Shown: positions 1 to 64,000 of the stretch, piece after piece | How the letters are laid out: every line of letters starts with the position of its first letter | Numbering within the stretch: the first letter of the stretch is position 1 | Assembly: GCA_946965045.2 (NCBI GenBank) | Contig: OX337232.1 | Span: 1,364,001-1,428,000 of the forward strand | Direction of reading: 5' to 3' | Length of the DNA stretch: 64,000 bases | Source of the DNA: Epithemia pelagica | Taxonomy: Eukaryota; Protista; Bacillariophyta | Program-made: the position numbers and the translations under genes | Notes under the pieces: generated by a model | What the model saw: only the letters and a program-made list of their open reading frames with translations | What the model was told of the DNA's origin: nothing | The model's database searches: none

Positions 1-3000
1 AGTTTCCGATTCATCATTATTCAGCATATTCTGGAGGATAAGTCGATCTTCATCGAGAATTACCTTGCCTTGCCGAAGTACTGTCAATCGATCGATATGG
101 TGCAACAGTAGAGGTTCTCGAAGGGACACTAAAATAACCAGGTTCGGATGCGTCTTAGTCAGATTGCTGCTTAGCCAGTGTAACAGATACGCACTCATTT
201 CTGGAGACATATCATGAAAGGGCTGTATTCAAACAAGGAATAAAACCAATGTGAGCTGATGGTAGTTCCCCAAAGCAATGCATTTTCAAGAATGCTTTTT
301 CGTACCTCATCCAAAAGCACTACAGATGGATCGGTCAACAAGGAAGCCGCAATGGCAAGGATGCGACGTTGACCATGTGTGAGACTGCCAATCTTGCTTG
401 TATAAACTTCGGGTTCATACACATCGGTAGTCACGAGCGGGCTCTGATCTGGATGAAACATTCTTCTTGCTACAAACGCTTTGGATTCTTTGTTGCCGGA
501 AGTGGAGTTATGATCGGCCGATGCAGGGAATGTTTCACTTCTTTCATTCATACTCGGTAGATCATTGTTCGGTGAAGAAGCGTTGCTGGTAGGATTGTCT
601 GCTTCACTGCCGTCTTCGGACTGGACATCATCTTTCTCTTCCTCCTCAGTTCGTGGTCCGTTTTGTTTGCTACCATGAACCAAAGATGACAATCCTTTGG
701 AGTGGGGAGAATCGTCCTTCTGGATGAAGCCATCCGCTTCATGTGGATTCCAAGCGCTATACGCTGACCGTACCATGTCCTGAACCTGTGTTGTCAGTGC
801 CTTTCCCGCTCCATACAAATTGGCACAAACTTCCAAATACAAGGCCGGTGTTAGGGTGTCTACGGCAACCCTATCGTCTTGTCGCATGTACGTGACCCGC
901 TCATAGAGGTCATTGTTGTGTGGTGCAGCCAAGATGGAACGTGTTCCATCGAGACGCATTCGAGGGGGAAGCTGTCCAGCAATGACCGACATCTTTCAAA
1001 GAAACAAAGCAGCAGGACACTGTGAGAGCTCCTGTTTTCTTTCACTTTGAAGCACGCATACACACATACCAGAGTGGACTTTCCCGATCCCGACGGTCCG
1101 ATCAAGCCATGAATCCTTCCCGGTGCTAACTCCAGATGAACATCGTCCAGAATGACATTGGACTTGGTTGTTTCTCGTTTCCAGCAACTACAAAGGGCAT
1201 TCGTTCGGAGAATTACGCTAACGTGAGAAAGTTTTACTCTTCGGCCCATTTCGTTGTCCTTTGGAGCGTTCGATGCGGTGTCCTCCACCAGCATCGCACC
1301 CTCGGTTTTTTGTTCGGTCTGGTCCTTATTTCCCGCTGAAGTACTGGGAGACTTGGGAGAGTGTGATTCGTTTGATGGTTGCAATACAAATGCGCAGACC
1401 TCTTCCTCCACGGTTCTGCTCTCTGTGCTTTTTCTTTCGCCGTGGTCGTCTTCATGCTCCAACATGCTAGATGAAGGGAGTTCCGTTCCCGAGTTCCCTC
1501 GACCTGGATCGGGATGGTCATTTTTATTGTTGTGTGGGGAGGTTCCACGACAAAAACGGAGGCGAATCACCATCGTCCTCCCTTGAAACCACAGTCCGGT
1601 GATCACAAACAACCCTAGGAAAGCCAACCACAAAATTTGCAAAACGGGGTTCACCTCGGCGTACGTCGAGTCCACCTCAAGCATGGCCTGACAGGTACGG
1701 GACAGGGTTTGATTATTGTCATTGCCCAGGGAGGAGGGATCGAGACAATTGGGACCAACACACTGGTCCACAACGAGTCCAACCTTTTGATTATTTCCTC
1801 TCCCGAGCAACGACGAGACACCGTCTTGGACAAAGAGTCCAATATAGTCACGAATGACTTTTTGCCCTGCACTGTGGCAAATTCCCAAACGTCCTGGTCG
1901 TACCAAAGAGTTGCTCCCAACTCGTACAAGAAGGGAACGGCAATGCCATATTCACCATCGGCCAAGTCACCCTGACTGCGGCAACGAATCTCAAACATAT
2001 CCTGACCCAATAAACCATCGTCAATGACAAAATCTTCTTTCCCCAAGTTGAGACAATTGAGGGAATGGACTTCCCGAGCCGGATACATGAAACCATGCGT
2101 AAAGCATGAAGGCATGATCCAGGCCAGAGAGGGTAGGGTGTCATCATTGTCATTTTGCAAGGATCCGAAAAAATTATCAAGTGGACTACTACTCCCAGGT
2201 GGAAGTAACTCGGAATACACCGTTTCGAGAGTAGCTCGTTTCCGGGACCCCATGTGCTCCAATGCGGCCATGACCTTATCAGTGACATCCTCCGCGTTAT
2301 CGGTACGCAACAAGGTAGTGGGAAACATGTCTCGCAAAGTAATCATGAGATCCAAAACATCGTAGGTGGAATCGATTAAGAGAAAGGACTCTTTGGGCAG
2401 GATCAAGGCTGATGATGATGGCACACCTGTCGCAGCCGAAGACGATTCGGGTGGATCAAAGGTACCCGTTCGCGCCATGCAATGGGGAGACATGCAACAG
2501 GGGATACTGGACAAGGTTGGATGTAAATTGTATTGAAACAAATTGCACCGGGGGTGCTCCTGTAAATCAATAAGGGAAAAATCAAAGCCGGCCAAACCAC
2601 CACCAGCAGCACTACCTCCCATCAAATCCAATTGTGCCGAGTCACCCATCATGGAGGAATCAATGACAATCTTGAGTTGTCGAGCTCCAATCCGTTCCGC
2701 GGCTCGGCGTAATTTGGGGATTTGATTCAAAACACCTGTTGCACCAGCCGAAATGCCGATCACCACCAATTGGTTCACGTTGCTAGTTGTAGTAGTAGTG
2801 TTATCGGAGGACGTGGACGATCCATGCATTCGTTCGTGCTCTTGAATGAGGTGATCTAAGACACCTTGAAAGTACAAATCTCCATGACGATACAGGCCCG
2901 ATTCGCGCATAACACCCGATCCCAAATACAAGTCTTGGCTGCAATAATACGTTGATAGTTTGGCAAAGTTATAGAGGGCTGGATTTTCGTCCGGATTGTT

Positions 3001-3282
3001 TGACAAAATGTTGCGTCCCGTAACTTTCTGTGGTACATACTGCGAGGTTAGCCGAAAGGGTTCGCCTTGTTGAATGTTCAGACAATCTTGATCCGTAACG
3101 CAAAATCCACCACCCAATACGGCCAACAAGTAATTTTGTTCCCCTCCTCCTTGTGATCCAGTGGAAGCAGTTGAGGATGATGATGGTGGTTGCGCCATGG
3201 ACCAATCTTGGTAAACTCCAGTCGGCGTCCCATCTCCACATTGGGCCACCGACAAATCCAAGGGTACCCAATCCAACGACAT
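1..3282 (-). CDS. Pectinacetylesterase/Notum-like esterase fused via one TM helix to an ABCG-type nucleotide-binding domain. Spliced, runs off the window start, one apparent 1-bp frameshift.
   Basis: Esterase motifs: QCGDGTP, GGGFC, YCSQDLYLG, GISAGA (Ser), DSTYD, SCFTHG (His). One extra T in the T5 run at 1859-1863 joins ORF 1651..3282 to ORF 860..1906 (..ATVQGKK-VIRDYIG..VVDQCVGPNC, then TM ILWLAFLGLFVITGLWF). Walker A is GPSGSGKST. Introns 993-1069 and 223-305 (GT..AG, in frame) give SLTHGQRR..VLLDE|PFHDMS..VSLREP..IDRLTVLRQGKV. Confidence 0.75.
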
Positions 3283-3925
3283 GGTATCTCGTTGAGGTCA
3301 GAGCGGAGGCAGGCGAATGCGGAACTTGATTTGTGATTGGTCTGGATGGTAACAGTATCTCAAGATCCGAGGAATCGAAGAGAAACCCTTTTATTTTATG
3401 ATGTGGACAATGGTCTTGTGCCGTTTTGGTGCTTGTTTTTTTTTCTGTGTGTGAGCGGTGAGCGTGCCCATTGATTGTTTTGTGGTAACCATGTGGCGAT
3501 GGAAAGCAGCTAACAAAACATCAGCTCGGCGGACGTGGACAAAACAGATGAGATCTGCAGGCGCGCTTGTGATGTGACTTTCGGCTGATGATTTTGGGGG
3601 TTAGCCCACCGTACAAAAAAAGGGGGCGGGACAAAAGGATGAAGTTTAAGTCCCGCATCGAGGTACGGGACTAGACTAACAACTCCCAAAGCCTATGAGT
3701 GGGAGGGAGTAACGGAAGCACAAGTGGATGGATTCCCTCAACTCCTCGCTGGGGCGTAGACATGACCAGCAACAGGCACCGCGGTGCAACCGATGTCTGT
3801 TCATTCATTTACGGTGTGGGTGTTGGTGGTACTATAGAACGACAAGAAAAGGCCTTCCACTGCCTTCAATCTGCACGTATCTGAGGATACAAAAGAAGAA
3901 CGGCAAATCCCAGCTGCAAGTCGTA

Positions 3926-6900
3926 ATGCTTGGAACGAGTTTCAGTCGAAGCGGGGGTGGATCCACTCGCTCGAACGACAAGGTAGATTCCACTCCTTCG
4001 ATTCGTCGGTCCAGCACTGGATCCCAACAAGCAAGTAGTGTCAGTGGAACCAACAGCAATTCCAACATTTGCAATAATAATGTGTTTCGGAAATTCTTGA
4101 TGGGTCATCGAACCAATGATTATCATGCGGATATGGCGGCAGCCCATCCGAGTGTAAGAGGTGCGAGCGTCGGTGTCACGGGGGACGAAGGTGGGAACGA
4201 GCCCAGTCAACGAGGTCTTTCTCGTCGAAGCATTATTGCATCCGATGCTGGATCGGGGACACCCTTTTGGAAACGATTAGCCATTTCCTGCAACTGTATT
4301 TCGAAAGAACAAAGAATGGATTTTTCTCGAAAGATTTTACGGAACAAATTCTGGAGGGTGCTGCTGATTGTATGTTCCTTCATTCTTCTGTTTGGAGCTC
4401 AGATCCGGACCCTAGCTTTCACCAAAGGGGCGGATACTGCCTTTGACGCCATCTTTATGGTCACCTTTTGCATTTTTCTGTTTGACATTTTGATGCGATG
4501 TGATGTCGAACCCAATTATTTTGCCTTCAACATGGGTGGATGTTGTCGTCGCCGTGTGGACAACAGCGCACAAGGTCCAACCGCCGACGGAGCTGCAAAC
4601 TCGGGTGGAGGGTTCCAAATAGGATCTTTTCTATTTTGGTGTGAATTTGCATCTACGCTGGCCCTTCTTCATGAAATCACCTTTATTCACAAGAAGAACT
4701 TTGACGAAACCAGGTTGAACATTACGTTGGACGCTGCAGGTGTTCCGGTACGTGAAGTTTGCGATCTCCACCGAGAGTAATGAATGTCGTCGGAACTTAT
4801 CTTTCTTTTTCTTCACAGATAAGTGGGATGGAAGATGTAAATGAGTCTTCACCAATTGAGTTTCAAGAATCCAGTCTGCTATTTACAGTTGCCAAGACTG
4901 CCCGAGTGGCCCGTTTTATTCGATCCACAACAGCGATCAAGCTATCATCGAGAGTGAATTGGTATTGGTTCTGGAATCTTGTGAATCCTTTCTGGTACTG
5001 GACTGGCTGTCTTACCGCGTTTCGAAGAAAACATTCCGAAAGCAACAATGCTTCGGGAAGTGCAGAATCTGGTCCGAAACGAAGCGGGTCATCCAGTGAG
5101 TTGACTCCGGATCGTAACGACTCAGACTCGAACTTGGGAGCAAGTGCCACATCCGGTCCGAAGAAAAGACTTATGCGTAGCTCTTCCTGGGGAGGACTTG
5201 GTCTCGGCACTTTGGCTATGGTCCAGGCAAATTCTAGAAAAGAAGAGGACAAGAAAAATAGCGTTGGTTTCAAGGGAGCGATCAGAAAATTTCTTCGCGT
5301 CATGGGTCTTTTGAGAAGCCCAGATGAAGATTGGAAACGCAATCTTGCTGCAACGAAGATTCAGCGTGCTTGGCGCAGAGCAAAGTACCATCACTACGAA
5401 ATTCATGAGACAGACCATTCCGAACTTGACTTTGCGTGGAAAGCCCGTAGCAGTACTGTCTCCAACACCCTTCCGTCACGTACCATTGTTCATTCCCAAC
5501 ATGGAAGTGGCGGAACGACAGCGAAAAACAACAACCGATTGGGTGGTATGTCGCGCAACCAGGGACTTTCGCGGTCGACCTACTCTCCTGCGACGGCGAA
5601 CTATGCCTCGCACAAGAAGCAAAATGAGTCGCAAGTTGGTAGTGCTATGCGTGCTCTCACTGGAGAACGTGTTGCCATTGGTATCATTGTGGCGTTGGTC
5701 TTGACTGTACTTTTCACATACACGGAGAACGACGCGACGCGTCCTGTGACTATGATTGTTTTACACAACCAAACCGGAAATGCAATCTTTGCCGACCAAG
5801 CCATCGAAGCGGCACGAGACACTTCAACTCCAGACCTGTTCAACTATACATTTGCGAATGGAACGTATGCCGAATTTGAACCGAGGGATGGGGAGTCAAC
5901 GGAGGATTTGAGGGATCGAGAAAAACTTCGAATCACTGTTCGGGACCAAACGTTGAATTTCACTCAGGGAGTCTTCTCAAATCGGGACGAAGCAATACAA
6001 CGAGAAATTGTTTCGTTGTTGTCAACGCTTTTCATCATTCTGGTTTGGTTTTTCGGTGTGAATGCTTTTGTTGGACCTGTTATGGTTCTTGTTGTGATAC
6101 CCATCGAGCGAATGGTTCGTTTGCTGGGGATGCTGACATTGGATCCACTTGGATACCAAAGTACCTCGCGATACAAGAGGTTTGAAGCAGAAGAAGACGA
6201 AATCACGAAGAACACAAGATGGACTAAAGACATACTAAGGGGAATGGAAACTTCATTTCTCATGCTCACTATTCTTCGAATTGGTTCTCTGATGAAAGTC
6301 GGCTTTGGTAGTGCAGGAGTAGAGATTATTCGCAAGAATCTCGAAAAAAGTCAAACGAAAAATACGTTGCTTTTGAGTGAGAAGGGTTTGACGGTATCAT
6401 GCATTTTCCTTTTTTGTGATATTCGTCAGTTTACTGATGCAACGGAATGCCTTCAAGAGGAAGTATTCGTCTTTACAAACAGAATTGCTGCAGTTGTTCA
6501 CTCTATTTGTCACTCGTTCGGTGGATCCGCCAACAAGAACATTGGTGACGCGTTTCTGGTGAGTTGGCGTCTTGAGGAGGAGGATAATCCTAATGCACAG
6601 CACTTTGAGGGCGGCCGTAATGACAATTTTGTGGCAAAGCACAATCAAGCAGACAAGGCACTGTTGTCTGTCGTAAAAATATGCATGGCCCTCCATTTTG
6701 ACGATTACTACATGGAGACAATGAGTGATGGTGCGAAGGAAGCGTTATTGGCAAAACTAGCGAAACGCAAGGGTCCTGTCGTCCAGCTCGGGTTTGGTCT
6801 TCATGCAGGAAAAGCTGTTCAAGGAGCAATTGGTTCCCAACGAAAGATTGATGCTACTTATGTATCTGAAGCCGTCGAGCGAGCGGAGTTCCTTGAATCA

Positions 6901-7680
6901 TCGACAAAGAAATATGGCGTGAAGGTTCTCATGTCAGACAGCTTTCACCGTCTCCTACATTCGAATAATAGACGAAGATGCAGAAAGATTGATCAGATCA
7001 TGATCCGTAACGAGGATGACGACGAAGATGATGAAAGCGGTGAACTCATGGAGTTATTGACATTTGACATGGATATTGATGCACTTTGGAGGAATGTGAG
7101 CAAACCGGGTGGAGCTGGCTCCGCTATGGGGAAATCGGATGGAAACAACGAATCAGACAGTGAGTCTGAACGAGCTGTCTATAAGGTTAGTCGAAAGCTA
7201 CAAAATAGCAGCACGCGACAACTTTCGGGTGGCAAACTCAAAGGCAGACGTTTGAGTGTTCGTGTGATGGGAGGAATGAAGGAAATGAGTGACGGAGAGA
7301 TGAGCGATGGTGGCCTCATGCCAGGAGCTGGTGGGATGTCAAACACGAGTAATGCAGACCTGACAGGAGACGATCACCACCCACACCCAAACGGAGCACC
7401 AGAGTTCAGTTTACCAAAAGGACCTGCATTGTACAGTCCAACATTTTGGGTGAAAGAGGATATGCGTCGAATCCGGCAGCTGTATTCTGACGGAATTTTC
7501 TTTCAAAAGTTCAACTCGGGTCTTAACTCGTATTATTCAAGGGATTGGGAACATGCTCGACAATGCTTTGTTACCATTCTGGAACGATTTGAAGATGGTC
7601 CCTCCCGATATTTTCTGAATCAAATCGAAATGCACAACGGGAAGCCTCCTCGTGATTTTAAGCCGTATGGCATGGCATAA
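3926..7680 (+). CDS. Membrane adenylyl cyclase (class III) with N-terminal ion-channel/voltage-sensor-like TM domain, IQ motif and C-terminal TPR-like helix pair
   Basis: Intron 4748-4818 (GTACGT..CACAG) joins ORFs 3728..4780 and 4759..7680 in frame. Motifs: S4-like KTARVARFIR, IQ-like AATKIQRAWRR, cyclase FLFCDIRQFT, NKNIGDAFL, GFGLHAGKAVQGAIGSQRKIDATY. The start ATG is chosen at 3926 and is uncertain. Confidence 0.85.
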
Positions 7681-8262
7681 GCAGGTTACGATTTCGTTGA
7701 ATGGACTCTTGTCCATTCGTATTATTGTCCTCTACCATATTAATCGTTGAATGTCGTTTGTAGATTTGCTTATTCAAACAACTACAGAGGTTGGTTTTTG
7801 TTCAGATGTTTTCTTACATTATGGCACAGTAAAGAGGAGAAAATACGTCACAAGCATGCGACCTGCAAAAACGAAGACTATCTGACTCATTCTATCTCAA
7901 TGCGAATACTCTTATATTGGAATGAGAAGTGCCTCTAGCAAACTAACATCCGTTATTTGATGCGCCGAGATTGAATGATAGGACTACTGACCGCGGACTG
8001 ACGTGAAAGCATGGAGCATAATTGACAAGAGTCAAAGAAATCACTGCGAAGTCACTGTACATTCCTTCCACCCAATCTCAAGACCGATAAGTGGCTTGTG
8101 TGCCGCTTGAGGGGCATGTATTGGAGCCGAGCAAGGGCTGAGGTCTCGAATTTCGAAGCTCCGGTCGTCTCCGTATGATCTCGAATGAACGCGACTAGAA
8201 ATTTCACCAGGCCCTCGTCATTGGTCTCGGATCAAAGAAACAAAGCTGATGCATATGACATG

Positions 8263-10065
8263 CTACAAATCCGTCGTATCTTTACCACTGTCACCAGGGG
8301 GGTTTGCATTGTCCGAAGTACTATTCTTTTGTTTCCCCTGAAACTCTTCTCGTCCCTCTTGAACGCATTGTTGCACCAACTGCTTGAGTTCTTCGTTATC
8401 CGGATCCTGCTTCAAACCATCAAAGGCCGCCATGGCGGCATCTTCGAATTGATGCAAGGCTAACCGCGCGACAGCAATCCGATATGCCGCCTTGGGCCAA
8501 TCTGGTCGTAGGGTGTGGCTTGTGACTGCATCCCGTAAAGCATCTGTGTATTGCGTCAGCTTGTAGTAACATGCAGATCGATTGGAATACAAGGTCGCAT
8601 TGGATGGATCCAGAACAATAGCCTGTGTATATAAGGTCACGGCCTGCTGGTACTGCTTGCCAGCAAACTTTTGATTGCCTTGTTCTTTGATCACCAAAGC
8701 CTCCTTCTGCTTCTCTTTCGACACTTTGATTGAGGCAACCACCGCAGCAGCCTTGGCCGCTTCATCCTCAAGGTTACGGTAATTGGGTTTGCCACTGGCT
8801 TCATGTTGCTTTCCCTCTTTGTTTTCGTCCGCGCTTGATTGTTGCTGTTTATCTCCCTCCTTGTTTTGCGTTCCATCAACTGGGCGCGTCAACTTACCAC
8901 CATGCCATTCTTGTATGAGTTTTTGAGCGTCCTCCGAAGAATGTCCCTCACCCAACAGAACCAACACAGACCCTTCGTGCTTTTCTCGTGCGGCCACCTC
9001 CAATGCCGTCAAACCCTCGTCATTACGTTGTTCTTTTACAACTTTTAGGTGTTCAGCAGACGTGTGCTGAACAACAAAGTTTAACAGAGCCACCCAATTC
9101 AAATCGGCAAACATGTGATAAATCGAAATGTTGCCTGGTAACAAAAACTTCAAGGTTGGACCCATGTCCAGTTGTCGTCGAACCATTTCTTCCACCAACA
9201 GTTGGGCATGTTGGGTATTCCCAGCTGCCGTTGCGATATGAAGTGGAGGCGGAATGAACATTGTGGGTGGACTAGTGCTGTCACTTTTCTGTTGGGAATA
9301 GTGGATATTGGCTCCAGCATCTAGCAGAGCTTGAATGGTTTCATTGTACTGTGCAGGGGGTGGAACGGCCACGGCCCAATGCAAGGGTGTCCCTCCTTGA
9401 CGACTGGATGTTTGTAAGGCAACTTGACCGGCTTTGAACAATGCTTGGATACAAGTGCTCGTTGCCCCTGCGCCAGCAGCATAGTGTAACGCGGTGGCAC
9501 CGGCACGAGAACGAGCAAGTCCCAGTTTGTCGGCTCGCTTGAGTAAGGCCAAGACGCGACTTTCGGCAATCTTTTTTGAGTCGGCTTCCTTGACTGCTTT
9601 ATCTCCATCATTACGATCGACCGAAATGACTTGCGCCGCCAACATGATGGGTGTCAAACCATCCTTGTCTTTAAGACGGATTAACGATTCCAAACTAGTA
9701 CTCGAGCTTCCTGTACCACTGTCATTGGACGAGGATGCACTTTTCTCCTTCTTTTCTTGCTCTTCCAGCCACTCCAACATCTGTTCCACAATATCCTTGT
9801 CTTGCTCAGGAACTACACGAGCTTGACAGGCAAAATGAAGGGCTGTTCTTCGTTTTCCGTCGCGAAACTGGGAAATAATTTCAACGCTCGACAACATCTT
9901 GTCGTCATTGTCGATCGTGCTGCTCGCGTTGTGTTTCTGCTGATACGATTCGACATGATCCTTGAGGGCTGGAAACTGATTTTGCAACGCCGATTCCAAA
10001 AGTTTGGTCAAGAAGGCGCGCTCCTCGTTCATAGTCGCATTCTTTTGCTCGGCTGTAAGAGACAT
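8263..10065 (-). CDS. Ankyrin-repeat plus C-terminal TPR (STI1-like) protein, 600 aa
   Basis: Ankyrin repeats: RTALHFAC, GLTPIMLAA, GATALHYAA, GGTPLHWAV, PPLHIAT, GLTALEVAA. TPR segment: KEQGNQKF..AVTLYTQAI..LYSNRSACY..PDWPKAAYR. Confidence 0.85.
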   Translation of the reverse strand: MSLTAEQKNATMNEERAFLTKLLESALQNQFPALKDHVESYQQKHNASSTIDNDDKMLSSVEIISQFRDGKRRTALHFACQARVVPEQDKDIVEQMLEWLEEQEKKEKSASSSNDSGTGSSSTSLESLIRLKDKDGLTPIMLAAQVISVDRNDGDKAVKEADSKKIAESRVLALLKRADKLGLARSRAGATALHYAAGAGATSTCIQALFKAGQVALQTSSRQGGTPLHWAVAVPPPAQYNETIQALLDAGANIHYSQQKSDSTSPPTMFIPPPLHIATAAGNTQHAQLLVEEMVRRQLDMGPTLKFLLPGNISIYHMFADLNWVALLNFVVQHTSAEHLKVVKEQRNDEGLTALEVAAREKHEGSVLVLLGEGHSSEDAQKLIQEWHGGKLTRPVDGTQNKEGDKQQQSSADENKEGKQHEASGKPNYRNLEDEAAKAAAVVASIKVSKEKQKEALVIKEQGNQKFAGKQYQQAVTLYTQAIVLDPSNATLYSNRSACYYKLTQYTDALRDAVTSHTLRPDWPKAAYRIAVARLALHQFEDAAMAAFDGLKQDPDNEELKQLVQQCVQEGREEFQGKQKNSTSDNANPPGDSGKDTTDL

Positions 10066-10520
10066 GATGCCGAGAGGTGAGTTCGACCGATATTCTTTTT
10101 AATGAATGCAATTTGCTGGAACGTCAAAACAGAACGCAATCCAGAGACAGAGATGTCGCCATTCGCCATTGTTCTTGTGGAATGGTTGGTGGTTGGTGGA
10201 TTATGGCGGTGGTCGCGCATTGTGGGGCGGTCACTTTTGATTCGCCCAAAACCAGAAACCTACGACCTCTAGTGAGGTAGGTTCAAATGTCCATTGAAAC
10301 GACGAATAATTGACTGATCGACAGCTCCTACGTGACGACGACAAGATAATGGGATCAAGTTCCACGAATAACAAATCCTAAAGGATCTGGCTACTGCACA
10401 GAGGCATCACCATCATGTTCCCCAATTCCATAGATGCACCATGATTCACTACCTTCTGAGAGTCCAAAATTATTGACTGCCGAAAGATCAACTCATTCTT
10501 CGTATTTGGTGCTGCAAGTG

Positions 10521-11907
10521 TCATGATTTCATGTGTTTCATGGCATGACACAGCAGAGGAAGCAGGAGGGGCAAGATTTCTCGGACAGAGGCTGGGTTCC
10601 CTGGTAAATTGACAATGAGAATGGAATTGCATAGTCCAGCAGTTCCCCTTGAGAGTGTGGCCAAAGGTTGAAGCATCTGCCGACTGCATTCAGACAAGAC
10701 AAAGGACATTAATCCATAACACTCAATGTCCAGCACCTTTCGCGTTGCTTCGGGTGTGACATCACGAGGACTCATACCAGTCCCTCCTGTGGTGAGAATC
10801 ATGTCAATAGACTGCTGCTCCATAGGCGGGGATCTGTCACTATGTTTTCCACACCATTGGAGAAGTTGACTAGAAATGGCATCCGCTTCATCGGGTACAA
10901 TAGACCGCTCGACGACTGTGAATTGGATGTTGGAATCGCCTTGTTGTTGAATCTGAACTTGTTGCTGCTGTAAGACTTGCTCAATGGCGGGACCCGACAA
11001 GTCACCCGTCTTGTATTCATCACGAAAGGCCCGATCACTGACGGTCAACACTGCCACGTGAATGTCCCCTATTCGTTCGGTAGGGAAAGGTGCCGCGCGA
11101 TACGGAACATGTACTGGTATGGTTTCGGCTCCACCGGATACGACAGCATCCGTGGTCGTGGATTTCACGGTTGAAGAAAGTGCTCGTGAATCCACGTCTT
11201 CGCAGCATACATTGGAAGGAACAACCCCTACCACAGCAGTAACAGCTGTGTCCACCTCCGCTTGTTTCGGGGACTCTTTGATCGGAACCATTGAGGGCTG
11301 TTCGGATTCCGTCTTGTCCTGAATTGTCGGTTGCTGTGATATTCGTGGTGCCAACAATGCCTTGTCATGTTTGGCATGCAAGGGTGTACTCGCTTGAAAC
11401 TTTTGCATTTGTTCGTCCGTGGCCTTTTTCTGATGTCGTTTTTTCCATTCCCCATAGGACATTCCATACACATGTTTGGCCGTATCCTCGTAACCCAGTG
11501 CATCTAGCGCCTGCAGCGTCGCATCATCCAGGGGCTCTGATGGGACGCCCTGTCCAGTAGTGTCACCCTGGTGGTCGACAAGCGCTCGAGCCTCGACCAC
11601 CATCCACTGAAAAAAATAGGGGAAAGGAAGACCAGCACAACGCAACCCACAAGAGAAATAGAAAATGTAGTGTTCAGTGGGGCTCAGTTGATTGATAGGG
11701 TCATGGTACGACCATACCTACCTTGGCGAGACAGTTGCGACAGAAACCAGAAAGTGTCATGAGGTCCATGTTTTGTACTTGGTCGCTTCGTTCTTGTAAA
11801 TGCCGACACAATTGACGAAATGCACCCGCCTGTAGTTTCTCTACAACACTGGGTGAAAGGGACTCTCCGAGAAACATTGGTTGTGATGAGTCGTTTACTT
11901 CCGTCAT
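10521..11907 (-). CDS. DUF1244-like domain fused to molybdenum-cofactor biosynthesis G domain (MogA/Cnx1G/gephyrin-G)
   Basis: Intron 11607-11721 (GTAGGT..TTTCAG) gives AFRQLCRHLQERSDQVQNMDLMTLSGFCRNCLAK|WM..VYGMSYGEWKKRHQ (DUF1244 pattern). It is followed by VAVLTVSDRA..DLSGP..IVPDE..ILTTGGTGMSPRDVTPEAT..SRGTAG..IVNLPGNP (MogA pattern). Confidence 0.8.
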
Positions 11908-12124
11908 GCTTGATTTCTTCTTTTGAATCTGTTCCGACCCTAATTTGACAAAAGATCCGAAATCCCTTGTGGATGGCACGACAATAATGAGCGGCTTTAG
12001 TGCGACTTCATTCATGTTTTTATGCGACTGGACTATCGCCAAAATTTTAAATTTTGTTGCAAACTTGACGACGACGTTACCATTCTGCCGTCTTCTTGTA
12101 TCTGTCTCTACTGACAAACCAACC

Positions 12125-12964
12125 ATGGCGGAAGGCAACGATGAGAACAATAATTACTACCTCACGTCTTGTTGCAATGAGCCTCAAGTGGCCTTTCTTT
12201 ACATGTATTTGATCTACTTCATTTCGGTGCTCCTCATCGGCGACTTGACTTTGGCCAAACCAATGCGACTCTTGGCCACTTCGGTCCATGAACTCTCCCA
12301 CGCCTTGGCCTGCTGGATGACGGGAGGTCGGGTGCACAAACTAGAAGTCTACGAGAATGAGGGCGGTGTGACGCATTACACCGGTGGATGGCGATGCGTT
12401 GTGACGCAAGCGGGGTACCTCGGTGAAGCGTCCTGGGGCATGATCCTGGTCGTGTTGAGTGGCGGTCGCAAAACAGCGACGGCAGCCGGTGGAGCCCTGG
12501 TGACCATTTTGGTGTGTGGGCTTTGTTATTCTCCCAATCGAGTATTGGTGATTCTCAATACCACCTATACCATTCTGATTCTCGGTGTCATTGCGACTGA
12601 ATGGTTCTGGTTCTCGCCCATTCTCCAATACGTTATTTTGTTGTTTGGTGTCTTTTTGGGAGTGTTTGCCATTTCTGATATTTTCAATCATTTAATTTTG
12701 CGCAATCGAGAGGGAAGTGATGCATATGCCCTCTACGAAGAATCAGGGCGTTGTTGTCCTCCCCGATGTATCGGGGTATGGTGGCTCTTGCTGGCCGTTG
12801 CCATGCAACTGATTGGCATGTATTTGGCACTCATTCTAATGAGTGATGAGTGCAATGATAAGGGATGGATCGAATGTATCTTTCACTCACGTCTCGACCT
12901 TCATTTTGAAGAGTTTGACTGGTGGCCCGATAACTGGGACTTTCAATGGGATGATGGACCATGA
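12125..12964 (+). CDS. Peptidase M50B-like multi-pass membrane metalloprotease
   Basis: HExxH motif TSVHELSHALAC, followed by GGVTHYTGG, AGYLG, several TM helices and GSDA. Divergent from the DUF1244-MogA gene across a 217-bp gap. Confidence 0.8.
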   Translation: MAEGNDENNNYYLTSCCNEPQVAFLYMYLIYFISVLLIGDLTLAKPMRLLATSVHELSHALACWMTGGRVHKLEVYENEGGVTHYTGGWRCVVTQAGYLGEASWGMILVVLSGGRKTATAAGGALVTILVCGLCYSPNRVLVILNTTYTILILGVIATEWFWFSPILQYVILLFGVFLGVFAISDIFNHLILRNREGSDAYALYEESGRCCPPRCIGVWWLLLAVAMQLIGMYLALILMSDECNDKGWIECIFHSRLDLHFEEFDWWPDNWDFQWDDGP

Positions 12965-13117
12965 TTCACGTTTTGCTATTCTTACCGAAGCTACACACAT
13001 GATTGTGGAACGGGAGACGACTCTTTGGAGAATGCATAGGGGCTCTGGCTGCCTCATCAGCTTCACAAACAACACACATCCCCAGCAGTGCAAACGAATG
13101 GGCACGCAGGTTCATCT

Positions 13118-13963
13118 TTATCGTTTCTTCAACTTCTTTGAGCGCGTACGGCTCGAAGGCCCACCTTTGTCTTGAATGCGTTTCTGGCCGGCAAATTGTT
13201 TCCCTTCAATCTCAGTTGAAGACGATGTATCCCCGGTCTTGTTGGGTGATAAGGGCCCTGAAATCACATTGGCTGGTCGTTTCTGATCATCCTCTTCCGA
13301 CCAAAATGAGGATGCTGCAGATCTTGCGGATTGAGCGCTGAAATGACTATTGCTTTTGCTTATCGATCTCTCCAACACAATGCCTTCAAGGTTCGCATAA
13401 ATTGGCTGGCATACCGGGTTTTCTTCCGCTGCAGGAGCAATGGCTTTGTGTTGATCAGCGGAAAGCGGAAATTCTGGCACAGAGGGAGAAACTTCATCAA
13501 CAGTCTGGTCAATTCCAAGCATCTTGTTGAATCCTGGAAACTTGGCAAAGAACTCTAGATGTGAGCGGAAGTCCTTTCTCTTCAAATCTTGTTCGTAGGT
13601 TTTGCAATCGTTTCGAAACCATTCCAAACATTCCTGTATTTTTCCGTGCTTTCTTAATGGAGCTCCGGCAGCTTTCAGGAGAAAAAGGATAACTATTTCA
13701 ATATATCTGTGCTCTTCGATAGCTTTGTTAACCCTACCCACGGTGACAACATCAGTTGATTTCAGGAAATCATAGGCGCGTCTCAATGTACGTTTATACA
13801 ATCGCCGCTGTTTTCTCCTTGCCGTGCGAAGAACTGAACTACGATTGGAACGCACTTCTTCTTCACGACAATCCACAACTTCTTCCCAAATGTTCCCATC
13901 ACAAAAGACCTTGCGTGTTTTGCTGAATGAGACTGTCATAATGAAAACAAACAACGGTCTCAT
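13118..13963 (-). CDS. Hypothetical protein, 281 aa
   Basis: Long ORF with plausible composition (basic N-half, S-rich tail) and no recognised motif. Confidence 0.4.
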   Translation of the reverse strand: MRPLFVFIMTVSFSKTRKVFCDGNIWEEVVDCREEEVRSNRSSVLRTARRKQRRLYKRTLRRAYDFLKSTDVVTVGRVNKAIEEHRYIEIVILFLLKAAGAPLRKHGKIQECLEWFRNDCKTYEQDLKRKDFRSHLEFFAKFPGFNKMLGIDQTVDEVSPSVPEFPLSADQHKAIAPAAEENPVCQPIYANLEGIVLERSISKSNSHFSAQSARSAASSFWSEEDDQKRPANVISGPLSPNKTGDTSSSTEIEGKQFAGQKRIQDKGGPSSRTRSKKLKKR

Positions 13964-14217
13964 GAACTTGTCTCGTTGCTAGAGCTGTCATAATGTAAGA
14001 GTCGGTGCTGCTCAGATTTTTCTGTAAAAAAGAGTGAGAGTGGGGCACCGTGTATACAAGGTTAAAAGCATTTTGCGCTAGCTTTCGAGTCATGTACCTC
14101 ACTTTCACTTCGATCATTTGCCAAGTGTCCCAGAATGATCAGTTGTGAAACAAAGTGCATTAGAGAAATATAGACAACAAACCAATATTGATTTATACAT
14201 GGTGCTTTCTTTCCAGC

Positions 14218-16479
14218 TTATATCTCTACTTCTTCCAAGTCGTCGTGCTCTTCCACCAGGCCATCGAAGGGAGTCGAATGAATAGATGACTCAGATGAAG
14301 AAGAAGCTGTTGAAGATCCCTGGTCACTTCCGTCTTTACTCTCCTCGTCATCATTGTCTGAAGCGTTTGCTAGGTAATCGTTCCAACTCTGTGTACTGAT
14401 CGAATCCGTCCGAAGAATACCTTCCGCTACTGGCCGACTAATGTCTCTTCTGGCCGATGAGGAAGCCTTTAGACAGACACTTGAGACTGTAGCACTATCG
14501 GCCTGAGTCTTGGTCCTTGCCATCATCTCAGTTTGTGGAACTGACCTCCTAGTCTGGATCAACTCGTCATTGAGACTGTCCACATCGTTGAGACTATCCA
14601 CATCATTAAGACTATCCTCTGCATCCTCCTTATCAATGTCCTTGCCCTCTTCATCATCTTCCTCTTCTTCTAGACTTTGAATCGTCGTCACGGAGTACAT
14701 GAGAGAATGGTCCACTTCCGCAAAATCATATTCGTCATACAGCATGGCACGATCCGGATCGGAGCTCCAGCTTTGAGCAAAACGATTGGACGATGACTGT
14801 CGTTTCGGAGAATCAATGGCTGTGGCGGCAGCAGTTGTCGTAGTAGTTGGTTTTGTGCCCGTGGCTGTCCGTGAATGGGACGACGAAACCAAGGATAGCT
14901 TTACGCCAATCGGTTCTTTGTCCTCTTCCTCATGAACGTACTGCTCGACATATACGGTTGTATCGGCCACGGCCGCACGAAAGGATGCCGGTTTGGAGTG
15001 AAAGTAGCAACCGGAAGGACCATCTGTGCGATCCACCTTGTTATCGTCATTCTCTTCCAGGCTTCCAATCGTAGGGATTTTTGACGAAGGCCACTGCGGA
15101 CAAGAACCGTGAAACGATGACGGTTCTGCGACGTTCACACCATCACCATCTCCGCCGCTTGTCTTCTTTGTCTGCTGTGGTGCCTCATTTGATGGACTCG
15201 CCGTCCAAACTTCGGAGAACCAAGGCTTGAGCAAGCAAAAGTAATAATGAAGGGGGGACACAACAACTCGTGTGAAGGACCCACAATCCTCTATACTGGC
15301 AAAGGAAGAGGAAGGTGACGATGCAGCCGAAGACAAATAGCTTTTGGTAGGAGATGAGAAGTAACTTCGATTGGTTGTCATTGTTGCGGACGCGGAGAGA
15401 ATGCTGGTTCTGTTCGTCGTTGTCGTTGTCATGGTAGGTGTACTAGCGTTCCACCATTGTGTCCCGGCCAAGGGAAGAGGCATGTTTGCGCGTTGGTCTT
15501 CGACTGGTACAAAGGTGGTTGCTGGTTGACATTGTAGGCTTGCATCATAGTGTGCTCCTCCTTCCGTTCGACCCAAAGGACGACAGACGGGACATACTTT
15601 CGAAGTACAATGTTGTACATCCACTCTGGAGGAAAGGTCGTTTCTTCCAAGCGGAGAACTTTTGTCTATATTCGTAGGTGAGGTGACGGTCACTCGTGGC
15701 TCGTACAACAAACTTTCTTCCTCCTCTTCCTCTTTCATGAGGCAAGGAACTCTGTCCAGCGTTCGTTCGAGATTCCGAGCTTCTAATTCTTCGAAATCAT
15801 CCTTGTTCCATGCACGCAATAAGGGTAAGGTATCCACTTCATTATCGTTTGTGTGGTCCAGGAGAGACGAGGAAAACACTGGAAACGGAATTTCCGTTGC
15901 GGACAAAGTCGCCCCATCGCCATAGGGACAAAACGAAACCTTCTCTTCGCCATTCTTCCAATCGGACTTTTGTGCGCTTCCTGAAAATGCGGAGACTTGT
16001 ACGCGTTCGGGATTGTTTGCAACATCCACCCTTGGTTTTCCATCCTGACCTGTCCAAGAATTGCCCACGGCATTTTCCATGGGATCTGTTGCCCATGTAA
16101 GGTCATGAGAGGTAAGCGATTGACCGGAGTAGAGAAAATTGGAAGAGGATGGACTGACATGTGTGTGTGGTGATTCCATGTGTTGCAGCCTGCTGCCAAT
16201 CATTGTGGATCCGTACATCGGATCATCAATTGCTTCCACTTCTTTGGGACTTGTAGGTTTGGTATGTGGCATGTCTTTGGCGTAGGCTCGGGTTTTGAGC
16301 AATGGCCGTCGCAACATTCCTCCCTTGATTCCTTTCCCAGTAGTAGAGGAGGATGTGGCCTGTCGCGTCGCCACCAACGAGGATGTGAACACGGGCGCTA
16401 CAGGATCATCGTCTTCTTCTCCATCATCCACCAAGGGAACGTGTCGTCGAGTTGAAGACCGCATGGCAGAGTATTGCAC
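14218..16479 (-). CDS. Hypothetical low-complexity S/T/D/E-rich disordered protein, 753 aa
   Basis: 2.26-kb uninterrupted ORF; no recognised domain. Confidence 0.55.
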   Translation of the reverse strand: MQYSAMRSSTRRHVPLVDDGEEDDDPVAPVFTSSLVATRQATSSSTTGKGIKGGMLRRPLLKTRAYAKDMPHTKPTSPKEVEAIDDPMYGSTMIGSRLQHMESPHTHVSPSSSNFLYSGQSLTSHDLTWATDPMENAVGNSWTGQDGKPRVDVANNPERVQVSAFSGSAQKSDWKNGEEKVSFCPYGDGATLSATEIPFPVFSSSLLDHTNDNEVDTLPLLRAWNKDDFEELEARNLERTLDRVPCLMKEEEEEESLLYEPRVTVTSPTNIDKSSPLGRNDLSSRVDVQHCTSKVCPVCRPLGRTEGGAHYDASLQCQPATTFVPVEDQRANMPLPLAGTQWWNASTPTMTTTTTNRTSILSASATMTTNRSYFSSPTKSYLSSAASSPSSSFASIEDCGSFTRVVVSPLHYYFCLLKPWFSEVWTASPSNEAPQQTKKTSGGDGDGVNVAEPSSFHGSCPQWPSSKIPTIGSLEENDDNKVDRTDGPSGCYFHSKPASFRAAVADTTVYVEQYVHEEEDKEPIGVKLSLVSSSHSRTATGTKPTTTTTAAATAIDSPKRQSSSNRFAQSWSSDPDRAMLYDEYDFAEVDHSLMYSVTTIQSLEEEEDDEEGKDIDKEDAEDSLNDVDSLNDVDSLNDELIQTRRSVPQTEMMARTKTQADSATVSSVCLKASSSARRDISRPVAEGILRTDSISTQSWNDYLANASDNDDEESKDGSDQGSSTASSSSESSIHSTPFDGLVEEHDDLEEVEI

Positions 16480-17427
16480 TTCGTTCCAGGGTGGGTCGAC
16501 GGTGCTTTTTGCCTTACCAATGAAACCAAAGCCGCCCCATCGGAGACGCTGCAGCAGTCTTGAAAGGATTGCAACCGTCTACACCGACAAGTCCCAGATA
16601 CGAAACAGTGTCGATACTCCAGAATCGGGAGTGGAGGTGCATTAAAGATGTCCCATCAGGAGTACCATTCTCTCCACAGTCTCCTGTGCAGAGAAGAATC
16701 CTGTACTCCCACCAGTTTTGCTTCCATTCCTTCGAGTGGAACCACATACATTGTGTGTTGGAGCAAACGAAGAGCGGATCAACGCATGCGGCGGAGTCGA
16801 ACGCCGCGAGACGCGGTCGAGGAAGTCGCCGTCACATTGAAAATGGAAGCATTTCGCCATTGGAGTGAATCGAAGCGCGAGAACCCTTGATTGGTGTCTT
16901 TGGGATCTGGAAGGAGTTCGATCCATGCCATCCGGTGATCCAAAAGGACAACAACAGGAAGTCTGTTTTCATCCATTAACAACCATTTCCGCAAATCATC
17001 ACATATACGGATGGACAGTACAAGTCCGTATTCATTACTCGTTTAGTTCATTCACTACCACAAACAAGAAGAGCCAAGGGTGTCGATACCATGATCATCG
17101 TGTCAAGGTGTTGCTCTTCAAATCTGAAAGAGTGATGCGGATGGTTGCCGATGTGCTCCCATACCCAATTCCCATGACATTTTCGTGAGCATTGGTGTTT
17201 TTCACTGCGCGCCGTCTGGCGCTCTTGTCCTTAAGTACACATGTACGCATATGTATGGGCTTATCAATCGATCCGTTGGTTTTGGTCTTGGTGCGCACCT
17301 GAAAATTGAGAGGTGCGCGTCGAGAAACTGCCCTCCACAAAATACACTTATGCGGTGCGTCGCGGTTCTCTCAACTCTCTCATCCTACAACGTTGGTCAT
17401 TCACATTGAGGCGAACAAGCAACAACA

Positions 17428-20400
17428 ATGAAAACGACGAATCGCAATTCGTTGTTCACGTTGGCACTCTCTTGGTGTCACATTCTATTATGGATACGTG
17501 GTCTTCCGAACGGAAATGCCAAGGAGGAGGATCATTCGGTCATTGCCTGGTTGAAAGACCAACCCGGTGGGTTCTTCCAAAGTTCCAAGATGGAATATCG
17601 CCATGGAGGCATTTATGCAACTGACTTCATTTCCAAGGGCGAGTTACTGGTCGTAGTTCCCACCAATGCCTTGTTTCATGGTGGCACAGTCGGCTTGGAG
17701 GATGGCACTGGCAGCAGCAACAACGAAAGCACTATTGACATGGATCGATATTACCAAAACAGTCCTCCCAATTGCAAAACAGCATGGCTTCTCGCACAAG
17801 AATATCAAAAAGTCAAGACAACCAAGACTCGCTCAAATACAGGGGACAATGCTGCGTCACACAACAAAAACAGCGACACGAGTCGTTCCAGTTTGTTTGG
17901 TCCCTACGTCCACTTTCTCATGCAAGAATTTGATCATGAATTCTTGCCATTGAATTGGTCTCCCCAAGCCATTGAGTTGATACAAAATGTTATAGTCGGA
18001 AAACGATTGGAACCTCAAGACTTTGGTCGTTTCCTGGAGGAAGAAGAGTATCAGAAAGAGGAGGATAAGAACCGTCCTCCTCCCGTGGGTTTGCTGTACC
18101 AACAACATTGTCCACAAGTATTGCATCGTCATAGAAGGAAACGAATGGAAGAACACAAGAAATCCATCAACAACGGCAACAAGGAAATGGTTGACGGAGA
18201 CGAGAACTATGAATTGTCCGAGGCATTTTTGAAAGATTTGGATGCGGCCTTTCGAATCGTCATTGCTCGAGGCTGGGGGGATGTTCTGGTGCCCGTTCAT
18301 GACATGTTCAATCATCGAAACAGTGGTGTGGGAACCAATCGGACCGGTTGCCACAACGATTGGCACAATGTCGATCGAGCACTCAGTCCAGAGTCTAGCG
18401 ATCGTGCCGAGGTGGACGAAGAACATCGCATAATTGCATTGCGAGACATTCGTCCCGGCGAACAGTTGCACAACTCGTACAGTCAATGCCACGATGTCAC
18501 ATGCCCCCTCTCCCTTCGAAATGTCTATTTGACACCTCAAATATTTCATGACTATGGTTTTGTGGAGCAATATCCCCAACGATGGAGCTTTGAGATTCCT
18601 GACGAGCCTTTTGTGGATGAAAGACCGCAAGTTGTTTTTGAATTGGATCAAATCAATGACAATCCGAATTCCTTGAAGTTATCCTGGTTAAGAGGTACAA
18701 CAAGGATTCCCACTGGACCGCGGCAACGTAATGTCTTATTCAGTCATTGGCAACGCTTAGAACAATTGTATCCTATTGTCAAGGATAGAACCGAAGAAAT
18801 GCTGGCAATGTTACCATCCTCTGCTTCCACCTCTCAACACGCTCAAACGCAACACGAAGTAAAGACAATTTGGGAGTATTACCGGGCCCTCACGACTGCA
18901 TTTCGGTACGCCGTATTGGCTGCAAATCATGCAGCGTCCATGGACAACAGCACCAACAAGAAGGACAAGTATTCGTACTACGTGGAGGACAACGAAGAAG
19001 AAACGAAACTGGAATCGCTCTTGACCTCCCTTCGCGCATCTTTGGACGACCACTGTCGTGCTTCAAGTCAAGGGATGGCCTCGGACGATTCATTGTCTGC
19101 AAGCTGTCAAGCGTCGTCCAAGTCGATGGATAATACGATCAACAGTCTTACTCAAGATGACGCCTCTCCGTCGACAGCAACTCCTCTTGTTCAAGGCAGC
19201 CGAGACACACAAGCCGTGGACAAAGAGGACACTAGCATGTCTGCATCACAATTGCGCACTGAAGAGTCGGCAGATGGTCTAGAACGACAATCTTCTTTGT
19301 TTGAACGGTCCTATGATCCTTTGGATGATCGTCAGGATACGTTGGACTATCAATTCCTCATGACTGACACGAATTGCAACTGGGAAGGGTATGATTGGGC
19401 ACCCACCAAGACGTCCGACTACTCCAGTAGTCGCATGTCTCGGATGCAGTTTGATCATCATTACAATCCAGAGCTACACAAATGGAATTCTTGCTTACAA
19501 ATCAATGAATGGTTACAATCGTGTACCTCCTTTCGTCCCCATTATCACGAGATTGTGGTCCACTATCCAGCCCTCTACGTGCAAGATCTTCGTCGCGTCT
19601 TGTTCCTTGGCGGTGGTGACATCATGATTCTTCACGAGATACTCAAATATCCAAATTTAGAATTAGTCTTGGGCATGGAATTGGATCCTCAAGTCCTTCG
19701 TTCCTCTTTCCGCAACACAGGTATTCAACCCAAGTTTGAGCATCCTGCCGTCCATTGGGCCTTTGGTGATGCCACCAAATCCTTGCTCATGATTCCCAAG
19801 TCCTGGTACGGAACATTTGATTTGGTCGTGGTTGATTTACAAAACTTTGTCTTTGATACAATCTTGGTCACACCAGAAATGACGATTATGGACTTTGTCG
19901 CACAAATGGTTTCACCGAATGGTGTCATTGCCCGCAATGATGACTTTGTCCGACGGAGAGGGAATATGAAGTACGCCAAGTACGTTGTCGAAGTCGAATT
20001 GCATGACGTCCCACGATTATGCAAACAGTCTTTGACCATGGCTAGTAACGGCATCGATTTTCTGCAAACGACTGTTCCCACCAAAAACTCCACCAAGACC
20101 GACGACTTTCTATTCTTTGATCCCGTTAATCGACACACCTCAAAGTCATGGACCAACTACCGGAATCACCATTCCGAAGTAGATTTACATGAACCGGTCA
20201 CACAGTCATCCGAACAGTCAAGCGTGAGGACAACCGAGCAATCTTCTCCGAACGGCATTTTGTTTACATTAGAAGTGGAAAATGCCACTGTTCCGTTGGG
20301 TATTTCCACCTTGGTACAAGCTAAAATTCGCCACGCACTGCTGAACCTCAGAATTTCATTGGAAATGACTGAGGATTCGTGGGGGCCGCTTGTTCGGGTG

Positions 20401-22740
20401 AACAGATTCCGAAAACAAAGTGGGGATTCTGCGCTTGTCATTGTCTTGCCAGAGGCCGGTTATGTTACGGCTCGTTTGTTTCCGAAACACAACTATTGCG
20501 CGTATGATATCCTGCTTTGGAATCATTTCGAAGACCAGTACAAAACATTGCATACACTGGTCGAAGCCGTTGGAGGACAATGGGCGAAGAATTCCATTTC
20601 AACATCCTTCTATAGTTCTGTTGCGATCGCTCCGTATGGCATCAAAGCCATTGAGGACAAACTGTCTACAACTGGTGAGAACCCAAACCCAGCAAGCCCT
20701 CCAACAGCAAATCTGCTGGAAGAAGATTGGCAGTCAAATGTACTGGTGGAAATGACCGAACGGCTAGGGCGTCCACGGTCTAGAGTTACGGATTTGTCCG
20801 TCTGGGTCGTCATGTGTGGCAAGACGACGGAACCCTGTCACAGTTTCGAAGCTTTGCGCATTGCGGCCGAAGAAAGTGGTAGACCTACGCACGTGGTTCC
20901 TTTATGGGCATGTACGGATTTGTCGCCGGCGGAGAAGCCGGAGTTCGAACGAAATAACTCCTCAAAGCGAGAAGAGCTTGATTTGGAAATTATGGCCACA
21001 TGTGAACTTCACACTCGCAAGTTTCTTACAGCCGCTACCACAATTGAAGTGAATACGAATAATGTGATCGTCGAAGAAAATCCGAGCGATCACAATACTC
21101 GCCATCCGAAGATCACCGCGGTTGTGATTGACGAGGAAACTCCCAGAGGAATGGGACAAGTACTTCATAAGATTCTTAACAACACTCGGACGCGCCATCA
21201 GCTTTGTGGCACAGAGTTTGTTATTATTGAACGGATAACCGACTCGTCCTCCACCGAGTCAACGGATAACGATTCGTCTACTTCGTCGTGGGCTTCTGTG
21301 TTATTGGAACGTGTACGAACCGAAATGATTCAATTCAATCCAGTGTTTCACACGGAAGCCCTTTTCACACCTGACGGCAGTGTGGACATGGAATCTCGAA
21401 TGACCCTGGGAATCTTGTCATCAGGAAACAAAGAGTTTTACGGTGACCTGTCAACTGCCCTTTCGCATATTCGACGCAACAGTTCGCTCACGACGGAGGT
21501 GTTGGATAGTAAAGCTGGTGTTGCTCGTTACTTGCCAGATTTTACCTTGTCAACGGAAGTGACTACCAGTGACTTCGATACGACAGATGCCAAGGTTCAA
21601 TGGAACAGCCAATTGCCGATTGGCCACCAATCTTTGTACCAGTTTGAAATCCAAATGCCACTACCCCCCTTGGCTGTCAATGACTACGTTCTCTGCAATG
21701 ACATTGAACATGTTTGGTATGGACTGTGGTACAATGGAAAAGTCACAGCTGTGAATACGGATGGAACCTATTCGGTTGTCTATGGAATGAATCGTAAGAG
21801 AGTCCTCCCCCGTCGAATGATCCGAAAGCTTCAACTTGACCCGACCACCGAGTACAAGTTTGCTGATCGCATCTTACTGCACAAACAAAATTTTGGTGTG
21901 CACGATGATGTCTGGTTCCAGGCATCTGTGACTGAAAAGATAAAAGATGGAGAATCACGGCAAGACGGGGACGACGTGAAGTACAAGGTTCAGATCTTGT
22001 CGGATGAACATGGGGAGCAAATTGCTTCCCCATCGGATATGATCTATCAAATGGAACAGCCCGACGCGAATGCTCATTCAGAGATAACACTGGATAAACT
22101 TGACACACTAATGCGGGAAACTATCATTCCCAGCGCCTTTGCGGCCCGAAACGATGCATACGGAGTCAATGCCAAGCTAAGACGACTTGAACACTTGATC
22201 GAGAACGGAAACATTTCCGACACACTCGATAAACTTGACAGTAACGACGACATGGATCACGGGACTGACGATGGTCACCTGCATCATCTATTGAAGAATT
22301 ATCATGTTACAAAGGTTGGGGATGGGTATATTCTGTCGTATTTGTGGTCCCCCGTGGAAAGTTTGATCGTTGTCTGGGATGGACGGACAAGATTGGATGT
22401 CAATCTCTTTTCAACTCATGGTAAACCAGAAGATGACTTTCGGAAAAGACTGGAGCGATCGTTTTTAGAGACCTTCGACTTTTTGACCACGACGATGCTG
22501 CATGAGCAACCTCGTGGGATTGGTCGTATTGTAAACACGGATCAAGAAAAGGAATCGTTCTGGTTTGGACAATTGGAGGAGTACCGTGACTTTGTATTAA
22601 AAGAAACGGAAAAGAACAACGGCATTGTACCCCATGTAGCCTCATTGAAGTTCCCCTTCGGTCGAAGCCTCGAGGTGGAAGGAGCACGGCAAAAGACGGT
22701 GAAACAACAACGTGCAAGCGCGTTTATGGAACGCTTGTAG
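17428..22740 (+). CDS. Secretory-pathway multidomain protein: signal peptide, SET methyltransferase, spermidine-synthase-like aminopropyltransferase, degenerate AdoMetDC-like domains and tandem Tudor. Putative long-chain polyamine synthesis/methylation fusion.
   Basis: Hydrophobic N-terminus. SET motifs GIYATDFISKGE, VPVHDMFNH, IRPGEQLHNSY, DYGF. Aminopropyltransferase motifs VLFLGGGDIMILHEILKYP..GMELDPQV..FDLVVVD. AdoMetDC-like ARLFPKHNYCAYDILLW and VVWDGRTRLDVNLF. Tudor-like WYNGKVTAVNTDGTYSVVY. Confidence 0.8.
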   Translation: MKTTNRNSLFTLALSWCHILLWIRGLPNGNAKEEDHSVIAWLKDQPGGFFQSSKMEYRHGGIYATDFISKGELLVVVPTNALFHGGTVGLEDGTGSSNNESTIDMDRYYQNSPPNCKTAWLLAQEYQKVKTTKTRSNTGDNAASHNKNSDTSRSSLFGPYVHFLMQEFDHEFLPLNWSPQAIELIQNVIVGKRLEPQDFGRFLEEEEYQKEEDKNRPPPVGLLYQQHCPQVLHRHRRKRMEEHKKSINNGNKEMVDGDENYELSEAFLKDLDAAFRIVIARGWGDVLVPVHDMFNHRNSGVGTNRTGCHNDWHNVDRALSPESSDRAEVDEEHRIIALRDIRPGEQLHNSYSQCHDVTCPLSLRNVYLTPQIFHDYGFVEQYPQRWSFEIPDEPFVDERPQVVFELDQINDNPNSLKLSWLRGTTRIPTGPRQRNVLFSHWQRLEQLYPIVKDRTEEMLAMLPSSASTSQHAQTQHEVKTIWEYYRALTTAFRYAVLAANHAASMDNSTNKKDKYSYYVEDNEEETKLESLLTSLRASLDDHCRASSQGMASDDSLSASCQASSKSMDNTINSLTQDDASPSTATPLVQGSRDTQAVDKEDTSMSASQLRTEESADGLERQSSLFERSYDPLDDRQDTLDYQFLMTDTNCNWEGYDWAPTKTSDYSSSRMSRMQFDHHYNPELHKWNSCLQINEWLQSCTSFRPHYHEIVVHYPALYVQDLRRVLFLGGGDIMILHEILKYPNLELVLGMELDPQVLRSSFRNTGIQPKFEHPAVHWAFGDATKSLLMIPKSWYGTFDLVVVDLQNFVFDTILVTPEMTIMDFVAQMVSPNGVIARNDDFVRRRGNMKYAKYVVEVELHDVPRLCKQSLTMASNGIDFLQTTVPTKNSTKTDDFLFFDPVNRHTSKSWTNYRNHHSEVDLHEPVTQSSEQSSVRTTEQSSPNGILFTLEVENATVPLGISTLVQAKIRHALLNLRISLEMTEDSWGPLVRVNRFRKQSGDSALVIVLPEAGYVTARLFPKHNYCAYDILLWNHFEDQYKTLHTLVEAVGGQWAKNSISTSFYSSVAIAPYGIKAIEDKLSTTGENPNPASPPTANLLEEDWQSNVLVEMTERLGRPRSRVTDLSVWVVMCGKTTEPCHSFEALRIAAEESGRPTHVVPLWACTDLSPAEKPEFERNNSSKREELDLEIMATCELHTRKFLTAATTIEVNTNNVIVEENPSDHNTRHPKITAVVIDEETPRGMGQVLHKILNNTRTRHQLCGTEFVIIERITDSSSTESTDNDSSTSSWASVLLERVRTEMIQFNPVFHTEALFTPDGSVDMESRMTLGILSSGNKEFYGDLSTALSHIRRNSSLTTEVLDSKAGVARYLPDFTLSTEVTTSDFDTTDAKVQWNSQLPIGHQSLYQFEIQMPLPPLAVNDYVLCNDIEHVWYGLWYNGKVTAVNTDGTYSVVYGMNRKRVLPRRMIRKLQLDPTTEYKFADRILLHKQNFGVHDDVWFQASVTEKIKDGESRQDGDDVKYKVQILSDEHGEQIASPSDMIYQMEQPDANAHSEITLDKLDTLMRETIIPSAFAARNDAYGVNAKLRRLEHLIENGNISDTLDKLDSNDDMDHGTDDGHLHHLLKNYHVTKVGDGYILSYLWSPVESLIVVWDGRTRLDVNLFSTHGKPEDDFRKRLERSFLETFDFLTTTMLHEQPRGIGRIVNTDQEKESFWFGQLEEYRDFVLKETEKNNGIVPHVASLKFPFGRSLEVEGARQKTVKQQRASAFMERL

Positions 22741-23178
22741 AGTCTCGGGAGATTGTGAACATGTACCTCAAATGACAATGTCGTTTGAGCACTCGTTTTT
22801 GAATTGCAGTATCGTCTATGGTCTTGGCCACAATACGGAGTCTCACCAGCGTTTGAGGAGAGGATGGTCAAGGTATTCTTACTGCACAACGCATGGCGCT
22901 TACTATACAAAACAACCTTGTCTAAAGACACGCACTAAAGCTCTTGACTTCTACTAGCTTATCCCCGCTTAGCAAAACTGTGGAACCATTTCGGTCGTGG
23001 TCTCTGTAACATGGCATGTCCGAGCTAACGTATGAGGTTGCTACATGACAAGTACATAACACTTCATAATACTCGACCATCAAGGTCACCCTCAAAGTAA
23101 CCTCCATCTCCCAAACACCAAACATAATGCTCGCCCCGACACAGCGCTAATCAACGACAAGTCTGGTCTTGTTTCAGG

Positions 23179-23670
23179 CTAGAAACTGGAATGTGCTGTG
23201 GACGTAGGCGATGTGCTTGTCTTGTTGTGATGCTTATTACCCTTCATGGAACAGGTATCTGTCAAGCCCGAAATGACGAGAAACTTTCCTGTACCCTCGT
23301 CTCGTTGAGCCTGAAACGTTTTCGTCACCGCTTCTTCGGGGATTCCACCGTAAACGTGAGGGCATTGGAGGTTGGCATCCATTTCGCTGGGAATCATTTT
23401 GCATTCAATCCCATTCATTCTCAAACACAGGGTATCAATTTCCAAGCAGATCCATGGAACATTGGACGGACTGGACTCTTGATAAAAACAATTGGCTGTT
23501 TCCAACAAACGTCCAATCTCATGAGTACATCGTACCACTTGTTCCTTCTCGAAATTGGCCGCATAGTAGGTCATTCGGTTGGGCCTTTTCTCCCAATCCT
23601 TTGCTGGACACAAGTGATAAATTTTGGTCGGCATGTCGGTATCGCCGAGGAATTCCTGATACCAGCCCAT
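23179..23670 (-). CDS. DUF952-like protein
   Basis: KIYHLCPAKDWE..ETANCFY..WICLEID..CPHVYGGIPEEAV resembles the DUF952 pattern (IY..W, L.ID, PH.YG..AV). Confidence 0.65.
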   Translation of the reverse strand: MGWYQEFLGDTDMPTKIYHLCPAKDWEKRPNRMTYYAANFEKEQVVRCTHEIGRLLETANCFYQESSPSNVPWICLEIDTLCLRMNGIECKMIPSEMDANLQCPHVYGGIPEEAVTKTFQAQRDEGTGKFLVISGLTDTCSMKGNKHHNKTSTSPTSTAHSSF

Positions 23671-23770
23671 TCTTTCGTACGTCTAGCTCTTGTTGATGAA
23701 TAAACGCGATGATCAGAGGCTGGAGTCGTCAAGCTTCTGTGATGATGAGAATGATGTATGAGAGTGAGAG

Positions 23771-23818
23771 GTGGAATGAAAAAATGTCCGATGAGTGGAA
23801 TGAAAAAATGTCCGATAG
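23771..23818. repeat. Two-copy 24-bp tandem duplication
   Basis: GTGGAATGAAAAAATGTCCGATGA followed by GTGGAATGAAAAAATGTCCGATAG, in the divergent intergenic region. Confidence 0.9.
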
Positions 23819-24031
23819 ATGACCACACCGCGATCTCCCCGTGGTTAAGAATAATCTCCCGCGGACAAAAGGAGAGTTGGCACGGCCCCGAAGAAACAGA
23901 CCCTTAAAGCTCATCGCTACATTGTCTGTATCCAACGCTAAGACGTAGGAGTAGTTTTTTCAGGATTTCTTTCGTCTGGCCGTCATGCGTGCTACCCGTG
24001 CGGGTTTGGAAACTGCGCAGACGGTAGCGTA

Positions 24032-25600
24032 GTGCACGAGCAAAACGAAGACACACTTTACGGAAATGAACAACTGGAAATGACGGAACCGGCACAAACG
24101 GACCATGGTACACCGAAAGAATCGCAACACTCAAAGACATCCATGATGCAATCGGTTCAAGATATCAACAGTCAGTCTGAGCGATCCACGAAGCAGCATA
24201 TCCGACCACGAATTCGAAACCGAATGCCAAAACCTCAGTCGCCATGCGCAGAAATTCCCCCCACAGCAAGGACAACAGCGCCTGTAACCAGGGACGAAAC
24301 GGAGATGGATGATTCTAGCAAGCAATGCTCTCCTGAATCTGCGACATTTGTCCATGATCCTTCCACCGTATCTTCGACATCTACTGCGGAATCGCCGGGA
24401 GTCACCAAGAGTATTCTCAAAAAGAATACCAAGTATACCAAGACGCTCGTGGAACAGGCAGCTGCACTGTCAGCCGATGCTGTGAACACCGAGACTCCCA
24501 ATCAAGAATCGGAAACTGAAACTTGTCGGAAAACCTCTTCTACCGTCCAGGATTCCATTGTCGAGCGAAAAGTTCGTCGACGGAACACGAAACCAAACTC
24601 TGCATCCCCACAACACAGTACTGGGGCATTTAACTCAATTGAAGGTTTTGTCCCAGGAGCAGTTAGTCAACTTCCATACAACAATGAAATCCGTAAGATA
24701 CAGACGCCAGATGTCTCCAATTCCGAGACGGTTGTCTCGGAAACTGACTCTACGCGTTCTCACCAGGAGCGAAAGGGTGACGAGGACGACGAAACTGATT
24801 TGGTGTTCAATTCACTAACGGATCTCATGGGAAAAGCTGGAACATTGCCTGACGAAAAGGTGGTTTCCTTTGATAAGGAAGGGACAGTAATCGAGGCGGA
24901 TCTTAGCTTTAGTGTCATGTCACCTGAGGAGTTTGAAGCAACAATGAACGACCAAGAAGAAGGAAAGACGCAAGAAGATGTGTCTAATCCTGCGGCAGAA
25001 GGCGAGGATGACACGGAAGATGACGACGAAAGCGAAAAAGAAAACTCGCAGGATGGGGAAGGTAATCTATGGGATCTGATGGATGACGACGGTATGGATG
25101 ATGAACCAGTGTACACAAGGGAAGAACGTGCTTTTCTACAATTGTGGAAGGCTCTATCCCAGTGGGTCACCCCTGATGCCGTGGAATACGTTATTCGTCA
25201 TCAGCAGAGTAAGACAGACGAACTCAAAGGCGGGCCTACTCCTCGTGATTGGAGCGACGTCGAGAGCACTCGGTGTGCGGGGCTCATGTCTCTCTTGCAA
25301 CTTTATCTGAATCCAGTTTTGCAGAATGACCTCCAGCAAGCCTTGGAAGAACGGCGCAAGATTGAACAACGATTGGGAGACTTGATTCGTCTCTTTGAAT
25401 ATACACAGCCCTCCCCCAAACTCAATGCGAGCAATGCGAGAGCTCTGACGTGCATCTTGATCCAAACGGTATTTCCTGAATATTACCAACACCCCACAAT
25501 CCCGCCATCCTGTAGAACCATTGGATTGAACGCTGATGAGCACCGATACCTGGTCCAATCGGCCATTTCCAATTTCAAAACCCCGGCACAAGACGGATGA
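24032..25600 (+). CDS. Protein with a C-terminal domain resembling plant RPAP2/RIMA (RNA pol II-associated); 5' end uncertain
   Basis: FLQLWKALSQWVTPDAVEYV and IEQRLGDLIRLFEYTQPSPKL..ALTCILI resemble, from memory, the plant RPAP2 C-terminus. Also KSILKK and an acidic linker. No Rtr1 zinc finger was seen. Confidence 0.45.
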   Translation: MHEQNEDTLYGNEQLEMTEPAQTDHGTPKESQHSKTSMMQSVQDINSQSERSTKQHIRPRIRNRMPKPQSPCAEIPPTARTTAPVTRDETEMDDSSKQCSPESATFVHDPSTVSSTSTAESPGVTKSILKKNTKYTKTLVEQAAALSADAVNTETPNQESETETCRKTSSTVQDSIVERKVRRRNTKPNSASPQHSTGAFNSIEGFVPGAVSQLPYNNEIRKIQTPDVSNSETVVSETDSTRSHQERKGDEDDETDLVFNSLTDLMGKAGTLPDEKVVSFDKEGTVIEADLSFSVMSPEEFEATMNDQEEGKTQEDVSNPAAEGEDDTEDDDESEKENSQDGEGNLWDLMDDDGMDDEPVYTREERAFLQLWKALSQWVTPDAVEYVIRHQQSKTDELKGGPTPRDWSDVESTRCAGLMSLLQLYLNPVLQNDLQQALEERRKIEQRLGDLIRLFEYTQPSPKLNASNARALTCILIQTVFPEYYQHPTIPPSCRTIGLNADEHRYLVQSAISNFKTPAQDG

Positions 25601-25836
25601 CGATGAGTTCTTGGTTGGCGTCGCTCATCTCTTGTGGACGAGTGCAAACATTGACAAGACTCATACGGTGCTGCTCGGGCGTTTGCTGTAATTCAGTGCT
25701 GATCCCGAAAGAGAAAGAGGTACGGTTCAGCGCGAATCCTCCCGAGAGGCGGATACTTACGTTGTCCCCTTTGTCCCCATTTCCAAAAGGCGTCCGACAT
25801 AGGAATTACAACATCATAGTGGAGTTATTTGGTTAT

Positions 25837-26046
25837 TAGGAGGACTAGGAAGTAGGAGTATGTATTCCTAGTCCGTGGTGGATCAGGAAGTACGCTCTCT
25901 AGGTAGGTCGATGGTCGATGATCAAAATGAAATGAAGCTACCTACTCATAGTACTCCTACTCCTAGTAGGAGTACTCCTAATTTTTAGAGGAATAGGAAT
26001 TAGTCCTAGGAGTAGCTAGGAGTACATAGGAGTAGTACTCCTATAG
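25837..26046. repeat. Low-complexity palindrome cluster built from TAGGAGTA/TACTCCTA motifs
   Basis: GGACTAGGAA (25842-25851) pairs with TTCCTAGTCC (25865-25874). Also AGTACTCCTAC..GTAGGAGTACT and ATAGGAGTA-G-TACTCCTAT. Confidence 0.7.
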
Positions 26047-26086
26047 AATTTTGGTCCACTACGGATAAGGTGTAAGATGTAAGACC

Positions 26087-26383
26087 TAGAGGTTGGACCC
26101 GCACCGCGGTGCTGCGACTCGGATCCGCGGTGCTGATCCCTGGCACCGCAACGAAAGAGACTGGCGGTTCCGATCCGCACTACTCGCACCTACGCACAGT
26201 AAAGGCAGGGTGCAGCGATTTGGTCCTCTCTAGGTCTGACCGCCCGTACGTCACATTTGTGCAGAGTACATAAAATCCAATAGTAGTGCGGAACTGCGGA
26301 ACACGCGGGTACTTGGAGCCGCAAAGGCTTGGATGCGCGGGTAACCTACCCGCATCGATTTGAGCTCGCGGGTCCAACCTCTA
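26087..26383. mobile_element. hAT-type MITE, 297 bp
   Basis: Perfect 16-bp TIRs TAGAGGTTGGACCCGC (26087-26102) and GCGGGTCCAACCTCTA (26368-26383). Perfect 8-bp TSD GTAAGACC (26079-26086 and 26384-26391). Subterminal CCGCGGTGCTG repeats. Confidence 0.9.
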
Positions 26384-26716
26384 GTAAGACCCTCTATCGA
26401 CAATCCCCAGCGAGGGTGGCTAAGTGGGTTTAAACCCTCAAAACCACCCCCTCTAAGAAGTATGTGTTGGGTGTTGGATTATCGAAAGACCTTCTACGAA
26501 ACATCGAGAAGCTTCCAATTTCTCAACGCATTATTTCTTGGGGGTTTGTTGTTTCTTGACAAGCATCCAATAGGTGAGATTAGACGACGTATGAAGCTGT
26601 ATGAACTTTGAACTATGGCGAACACAATATCTTCTCTCTCTTTCTTTGCTTTGATAAGACCTGAAAGGCAACGTCCACTCAGCGTTCTCATAAAAAGTTG
26701 AAATCAGATATACACC

Positions 26717-27718
26717 GTGGGCGTCTCTTCCTCGAAACCACACTCTGTCAAGACAAAGTATTTCCATGACTTTGTCAAAACGCTTCCGTCATTGGAGGGT
26801 AAGACGATTGCCATTACTGGGTGCACAACCGGAACTGGATTTGTAGCCGCCAAGGCATCCATCGAGAAGGGTGCTGAACATGTGATTTTGCTCAATCGAC
26901 CTTCCGAGCGTGCCACGTCGGCCCATGATGAATTGGCGGCCATCGAATCCAAAAGCAAGGTCAAGTCGATTCCCTGTGATTTGCAGGATTTTGAGTCGGT
27001 TCGCAAGGCTGCCAGCACAATCAAGGAGAACTACGAGGCTGTCGACATTCTCTGTAACAATGCCGGCGTAATGGCCTTGGATGATATTGCTACCAAGGAC
27101 GGATTCGATGTTCAAATGCAGACGAATCATTTGTCACATTTTCTTTTGGTCAAGGAACTCTTTCCTCTTCTTCAACGAGCCAAGGAATTGCGTGGTGAGG
27201 CCCGTATCGTTCATCACACGTCGTTGGCCAGATCAAGTCCCAAGACGCCTCTGGAAGCCAAGTACTTGGAAAAGAATGGTGGTAACTTGGGTGGGAACGG
27301 AAGCATGTTTTTCAGTGGAGCAAAATGGGAGCGATATCACCAAACCAAGCTGGCCAATTCTGTGTTTACCTTGGCACTCAAGGACCGTTTGGAGGGAAGT
27401 GGCATCAAAGCGGTTGCGGCGGCACCGGGCTTGTCGGCGACCAATTTGCAAGTGACCACAGCAAAGACGGGAGGCATGTTTGGCAGTATGTGGATTATGT
27501 ACATGTCTCAATCCGCCGAAGATGGTACCATGCCCTTGCTGGCAGCCTGTGCGGATCCATCAACGGAAAATGGCGATTTGTGGGAGCCCTCTGAAAATGG
27601 TGCTATGCGAGGTCCAGCTGCCAAAGTAGAATATGATGCATTGAGTTTGGATGAAAAAGCTCGGTCCATGCTGTGGGAGAAATCTGAGGAGGCCATTGGG
27701 GAGAAGTTTGTCATTTAA
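26717..27718 (+). CDS. Short-chain dehydrogenase/reductase (retinol-DH/WWOX-like), possible N-myristoylation
   Basis: TGCTTGTG (TGxxxGxG), CDLQD, NNAG, QTNHLSHF, YHQTK (YxxxK); N-terminus MGVSSS. Confidence 0.9.
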   Translation: MGVSSSKPHSVKTKYFHDFVKTLPSLEGKTIAITGCTTGTGFVAAKASIEKGAEHVILLNRPSERATSAHDELAAIESKSKVKSIPCDLQDFESVRKAASTIKENYEAVDILCNNAGVMALDDIATKDGFDVQMQTNHLSHFLLVKELFPLLQRAKELRGEARIVHHTSLARSSPKTPLEAKYLEKNGGNLGGNGSMFFSGAKWERYHQTKLANSVFTLALKDRLEGSGIKAVAAAPGLSATNLQVTTAKTGGMFGSMWIMYMSQSAEDGTMPLLAACADPSTENGDLWEPSENGAMRGPAAKVEYDALSLDEKARSMLWEKSEEAIGEKFVI

Positions 27719-27855
27719 GAATCTATTAGATGTGTTAGTTCATGATTATCTGATGATCCCCCCGAATCGCCTATGTACTAATATGCCACTTTTGTTGAAA
27801 CACACGCACAACATTTCCAGAGCAATGGCTGTGAAGGGTGAAGGATATCTATTAT

Positions 27856-28671
27856 CTATTGAACTGCTTCCGTGAAAACGAACATTCTTTCCTCCTCAGG
27901 GAGATCTTCCTTGAGAAGATTATCAATGATATCAATTACTGTGTCAGCCGTTTGACCTGAAATCGCTTGACGAAACTTTTCTTCCTTTACAGTAACACCG
28001 GACATGTTTTGTATGTGTCTAATGAGATCATCGGCCTCCTTTGGATCAATCATTTGGTCATCATTCTGGTCCGCGCCAAACGCCAATGACAGTAGATTGT
28101 CAATAATTTTGGCCGACAAATTATTTTGCATACCATCGAGAATCTTACGCTGTTCCTCCACTTGTTCGGCAAAGGCTGCTACCGATTGACCTTGCTGCTC
28201 GTTAATCACATCTAGTGCATCACCAATATCTTTGAGGCCCTGTACCGATTCTGACATTTCGTCAATGTTGTGGGCCAGGCGTTTGTTTTCCGCGGTCAAA
28301 CGATCCACCTCCATCTTCATTTTCATCTCCGTTTCTTGCAATGTACGGATATCTGTCAGTTGTACTTGTTGGTAGTAGGCATAGGGACTCACCACCGCCG
28401 ACAAGATTCCTGCAAGAATGACAACCAAAGATCCTTCAATGATCATGGCAAAGAGAGCTGTAATGACGGCAGCAAACGCAAACGCGGCCGCCACGCGTTC
28501 CATGGGTGTCGTTTCAGGAATTGGTTTCAGAAAACCCTTTCCAATCTTTGGTTCCCCAGTTGGTGTTGGTGTTTGTCCATTTCCCTGTGTTTGGCCCCCG
28601 ACGGCCCCTCCCATTTCGATATCTGCAGTTGGATGCGATTCATAATTGGTTTCAGTGGGAGGCGCACTCAT
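27856..28671 (-). CDS. Hypothetical two-TM plus coiled-coil protein, 271 aa
   Basis: Hydrophobic hairpin VAAAFAFAAVITALFAMII..VVILAGILSAVVSPY, then a heptad-rich region. Confidence 0.65.
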   Translation of the reverse strand: MSAPPTETNYESHPTADIEMGGAVGGQTQGNGQTPTPTGEPKIGKGFLKPIPETTPMERVAAAFAFAAVITALFAMIIEGSLVVILAGILSAVVSPYAYYQQVQLTDIRTLQETEMKMKMEVDRLTAENKRLAHNIDEMSESVQGLKDIGDALDVINEQQGQSVAAFAEQVEEQRKILDGMQNNLSAKIIDNLLSLAFGADQNDDQMIDPKEADDLIRHIQNMSGVTVKEEKFRQAISGQTADTVIDIIDNLLKEDLPEEERMFVFTEAVQ

Positions 28672-28905
28672 GATTGCGAGGTATAGTCAAAGAGCTTTGT
28701 TGTTTGCTGCACAGGATGGAAGGATGGAAGATGGACAAGGTAAGAAGTTTCTGCTACAGGCAACAGGCAAGTGCAATTGCCAAGAGATGGAAATGATTCC
28801 ATTCCCTCTTTCAAGTTTAGTACTCTTGAAAAGACACTTGTAAAAGATAAAAGATCGACAGAGGCCTCGCGCGCAAACGTTGGATCCCGCAGTCCCACAG
28901 ACATT

Positions 28906-28933
28906 CAGTGGTCAGTGGTCAGTGGTCAGTGGT
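28906..28933. repeat. (CAGTGGT)x4 tandem repeat in a divergent promoter region
   Basis: Four exact 7-bp units read directly from the sequence. Confidence 0.9.
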
Positions 28934-29284
28934 CTGAGTGTGTCTAAGAAACAACGCGCGGCGGCGCAATGACAGTAAACGACAGTCAGTAACACGTCCG
29001 TTAACTTCTGTGTGCTCCCTTTCAGTCGCAGCTGCAGGTACGACCCAGCGCGCAGGTTGGAGAAACCATGACTGGCAACTGGCAACACAAGATCTCTGAC
29101 ACTGTGACGACATCGGTCGGCTGGATTCCCCCACGAGTTCAAAGATACAGGCGACAGGCAACAAACAATAACCGAAGCCAAAGCCACCTTTGTCGTCGAT
29201 CCTTTGTTTGAACCTTCATATAAAGCGAAGATTCATCACTCTTTTTGTTACCTACAAGTTTCATAAGTGCCATCGACGAACACC

Positions 29285-30016
29285 ATGTCCAAGACCGCAA
29301 CCTTCACGACCAGCATGGGCACCTTCAAGGCCGAGCTCTATGCTTCTCAAATGCCCATTACGGTCGGCAATTTCATCGACCTTGCCAACAGTGGCTTCTA
29401 TGATGGCATTCACTTTCACCGTGTGATCCCCAATTTCATGGACCAGGTAAGTCTACATCCTTTTTTCGTTGCCTTTGATCTTTTTGTGACAAAGAAGGCT
29501 TGTCATTGAAAAGGCGACCGCGAGGAACCTGTCAGTGTGACTGTTTCGGTTGTTTAAGATTCTCGGACCATTGCTGATTCCCTGCTTTGTTATTCTTATG
29601 GTTTGGAAATCTTGTTATGACAGTTTGGATGCCCTCACGCCAAGGACCCCAACAGTTCTCGTGCGGGTACCGGCGGTCCTGCTCCTGGTTCGCAATTTCA
29701 AGGATTGGACGGCAAGACATACACCCGCAATCGTGAGGGTGGCATTCCGGATGAGCTTACCCAAAAAATCTCCAACGGTCCTGGTACATTGTCCATGGCC
29801 AACACGGGCCGACCGGAATCGGGCGGAAGCCAATTCTTTATCAACGTTGCAAACAACACGTTTTTGGATTGGTTTGACCGAAGCTCTCCCTCGGCTCACC
29901 CCGTCTTTGGAAAGGTAACGGAAAACTACGATTTGGTGGTCAAGATCTCTCAAGTCCGTACTCGCAATGACAACCCTGTTGAACCAGTCAAGATGATCTC
30001 GGTCCGAGTTGAGTAA
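29285..30016 (+). CDS. Cyclophilin-type peptidyl-prolyl cis-trans isomerase
   Basis: Intron 29447-29623 (GTAAGT..GACAG) gives [17 protein letters not shown]|[36 protein letters not shown]. Confidence 0.95.
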
Positions 30017-30516
30017 ACACAAGAGAATGGGAGATTCGGCATTCATATCGTTGATAGTATGAATAAGGGAGCCAAGAACTAATGAAAATGACAATAAAAT
30101 ACCCTGACAGATAGTCTTAGTATGTATGATCAACTCAACCTTTTTATCATTTCATCAGAGAGAGAAGTGCTTTAAACCTGAGACACAGCGAAACGTACAA
30201 CTGATTCGTTGCATGACCAGAAGTAGCCGAGACAGAACAACGACACAAACTTGGAAACCAAGGAGATGGATATCTACGTCAAAAGAGTTGCCCATTGATA
30301 GATGCTCTATGATTGGAGGAACACTAGAGAAGCGTATATAAGAAAGGGATTGGCCCACGGGATCCAAGGCTTAGGCAGTGTAGTGCAAATGAACGCGCTA
30401 CGGAACTACGTTGAACCGTCCCATTAACGACAATATGAAAGTCCTTGTTCATTACAATTTGTGGACTGAAACATGACTATTCTCTATTCTACTCGATCGC
30501 GAAAGAAAGGAGCATG

Positions 30517-31188
30517 CTAGTAAAACCATGCAAGGTACAAAACAATCAAGGTCACCACCATGCAGGCAGCAACAAGGTAGGCGTCGGTGATGTCTCGTCG
30601 TTCAATAATACGCATGGTAGATTGTGTCAGCCCCAGCCGATTACCAATATCATTCAACATGCCTCGCACATTCCGTAATTGATGCCGTTGCCGTTGTAAA
30701 TTTCCCAGATTGGCCGATCCTTGGTCAATTAAGCTATTCACCATTCGATGACTAGATTCCAATGATTCACTCTCCGCTGCCAACATTTGCATATCTGATT
30801 CACTGCTTTTGTCTTTCCCACCCCTTCGCCTTCTCAGCAATTCCTCCCGCTCTGACTGGTACGTCGATTGTTGTCGTTGATGAAATTCGGCTGCCTGACC
30901 TTGCTCTCGTAAATGGGCGGATACTTGGCTCAAGTCACGAATCTTTCGCTTCCACTTTTCTCGTTGCGCTGGAGATTCTCGCAGTACCATCTCCTCCTCC
31001 ATGATATTCAATTGTCGATCCAACTCGTCCAATACCATAAAGAGGTCCGACGCCTTGGCCATTCCAGTCATGCCTGGTTGTTGCTGCTGTTGCTGAATCT
31101 GCTGCAGCTGCTGTCGGGCATCGTACGCTAGTTTGTTGCATTTTGGAAAAAGTTCACTGATCGATGTCATTGTATTATTGAAAGACAA
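30517..31188 (-). CDS. GOSR2: Golgi Qb-SNARE membrin/GOSR2/Bos1-like
   Basis: Helical N-domain, REELLRRR, SNARE helix ESLESSHRMVNSLIDQG..QRHQL..IGNRLGLTQSTMRIIERR, and a C-terminal TM. Confidence 0.8.
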   Translation of the reverse strand: MSFNNTMTSISELFPKCNKLAYDARQQLQQIQQQQQQPGMTGMAKASDLFMVLDELDRQLNIMEEEMVLRESPAQREKWKRKIRDLSQVSAHLREQGQAAEFHQRQQSTYQSEREELLRRRRGGKDKSSESDMQMLAAESESLESSHRMVNSLIDQGSANLGNLQRQRHQLRNVRGMLNDIGNRLGLTQSTMRIIERRDITDAYLVAACMVVTLIVLYLAWFY

Positions 31189-31666
31189 AGATAACGGCGC
31201 TGCAATGAAGTGAGGATGTTGGATTGGTGGTTGATTCGTACTCCTACAAGTTTGGTTTTGGTGTTGAACGAAGCACAGCGCATTTGGTTGAAAGTCCCAG
31301 AAAGGGACACATCTGTTCTTCTTCCTTTCGTTTCCTAGCGGTCATAGATTATCTCCATCGCTCAAGTCAATAATCTTTTTATGGATTATATGAAATGGTT
31401 TCTGTCTTGTGTCTGAGGAGTCGGGTAATATTAAAATTGGGGAGTTTTTCGTCCAAAAGGCGCAAAGTTTTGCGGCAAATTCAACATTTAGCAGAGAACA
31501 CAAAGAAGAAAAGATCAAACAAACGACCAGTGTGGCCAAAGCAAGTTTGTTGATGATATAAAGAAGAAAGGAGGGCTCAAACACTTGCTGATAGAAGACG
31601 ATCGCCCATCGTCCACCCTCATTCTCGAATCGCTGCTTTGCCTCAGGCTTGTTACCCATTGTCGCG

Positions 31667-33907
31667 ATGGTGCGACCACCAGCCTCACCGAATCTACTGG
31701 CAAGGTCTCTCTGGCCTTCCTGTCTGGGAAACACTGTAACAAGAACAGTCAAAGGATCGAGAAGGTCTCTTGTGTGTTCGACGTCCTTTCTAGATGTTTT
31801 GGTCAAGAAGGACGTGTCCGTTTCAAGCCAGTTAAGAGCGCTTCACTCGGATGCCCAGAACCGAATAATGACGCTCAATGCCTCACAAAGAATGCAGTTC
31901 CGAACGGCAGAATCTTATAGATACTTTTCTTCCAGTGGTGCCCAAGAAGAAAGCTCTTCCGAAACAATCACCGATTCGCCCGAGGGAGAAAGCGACAAAG
32001 TGGATGTTTCCAAAGTTTCGGTAAGCAAGGAGGATGAGCACCACGAGGAAACGAAACGTAAAAAACTCTCAGAGGTACGCACCTTCGATCGACGTTGTAA
32101 GCACAAGAGTTCCATATCCCAACTAACACTTTCATGGTCTGACCTAACTGGGAATAACCATAATTGAATGATTGCGTTTACCATTTTGACACATCCGTCA
32201 AAAGGTTCCCATATCTGAAGTCCTAAAATCAAAACACAATTACCGATGGGTTGACCCAGTCATAATGCAACATCAATCAGTACGGGAAGCAGTTGTGGCA
32301 GCTGTTGAAGGAGGGCTGTCTGGAATGATGGTATTAGAGCCAGAGAACAGACGTGTTGTCGGCCTTGTGACTACTCGTGATTTGTTGCGCATCATGGCTG
32401 CTGGTCTTAAGGAACATGAATCTGCGGAAGCTGTAATGGATAGGGTTGTGGGTGATTACATGACGAACATTAGCCAAGTGATTTATGGCCGGCCCGACGA
32501 AACAATAGGTGTCGCTCGGACTCTGATGGCAAAACTTCGAATCAAGTGTTTACCCATTCTCTCTAAAGATTGGAAGGTGGAAGGCCTCCTCACAGCTCGG
32601 GACATGTCGGATTATGGACTCAGTGCCAAGGAAATTGGTGGGAAACGCGCATACCTGAAAGATGTTTCTGAACGGGTTGGCTTGAGCAGCGATACCAGCA
32701 TGGCTGAACCTCCGACCTACCTCAAAGCTCACTTGGCTTTGGAACAGAAACCCTTGTTTGTCAATGTTGGTGTCGCCTCTCTTCCGCATCCTTACAAAAC
32801 AGCAGACAACTCCACAGTATCTGGAAGAGGTATGTACTTTGGCGTTTTTGTAGTGATTGCATATGGTGGAGATTGGTACGCTGACCGTTTCTGACAGGTC
32901 GGAGAATGACCGAACTCTCGAGTGACTTGTCACTCTCGGAGGATGCATTCTTCCTAACTACGGTAACTCTTCCTGACGAGGAAGACAAGACTCTCCGAAA
33001 GTTCACATACGCTGGTGTAGCAGATGGCGTTGGGGGCTGGAGAGAGTACGGTGTCGACCCTCGACAGTTTTCGAATCGCTTGATGGAAGAGTGCCAAAAC
33101 ATATTGCATGAAGCTTCTCGAAATGGTCAAGAAGAGGGTGACAGTTTTCGCCAAGTAATAAGCCCTGCACAGATCATGGATCAGGCATACGAGAGAGTGA
33201 AAGCACAAAACGTCATCGGAGCAACCACTGCCTGCATAGGCTTGTTCGACGGTCTGCGTCATCAGTTTCACTTTAGTAACCTTGGAGACTCTGGATTGAT
33301 TGTGTTGCGCCACATCGACTCCGATGTTGCCGGTACCCTCAAAAGGGAACGTCTGATCCCAAGGTCGGAACGAACTTCTGATATGCAAGTTGCATTTGTT
33401 AGCCAGCAGCAGTTACGCTCGTTCAACCACCCTTATCAACTAGGATGGACTGGGGACGAAGAATCGAATCAGGAAGCCGAATCATTTAAGAACGCCCGAG
33501 AATCGTGCACCAGCTCGGTTCATCTTCGTCGAGGAGACATTGTGATCATGGCAACCGATGGTTTATTCGACAATGTGGAGTTTGACGATATAACTGCCAT
33601 CGCTTTGGAATGGGAACAGAAACATGGCTTCATTCGTGCAGGTGACATTGCACAACGAGAACGACGGTGGGCAATGGGAAATTCCCTTTCCATTCAATCT
33701 CAGGAGCACATTTCGGAGTTGGCGCAAGCACTAGTAGAGAGGGCACGAGATAATTCTATTGATCCCACGGTAGACTCCCCCTTTGCCATCTTGGCGAAAG
33801 AGAACGATATAATGTGGTCAGGTGGCATGCCGGACGATGTCACAGTGGTTGCTTTTCATGTGGTTGGTCGTGAGGCTGAAGACTTGATGGGTGGAACGCA
33901 TACGTAA
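31667..33907 (+). CDS. Probably mitochondrial CBS-pair plus PTC7/PPTC7-like PP2C phosphatase fusion
   Basis: R/S-rich transit-like N-terminus. Introns 32075-32204 and 32830-32897 keep frame and phase. CBS motifs VVGLVTTRDLL, IKCLPIL..VEGLLTARD. PTC7 motifs GVADGVGGW..GVDP, GATTAC, NLGDSG, QQLRSFNHPYQL, ATDGLFDN, GGMPDDVTVV. Confidence 0.85.
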
Positions 33908-34207
33908 CATTGCAGCAAAAGAATTTTGTCTCTTTTTTGGTATTCGCCCGTGGCTACTCCTAGGAAGTAAAGAGACTAGGATCACTATTGAAGGCACTCC
34001 TGCGATAGTTCTTTCCAGATACAGCTACTACGGTTAAACCAAATGCAAAACCCTTCCATAAACCAAACATCGAATCATAGACGGTATGAGACGAACGCCG
34101 ATACAGAATAAAGGTTACTCCAAGAACGCATAAGGCTCATTTGCAAGACGCACTCCCACCATAAAGTTATGTCGTTCTGGGCCCACAGAACAACATAAAT
34201 TCTCCAT

Positions 34208-37088
34208 TTACTCATTTCGTTTCTTTGGTCCCCGACTCTCACTGCGTTCTCGCTTCGCGTCGTTCCGCTTTCTGCGCGGTCTACTTTCACTCCTTCCGTC
34301 AGTTTTATCCTTTTCCTTTCTGTTCCGTCCCCGACTCTCACTACGTTCTCGGTTCGCGTCGTTCCGTTTCCTGCGTGGTCTACTTTCACTTCTTTCGTCA
34401 GTTTTATCCTTTTCCTTTCTGTTCCGTCCCCGACTCTCACTACGTTCTCGGTTCGCGTCGTTCCGCTTCCTGCGTGGTCTACTTTCACTTCTTTCGTCAA
34501 CGGTGTCATCTTCCTGTATGTTCCGTCCCCGGCTCTCGCTTCGGTCCCGGTTTTCCTTATTTTTCCGGTCCTTTCGTCTCCAAAACCTTCCTTTGCCCTT
34601 CGCATCACTTTCTTCCTCGTCCTCTTCCGCTTCTTCTTGCTCTCGTTTAAGTTTCTCGGCTTTTTCTTCAGCCTCTTTCTGGCGCTTCTTCTCCCATTTC
34701 TTGCGACTTGCTATTCGGCGCTCTTCTTCCTCCTTAACTCGTTTTTCTCTCTCTTCACGAAGCGTCGATACACGTGAATCTTTCCGTTGTGAATATTCCC
34801 TGTCCATCAAAGAGTAGCTAGCGGCGGGAGCTGCTGCAAGAACACGCTCCTTCGCTTCTTTGGCACGCTTCTTTTTCAACTGAGCTTCAGATTCCTCCTT
34901 GGGTTCTTTTTCTTCCTTTTCGTCCTGTTGTTTTGAACGTCCGAACGGCAACCACCTCCGCTTCTTGACATCTTCTGGATTCTCTTCTTCTTTCTTTTCG
35001 TCTGTATTTGATTCATCTTCATCTTCCTTTTTGTCACCTGTTGAATCTTTCTTCTTTCGCTTCTCTTTTTTTTTTCGGTAACTGACTTTCGGAACCACTT
35101 TCGTGCGAGACTTCACCTTCACGAGGACTAACTGGTTCTACAGTATCCGGATTCATCGGCGATGATGGCTTCGCCAGTGCATCTGCAGCCCACGAAAGAG
35201 ACTGCCCAGACTTCTTTGATTTCTTCAAACTACTCACTGGAGCCTTCTGTAAATTCCCCGAAGAGCCCAAGCCTTGGTTTTCCGTGTCAGAGTGGTCGAT
35301 CTTCTGTGCCATGGCAGCGCCGAAAATTGACGTTATTGGTTTAGGTTTAGCAGCAGGCTTTGAATCTTCTGGTTGTTTTCCAGTCCCCACTTCACTCGGG
35401 GATGCCTGATGCTTTTGCGCCATTGCAGCGCCAAAGATCGAGCTTATTGGTTTGGGTCCCGCAGCAGTCTTCGTGTCTTCGCTCGGTCCTACCTGAGGCT
35501 TTTGTGATTGATTTTGTTGTTGCGCCATTGCCGCACCAAAGATTGACGTTATTGGTTTGGGTTTCGCAGCGATTTTCGCTTCTTCAGCCTCTTGTTCGGT
35601 GTCGACTTCACTCCGTGCACACGGAGGCTTCTTGTCTTGGTTACTCTGCTGTGCCATTGCAGCGCCGAAAATCGACGTTATTGGCTTGGACTTAATTGCG
35701 AGCTTTGAGTCTGCTGGCTCTTGTTGGGCTTCTGTGTCGGCTTTATTCTTTGGACTCTCCGGTTTGGAGGCTCGATTGTTCTGCTGCGCCATTGCCGCTC
35801 CAAAAATCGATTTTATTGGCTTGGGTTTAGCTGCCATCTTTGAGTCCACTGGCTCTTTTCTTGCTTCATTGCCAATTGTGGTGGCTCGACTCTCCGGTTT
35901 ACGCGTTTGGATGCTCTGTTGCGCCATTGCCGCTCCAAAAATTGAAGTTATTGGTTTGGGTGTCGCTGCAGTCTTTGAGTCTTCATTGGTCGACTTCGGT
36001 TTACCTTTTGCTTCAGCTACATCAAGAGCGGAAGAATAGTGCGCCTCTTTCTTTTTGGATTTCTTGGAAGAAGATGCTGTCTTCTGCAAATCTGGGGCCT
36101 CCGCGGTTGCCACGGCATCAGGCTTTGATTGATTAGTTTCCATCGAGTCATGATAAACCTCCGAGCTACTGCGATCTTGTTGCTGCGATTGTTTGGTTGG
36201 TTCATGAGAACCTTCACTTAGATCTACGGACCGACCTAATCGTCGTCCAAGCTCTGCTTGGAGTTCTTCCACAGAGGCCAAATGCAGTGATGATTCGGAG
36301 GTGCACACGGTCGACACTTCCTCTGTGGAAATATTAGAAGAATCCTCTGTTAGGATGTCCTCGTCTTGAGTACTAGCTGTATATTTGGTGGCGTTGGCAT
36401 GAAGTAGGTCGAACGAAGAGTTCGACGATGACGAGTAAGAATCATCGTCTGCTGTCTCTTCTGTATTATCAGCACTCCCCCCTGATTTCCCCTTCAATTC
36501 AGGTTTGACAGTCTCGTCAGTTGTTGTCTCTTGAGGCAACACCATGTCTGCAAACTCGCTGCGATTTTGAGATTTATCAGATGAGGGGGCAGCAGTAATG
36601 CCCGACATACTGTTTTGTAGGGCATTAATTATTGACGACGATGTAGTGTCGTCGTCGTTGGGAATATCCAGGGACGAAGAATCATTGCTGCGAAACGAGG
36701 AATTTTTCTTCGTTTTGGGTTCCAGCAATGGTTCCATATTTCGAAGTTCTTTCATCATTTCAGGTGACACTTTCTTCCTAGTCCCTGTCTTGGAACTCTT
36801 CGACGATGAGCTCTTTTTCTTGCTCTTCTTTTTCTTCTTCTTTTGTTTGTGCTTGGACGAGGAACCTGCCGGATTCTCGGCAACCTCCTCCATGGCTTGT
36901 ACTGGCTTCAATGGTTTTGCTGCGTCACTTGGTTTTGCGTGTATCTGTTCATCATCGTCAACTGAAGCTTCCCCTTCCATCTTTGGTACCTCCTCGTTTC
37001 CATGCATTTCCTGCTTCTCCTCGGAAACCATGTCCTTGACCTCCACCGTAAGTAACGTATCGACCTCGCTCATGGTGTTGGATAGCAT
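34208..37088 (-). CDS. Large disordered repeat protein with six KP(I/K)(T/S)SIFGAAMAQ repeats and an RSESR-rich tail; apparent 1-bp frameshift at a T10 run
   Basis: ORFs 35034..37088 and 34208..35122 join as ..SQLPKKK-EKRKKKDSTGD if one base is removed from the T10 run at 35066-35075. There are 96-bp C-terminal tandem units at about 34225-34500. Confidence 0.6.
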
Positions 37089-37831
37089 AGAACGTCGTCG
37101 CCCCCAATGTATACGGGATATTGCCGCCTAATAAATTTCAGAGTGAGCGTGAATGGAGATGATGGGAATGGGGAGGCGACAAGGCACGCGAGGAGAGTGC
37201 ATCCGACTTTCTCCGAGAGCGAGAGCGCTAAATCCTAAATCTTTTTAAAACGTAAACTTTAACCGTCATATTTCGTACTATATGTGAGAAGTGTACTAGA
37301 CACGAGCGCACGTTAGAAGAAATAGACGGGCATAAGAAGCGCGCGCCGTACCGTCTACTTTTTATTGCAGTCTACTTTCTTTGCTCTTTTCTCTTAAATG
37401 TTGCCGATCCTACTATTGTACGAAACCATTCACGCTCGACCGGGAATACCCAGCACAAAGAACCGAGTCCCAACTGAATCGTTGTCTGTATAAATAACGT
37501 AGGGATTACTAGTACGAGTGTAAGTAGTGATAGGGAGTGGTTCATCCACGGATGCGCAATGCAGGATGCAGTACGCAATTATTTACCAACTCCAATCCCT
37601 ACCATCTTCCAAAGTTCAGAGTATTACTCGTGTACAATACGAGAACTACACGTACAGAACTACGAGTACGAGTACTCCCCACGACCTAACGACATCGACA
37701 AGGCTACCTGGGCTAAGTACGGATATGCAGTATCAAATCGTTTGTCTAATAAAGTCTCTCTAGGTAGGCGGTGGAATGCTGGATACTCTTGCCATAAAGA
37801 TTCCGAGGAATGCAAGGTGATGCCAAGGTGC

Positions 37832-39916
37832 CTATTGTTGGGACAATCGCCGGCGTCGTAGACCAAACCAGCGTCGTTTCTTGACCTTTTCGTGATTTTG
37901 GAGCGAAGAAGAAGACGAGTCTTGAATGAGATGCAAGTCACTGCTGAAATCCAAGGCGGAATCCGAAGTCTCGAGTCCATGGCAAAACCGTGTAATACTC
38001 CCCGAGGTTGTGGTGGTAGTTGGATTCGACGCGATGGGATCGACCAAGACGGACAATGGCTGGCTCGATTCGATATCTGCTGGAGAGGACTCTGCTGGTT
38101 GCGAGCTGCTTGTGGTTTCCAGCCAGGTCGTATCAAACGAAGGCTCTGACTTCAAGACTTGAAGGGGAGAAGATGTTAGCTCGGTAGCAGCATTTGGGGT
38201 ACCTACATTTCCTTGTCCAACATTCCATCGATCTGTTTGGGATAGACTAGAGGCTTGTTCCGGAAGCGGTTGTTCTGGCCTGTTGGCAGTTGCTGCAGGT
38301 AGGACTGCCGACTGTGCCTCTCGTTGATTATTCCGAAGCAGATCCTGGTCTGTGATCTCACCTGTTCCGAAAAACCATCCGCCTTCTACCAAGTCAGAAG
38401 GAGAATCCGCATCGTCGGATCCGGTCCCCCTCATTACAAGATCGGTTTCCAGAATCACAGGATCCTCTCGAGGACCATTAGAGGGTGGACAACTAGGGCT
38501 AACGACACTTTCTGGCTGGTTATTTTCTTCATCACCCTGCCCGGAGTCTGAGGAAACTAAGTTTGGAGTACCAGTTTCTTCGTTCTGAATTCTTGAAAAG
38601 ACCTTGTTTTCTTCCGTTCCGGATGCCTCATTTTGTGCATTTCCCTTTTGCAAAACAACTTCTTCGATCTCTGAGCAACTATCATCATTGTCCACGGTGG
38701 ACGAAGCAGTGACACTCAGCGACGAGTTGCTTCCATCTTGTTTCTCGACCACAGGATCGAAATGGACCTTTTGACAAGTTGTACCACATTTTTCGTGAAG
38801 AGTATTGCCGCCACCCTGTGCGGGATTGGCCTCCTTAGCTTCGCACTCTTGGTCTTGTGGGAGGCTCTCGTTGCTGCTGATCCATGCATTGTTTTCCGGT
38901 CGAACAATTGGAGCTTTTTGATACGACTGGGTTTCATTTGCTGTTGACTGGTCCGCTCCCGGTGCTTGACTGTTAATGGTCAGGATTTGAGGAGGCACAA
39001 GTGTCTGTTTTTTGTTTACAACGGGAAGTGGAGATTCATGGCCTTCCAGCGATGATTCAAAAACCACATCGTCAGTGTCAAATTGGCTATTTGCCAGCTG
39101 ATCCAGAGGAGACGACAGGTGTTTGGTGGGTTCCTGGAATTGACTTTCACGCAGAGTCCTGAGTTTGTCGTCCGGAAGCGATCTCGGACGGTCCACAAGG
39201 ACATTGACGACTTGATCTTCTCCATCGACGTTGTCATTGTTGTCAGATGTATCACCCTGATCGGAATCCTCTGAACTGCTCTGTCCAGTGCTGTACGAAG
39301 AATCGGATTCGTATTGATCGGCCGGGATCTCCATTTCTCCAGAACTAAGACTGGAACTCGGCAAGAATCCACGACCATGCTCGTTGACAATGGAATCAAG
39401 AATACTAAGGTATTTGGTACTGTCAATGTACTGAATAGATTCATCATCTTCGGACGATGCTTCATCGCTTGATGGCAACATTGGGTCCAGATTCCGTGTT
39501 TCCTTGCGACGTTGCGAGGATAGTTTCTTTTTCTTTTTCTTCTTTTTTGTAGAGGAATGCTTTTTCTTTTTCTTTTTGGGAGAGTAGTCTTCATCCTTAT
39601 GCTTGGAGGAGGAGGACTGTTTCTTGGAAGAAGAGGACGACGATTTCTTCTTGCTGCTTTTGCGGGACTTTGACTTGCTTCGTTTTCGCTCTACCTCGTC
39701 GTCCGATCCGTTCTCACTTTGATCTCTTTCATCATCTGTTTCATTGGTCGATGAAATTTTCTTCTTCTTTTTTCGCGATTTCTTGGCGTGTTTCTTGCTG
39801 TTCCTACTCGTATTTGCAATTATGGACTCTTCAGGAACATTTACATGTTCAACAGCCGGCTCGGCAACACTAACATGCTGGTTGACCACGACGGCTATTG
39901 CACCTGGAGGATCCAT
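37832..39916 (-). CDS. Hypothetical K/S/E-rich disordered protein, 694 aa
   Basis: 2.08-kb ORF with poly-K tracts and a basic C-terminal KKRRWFGLRRRR; no domain recognised. Confidence 0.55.
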   Translation of the reverse strand: MDPPGAIAVVVNQHVSVAEPAVEHVNVPEESIIANTSRNSKKHAKKSRKKKKKISSTNETDDERDQSENGSDDEVERKRSKSKSRKSSKKKSSSSSSKKQSSSSKHKDEDYSPKKKKKKHSSTKKKKKKKKLSSQRRKETRNLDPMLPSSDEASSEDDESIQYIDSTKYLSILDSIVNEHGRGFLPSSSLSSGEMEIPADQYESDSSYSTGQSSSEDSDQGDTSDNNDNVDGEDQVVNVLVDRPRSLPDDKLRTLRESQFQEPTKHLSSPLDQLANSQFDTDDVVFESSLEGHESPLPVVNKKQTLVPPQILTINSQAPGADQSTANETQSYQKAPIVRPENNAWISSNESLPQDQECEAKEANPAQGGGNTLHEKCGTTCQKVHFDPVVEKQDGSNSSLSVTASSTVDNDDSCSEIEEVVLQKGNAQNEASGTEENKVFSRIQNEETGTPNLVSSDSGQGDEENNQPESVVSPSCPPSNGPREDPVILETDLVMRGTGSDDADSPSDLVEGGWFFGTGEITDQDLLRNNQREAQSAVLPAATANRPEQPLPEQASSLSQTDRWNVGQGNVGTPNAATELTSSPLQVLKSEPSFDTTWLETTSSSQPAESSPADIESSQPLSVLVDPIASNPTTTTTSGSITRFCHGLETSDSALDFSSDLHLIQDSSSSSLQNHEKVKKRRWFGLRRRRLSQQ

Positions 39917-40076
39917 CCTTCATTTACAATGATCATCCCCTGGTACCGCAGCGGTTTGATTTGGGAGCAACGCAATGGGCATACGAGGCGTCAAACTTCA
40001 TGCATTCGCATAATATAGAGTGCCTCCATCTTCAGAATTGCGATCATGCTCGTGTATCCGACTGGCTCATGATGAT

Positions 40077-40214
40077 CGATGATCGTGATACGAAGGGGAA
40101 AGGCTATAACACCGCTCTGACAGGGGCTATTATCACTAATGATGAGTTAGATTTTAGATTGTACTGTTGCCCAAAATGAAATCTGATTGGGTTCATAGTT
40201 TAATATTAAAGCCT
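40077..40214 (+). repeat. Dispersed repeat, copy 1 (partner at 61142-61265)
   Basis: CGATGATCGTGATAC(G/A)AAGGGGAAAGGCTATAACAC..GACAGGGGCTATTAT..GATGAGTTAGAT..AATGAAATCTGATTGGGTTCATAG(T/C)TTAATATTAAAGCCT is shared with a few substitutions and two small indels. Confidence 0.9.
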
Positions 40215-40409
40215 CTTAATTCGATTTAGATTGCATATTGCATTCCTTCTTTTTTCCCCTGTGAAGGTGAAGACCTCTCCAGGATTTGTTTTTACGAAAA
40301 AAAGGCAAATAGTTGTCACACTGGTCACTATCTGCCAATAAGTACCGGAGGTATGTTTTATCGTTGCATAATATAAGTAGTTAGTACTCGTATCTCGTAT
40401 GCATCACGA

Positions 40410-42092
40410 TTGGATGATCGGGCGTCCCACGCTGTTTGCTGTTTGAGAGAATTATTGGGTCTACGCAACCCAGCAACAACCATGGCAGCCCGTTTTTTCT
40501 CTTCTGTGACCGATCAGGGCACTCCTGAATACCTTGCTTCCGCTTCCAAACTGTACGAACGACAGCCTGTGACGCAACTCTGGAATCGACTCACTCGGGT
40601 CACCGAGAAACAATGGAGTTGGCTTGCCGTCCCCGATAGCGAACGGTGGGTGGCGGCCGAAGTGCGCGTCTGTATCGTTAGCGGGCCTCCCGGGAACGGA
40701 AAGTCAAGTGCATGCTATGAATGGGCTGTGCGGATATGCCAACAAGAATGGGTAGATTGCGTAACATGGGTGGATTGTGCAACCGTCGAAAGGGAGCCTG
40801 GTGCATGGGTTCTACAAAAGTGCAGTAATTACGCAAACAATTACCGCGCTACAGCTGTGCCTGTTCCCCAACGAGCCGATGACATAACTGGAAAAGTGGT
40901 TGTGTTTGATGGTTTGAGAGCAGAGACCATTGACAGCTGGATTGGGGTCGTTGCAAAGTTGTGTCGCAAAGGCATTGCGGCAATTCTATGTTCTTCCGAG
41001 TCGGTCAGAGTTCACGTTGGGAACACACAAGATATTACTCAACTTCGCCACCGGTTCCCTGCATGGTCTCTCGAGGAATACAATAGTGCTTGTGAGGATG
41101 ACGAATTTTGGAGTCAAGCCCGGCTTCAATTTCCTGGGCCACCACCTCAAGCAGCTTCACCTGCGGAAAAGGAATCCGCGCTGGAACAAAAATTCAAGTT
41201 TGCGGGCCATTGTGCTCGCTTTATGTTCCGTAGCTCGATTCCCGAAATTAAGGAGCAGATCGACGAGGGTGTGAAAGCCTTGAAGAGCAGCATTGAGTCA
41301 ATGCAAGCCGCACTGGTGAATTATCGTAATACCGGAGCCATCAACAGGTTGATCGCTTTTGTGGAAAATAATGGACCAACACCTGCTCTAGTACCCCTCC
41401 TCCCCGCTGACATGCCTGCAGCACCAGACCGGTATGCGCTTCATGTACACGATGATGAGTTTGTTTCAAGCGACGCAAAAAATGTCTTTGTTAGTGCCCA
41501 TGCAACCCAAGCCGTTCTTTCATCAATGCCAAAATCGGTCGACAAACTTCGCACAGTCGCGGCCACGACAGGCAATCGTGCCATTGAAGGCTACGCCCTT
41601 GAGATTCGTTTGCAGGAAAAGCTCCAGCAGGCCCGAGACACAAACAGCCCACTGTCGGTGATTACCAGTTCTGGAGAGTCAGAGAGTTGGAATGTTGTAA
41701 CCTTTCGAGAAGCGGCAAGTGGAAAAATTGAAGATGACATCGCGACCAACAATGCAGTTGGTGCTTGGTTTTGGATCGGTGGCAACCAAGGAGGGTTTGA
41801 TGCTATACATGTGTATGGAGCGACTTCTATACGGTTTGTCCAGGTAACTTCTGGCGCATCACATTCTCTCTATCTTGATTTTATTAACAGGTTGCTTCAA
41901 AACGTTTCATTGAAAGGCAGAAGCTTCAGCACTGTTGACTTTGTGACCTTGCGACCCGCCGATGATTATCGAAATTTTAGCCTGGAAGCTCCACGAGCAA
42001 GACTTGGTCAAGGATGGATGGATTTTGCTGGCCAACTCTGGACAACTGGAGATCAACGCGGCCATACCAGAGTGCTGAAGCTGGACTGGTAA
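40410..42092 (+). CDS. Crinkler/RHS-type protein: P-loop NTPase plus C-terminal restriction-endonuclease-fold domain
   Basis: Walker A IVSGPPGNGKS, Walker B-like VVVFDG, FAGHCARFMF. REase-like AIEGYALE..NQGGFDAI..IRFVQVTSGASHSL. The N-terminal header may be missing. Confidence 0.65.
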   Translation: MDDRASHAVCCLRELLGLRNPATTMAARFFSSVTDQGTPEYLASASKLYERQPVTQLWNRLTRVTEKQWSWLAVPDSERWVAAEVRVCIVSGPPGNGKSSACYEWAVRICQQEWVDCVTWVDCATVEREPGAWVLQKCSNYANNYRATAVPVPQRADDITGKVVVFDGLRAETIDSWIGVVAKLCRKGIAAILCSSESVRVHVGNTQDITQLRHRFPAWSLEEYNSACEDDEFWSQARLQFPGPPPQAASPAEKESALEQKFKFAGHCARFMFRSSIPEIKEQIDEGVKALKSSIESMQAALVNYRNTGAINRLIAFVENNGPTPALVPLLPADMPAAPDRYALHVHDDEFVSSDAKNVFVSAHATQAVLSSMPKSVDKLRTVAATTGNRAIEGYALEIRLQEKLQQARDTNSPLSVITSSGESESWNVVTFREAASGKIEDDIATNNAVGAWFWIGGNQGGFDAIHVYGATSIRFVQVTSGASHSLYLDFINRLLQNVSLKGRSFSTVDFVTLRPADDYRNFSLEAPRARLGQGWMDFAGQLWTTGDQRGHTRVLKLDW

Positions 42093-42535
42093 GGGTTGCG
42101 GTGCTGATTGTCAGCCATGCGTCGTTGCTGGAAAAACCATGGAGTCGACCCGAATTCTTTCTTCACAGACTCTTACCTGTGAAAGAAACTATGAAGTCGG
42201 CTCTGTCGCAACGGAATGCCTAACATTGGACCGATCCAGAGGTTACATCGACCGCACACACAACTGCCAGCAATGGTTCGGTTCGCATAGATCCTCATTC
42301 CACTCATGGCGCAGGAGGCTTGCGCCTTCTGGCTGGTACCACTCGCCAATAAGCAAGCCTCCTTGTCGTACCGACACAATGGCAATTGCTTTTATTGTAT
42401 GTTAAGTTCTATAATTTTGTTGGTGTTGCTAAGCGGCCGTTCCGCAAAGCTGGTGGGGTTGGTGGTGAGAAGGGAAAAATTGCGCGAGGGTAAAGGGAGT
42501 GTATAGGTTTTGTTGTGGGGCAAAACCCAGTCGCT

Positions 42536-45500
42536 CTAGCCTGGCCCGCTGGGTATTTTGGATACGGCTGTTGTATTCTCTGTTGCGCAAAGTGTTGAGA
42601 TTTGTTTGTTCAAGTGTGTGGCTAAAGAGGAAACGATTGCATGTGAGAGGGAAGCTTTGGCGAAATGGCCAATGGAGTTGATATATGCTTCTGGAAAAGA
42701 AAAGCCTGGAGTCCTGGTTGTGGCTTTTGCGGCAAGATTGCCTGGGAGGTCTTGGAGATTTTGGTACAGAGCGAAAGAGGCTGGATGTTTTTTGGATCTT
42801 GATGGGTTGCGTCCAAAGTGGTCATCGGTCCAAGCAGGAGGAACCGCAGAGGAGAATGGGTGTGGGAGGTCGTCTGGGTGGAACAAGATAGAGTGTGCAA
42901 AAGAGCCCAGGGAGCCCAAGTGATCAATGGTGAAAGGAAGAAGATAGATTCCGTTTTGGAGGAGGTGCACGGCGGTGTCATTGTCCCGACAGAACTTGGA
43001 TCGCGCGGATTCCTGATGCGGCCTCGAAGCAGCAGAGGCAAGGGCGGTATGGTCGGCCGGGTCAGGAAGTGGCGTTCTGGTCGGAGGAGGGGGGATGGTG
43101 ACATCCAGAGCGACGTAGTCGAAGGCCTCGTTCTTGTAGGGTTGACGTAACAATAAACCAACGTCGACGGGTCTGATGTTGCGTGAATGTTGTGGTGTGA
43201 GACCCGGTGGTTCGATGTGAACGTCTTGATGGTCTTCTACGAGGCCCACTTGTGGGGCCAAATGTTGCAACACGTCAAATACGGCGTCTCGGATGGTGTT
43301 AGAGAGGGCCGTTTTGTGGGCGGCCGTGCACGAGAACAGATGGTCGCCTTTGGGGTCTAACAAAGGTGCGGCGGTGCAGTGGCATTTACGGTGACGGAGG
43401 GAGTCCGGCAGGACTGGGAGTCGGAGTTTTCGCTTGATGGCGGTGGAAAAGGTAGCATTGTCGAGGCGGAAGGCTTCGGCTGGTCTGGGTAGGTGCAGCG
43501 CCAGGCTTGTGAGAGGGGACAAGGCAGAAGGGAGGGACGGCCGCGTACTCGCTGGTGTGGCTTCAATCAACGCCGGGACAGTGTGCTCGACTAATGTGTG
43601 GTGGAGGAGGTGGCGATGGGTGGCACGGTCGAAGCGTGTTGGATTGGTGATAGCTTCGGAGGCAAATTCGTTGGCAAACAGGGCCAAAGATCGACGGTAA
43701 GTCACGAGCCAGGGGAGTTCGCTATGCTCCCAGTCTGACCAAAAGTGTTTGTGTGGGTTAGGTACTGGTGTGTCCCTGGAGGCCGCTAAACGAATGGTTC
43801 TGGCTGTCTGGGTTATGAGGGACGGGCGGGCTGCGGCCGAGGCATGGGTGTATCCCAGTCCGCCGAGACGATTCGGCAAAGTCGCGATGAGGGTGGCCGT
43901 GTTGGTAATGCTGGTCGTTGGGAGGGCTGTGACGAGGGCGAGGAACTTGGTGACAAGGAGTTGGGTGGCCTGTGTTGTGGGGCTGTCCCAGCTTGTGGTG
44001 GTTGCTTGTGTGTCGGGGTGGGCGAGGACAAGGTCCGAGGGAAGAGGTGCAGGATGGAGGGCACCACCGAGTAGCGGAAAAGGTGGCTACGCGTTTGGAG
44101 GTCTGGAAGGGACGAGAGAAGTTCCATCTTGGCGGCAATGGCGGTGAGTCTGAGGTTGATGAACTGGCGAGCGAAGTCCTTGGAGTCAATTGGCTGGCCC
44201 AGGAACCGCGTGCCTCCTGTGATTTCCCTGCGTTCGGGGTGTTGTGGGTCCAACATGGTGAGGGCCTTTCGCAGGTATTGGCTGTTTTCGGTAGGGAGGG
44301 AGTCGATCGGGGAAATGCCTGTTGTTGTTGTGAGGATGAGTGTCTTTTGCTTGTTGAGGTCGATCCCCAGCGGTCGCCCGAGTTCCTCAAACCGGTGGAT
44401 AAACCAAGGGAGGTCTTCATGGGGGAGGCAGATGGACGTGTCGTCCATGATCGAAGCCGTGTGTGCCTGACCTCCCTTTCCATCGTCGTGTGTGTTGCCC
44501 GCCTTGAGTCTTTCTGCTGCCCGCTGCCGTTGTTTGTCGTTGAGTGTGGAGGTGAGGGCTTCTAAGACGAGGAAGGAGAAAAGGGGGCTCAGGGGGCAGC
44601 CCTGGGGGAAACCCTCTGTCTGCATCAGTTTGTCTGGGTCGTTGTTGTCATTGAAATACCAAGAGGGGGTTGCTGCTTGTGTCAGCATGTCGAAGAGTGG
44701 GATGAGCGGGGCAGTGGCGTCGTGTTTAAGCAGAATCTTCCGTGCCTCCGTTCTCGATGTGTTGTTGAACATGTTGTGGAGGTCAAGGAGGATGAGCGCT
44801 CTCGTTGGTGTTGGTGGTTTGATAATGTGTTTGTGGACTGCTGCCGTTGTTGTGTGGGCGACGAAATCGATTCCGCCTTCAACTTGTATTCCGTATTGTC
44901 CCCCTGCGACCAGCAGCGGGCGGACGGTCTCGGAGACGTGGACGAGAGCGACTTTGGCTGTGAGTCGTCGCAGTGCCGTGCCAATCCCAATGGGTCTCAG
45001 CCGTTCCAGGTTCTCGGGGTCCTTGTGAAGGGCCAAAAAGTAGTTGCTTCCGAGGATGGAGTGCACGGCGGGGGGAAGCTGCGCCGTGACCAGGAGTTGG
45101 AGAAGTTGTTGCATGTTGTTAAAGTATGGCCGTGTTGAGTTGGGCGCTCTCGTTGTTCTGTGCAAGGCCATGGAAACTAGTGCATCAGTGCATGATGCGG
45201 AAGGGCCGGAGGCTGTGCCCGTCTTCATCTGTCTGAGGGCCAGCTCAAACTGCCCACTATCCAGTTGCATGAATTGGCGTGGGGGTGGTGGATGGTGGAG
45301 ATGGCCTTGGTGTCTGGTCGTTTGTGGAGGGTCGCGCCTGGGGGGAAAGAGGTCCTTTCTGATTTTCTCAATTCGCTGTGGGGTCAAGGTTGCTGTTGGC
45401 ATTTTGGTAGTGAGGCGGTTGAAAGCGGTGGAATAGTTTCCCGCGTCCGCTGCTCGTTGTGCTGCTGCTACTCGACCTTGTGGGATCGGAGTCGTTGCCT

Positions 45501-46272
45501 GGGAGTTGTTGGAGGGGGTTGGTTGGGGACGGTTGTTGGAGTTTTGGTTTGTTGTTGTTTGGTGGCTGTGCTGGGTGGAGTCTTGGTTGGAGTTCCAGAT
45601 GGATTCGTAGAGGTCCCTGATCTTGCCTTTTTTGATCAGCTGGTGTCGTGCTCTAAGTGCATCTGATGGTCTCTTGTGGCCGGTCATGGACGTGGGTGCG
45701 AGCAGGAGTGGCTCGAGTATCAGTATCAGTTTCCAAAATGGGGTGGCGTCTGTTTGGCATGGGTGTGGCCTTGTGTCTCTTTTGGTGTCTTCCCTCAGTG
45801 GTGGGGTGGCTTCCAGAATCCAGTTGACGGTGTTGTTATACGCTACAAAGTATTCTTTTCTCAGAGGATGCTTGAGTTTGTGCCAAATTGTTCTGCAAAT
45901 GGGTGGCGGGGTGATGTTGAGTCCGTGGAGGAACTCGATGGATTCTTTCCAGTTGGCTTTGATGGTGTCGTCGGCGTGGCGGTACGTGTTTAGAACTAGT
46001 TGTAAATTGGTGATTGTCCTAGTATGTTTATTGTCTTGGTGGTTCTTGAGGTGCCCTTGCGACGTGTAGATAGTGCTCGGTTTATTGCACTGTAGGCATA
46101 CGTGCATTCCGTGTCGTCGGCAGAATTCTTCGTCCATGTGGGAGTGAATGAGATGCTGTTTTAGTTGGTGAACGGTGTCTTTTTGGTTGTTTTTTTGGTT
46201 GGGGTTGGGTGTTGACTTCCAGTCGCAATTTGGGACCGGACAGCGTTTGATTGGCTTGGTTGTGGTACTCAT
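42536..46272 (-). CDS. Retrotransposon ORF2: two C2H2 zinc fingers, reverse transcriptase, CCHC knuckle and restriction-like endonuclease; one 1-bp frameshift
   Basis: Zinc fingers CPVPNC..HLIHSH and CLQC..HQDNKH. RT motifs LRPIGIGTALRRL, QYGI, LDLHNMFN, GFPQGCPLSP, IMDD, LGIDLNKQKT, FLGQPI. One extra base in the G3 run at 44039-44041 gives ..LHLFPSDL..TLPNRLGGLG. RLE region CHC..DPKGDHLFSC, RPVDV, ALDVTI, PFTIDHLGSLG. Confidence 0.85.
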
Positions 46273-47924
46273 TTGGCCCCTTGGCCCTGTGTTTCATGCT
46301 GGTCCACATGGCCGGGGCGGGGGCCGGCGACGCGGGAATTGGGCGGCCGTTTCTGTTTTACGAGCCGCTCCGCAAATTCCCAGGCGTCTTGCGCGTCGGT
46401 GTCCGTCGAAAAGGACTGTATTTTTTCGATGTATTCTTCAATTGCCGGGAGCTGGGCGCTGTTGTGGTGGTGGACGAACGCTGTGATCTGGTGGAGCTCT
46501 TCGGACGTGTTTTGTGAAGGATTGTTTGTTGGGTTTTCGTTGTCTGGTTGGAGGAGGGGGTGGGATCTGTCTGATTCGGACATATTGTCCCATTCGTCTA
46601 AATCTTCTTCGTTCATCTCGACGTCGTTCGGGTTTCCTCCGTGATACCGGTCGGTCTCTTCGTTGTAAGAGTCTTCCGGTCGTTCCCCGAGGATGGAGTA
46701 TCTGTTCGTGGACGAAAGGGTGGAGAAAGTGTTTTGGCTGTCTGCTGTGACTTCGTAGTCTGCTGGTTGGTTGTATCTGGTGTCGATGAGGCGGGCGGCG
46801 GTTTCGGCTACCGTCGTCCAATTGGAGTTGTCGTCGTATGGGTCGCTGTCGTTTTCGTGGTCGTTGTTTGTTGGTGTATCGTTGGATGGTGCTGCACGCT
46901 TTCTCGGAGGAGGGGTTGTTGGTGTGGTGGATCTCGGCCGTGTGGGTGTTGTTGTTGTTGTAGTGCTGTCTCCGGTATGCTGGTTTCGTTGAGTGATTCG
47001 GCGGGTGAGATCGAGGAGCCGTGAAGTATGTGTGGCCTGTTGGTGTGTTTGATCGTTGTTGTTGTGTTCCTGGCCTGGGGCTGGTGGTGCCGCTGCTGCT
47101 GCCGCCATGGTGGGGCAAAGGATGTTTGTTGGAAACCCCGGGCAATTTCTAATGGTTGTTGCGTTCAGGTGGTGGGTGTCTGGTGTACGGAGCAGATGCA
47201 GGTAGTATGCAACTGGTTCCGGGTCGTGGTGGCAAAATTCAGGATAGGCTGCCTGGTAGTGTGGGATCTCGGTGAGTTGGTCCCATTCGTCCTCTGTGGC
47301 CAAGTCGTTCAGTGGGTGGAGGCGGATTCTGACACTTGCCCCGAAATGTTGGTCGAGGTCTTTGAGCGCCTCGAGGGTGGTGGTTCTGGTTTGTTGGTTC
47401 TACGGGATGGGAAGCACTTGCAATGCGTTTTCTCGCCAAGTGATTTCGTTTCCCTTGGCGGCCTGGTGGAAGGCGTTGTAGGCGCGGAGGAATATTTTGA
47501 AGTTGTGCCTCGATGACGCGGAGAAGTAGATGACTGGCACCTGGCCTCGTTGTTTGTTGCGAAGGTCTCCGCTAAAGGTGCCGTCTCTGCAGCCGAAATG
47601 TTGGCTAAAATCGTCGAACAATTGGAATTGGCTGGGGAGGTGGCCGAAGAGGTGATCGTGGATGGTGGTGGATAGGTCGAGGTATCCTCGGCAGTGTTTC
47701 ACTGCGATTGCCGGAATTCCTGCTATAATTCCTTGTGTCGTAGAGCTGCGGTTGTTGCATGCAGGGATGTAGATCTCTAACTCCCTAAAACGGGGGTTGA
47801 CGGTCGGGTTTGATTGCTGTGCTCCATGGCGTAAGATCCATTGCGCACCGTGTCCGTCGTTGCAAAAATCGTCGCGGTGGTGTTTGTGCCACATTTGTGT
47901 GGCGAATCGTAGGGCTTGTTCCAA
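46269..47924 (-). pseudogene. Retrotransposon ORF1, interrupted by a single in-frame TAG
   Basis: ORFs 47400..47924 and 46269..47303 are in the same frame, separated only by the TAG at 47400-47402 and 32 open codons. The final TGA overlaps the ORF2 ATG (ATGA at 46272-46269). The start is uncertain. Confidence 0.6.
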
Positions 47925-48145
47925 GTAATTCTCCGTATCGAAGGCGTCGTTTGCCGGTGCCGGGCGCAGGGTGAGGTGGAAGGACGAACTGTGGCCGCGT
48001 TGTCCTTTTATTATATATTATATTTTAGTCTGTGCGCCCCCCCAATTCTCAATGGTCAGTCATTTTACCCCGTCTTGCTGGTGATTAACTTCCGCAATTT
48101 ACGGTCGTAGTACGAATCGAAAATCGAAACAACAGCAGCAACCAA

Positions 48146-48221
48146 TACCCCCAAGCAGGGGTGAGAATCAGGTGGTCTGTCCGTCAGTCGTCAAGGAGAA
48201 ATCTATTCTCACCCCCATGGC
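48146..48221 (+). repeat. Left TIR of the AcademH-like element
   Basis: TACCCCCAAGCAGGGGTGAGAATC, then a 24-nt spacer, then AGGAGAAATCTATTCTCACCCCCATGGC. Confidence 0.95.
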
Positions 48222-48459
48222 GCGAGGGTCAAAATTTGGCGATTTCCCGAGGCTGATACAAAATCCATTGCACCTCAACGCATCCACCACGAGGCCAAAC
48301 GTGTGAGGTCCATTGCATCGGCCATTGACCTTTCTTCACCGCACCTTTTGTCCCAACCTTCTCCTCTCACTATTGGAAGGCCCTCCTCTGTCCCACTCCC
48401 GTCCAAACGTCGTCGTTACATCTTGAGAACCCCCAAACGCCAACCACATTTCCACCACC

Positions 48460-50508
48460 ATGAATGGAGATGATGACCAAGCCCATTACACCCAAGAACC
48501 ACCTTACCTCTCCTTCCGACCACCCACGAGAACATCTAGTACCCTCCCCAACCTGTCACCTGAGGAACAATCACTGGAAGAGGCCATCACACTTTCATTT
48601 AGTGATTGGCATGGGAAGACTGCGCGCCCCTGGCAAGTAAAAGCATGCAGAGAAGTCCTTCATCGCCATATTGACCATCCTTCCAATGGTATATTGCGTC
48701 CCCTTCTTCTCGTCCGATCCACTGGTGGCGGCAAATCGGCTGTGCGAGACGTCTCAGGCTTTCTTTGCGGCGGTATAACGTTGACAGTGGTCCCTCTTCT
48801 AAGCTTAGCAGCGGACCAAACGTTGAAATTGGAACAATTATCCATGGACATGCAACTGTTCAACCGCTTGCATGTCTTCAACCTTGACCTCGTCCGATCC
48901 TCTGCACTCAATGAACAGTTGCGCAAGAAGCTCGAGTCTCTACCCGCGGACGAGTCCTCCACCACAACCGTCTCTCTTTTCACCTCACCACAGAAAATAA
49001 CAACTGATCCTGATTGGCAAAAGACCATTGCCACTTGTTGCCAGAATGGAACCCTTCGCCTCCTTGCTGTCGATGAGTCTCACCTTTATGCATGTCACGG
49101 AATGGAGTTCCGAGAAGAATTTGGCCATCTTCGACGATGTCTTTTCCGCATCGCAGAAAAGCACAGTAAGCACCCCATCCCAGTGCTCTTTATGACTGCT
49201 ACTCCATCCATAGCGATGATCAATGATTTACAACAATTAACGGGTTTATCATTTCACCCACGAGACGATCTTGTTTGGCCATGCTCTCATTCCGGCGTCG
49301 AGCGTCGCAACATTTACCTTGAGCTGACGGTCAGGGACAAACCATTCCGACGCATCAAAGCAGACCTAACCAAAACATGCAAGAGGAAGGGAGGTCGCAA
49401 GATGATTGTATATTCCAATTCACGGAAGGCAATTATCAACTTGCATTCAAAGTGTCGCCAGCACTTGAACGTGTTGGGTATTCAGAAAGATCTGCTCCTT
49501 GTTCATGGGAACATGTTCAGGGAGCAGAAATTTCATCACACCGAACTGTTTTCAGGCCAGCCCCTATTGGACGAATGCCCTACAACCCGAATGGTCATGC
49601 GATTTGACCCTGTTGCCTACTTTGCTACTGCTGGAACAAGTAGTTCCGGATTGGATTGCGCAGAAGTGGATAAGGTAATTTTCCAGGGATTTCCTTCAAG
49701 TATAGAAGACCTTCTACAGTGCTCTGGACGCTGTGGCCGTAACGTCGACGCTCACCCCAGTACCTCTTCCTTCTGTGTAATCTTGTCTCTGAGCAGTCTC
49801 GTTGCATTAATGACTCGTATTTTTATCCTTCCCAAAATTGAGGAATCTCGAGCAACACAGGACATTGAGGGACAATCAGCCAACGATTCAATACAACAAG
49901 ACAACCGTACTACTGCTGCCCAAGCGACAACCCTTGGACGCACTGAATTGGCTGAGCGCCAGTGGAAGAATGTCGTGCAAGTTGCGTCTTTACTTTGTCT
50001 TGACAACGGCCGCTGTATACACATGCAATTGGAGGAACTAATGCTGCACCCCCATACCTCTACAATTTGTGACTTGCCCACGTCCTGTGGCAATGCATGT
50101 TGGCGCTGTTTGCCGTCTGCCGTATCCACGCCATTTGACGCACCCATTGACAAGGATCGATTCAAGGACTATTTGATTGCAATTTTCATTACTGAGAAGC
50201 TAGTTCCTTCCAAGCTTTCTCTTCATCGAGACTGCTTCTTGAACGAACTCCTTGGGTTTGAGACAATGGGACCGAATGGCAAGCCTGTTGCCATCTTCCA
50301 CAAAGCTGTGTTCGGTGTCAAGGCACAACAAACAGCTCGTCCACGTGCCAAAGCCTTGTTAGTGAAATGTTTTGCCGCTGGGATTTTGGAGCCAGAGGTG
50401 GATGGCTTCCAACTTCGAGTAAAACTTGGACACCGTCCCAATGGAAATCCTGTGCTCAATGACGACAAGGCGTGGGACGGGTTCAAATTGAAAAAATTTA
50501 GTACGTAA
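48460..50508 (+). CDS. RecQ-like SF2 helicase (transposon-encoded), 682 aa
   Basis: RPWQ, RSTGGGKS, VVPLLSLAADQ, FTSPQK, LAVDESH..GMEFR, LFMTAT, IVYSNS, SGLDCAEV, QCSGRCGR, and a Cys cluster CIH..C..CGNACWRC. Confidence 0.9.
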   Translation: MNGDDDQAHYTQEPPYLSFRPPTRTSSTLPNLSPEEQSLEEAITLSFSDWHGKTARPWQVKACREVLHRHIDHPSNGILRPLLLVRSTGGGKSAVRDVSGFLCGGITLTVVPLLSLAADQTLKLEQLSMDMQLFNRLHVFNLDLVRSSALNEQLRKKLESLPADESSTTTVSLFTSPQKITTDPDWQKTIATCCQNGTLRLLAVDESHLYACHGMEFREEFGHLRRCLFRIAEKHSKHPIPVLFMTATPSIAMINDLQQLTGLSFHPRDDLVWPCSHSGVERRNIYLELTVRDKPFRRIKADLTKTCKRKGGRKMIVYSNSRKAIINLHSKCRQHLNVLGIQKDLLLVHGNMFREQKFHHTELFSGQPLLDECPTTRMVMRFDPVAYFATAGTSSSGLDCAEVDKVIFQGFPSSIEDLLQCSGRCGRNVDAHPSTSSFCVILSLSSLVALMTRIFILPKIEESRATQDIEGQSANDSIQQDNRTTAAQATTLGRTELAERQWKNVVQVASLLCLDNGRCIHMQLEELMLHPHTSTICDLPTSCGNACWRCLPSAVSTPFDAPIDKDRFKDYLIAIFITEKLVPSKLSLHRDCFLNELLGFETMGPNGKPVAIFHKAVFGVKAQQTARPRAKALLVKCFAAGILEPEVDGFQLRVKLGHRPNGNPVLNDDKAWDGFKLKKFST

Positions 50509-50530
50509 TGAAATATTAAATGAATACTTA

Positions 50531-53500
50531 TCAATGATCCTTCTGACAGTCGAATTTGTATTTCTTAAAAATATTCACTGACCGATCCAATCGATTTCCA
50601 ACCAATGTTCCGCTGTCACTACGATTACTCCATCCAAGCCCTGGTCCCTCCTTTTCCATGTCTTCCAGTCTGGCAAAGAGCTTGTACCGTAGGAAATGGT
50701 GCTCCCTCTCTTTTCTAGCCGCTTCCCACTCTTTGCCAGCAATAACATTCTTTTCTCCCATCTCTTCAAGGGCAACTGATTCCAAGTCCTTTGTTGCAAG
50801 CACGTTCAGTTCCACTATCTTCATCCCCTTTACTCTCTTCTTCTCTTGTAGAAGGCGATTGTCTGGTGGCATTGCTGTTTCGTTTTCCTCCTCCTTCTCA
50901 TTTACCTTGCATTTCTTTCCATTAGACCCATCATCTTCCCCTTCATCCTCTCCGTCTCCTTCGTCTACATCCTCTTCTCCATCCAATGCTTCAGTCTCGT
51001 TTGCTTCGTCTGCAAGAAAGTCTTCTACCTGGGTTTCGTCGAATTGAGTCTCTGGCTCGTCCACCTCCCCTGAGTTCACTCTCGTTATTCCCCTCTCCCC
51101 TTCGTCCTCATTATCATGTTCATCTTCGTCAATGGTTACGTTTGTTTCATTCCCCTCAGCAAAAGCTTCGTCTTCAATATCAATGACTGCAACATCATCA
51201 TCACTAAAATATGAACGATCCCCTGTTGACCCCTCATCATCTTGTTCTTTCATTGCCTCCGCTAGGTCAATTTCAGTTGTGTCATCCTCTCCTCCATCTT
51301 CAGCCAAGGCACTTCCTTTGCTGTGCTGCGAATCATCGTCCCTGTCACGTGCAGTTCCTGATGCAGACTTGGATGGGATCATGTTACTCACTTTCACCAT
51401 TACAAATTCATGAGTTGCGTCGTTCTCTACCCTTCCATTTCCACAACGATGATGCTTCTTCTGCACTTGGAGTTGTGTGGAATCAAGTGCCCGCCAAAAC
51501 ACGTTCTTATCCACAACAACATTGCTCTCATTACGAACCTCATGGCACTTCGCCTTGAGCAAGACCTCTGTAACCAAAACACGGTTTAGGCGATTGTTCG
51601 GAATGGTAGTAGTCTTGTTGCTTTGACAGGGATCCACCACCTGGTCTTTCTCTTTTGCTTCCTCATCATCAACTATGCCGGCGGACTCCATGAAACGTTC
51701 TGCAAGCTCGTACTCTCCATCACCTCGACCTCGAGTGTAGAATTGAACAAATTGCTTGGCCCGTTGACAAGCTGTCAACATCTGGGACACTCTTACAAAC
51801 GAAGCCTCCGTTCCGTTGTGATTCATACTCTTGAAGAATGGCATTAGCCGTTCCATGATCTGGTCAAGAGCGCTTTCTTTGGGATAAAGGGTGTACTTGT
51901 TGCTGCGAGCTTTTTGATGCTTCGTCCGGTTGATCCGTATTTGTTGCAATATAGAAATGGGAATCCGGTTGTAATAGAGCTCCATCAACCTCAACTGCGT
52001 GTTGAAAGAGTTTGTCTTTTTTGTTGCATAGAAAATTGGCAGATACTCTACTACAGCAGATTCCATTGCCAGGGCATCGCCTTGTTGCTCACCTTGGAGG
52101 AATGTCATGTACTTTCGTACAATGAGGAGGAAATTGCACAGATACCGATGTAGCCAATCTCGACTCTCCCTCACTTGTTTGTTGAGATAAAGCAAGTACT
52201 CCTTCGCCAAGTACACAGCTAGCAGCTCTTGTTTATTATGGTGAACATATTCATCAACTTTCTCTTCGCTCACACACCGCAAAATGAACACGTCTAGCAT
52301 GATGCGATCAACTTCTTCATAGACTAAGATTGCGAGACGATGTGCAAGTCGGTAGCTCTTGGAGACATCACCACCATCAATTCGCTTCCATTTGAGTCTA
52401 TGTTGCATGCACTGCAGAAATCCACCGTAGAAGAGACGGTAGATTGCGTCCAACATGTGGAAACGAACGTGCAGATCGCCATTGATAGGCACCACACGAT
52501 GTAGTACTTGCGAGATAGTAATGGCTTGTCGATAGGCCGTACGGAATGACGCCACTTTCGCATCCGTTATAGCCATCACGTCATCAAAGAACTGGAACAT
52601 CCGATCGATGGAGAGGCCATCTCCAACAACAAACAACCATTTATCCTCCCACTTTTGACCGTGGCGGTATAACTCATTTGTCTCATCCCATTGCAGAAGG
52701 CCATGCAAAACCATAAAGTCTAGGATTATGCCTGCAGCGCCTGTTTTTGTTGTTTCGTCCAGCACCGAAACGGGAAGGATTAGCAACTCGGCAACTGGTG
52801 GCGTATGCCGCCAAGTATGGACAACACGGATGGGAAACTGCCGGGCAACTTCGAATATGTTTGATTCTCGGTTCTTACGGAGACCACGCAAAGCGCTAGC
52901 AATATTGGCTCTTGCATGGTTGAGGGAGAATTCTGGTGGCTGTAGAGTGTAATCTACCTTGTATCCAGGACGCCGCTTTGTTGACAAGAAACGTTTCAGG
53001 TGCTGTATCTCTCGACACCAAGCAATAATTTGTTGATATATCCTCACCCGTGTACCGGAACAATCAAAAGGATTACCAGATGGCTCGGAGTCAACAGGAA
53101 ACTGATGTCGGAAGATAGAGTTCAGCGTATCAACCAAGCCAAATTGCAGGTCAGATGATTCAAAGGCCGGCATCTGATAGGCGCCTGGTATAGCTTGTTG
53201 GATGTAAGTTAATTTAGGCCGTTCCAAAAATGTGTAGACCCAAGATGGAAAGCGAGCAATGTACATAGACATGACAAACCGAGCAGTGACTCTTGTGTAC
53301 ATCGAACTCTGGCCTTGTTGGAAGGCAAGACGACGACCATCCTGCAGATTATCAAACACGCACAATAAACTTGTCACGTTCCGGAGTGCTTGTCGTACCC
53401 TGGTGTCGTAGGATTGTAGCCAGGGTTCTACCCGTCGTTCCATGGTGCGTTTGGAAACAGCAAGACCTATCCAGACTGGAATTTGCGTAGCGAACAACGG

Positions 53501-55795
53501 ATGCCCGCATGCGTATTGTGCCAGTGCAAAAAGCATGCCAAAAGACACAAGCGCATGGTTGTTGTGTTTCCTTGCTCGAATGATGAACTGGAAAAACACA
53601 TCAAGACTAAATCTCTGGCGTAAGAAAGCCCGTTCCTTCGACGGTGCAAGCTCAACCTTCTTGGTGTATCCACTCAATGCCATGAGGGTATTGAACTGAT
53701 CCGGCAAGTATTTTTCAAAATCTGTGACCATCTCTCTGGTCTCATGTTCCGACAGGAACTTTTCAAAAATGTTGTTAAAACGCCCAAAACATTCCTCCAT
53801 GCGATCCCAGAGACGACGATCGATATGTTCACAGAACTTCTTCACTTGTTCGCTACCATCAATGATAGGAGGAGGTGGTTCATCTGCCTTCAGACGGGCA
53901 TCGTGTAGCTGGGCTAAAACAGTGTTGTGTTTCTCATTTGCTTCGGCATGCATCTGCTTGATTTGTAGTCGCTCCCATACACTCTTAAGTTCGGCGAGCA
54001 TGAACCGGTCACCTGGGGTTTCCTGTATGAGGCGATGGAGAAGGGTGAGCCGTTCTCCGCCGTCTTCTTTCACTCGCTTGAATATGTGAGACCAAGTTCG
54101 TTCGGGATGATAATCCGCCTGAACAAAAACACCCTGAGGGTAGTTGAAAATTTTGAACCAAGTAAGACACTCTCCAATACAGTCGGTCGGCGGCGTTGTG
54201 AATTGACAGTTGTCGGAGGAGAAGATTGGGAATTTGAAATGCGTCCCATATTGGAGGTGTTCATTCATGGCGTCAACAATATGTTTGTAAAGTTGCGCAT
54301 CAGTAACATGTCGGAGGTCGGGGTTTTTCAAGACCCAGCCAGTAAGTTGGTGGTAGGAGCGACCTTCGAATAGAACGGACGGAACGTAGTTGGATTGTGA
54401 CGTATCTCGCAAAACTTTACTCCACTTCTTGGCGTACCGAGGGGGGAGAATTGCGGCGTTGAAAAACAACGCAACAGGAGTGCCAATCTTGAGGAACCAA
54501 AAGTCTTCAAGTAACATTGTGCGCAACCCAAAGGATGTTACCATTTGGACCGATGAAGGAAAAGACTGCTCATCCTCCGCTGTGTCCTCAGTGTCAACTG
54601 TGTCGCTTGAACCAACGTGTTTACGCTTGTTGGAGGTTTTGTTATACCGACGTTGTTTAGTGATCCCTGCGGACGATCTCGTCACACCCATTGTGTAGTT
54701 TTTTGCCTTTCGCATCAAGGGGCCACAGTAGTTGGCTACCAACGACAGATTGCATCGCTTGTCTGGGGATGTGGCAACAACAATCATCGGAGGGTGGTTC
54801 TTCGTCGAGTCTCCTGGATTGTTACATTTTAGGGAAGGCTGTCGTCGCAAAGGAAAAAGGAAGGAACCATCTTGAATCTTCTTAATTTGCACTTTCAAGT
54901 TTGGATACTGGACTTGAGGTTGCAAGATGGTGGACGGATTTCCTCTACGAACCAGACCAGAACCAAGGCGCTCAAGAGATTCTGTGGATTGCGTGTTGTC
55001 CGTGGTGTCGGTAGTGTTCGGGCCTGTAGTAGACGGTGAAGGGGCAACAGCGCCAGTTACAGGGACGGTACCGGGTGGAGGGGCAACAGCTGTAGGGACG
55101 GTATCATTTGTTGCAGTAGGGTGGTCAGCATCGTCGTCGTTGTTGCTTTGGTTGACGGGACGCTGGGCATTCTTGTCAGGGGAAGGGTCCTTGGAAGCCT
55201 CGATCGCGCGCAAAAGGTTCGACGATTTTGGTGGTGACGATTGGGTGCCAAATTCGACCAATCCAATGGAGTTACAACGGTGATAAAGGTTAAAAGAGGA
55301 GGACGACAGACGTGATTTTTGAGACGGTGCGTTCGACGCATCGGCACCATTGGAACCTGGTTCGGTAACGCCTCCTGGTATGGTAGAGACGGGAGGAGGG
55401 AGCGCGTTGAAGCGAGGGGTTCTTGTGCTGGATGGGCCGCTCGAGATGGAACTTGTAGCAGTAGCACTATCCAAAAACGTTGCTGGTTCGGGACGAGTGT
55501 AGTTTGGATCGTTGCGGCTGTTCGGCAAACGAGAGGCTTGAGGTGTCTGGTAGGGATGAACAGCAAGGGACAACGGAACTGGATTGGTGCTTTGGATGGA
55601 AGAAGGATTGTCTTGTGTTGCTGATTCGTTCGGTGTGGTTTTGGCGATGCTGTTGTTGTCGCCTTGATTGGTCAATGATGATGCATCCGATGAGACACTG
55701 TGACTTGCAAAAGCCGCCCTGACTTCCCGTTGAGAAAGACGACGACGTTTGTGTGAACAATCGGATGACATGAATATGATATCCAACCACCGCAC
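50531..55795 (-). CDS. Putative Academ-type (DUF6589-like) DDE transposase, 1,754 aa, with disordered N-terminus and acidic C-terminus
   Basis: LCVFDNLQ, LPVSVLDETT, VVGDGLSIDRM, NGDLHVRFHMLDAIYRLFYG, ALDQIMERL. It lies between the TIRs. NLS-like HKRRR near the start. Confidence 0.75.
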   Translation of the reverse strand: MRWLDIIFMSSDCSHKRRRLSQREVRAAFASHSVSSDASSLTNQGDNNSIAKTTPNESATQDNPSSIQSTNPVPLSLAVHPYQTPQASRLPNSRNDPNYTRPEPATFLDSATATSSISSGPSSTRTPRFNALPPPVSTIPGGVTEPGSNGADASNAPSQKSRLSSSSFNLYHRCNSIGLVEFGTQSSPPKSSNLLRAIEASKDPSPDKNAQRPVNQSNNDDDADHPTATNDTVPTAVAPPPGTVPVTGAVAPSPSTTGPNTTDTTDNTQSTESLERLGSGLVRRGNPSTILQPQVQYPNLKVQIKKIQDGSFLFPLRRQPSLKCNNPGDSTKNHPPMIVVATSPDKRCNLSLVANYCGPLMRKAKNYTMGVTRSSAGITKQRRYNKTSNKRKHVGSSDTVDTEDTAEDEQSFPSSVQMVTSFGLRTMLLEDFWFLKIGTPVALFFNAAILPPRYAKKWSKVLRDTSQSNYVPSVLFEGRSYHQLTGWVLKNPDLRHVTDAQLYKHIVDAMNEHLQYGTHFKFPIFSSDNCQFTTPPTDCIGECLTWFKIFNYPQGVFVQADYHPERTWSHIFKRVKEDGGERLTLLHRLIQETPGDRFMLAELKSVWERLQIKQMHAEANEKHNTVLAQLHDARLKADEPPPPIIDGSEQVKKFCEHIDRRLWDRMEECFGRFNNIFEKFLSEHETREMVTDFEKYLPDQFNTLMALSGYTKKVELAPSKERAFLRQRFSLDVFFQFIIRARKHNNHALVSFGMLFALAQYACGHPLFATQIPVWIGLAVSKRTMERRVEPWLQSYDTRVRQALRNVTSLLCVFDNLQDGRRLAFQQGQSSMYTRVTARFVMSMYIARFPSWVYTFLERPKLTYIQQAIPGAYQMPAFESSDLQFGLVDTLNSIFRHQFPVDSEPSGNPFDCSGTRVRIYQQIIAWCREIQHLKRFLSTKRRPGYKVDYTLQPPEFSLNHARANIASALRGLRKNRESNIFEVARQFPIRVVHTWRHTPPVAELLILPVSVLDETTKTGAAGIILDFMVLHGLLQWDETNELYRHGQKWEDKWLFVVGDGLSIDRMFQFFDDVMAITDAKVASFRTAYRQAITISQVLHRVVPINGDLHVRFHMLDAIYRLFYGGFLQCMQHRLKWKRIDGGDVSKSYRLAHRLAILVYEEVDRIMLDVFILRCVSEEKVDEYVHHNKQELLAVYLAKEYLLYLNKQVRESRDWLHRYLCNFLLIVRKYMTFLQGEQQGDALAMESAVVEYLPIFYATKKTNSFNTQLRLMELYYNRIPISILQQIRINRTKHQKARSNKYTLYPKESALDQIMERLMPFFKSMNHNGTEASFVRVSQMLTACQRAKQFVQFYTRGRGDGEYELAERFMESAGIVDDEEAKEKDQVVDPCQSNKTTTIPNNRLNRVLVTEVLLKAKCHEVRNESNVVVDKNVFWRALDSTQLQVQKKHHRCGNGRVENDATHEFVMVKVSNMIPSKSASGTARDRDDDSQHSKGSALAEDGGEDDTTEIDLAEAMKEQDDEGSTGDRSYFSDDDVAVIDIEDEAFAEGNETNVTIDEDEHDNEDEGERGITRVNSGEVDEPETQFDETQVEDFLADEANETEALDGEEDVDEGDGEDEGEDDGSNGKKCKVNEKEEENETAMPPDNRLLQEKKRVKGMKIVELNVLATKDLESVALEEMGEKNVIAGKEWEAARKEREHHFLRYKLFARLEDMEKEGPGLGWSNRSDSGTLVGNRLDRSVNIFKKYKFDCQKDH

Positions 55796-55874
55796 CTCCT
55801 CCGTCGTGGTGGATGCGGGGTGGATGAATGTGGTATTTGGAATTTTGTATCAGCCTCGAGAGCTGGGTGGACGA

Positions 55875-55950
55875 GCCATGGGGGTGAGAATAGATTTCTC
55901 CTCATAGTACGACTCACGCGCGACCAGATTCTCACCCCTGCTTGGGGGTA
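55875..55950 (-). repeat. Right TIR of the AcademH-like element
   Basis: Exact reverse complement of both left-TIR blocks (55927-55950 and 55875-55902), with a different 24-nt spacer (55903-55926). Confidence 0.95.
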
Positions 55951-56120
55951 AGCAACCAACAACAGCAACAAACAACAACAGCAACAAACAACATCAGCTG
56001 CCATCGCGCCGCCCAGTCGTCTCCGATTGATGTTAATCAGAATCAAAGACCAGCTGAACAGTTGAATCCAAACTGACAACACGCAACAGACTACATACTC
56101 ATACAACAACAACAATAGAA

Positions 56121-57537
56121 ATGGCAGCGGAAGAGCAAAAGGCCTGGGAAGCAGCAGCGGCAGCGTACGATGGGGGTAAAGGGATAGCCCTGGAAGAGTA
56201 CGATCCTGATGACAATAACGATATGGTACTAGCCTCTCAGGCCTTGCAGGTAACTGACCCGCATGCAAAGAGAAGACTTAAGCGATTCATTCGAAATCTC
56301 CAACAACAACGACAGCAACAACAAGGTAAGTCTAGGTTTGCGTCTCTTCCTCAGCTTAATTGTGTGGATGTTACATACTTTGTTTGTTCTCCAGTAACAC
56401 TCACGTGCCTTTTTTGATACCTTGACCCGGTCAATTCAAATGTTCTGTTATTATTTTCAATCAATCAAATTCAAAATGCTGTTCACGGTTGTGTCTTGAT
56501 TCAAAAAGAAGGTAAGTTTAATGCAAAACTGAATCTTTCTTGATCCCTTGACTAATCCAAAACTTAAAACTTTGTTTCGATTTATTTTGTTGTTGATCTT
56601 GCGACTGGGTTGTGCAGCCCAACAGCGACCACAGCAACAAGAAGGTATGTTGAGGCAGCCGCAGCCGGTGTTTATGATCGGGGCCATCGTCAGAGGAGCG
56701 AAACAGTCGAACGGCGCGCGAGGGAATGTGTTCAAGTTTCTGGAAAGGCACTGCGGTCACTATTCAGAACAAGAAGGAATTCAAATCCGTTACGAGAACG
56801 ATGATTTACATATCAAAGCCTACTTTGTATCATACGAAGCGGCATGTCAACTGCAGACAGCGCTGAATGAATGGGAAATTCATAAAGAACTCGCTAATTT
56901 GAGAGGTGTTGCTCTTGATCCGCTCACACCCGCCGGAATTTCCATGCCTCCGGACTTGAAACGCATTTATTTGCAGGATTACCAACCGCAGGATAGTGAA
57001 TCACCCTGTCAAACACTGGATCAACTGCATTCTTACCGTCTTTCCGTGCCCGTTACGGAGCCCGTGGAACCAAATACACCGCTCGTTCGCTATCAAAGCA
57101 TCGACAAGCTCGTCCCTCATCTCAAGCACTACAAATGTCACTTGAAAGACAAGGCCAAATTTCAGCGGCTTCAAACCAACGAAAACAACATGCTCGCAGC
57201 AAGTTGGACTTTTCATCAACAATTGGTTGGCCTCAACGTGGATGAAGGGATGCCTCTAGCAGCTATCTCTGTCAAAGAAGCTTCCAGGTGCCGGATCGCG
57301 GCACATGACGACCGATACCGTGTGACACTCTCCATTAAATTCTTCTACCCAGAACTTGCATCCTCATTTGCCGCTCTGGAAGGGGCACACATGGTGGTAG
57401 ATGATGACGGTTCCCGCTACTGGGAGACGGTTGTCCACGTGAAAGACAAAAAACTATTTTTGGAATGTATTGAGTGGAAGTTTCAGGACACCACAAAACA
57501 GTGGCAAAATCACAGAGAATTTCTGGAGCAGGAGTAA
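56121..57537 (+). CDS. Crinkler-like protein with short helical header, Q-rich linker and C-terminal HNH-like nuclease domain
   Basis: Exon 56121-56325, then a GTAAGT donor, then the phase-compatible acceptor TGTGCAG at 56617. The C-terminal RYQSID..YKCHLKDK..NENNMLAASWTFHQQLVG resembles the HNH_2 pattern (H..N..H..D) with the Asp replaced. Confidence 0.55.
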
Positions 57538-57897
57538 TTATTATCTTCATCTTCGTCTTTAGCCTTAGCATTGGAGCGAGGGGAAATTGCAGAATCAGGG
57601 GAAAAAGTTAAAACACAAGGAAAAACTGAAGAAGTATCAGGCCGAACTAAAGAAGGAAGAAGAAGATACCATGGCCCGGATTTTAGACGTCAGTTTTTAT
57701 TGATGGATATTGACAATGTAATACCAAGAGATTTGAGCAAACAGAAAAGCAACTGGTAGCATCACTTTAGGTATTTGTTTAGAATACAATTCCTTAGTTA
57801 CCTACCAAAAGAGACTCAATTCAAACAAAATAAGAAGTATATATGTTTCTTGTTCCAATTCTAGAACTAATTGTTGAAACAACAGTAGATACAACAA

Positions 57898-59525
57898 TCA
57901 ACAAATACTAGAGTTGTTGTTTCCTTTTGTTCGGGCTGGTTGTTTCGTTTCTATAAACTCTACGCGGTGGACTTGTAACCACATGGGGTACTCGCGCGGT
58001 TCATGGTGCTGGAAGACTTGGTTGAAGTGTTGCTTCAGGGCTGTTTCGGTGATTCGTGGGAGAGCCGCTTCCTCCTGGTGGTTCGCCTTGTGGCGGACGA
58101 CCAGGTTGAGGTGGATGGCTGCGGGTGGGTCCTTGTTTCCGCTGTGGTTCAAGGGCTTGGTGGTTGGAGACTTGTACGGGTTCCGGATTGGCGGTCGGAG
58201 AGGTGTTGTCGTAGAGGGTGTTCCGTTGGTGTTGTCGTCGTTTTCGTGGTGTTCATCTTCGTGCTCTGTGGTGGGTTCTGTTTCTTTGGCGTCGTGGTGG
58301 TGTGCCTGGTTGTGGGGGGTTGTGATTCGGTTGGTGTAATGGAGTCGATGTGGTGGTGTCGCCGTGTTGGAGGCGAATCGGTTGATGTCTCCCGGGGTGT
58401 TTGTTGTGTTGTTGTCGTTCGTCGGGTTTTCGTCGTCGGGAGAGGGTGGCTGGTGGTGTTTCGGGTTGGTTGCCTCATCGGCGGTGGTGTTGTCGTTGTT
58501 GGTGTCGGTTGTGGGGGTGGTTGGTTGAGGAGTTGGTGGCAGGGGTGTTGTTCTGGTTGTGGTGGCATTCTTTTTCTGTGGTTTTTTCGGTGGATCCTTT
58601 CCTGGGTTTTTGTCAGCGGATTTTTTGGTTTGGTGGATGTTGTGGTTTTTCTTGCGCTGGCTGGGGTCCGGAGTGATGGGAATGGCGCTGGCTTCGTGAC
58701 GGTGGGCGGAAGCGAGAGGAGTGTTTCCTGGCGTGGCTTGGTGGTCCGGGTTTGGTTCTTTGGGAGGGTTCCCCCCTTTCTTGTGCGCCCCAGACTGGGA
58801 GCGGGTGGTGACTGAGCGGAGCATGGCGGATGCCGGCTTCTTCCTGGAGGAGTGTGCGAGTTTCGAGTGGGCTTGCATGCTGATGGCTTGAGTTTTGGCG
58901 GGCTTTTCGTTCTCGTTGGTTTCCAATGACGACTTGAACCTGTTCGGCATTGTGGGCGAATCTGGAGGTGGCGGGCTGTGGAGCTCTTTTTCCTGTCGGA
59001 ATTTGTTGGCGAGGCTGGCCATGTCGACAATTGACTGTTGACGTGGCGAGTGGGTGGAGTACCGGTTGTCCGTCTGGGTCGCCACCGATTTCGTGGAACT
59101 ACGGGGACGAAGGGGCTTGTTGTCGTTGGGCATGGTTGGTTGGTGACGTCTTTGTTTGTTGTCGTTGTGTGCTTCATTGGTTTGAGTTTCTGGCCGTTTG
59201 GGCGGGGCTGGTGTGGTTGTTGTTGTGCCGTGTTGGTTTTGCATGGTTGGTGGGGCGGTCGGACCCTGGCTTTTGGCGATTGGGCCGCTTTGGGAGGTGG
59301 CGGGGTTTCGACCATGGTGTCCGAGGCGTCGAGCATCCTTGTTGCGATTGCAAAATCTTTGCCGTGCGGTAGAACGATGTTGGGTTTTCCGGGAAAGCCC
59401 ACGGCGGGTCCGCGCTGTCCACCATCGTGGAGAAGGGGAGGGGGACGCGGGAGGGTATGCTTACTGGAACGGTCGGCCGGCGGGTTCATCTTTGTCAGTT
59501 CACTTTGCTGAACAATCTTCATCAT
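57898..59525 (-). mobile_element. Probable degenerate ORF1-like relic of a second non-LTR retroelement
   Basis: Two overlapping frameshifted P/T/N/H-rich ORFs with the same A/C strand skew as the CRE ORF1 and a shared NRYS motif. No RT follows. Confidence 0.35.
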
Positions 59526-61141
59526 GGGGGAAGTTATCTTGGGAGCCCAACCTCCCCAAGTTCGGTCATGCCCCGAGACTGCACCATCTATCTACAAGTA
59601 CGAGCTCCACCGCATGAAAGTTCTTCGCGCAGTAGCCCGTGCTTCACCAACTGATGAGACTTCCGCCCAACGAGATTCACTACACCATACATTTTCCAAG
59701 AGTAAAATGAATTGCCCCTCATCCACGGTTGATTTTCTCGTAAGGTTACCTCGTACCGATGAAACCTCTCACCATGATACGAGTATGCGATTACCCTTCC
59801 TGTACGAGTAGTTAAACAACAATCATACTAGTGCAAAATGTACAAACCGCTTCCTAATGATAAGCCTATTTTATGTTACCACCACCACTGCTGCTTGTGG
59901 TCGTTGTTATAGGAGATTGTTGCATTCAGCCGAGACGAGGAGTTCATTGTTGAGTTTGGCCCCGTTGTCGTGGCACCGGATTGTCTCTTTCAGCCAAACC
60001 AAGGAGTTGATTGTTGCGCTTGTTGTAGAACCGTAGAACTGAGAGAGACAGAGATGGAGAGCAGCTGGTGATTGGTGTGTTTGTTGTCATTGTCATTATC
60101 GTGGCCCCGAAGTGTTTCACTCGGCCGAACCAACCAGTTGATTGTTATGATGGGGACATGCACTGCCACGCGAGGCCAAAACCAATTGGTTACATGTACT
60201 TGGTTGTGTCTGTGGTCATGGTTGTGGGTGTCGTATCATCATCACCATCCGATGGCTCGGTCGTTGTGGTTGTTGGTTATGTCATTGTGATTCTCCATCC
60301 TGTTCTGGTTGTGGCAACATCGGCCGAGGAGGCTGCCAAAAAGTGAAGGGAAGTCTCCCTCCATTGTTGCACCATAACACTACCTTTCAGTTGTTTATTG
60401 TTGTGTCCTTAGGTCCAGTACAACCTCGGTGTTGTTGTTGTTGTTGCCATCTGTGGTCCTGTCTTGGTCGTTGTCGCTTCTCATCAACTTGTCGAACCAA
60501 ACAGTTTGCCGCTCGCAAGGCTCTTCGACCAAGGCCACCACAGCTCCACGGCGTCCACTCCTTCTTCTTCCTCTCGAACTCTGTTGTCGGAAGCAGCCGC
60601 ACCACGGGCATCACCATCCTTGATGGCAGTAGAAGCCCCTTCGACCCACGGTTGACACTTGTTTTGTTAGGACTAGTCAGGCTTTTGTTGCGTTAGAACC
60701 ACCAACGGACGAGGCGCGCATTTGTTGTGTTCGGACCAATCGATGACGACGAGTTGATTGATGCGAGAAGAGAGATGCTGGATTCATTATATCGATTGTC
60801 ATCGTCTTCTTTCCACGGTCACTTACTTCGCTCCGGTTGCCAAAAATGGAAGGTCTTCCAAATCTTCCTGTAGCTCCACAGATTTTCACAGTTCATCCCT
60901 TCCCGTCCATTCCCTCACGGTACACATGAAGATCAAGCTTCCTGGATGGTCGGCGGAGTGCTAGCACCTTTCGTTGGAGGTGCACACCGGCTTGAGTGTG
61001 CCATGGTGGTGTTATGCAGTGCAAAATGACCGTAATGCTCTTCCTACCAAGTTAGAATCACTATAGAAAAAACAGTGGAGGCCCTGAAAGCACGGGCTAC
61101 TGCGCGAAGAACTTTCGTGCGGTGGAGCTCGTACTCGTAGC

Positions 61142-61265
61142 CGATGATCGTGATACAAAGGGGAAAGGCTATAACACAGCGTTGACAGGGGCTATTATGA
61201 TGAGTTAGATTGTACTGTTACGGATAATGAAATCTGATTGGGTTCATAGCTTAATATTAAAGCCT
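61142..61265 (+). repeat. Dispersed repeat, copy 2 (partner at 40077-40214)
   Basis: Same orientation as copy 1; see that entry. Confidence 0.9.
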
Positions 61266-61502
61266 GCATCCCTTCTATAAAATTTAGAATTTAGGCCATT
61301 GGGAGGCACAATAAAATATTATTCGAAAGCAAGATCTGTTACACGTCATTTGAGTGCAAAAGACATTTGAATGCAATGCAATCATTAATTTGTCGGAACA
61401 AATGATTGCATGTTTCTGCGACCATTTGATTTGTCGGGTTCAGTCACGGATTACCTCAACCCCTAGATCTTCATCCAACATCCTCATCGTTCAACATCCC
61501 AT

Positions 61503-63353
61503 ATGTTATCCCTCACAACGACACTACTCCTTTTCCATCCATTGCTGCTTCCAGAACAATCAACCATGTCTCAGGCTAACAAGAAGACGAAGCCTTTGAT
61601 CAAACATAAGAGAAACTCCAACCGAATAAACCGCCCTCCAGGAATCATTCATGTGTACCAGAGTGTTCGCAACCCTGTCAAACATGAACTGTTTTGTTTT
61701 GACACGGACAATTTCAATCTTCTTCTGACAGAGATGGTATCCCTCTGTCTACCATCCTTCCTCCAAGTCATCTTTGTGCGTCAATGCACACAACAACTGA
61801 ACCAACATTTTCCACACCCATCTGTCAGATCATCTGTACCTGATACCCCCATCTTGATTCCCCATATTCGGCAGGCTCTATCTGATTTACAATCAACATC
61901 CAGTTCCATACCAGGTCAACATTCTCTCCAAATTCAAGAAGCTGTATCCCTGCAATTGACTCATGAATTGCATGATGCCTTCTTGGTTGACTGCGTATTG
62001 TCCCGGACACACAAAAAGCCACGCATTCCAGATGAGTCCCCATATTACGAATTGGTTCATAGAACCCGTACCTCCAGAGAACTCTGTTCCGATCAGTTCG
62101 ACGATATTTTCCGTACAGATATTATCATATTCCCGTACACATCTGTGTTTTGGACTTCTGCCTTTGTTTCTGACCCGACGAGAATTTTCAGTGAAGTACA
62201 GAGTGGTATTGGGAGCACAATCACTACTTCATCCCTTGTACCTCTGCCAATTTCGTGGCTCCGGATAGTGTACAAAACAGACCAGCCTGCATTGGGAAGC
62301 TTTATCAAGAAAATCAACCAAGTGTGGACGGTTAATCACATCACGGGCATGAAGAATCCCAAGGTTGTTCACAGTATTCAGTTTCATGACGCTGATGACG
62401 ACACTCCTTTGCTCCCTCCTGATTATTTTGGCACTAACATTTTTACAGGAGTACGTAACAGACGTCTTTTTTATCGGGCCCTATTTGAACGTTCACATTC
62501 CAACAAGGTCCGATGTCGGCGTTATGTTCCTGAAGCTCTTTATCAGAATTTGCACGATTCTACAGCCTATGTACATGATCCACGTTCAAAAGAGAGAATG
62601 ATTTATGCCTTTCAGACCACAATATTGGATGCAAATAAACGCCCCACAGGCCAATCAAACATTGTCGTATCTTTCTTGAAGTCTTCCAACAACTTGTACC
62701 AAGACTTGTCACTAGCTTCGAACGAGGTCGTTAGAGATACAACATTATCATCACGTGGGAATGCGCGTCGAAATGCAGGTGATTATGGACAAATGAATGG
62801 GTACGGTGTCATGTTTGATCGCTATAAACGGACGAACAAGTGCATTTCATTGCCCGACAACAAAAAGCTAAAAGATTATGTCAAGTCCGTATGTCTTGGA
62901 GTTGCTGAATTGGCTGACCAACAATACCCAGGTGTGCGATCTCTTTTTCAGAGTTTGCGTGAGCAATCTGGCATTACGATTCCTGAGGAATTTGGTGGTG
63001 TGAATGGATTTTCTTCTAACATTGCGATTAGTGTCGATTTGGAAAATGCATCACACGTTGATGTCAACGATGCCAGTGTGTGTATTGTTACATTTGCAGA
63101 GACTACGCCACATTCCACTACAGATTGGTACTTTGTATTTCCAGATACTTTGCTCCGAGTCAATGGCCATTCGTACAATGGTCTGGTTATAAAACTTACA
63201 CATGGCATAACCATATTGTTTGACGGAAGGGTTAGGGTTTTTGCACAGACTTGTCCTCCCTTTGCATCGACTTGTTGGCTTCTTGTGACGACTTGCCTCC
63301 TTCTTGCATTGACTTGTTGGATTGTTGTAAGGACATGTCCACAGATTCTTTAA
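61503..63353 (+). CDS. TET/JBP-like 2OG-Fe(II) dioxygenase domain protein, apparently 3'-truncated
   Basis: GDYGQMNGYG, FSSNIAISVDLENASHVDVND (HxD), DWYFVFP, GLVIKLTHGITILFDGR. The expected distal His after DGR is absent, and the ORF runs on antisense into the next gene. Confidence 0.55.
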   Translation: MLSLTTTLLLFHPLLLPEQSTMSQANKKTKPLIKHKRNSNRINRPPGIIHVYQSVRNPVKHELFCFDTDNFNLLLTEMVSLCLPSFLQVIFVRQCTQQLNQHFPHPSVRSSVPDTPILIPHIRQALSDLQSTSSSIPGQHSLQIQEAVSLQLTHELHDAFLVDCVLSRTHKKPRIPDESPYYELVHRTRTSRELCSDQFDDIFRTDIIIFPYTSVFWTSAFVSDPTRIFSEVQSGIGSTITTSSLVPLPISWLRIVYKTDQPALGSFIKKINQVWTVNHITGMKNPKVVHSIQFHDADDDTPLLPPDYFGTNIFTGVRNRRLFYRALFERSHSNKVRCRRYVPEALYQNLHDSTAYVHDPRSKERMIYAFQTTILDANKRPTGQSNIVVSFLKSSNNLYQDLSLASNEVVRDTTLSSRGNARRNAGDYGQMNGYGVMFDRYKRTNKCISLPDNKKLKDYVKSVCLGVAELADQQYPGVRSLFQSLREQSGITIPEEFGGVNGFSSNIAISVDLENASHVDVNDASVCIVTFAETTPHSTTDWYFVFPDTLLRVNGHSYNGLVIKLTHGITILFDGRVRVFAQTCPPFASTCWLLVTTCLLLALTCWIVVRTCPQIL

Positions 63354-64000
63354 ATTTGTCTACCGACTTGTCCACTTGTTGATCCAGCTTATTGAGTTGT
63401 GGCTTTGCCTTGTCCACTTTGGGCACTGTTTTGTGGACTTGTAGCATGGGTCCATCACCTTCTTTTTCCACCTCTTGGAACGAGGTTATCTTCTTTTTGT
63501 CCCCAATTCCTTGCACCCGTTTGAGTTTTTTGAGCTTCACCTCCCGAAGCATCAAAGCATTCTCTATTTTACTAGGCTTTATGTTTCCATCCAGATCCAT
63601 GGCGTCCCCATGAGGAATAACTTGTTTACATACAAGGGACAAATCGAGTGCACTCGGTTTGCATTCATCATCAGGGCACAATGTGCCTTTGGATTTCTTT
63701 TTTGCGCGTGTATTCACCACCGAAGAACGTCGTTTTGTCGAACTATGTGTAGTTCCAGTGTGTTTTGTCAAGGTGCTTGTTGCTGTTGACCTTGTAAATC
63801 GTCGACGTCCTTTGGAGCTGCTGTTCTTTGACAACTTTTCATCGTTCGTGGGTGATTCCTTGGTGGAGCGTGTAACACGTGTCGGTGATGGATCATTTTC
63901 CCGAGGATCCGATGAAGCCGAGGAAGATGAAGAAAAATGGCTATCGGATTCATCGGGTGAGTCATTTTGATTATGACGATTGGTGGCTTCTCCTGATAGC
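63232..64000 (-). CDS. Partial ORF: S/D-rich disordered region, basic region and heptad (xKS) coiled-coil tail; 5' end outside the window
   Basis: The frame of ORF 63232..63834 stays open to the window edge. Tail DKSVDKFKESVDMSLQQSNKSMQEGGKSSQEANKSMQREDKSVQKP. Confidence 0.5.
   Translation of the reverse strand, partial: LSGEATNRHNQNDSPDESDSHFSSSSSASSDPRENDPSPTRVTRSTKESPTNDEKLSKNSSSKGRRRFTRSTATSTLTKHTGTTHSSTKRRSSVVNTRAKKKSKGTLCPDDECKPSALDLSLVCKQVIPHGDAMDLDGNIKPSKIENALMLREVKLKKLKRVQGIGDKKKITSFQEVEKEGDGPMLQVHKTVPKVDKAKPQLNKLDQQVDKSVDKFKESVDMSLQQSNKSMQEGGKSSQEANKSMQREDKSVQKP

Follow-up and report, generated by a model that had tools for sequence, protein, structure and literature searches.

To our knowledge, AcademH is among the least studied lineages of eukaryotic transposons, and we know of no active copy that has been characterised experimentally. 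As far as can be told from the title of Kojima 2020 (Mobile DNA 11:15, cited in PMC10045372 and PMC10799480), the hosts of AcademH are animals and fungi. The target site duplications of AcademH are 9 or 10 bp long, whereas those of AcademX are 3 or 4 bp (PMC10045372). RecQ helicases are also carried by KolobokH and by Kolobok-1_CCri, and Kolobok is present in a diatom (PMC9587614), while Dada is characterised by a DxxH motif and by its targets, the multicopy small RNA genes (PMC3706591). In the literature searched, no link was found between Academ and diatoms or stramenopiles, nor between DUF6589 and transposons.

The DNA analysed here is a 64,000-nt stretch of the Epithemia pelagica genome, hereafter the window. 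We put at roughly 0.8 the probability that it harbours an autonomous, recently active cut-and-paste transposon of a raphid pennate diatom that is AcademH-like, AcademH being known here by description. The features of the element are collected in Table 1.

Table 1. Features of the AcademH-like element; positions are those of the window.
Feature	Position	Strand	Remarks
Target site duplication, left	48137-48145		AGCAACCAA; directly outside the element; single 9-mer in the empty-site contig of run X3
Element	48146-55950		7,805 bp, window copy
Helicase-side end	48146-48292	+	terminal block TACCCCCAAGCAGGGGTGAG, variable spacer, second block TTCTCACCCCCATGGCGCG, helicase-end-specific block CAAAATTTGGCGATTT, subterminal blocks
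RecQ-like SF2 helicase gene	48460-50508	+	682 aa; Pfam DEAD and Helicase_C; uninterrupted ORF
Spacer between convergent stop codons	50509-50530		22 bp; from the ORF map
Transposase gene	50531-55771	-	1,746 aa from the first ATG (55771); open frame to a GTG at 55795, 1,754 codons
DDE catalytic core	51632-53914	-	residues 620-1380, with all-helical insertion domain; AlphaFold2 model, Pfam DUF6589
Proposed catalytic E1307	51851-51853	-	
Proposed catalytic D1051	52619-52621	-	
Proposed catalytic D807	53351-53353	-	
Transposase-side end	55804-55950	-	terminal and second blocks as at the other end, without the helicase-end block
Target site duplication, right	55951-55959		AGCAACCAA; directly outside the element; perfect 9-bp match to the left

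A first-pass annotation of this DNA had described a unit of 7,805 bp bounded by 76-bp TIRs and a perfect 9-bp duplication. The length and the duplication were recovered exactly, and the inverted repeat was measured at 79 nt with 81% complementarity (48146-48224 against 55872-55950). The first 24 nt of the element (48146-48169) have an exact mirror at 55927-55950, with 0 matches expected by chance, and subterminal inverted blocks reach inward to 48292 on the left and to 55804 on the right. The TIRs that bound the unit, a hallmark of AcademH, are bipartite, and an alignment showed the block architecture of the helicase-side end to be common to five families. The two ends probably serve also as promoter and 5' UTR, the helicase-side end for the helicase and the transposase-side end for the transposase.

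The boundaries of the element are proven independently as well, because a contig of DNA run X3, obtained from the same organism, follows the left flank up to 48145 and then continues exactly with 55960-55980 of the window, retaining one AGCAACCAA only. This contig is the empty allele that the first-pass annotation had proposed to look for, and the insertion in the window is hemizygous or polymorphic. Somatic excision as the origin of the empty site is ruled out by a linked AAC indel on the same contig, which marks a separate haplotype. In addition, contigs of other copies, with different flanks, break exactly at 48146.

Two further copies were found elsewhere in the genome. One of them (L011) is 99.37% identical to the window copy, is flanked by the 10-bp duplication CAATCAACCG and has both ORFs intact; the other (L012) is 99.27% identical, is flanked by the 10-bp duplication GGTGCGGGCC and carries one stop codon in each gene. 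The first-pass annotation had proposed a search for genomic copies with different 9-bp duplications. The non-coding ends of the window copy and L011 show 0 differences in 493 nt, and the window copy has accumulated 14 private changes in its 7,805 bp, with both ORFs and both ends intact. Purifying selection on both genes is supported by the pN/pS ratios between copies, which span 0.21-0.35 in the transposase gene and 0.16-0.36 in that of the helicase. Since the ratio is this low for the helicase too, the latter is probably needed by the element rather than carried as a passenger, and this population-genetic signal, drawn from sequence comparison, suggests that the helicase is maintained by selection. 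The empty allele, the near-identical copies, the intact ORFs and the signs of selection on both genes agree with the description of the element as young and probably autonomous, and make it a candidate for a live transposon with exact ends.

Alternatively, the window copy might be intact yet immobile, either silenced or dependent on a master copy, in which case a burst that has since ended would account for the empty allele as well as for the near-identical copies. Such a state would be in line with the position in CpG of seven of the eight C>T or G>A changes that are private to the window copy, as expected of a methylated element, with the stop codons already present in L012, and with the coverage of run X4 (possibly RNA), which falls on the helicase only and is nil over 50549-53100, in the 3' half of the transposase gene. 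However, the small number of private changes, the intact ORFs and ends and an insertion that is still hemizygous or polymorphic all speak against it, and the chance that this copy has come to rest seems slight indeed. Recent activity of an autonomous AcademH-like element is retained as the preferred reading.

The two genes of the window copy were confirmed as uninterrupted and convergent ORFs only 22 bp apart, as had been annotated. The assignment of the first of them to the RecQ-like helicases was borne out by its Pfam domains (Table 1) and by its best solved relatives, E. coli RecQ, BLM, RECQ1, RECQ5 and WRN. Motifs I, II and VI are intact, with the Walker A sequence GGGKS at residues 89-93, DESH at 205-208 and QCSGRCGR at 420-427. 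The identity of this helicase to those of sister elements is 59% and 29%. A putative splice of 122 nt with GT..AG borders lies at 49675-49796, inside the helicase gene.

The N-terminal part of the transposase is of low complexity and contains a conserved SHKRRRLSQ motif, while its tail is acidic. An AlphaFold2 model built on a 7-sequence alignment was poor (pLDDT 49.7), and a model based on an 89-sequence alignment was used instead (pLDDT 92.2, pTM 0.90). In the latter, the core of the 1,746-aa protein is confidently modelled as a DDE transposase with an RNase H fold. The best VIA-align matches among solved structures were Hermes (Z 9.0), Tn5 (7.7), P element (7.4), retroviral integrases (6-7.7) and RAG1 (5-6), so that every one of the leading solved folds is that of a DDE transposase or an integrase; a Foldseek search of the PDB returned nothing significant. 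D807, D1051 and E1307 are proposed as the catalytic triad, and these three residues together with D1303 are invariant. What had been annotated as a DxxH motif is in fact G1098-x-x-H1101, in which G and H are invariant and the D between them is variable (D, P or Q); other superfamilies have C/DxxH at this place.

The first-pass annotation had also pointed to DUF6589 and an RNase H fold, and a Pfam search detected DUF6589 with 27.9 bits in the excised core and 25.6 bits in the whole protein, against a cut-off of 27. Of 39 family members, 26 matched the domain, the best of them with E 2.4e-12. In AFDB and Atlas the fold neighbours of the core are proteins with DUF6589 from Basidiomycota, Mucoromycota and Cnidaria, to which the core has a fold-level identity of 9-14%. 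From the common host range, fold and gene layout we infer that DUF6589 is the transposase of Academ.

Within the same assembly, four sister families likewise end in TACCCCC and are flanked by duplications 9 or 10 bp long. Eight insertions were counted for duplication length, leaving out L006, the Skeletonema copy L013 and the decayed copy L014: four are flanked by 9 bp (the window copy, L009 and two in L001/L002) and four by 10 bp (L008, L010, L011 and L012). A distant relative, L004, has an 8-bp flank repeat. All relatives examined, down to ∼20-37% identity, share the gene layout, in which a convergent helicase comes after the transposase. A word-based profile search matched proteins of the same assembly only, and a profile search yielded 927 relatives, the best 20 long matches looked up being environmental or from Skeletonema or Pedinella. 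Relatives are present in Skeletonema marinoi and Pedinella and in numerous marine metagenomes; those of ochrophytes are labelled simply “hypothetical protein” in the public databases.

As regards the host, a pennate diatom, a gene neighbouring the element is 81% identical to Epithemia and its named relatives are all diatoms, in agreement with the host proposed in the first-pass annotation. The extension of the range to stramenopiles proposed there is likewise supported: helicase-carrying Academ-type elements, previously reported from animals and fungi, would now include ochrophyte stramenopiles, namely a pennate diatom, Skeletonema and Pedinella. Horizontal transfer, suggested as an alternative, does not need to be invoked, given that Skeletonema and Pedinella harbour relatives too.

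The same comparisons bear on whether these elements form a separate DUF6589-type lineage of stramenopiles and marine protists, standing beside Academ as its sister or making up a third deep branch, in which the helicase and the 9-10-bp stagger would be independent acquisitions. The low fold-level identity to fungal and animal DUF6589 proteins, the borderline Pfam score and the restriction of the best long matches to environmental sequences, Skeletonema and Pedinella could all be taken in this sense, as could the G-x-x-H signature and the make-up of the ends as described here. Yet the cited hallmarks of AcademH are all in place (helicase, TIRs, duplications of 9 or 10 bp), and the phyla that supply the nearest named folds are the very ones in which AcademH has been reported; a separate lineage is considered unlikely. 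Somewhat less doubtful, although still tentative, is the proposal that the stramenopile elements are a deep, unrecognised helicase-bearing branch of or beside Academ, widespread in marine protists, whose transposase depends on the helicase. Purifying selection on both genes, the conserved asymmetric bipartite ends, the self-complementary termini rich in G+C and, possibly, an expression of the helicase on its own may be seen as signs of such a branch. Were this so, one of its families would still be jumping, and the question why a cut-and-paste element needs a helicase would become testable.

For the AcademH-like element as preferred here, the following mode of transposition may be proposed. 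Each conserved bipartite end would drive one inward-pointing gene. In the transposase, a helical insertion domain splits the RNase H fold, as it does in hAT, P and RAG1. This protein would attach to the TACCCCC...GGGGTGAG / CTCACCCCC blocks, cut the element out and insert it across a target cut staggered by 9 or 10 bp. The RecQ-like helicase would be a co-selected accessory factor, and we give about even odds to its having one of two roles, either opening the G+C-rich self-complementary termini for transposase assembly or acting at the excision gap. BLM channels the excision gaps of P elements into synthesis-dependent strand annealing; by analogy, the second option would restore the donor copy and thereby raise the copy number. 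The element may hence offer a test bed for the part played by a RecQ-like helicase in DDE transposition or donor-gap repair and, as an active diatom DNA transposon, a possible tool for insertional mutagenesis.

Among known systems that combine transposition with a helicase, Helitron encodes an HUH Rep endonuclease fused to a Pif1-like SF1 helicase and has neither TIRs nor duplications; it was rejected, as the diatom element has both, along with an SF2 RecQ-like helicase beside a DDE transposase. It also had to be considered whether another known superfamily had acquired a helicase by chance. MuDR/Mutator, including Rehavkus-like elements, deserves attention in this respect, as its duplications of ∼9-10 bp are of fitting length, it too has TIRs and an insertion in its DDE core, and the ISCth4 transposase of the IS256 family and MULE clusters are among the weaker structural neighbours. 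We know of no MuDR element with a RecQ-like helicase, however, and the diatom element lacks both a MULE or Transposase_mut match in Pfam at E<0.01 and the C/DxxH signature, having G-x-x-H instead. KolobokH and Kolobok-1_CCri resemble it as DDE transposons with a RecQ-like helicase, which in Kolobok-1_CCri is likewise on the complementary strand (PMC9587614), and the occurrence of Kolobok in a diatom could add to the case. Kolobok is nevertheless distinguished by a 4-bp TTAA duplication, 5'-RR..YY-3' termini and a C/DxxH signature (PMC9587614), none of which is present in the diatom element: none of the eight duplications is TTAA. Dada is equally difficult to reconcile with the data, since its targets are small RNA genes (PMC3706591), whereas no Rfam family was found at seven loci and the motifs round the catalytic residues are unlike those in the Dada alignment. 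A chance association of this kind is regarded as very improbable.

Hermes (hAT), the P element and RAG1/Transib, the best structural matches, share the RNase H fold and, ahead of the catalytic glutamate, a large insertion that is all-helical, but the identity is 8-11% with Z at most 9, hAT and P duplicate 8 bp and Transib 5 bp of the target, and no helicase is encoded. AcademX presumably belongs to the same transposase superfamily; its transposase, however, is fused to an XPG nuclease, it has no helicase and its duplications are 3-4 bp, as opposed to 9-10 bp in the diatom element, in whose proteins no Pfam match to an XPG domain was obtained. The diatom families, for their part, conserve the bipartite TACCCCC ends, the helicase-end-specific block and the G-x-x-H signature.

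Like AcademH, the element has TIRs and a large DDE transposase, encodes its RecQ-like SF2 helicase as a separate protein and belongs to families that duplicate 9 or 10 bp of the target, as in all eight insertions; the folds nearest to its core belong to DUF6589 proteins from Basidiomycota, Mucoromycota and Cnidaria, phyla with reported AcademH; the original assignment as AcademH-like is well matched by these features. The difference lies in the host, which is here a diatom, with relatives in Skeletonema and Pedinella, whereas AcademH has been reported from animals and fungi, to judge by the title cited above. The stramenopile element is thus probably a new and probably active member of the AcademH kind, which widens the host range of these transposons and defines no new kind.

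The DNA under study forms a sharply bounded unit (see the table below). Its first 24 nt (TACCCCCAAGCAGGGGTGAGAATC) are mirrored by an exact reverse complement at 55927-55950, giving two matches in the window where none is expected by chance; the inverted repeat extends over 79 nt with 81% complementarity, and inverted subterminal blocks are present further in, to 48292 and 55804. The two ORFs are convergent, with stops 22 bp apart. Hence the first-pass annotation, which described a 7,805-bp unit with terminal inverted repeats (TIRs) and a perfect 9-bp target site duplication holding two uninterrupted convergent ORFs, is accurate. Considered together with the findings presented below, the unit is a real, complete and very probably autonomous transposon, probably of AcademH type, which recently moved in a diatom.

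Coordinates of the element, its copies and relatives, and neighbouring features
Feature	Location	Strand	Description
Element (window copy)	window 48146-55950		7,805 bp; 9-bp duplication AGCAACCAA immediately outside each end
Helicase ORF	window 48460-50508	+	682 aa, uninterrupted
Transposase ORF	window 50531-55795	-	uninterrupted; 1,754 codons from GTG, or 1,746 aa from first ATG at 55771
Helicase-side block	window 48230-48245		CAAAATTTGGCGATTT, ~16 nt
Same-family copy L011	contig ctg1290l		99.37% identity over 7,805 bp, no indels; 10-bp duplication CAATCAACCG; both ORFs intact
Same-family copy L012	contig ctg1107l		99.27% identity over 7,805 bp, no indels; 10-bp duplication GGTGCGGGCC; one stop codon per gene
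Sister family, L009			9-bp duplication TGAGTCCAT
Sister family, L001	L001:5820-13646		9-bp duplications; AATGGAGCG left, AGTGACCGG right
Sister family, L002 (identical to L001)	L002:5820-13646		same duplications in reverse order
Sister family, L008			10-bp duplication TGGAGCTCTC
Sister family, L010			10-bp duplication CTAGGTGGTG; helicase gene split
Decayed relative	L014:10001-15608		elsewhere on the window's contig; 65% identical; transposase truncated (1,135 aa), helicase split, no recognisable termini
Distant metagenomic relative	L004:7636-14998		transposase and convergent helicase kept; termini differ (CACACTGTAGTAC...); 8-bp flank repeat ACTTACTC
Host gene	window 11945-12961		Peptidase_M50B
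Adjoining retroelement	window 42536-47303	-	G+C-rich, strong GC skew; ORFs include reverse transcriptase (RVT_1)
Large ORF	window 17428-22740		1,770 aa, spermine/spermidine synthase domain
ORF near sister element	L001:1986-3530		faint 2OG-Fe(II) oxygenase match; ~2 kb from the element

Contigs of four public sequencing runs of the same organism (X1-X4) were aligned to window 47200-53100. In one contig of the DNA run X3, the left flank up to 48145 is joined directly to a 21-nt exact match of 55960-55980, a string occurring once in the window; the contig thus represents the empty site, where AGCAACCAA is present only once. An AAC insertion after 48127 marks this contig as a different haplotype, i.e. 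the pre-insertion allele, and rules out an excision product as its source. The insertion in the window is therefore hemizygous or polymorphic. Other contigs in X1, X2 and X3 begin to match exactly at 48146 and have different sequence before it, indicating that the family has further copies; one of these alternative flanks is that of L012.

Two further same-family copies were found in the same ENA assembly, each with a duplication of its own. By majority rule among the three copies, the window copy has just 14 private changes. Private changes of the C>T or G>A type are concentrated in CpG (7 of 8 in the window copy, 11 of 20 in L012), as would be expected if the copies are cytosine-methylated. 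Among these near-identical copies the transposase gave pN/pS values of 0.21-0.35 (binomial p 2e-6 to 3e-3) and the helicase 0.16-0.36 (significant in two of the three comparisons), and over 493 nt of non-coding ends the window copy and L011 do not differ. These values, albeit from small counts, indicate maintenance of both genes and of the ends during the spread of the family, which argues for a helicase that is required rather than a passenger. The suggestion of a young, probably autonomous element agrees with the empty-site allele, the near-identity of the copies, the intact ORFs and pN/pS below 1 for both genes.

The same assembly also harbours four sister families, whose transposases are 60-70% identical to that of the element and all of which have TACCCCC termini. 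Across eight insertions the duplications measure 9 bp in four cases and 10 bp in four, with no common target sequence. The swapped duplications of L001 and L002 suggest either that the two copies underwent reciprocal exchange, by ectopic recombination or translocation, or that the assembly switched between them within the 7.8-kb repeat. When ten ends representing five families were aligned together with one metagenomic relative, a conserved layout emerged: the terminal block (consensus TACCCCCnAGCrGGGGTGAG) is followed by a variable spacer and by a second block, TTCTCACCCCC(A/T)(T/A)GGCGCG, in which part of the terminal block recurs in inverted orientation; two subterminal blocks are conserved as well. 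In each of the five families (window, L001, L008, L009, L010) the block CAAAATTTGGCGATTT is confined to the helicase side, so that the two ends differ systematically.

The helicase, annotated at first reading as RecQ-like, indeed matches Pfam DEAD and Helicase_C; among solved structures it is closest to E. coli RecQ, BLM, RECQ1, RECQ5 and WRN (E 4e-8 to 1e-5), and it retains intact Walker A (GGGKS), DESH and motif VI (QCSGRCGR) sequences. Its identity follows that of the transposase in relatives (59% at transposase 64%, 29% at transposase 37%). Assignment to the Helitrons, which are devoid of TIRs and duplications and combine Rep with a Pif1-like helicase, is contradicted by the TIRs, duplications and RecQ-like helicase of the element. 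Contigs of X4, a low-depth run of another sample and of unrecorded kind, match just 48436-50376, the region of the helicase ORF, and leave the aligned part of the transposase gene (50549-53100) uncovered. Should X4 be RNA, the helicase would be transcribed with no transposase transcript detected, a hint that the two genes may be expressed separately. One X4 contig, from a slightly different copy, skips 122 nt of the helicase ORF (49675-49796, GTAA..CAG ends), with support from a single 27-nt anchor; were this a real splice, the frame would be shifted, yielding a 419-aa product without motif VI.

The whole transposase scores 25.6 bits against Pfam DUF6589, slightly below the cut-off of 27, and its excised core 27.9 bits; DUF6589 is matched by 26 of 39 family members (best E 2.4e-12). 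When 1.84 billion representatives were searched with a profile, 927 relatives were retrieved at E<=1e-3, 404 of them at 1e-10. The core (residues 620-1380) was modelled from an 89-sequence alignment with a pLDDT of 92.2 and pTM of 0.90. Among AFDB fold clusters, most neighbours of the core bear the name "DUF6589 domain-containing protein" (E 2e-14 to 3e-8); in the ESM Atlas its neighbours are clusters of DUF6589 proteins from Cnidaria, Basidiomycota and Mucoromycota (top neighbour TM 0.69/0.60, 599 residues). The closest solved structures are without exception DDE enzymes: Hermes (Z 9.0 and 8.7), Tn5 (7.7), P element (7.4, 356 aligned residues), ISCth4 (7.1), retroviral integrases (6-7.7) and RAG1 (5-6). 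Thus the RNase H fold and DUF6589 relationship for which the large ORF was to be checked were both recovered, and the model shows a predicted DDE fold with an insertion domain. In the numbering of the 1,746-aa protein, D807 (DN motif) lies on the first RNase H strand and D1051 (GDG motif) directly after the fourth, while the integrase alignments end at model residues 714-724, placing the last catalytic helix near D1303-x-x-x-E1307. As D807, D1051, D1303 and E1307 are invariant in all aligned sequences, D807/D1051/E1307 is proposed as the catalytic triad. G1098 and H1101 of the G-x-x-H signature are invariant too, with a variable intervening residue.

The host is evidently a raphid pennate diatom, judging from the neighbouring Peptidase_M50B gene, which is 81% identical to an Epithemia clementina protein, followed by those of Cylindrotheca closterium (59%), a Thalassiosira (44%) and Skeletonema menzelii (42%); the proposed diatom origin is thereby borne out. 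Large polyamine-synthase-like proteins, such as the one encoded in the window, are typical of diatoms. The retroelement adjoining on the left places the transposon within a repeat-rich patch. Named transposase relatives comprise Skeletonema marinoi "hypothetical proteins" (KAK1743298.1, KAK1733536.1) and transcripts of Pedinella sp. CCMP2098. At the Skeletonema locus, TIRs are present and the convergent helicase is truncated; the termini of the S. marinoi copy L013 (CACGCTGTAGTCC...) are similar to those of L004. In metagenomic relatives with 20-37% identity, the transposase is again followed by a convergent helicase. Of the two implications initially raised, range extension to a diatom probably holds; a single recent horizontal transfer seems less likely than long residence in ochrophyte stramenopiles, given the relatives in Skeletonema, Pedinella and metagenomes.

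As regards mechanism, the analysis establishes the exact ends, duplications of 9-10 bp left by a staggered cut, a DDE fold with its insertion domain in the model, an intact RecQ-like helicase, and selection acting on both genes. Each end would act as promoter for the inward-facing gene, the transposase may recognise both of the blocks conserved at either end, and the additional block on the helicase side could tell left from right. The helicase might melt the G+C-rich, self-complementary termini for transpososome assembly. Alternatively, by analogy with BLM, which promotes synthesis-dependent strand annealing after P-element excision, it might act at the donor gap, restoring the donor copy.

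Other superfamilies fit the element poorly. Kolobok/KolobokH require TTAA 4-bp duplications and C/DxxH (PMC9587614), whereas the duplications at the eight insertions are 9-10 bp long and the signature is G-x-x-H (G1098/H1101). Dada elements target small RNA genes and carry DxxH (PMC3706591); Rfam matches were absent at seven loci and the motifs differ. MuDR, for which a MULE domain and C/DxxH are needed, failed on Pfam and on the invariant-residue comparison. According to PMC10045372, AcademH generates duplications of 9 or 10 bp and AcademX of 3 or 4 bp, a difference tied to the helicase or nuclease encoded. The putative homology to Academ transposases, and with it the probable AcademH placement, is drawn from the DUF6589 match and from fold neighbours that belong to the expected phyla. 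No link of Academ to diatoms or stramenopiles was found in the literature searched, and PMC10799480 and the title of Kojima 2020 give animals and fungi as AcademH hosts. The window element displays all operational hallmarks of AcademH; a known kind of transposon would thus gain a diatom host, and its host range be wider than animals and fungi.
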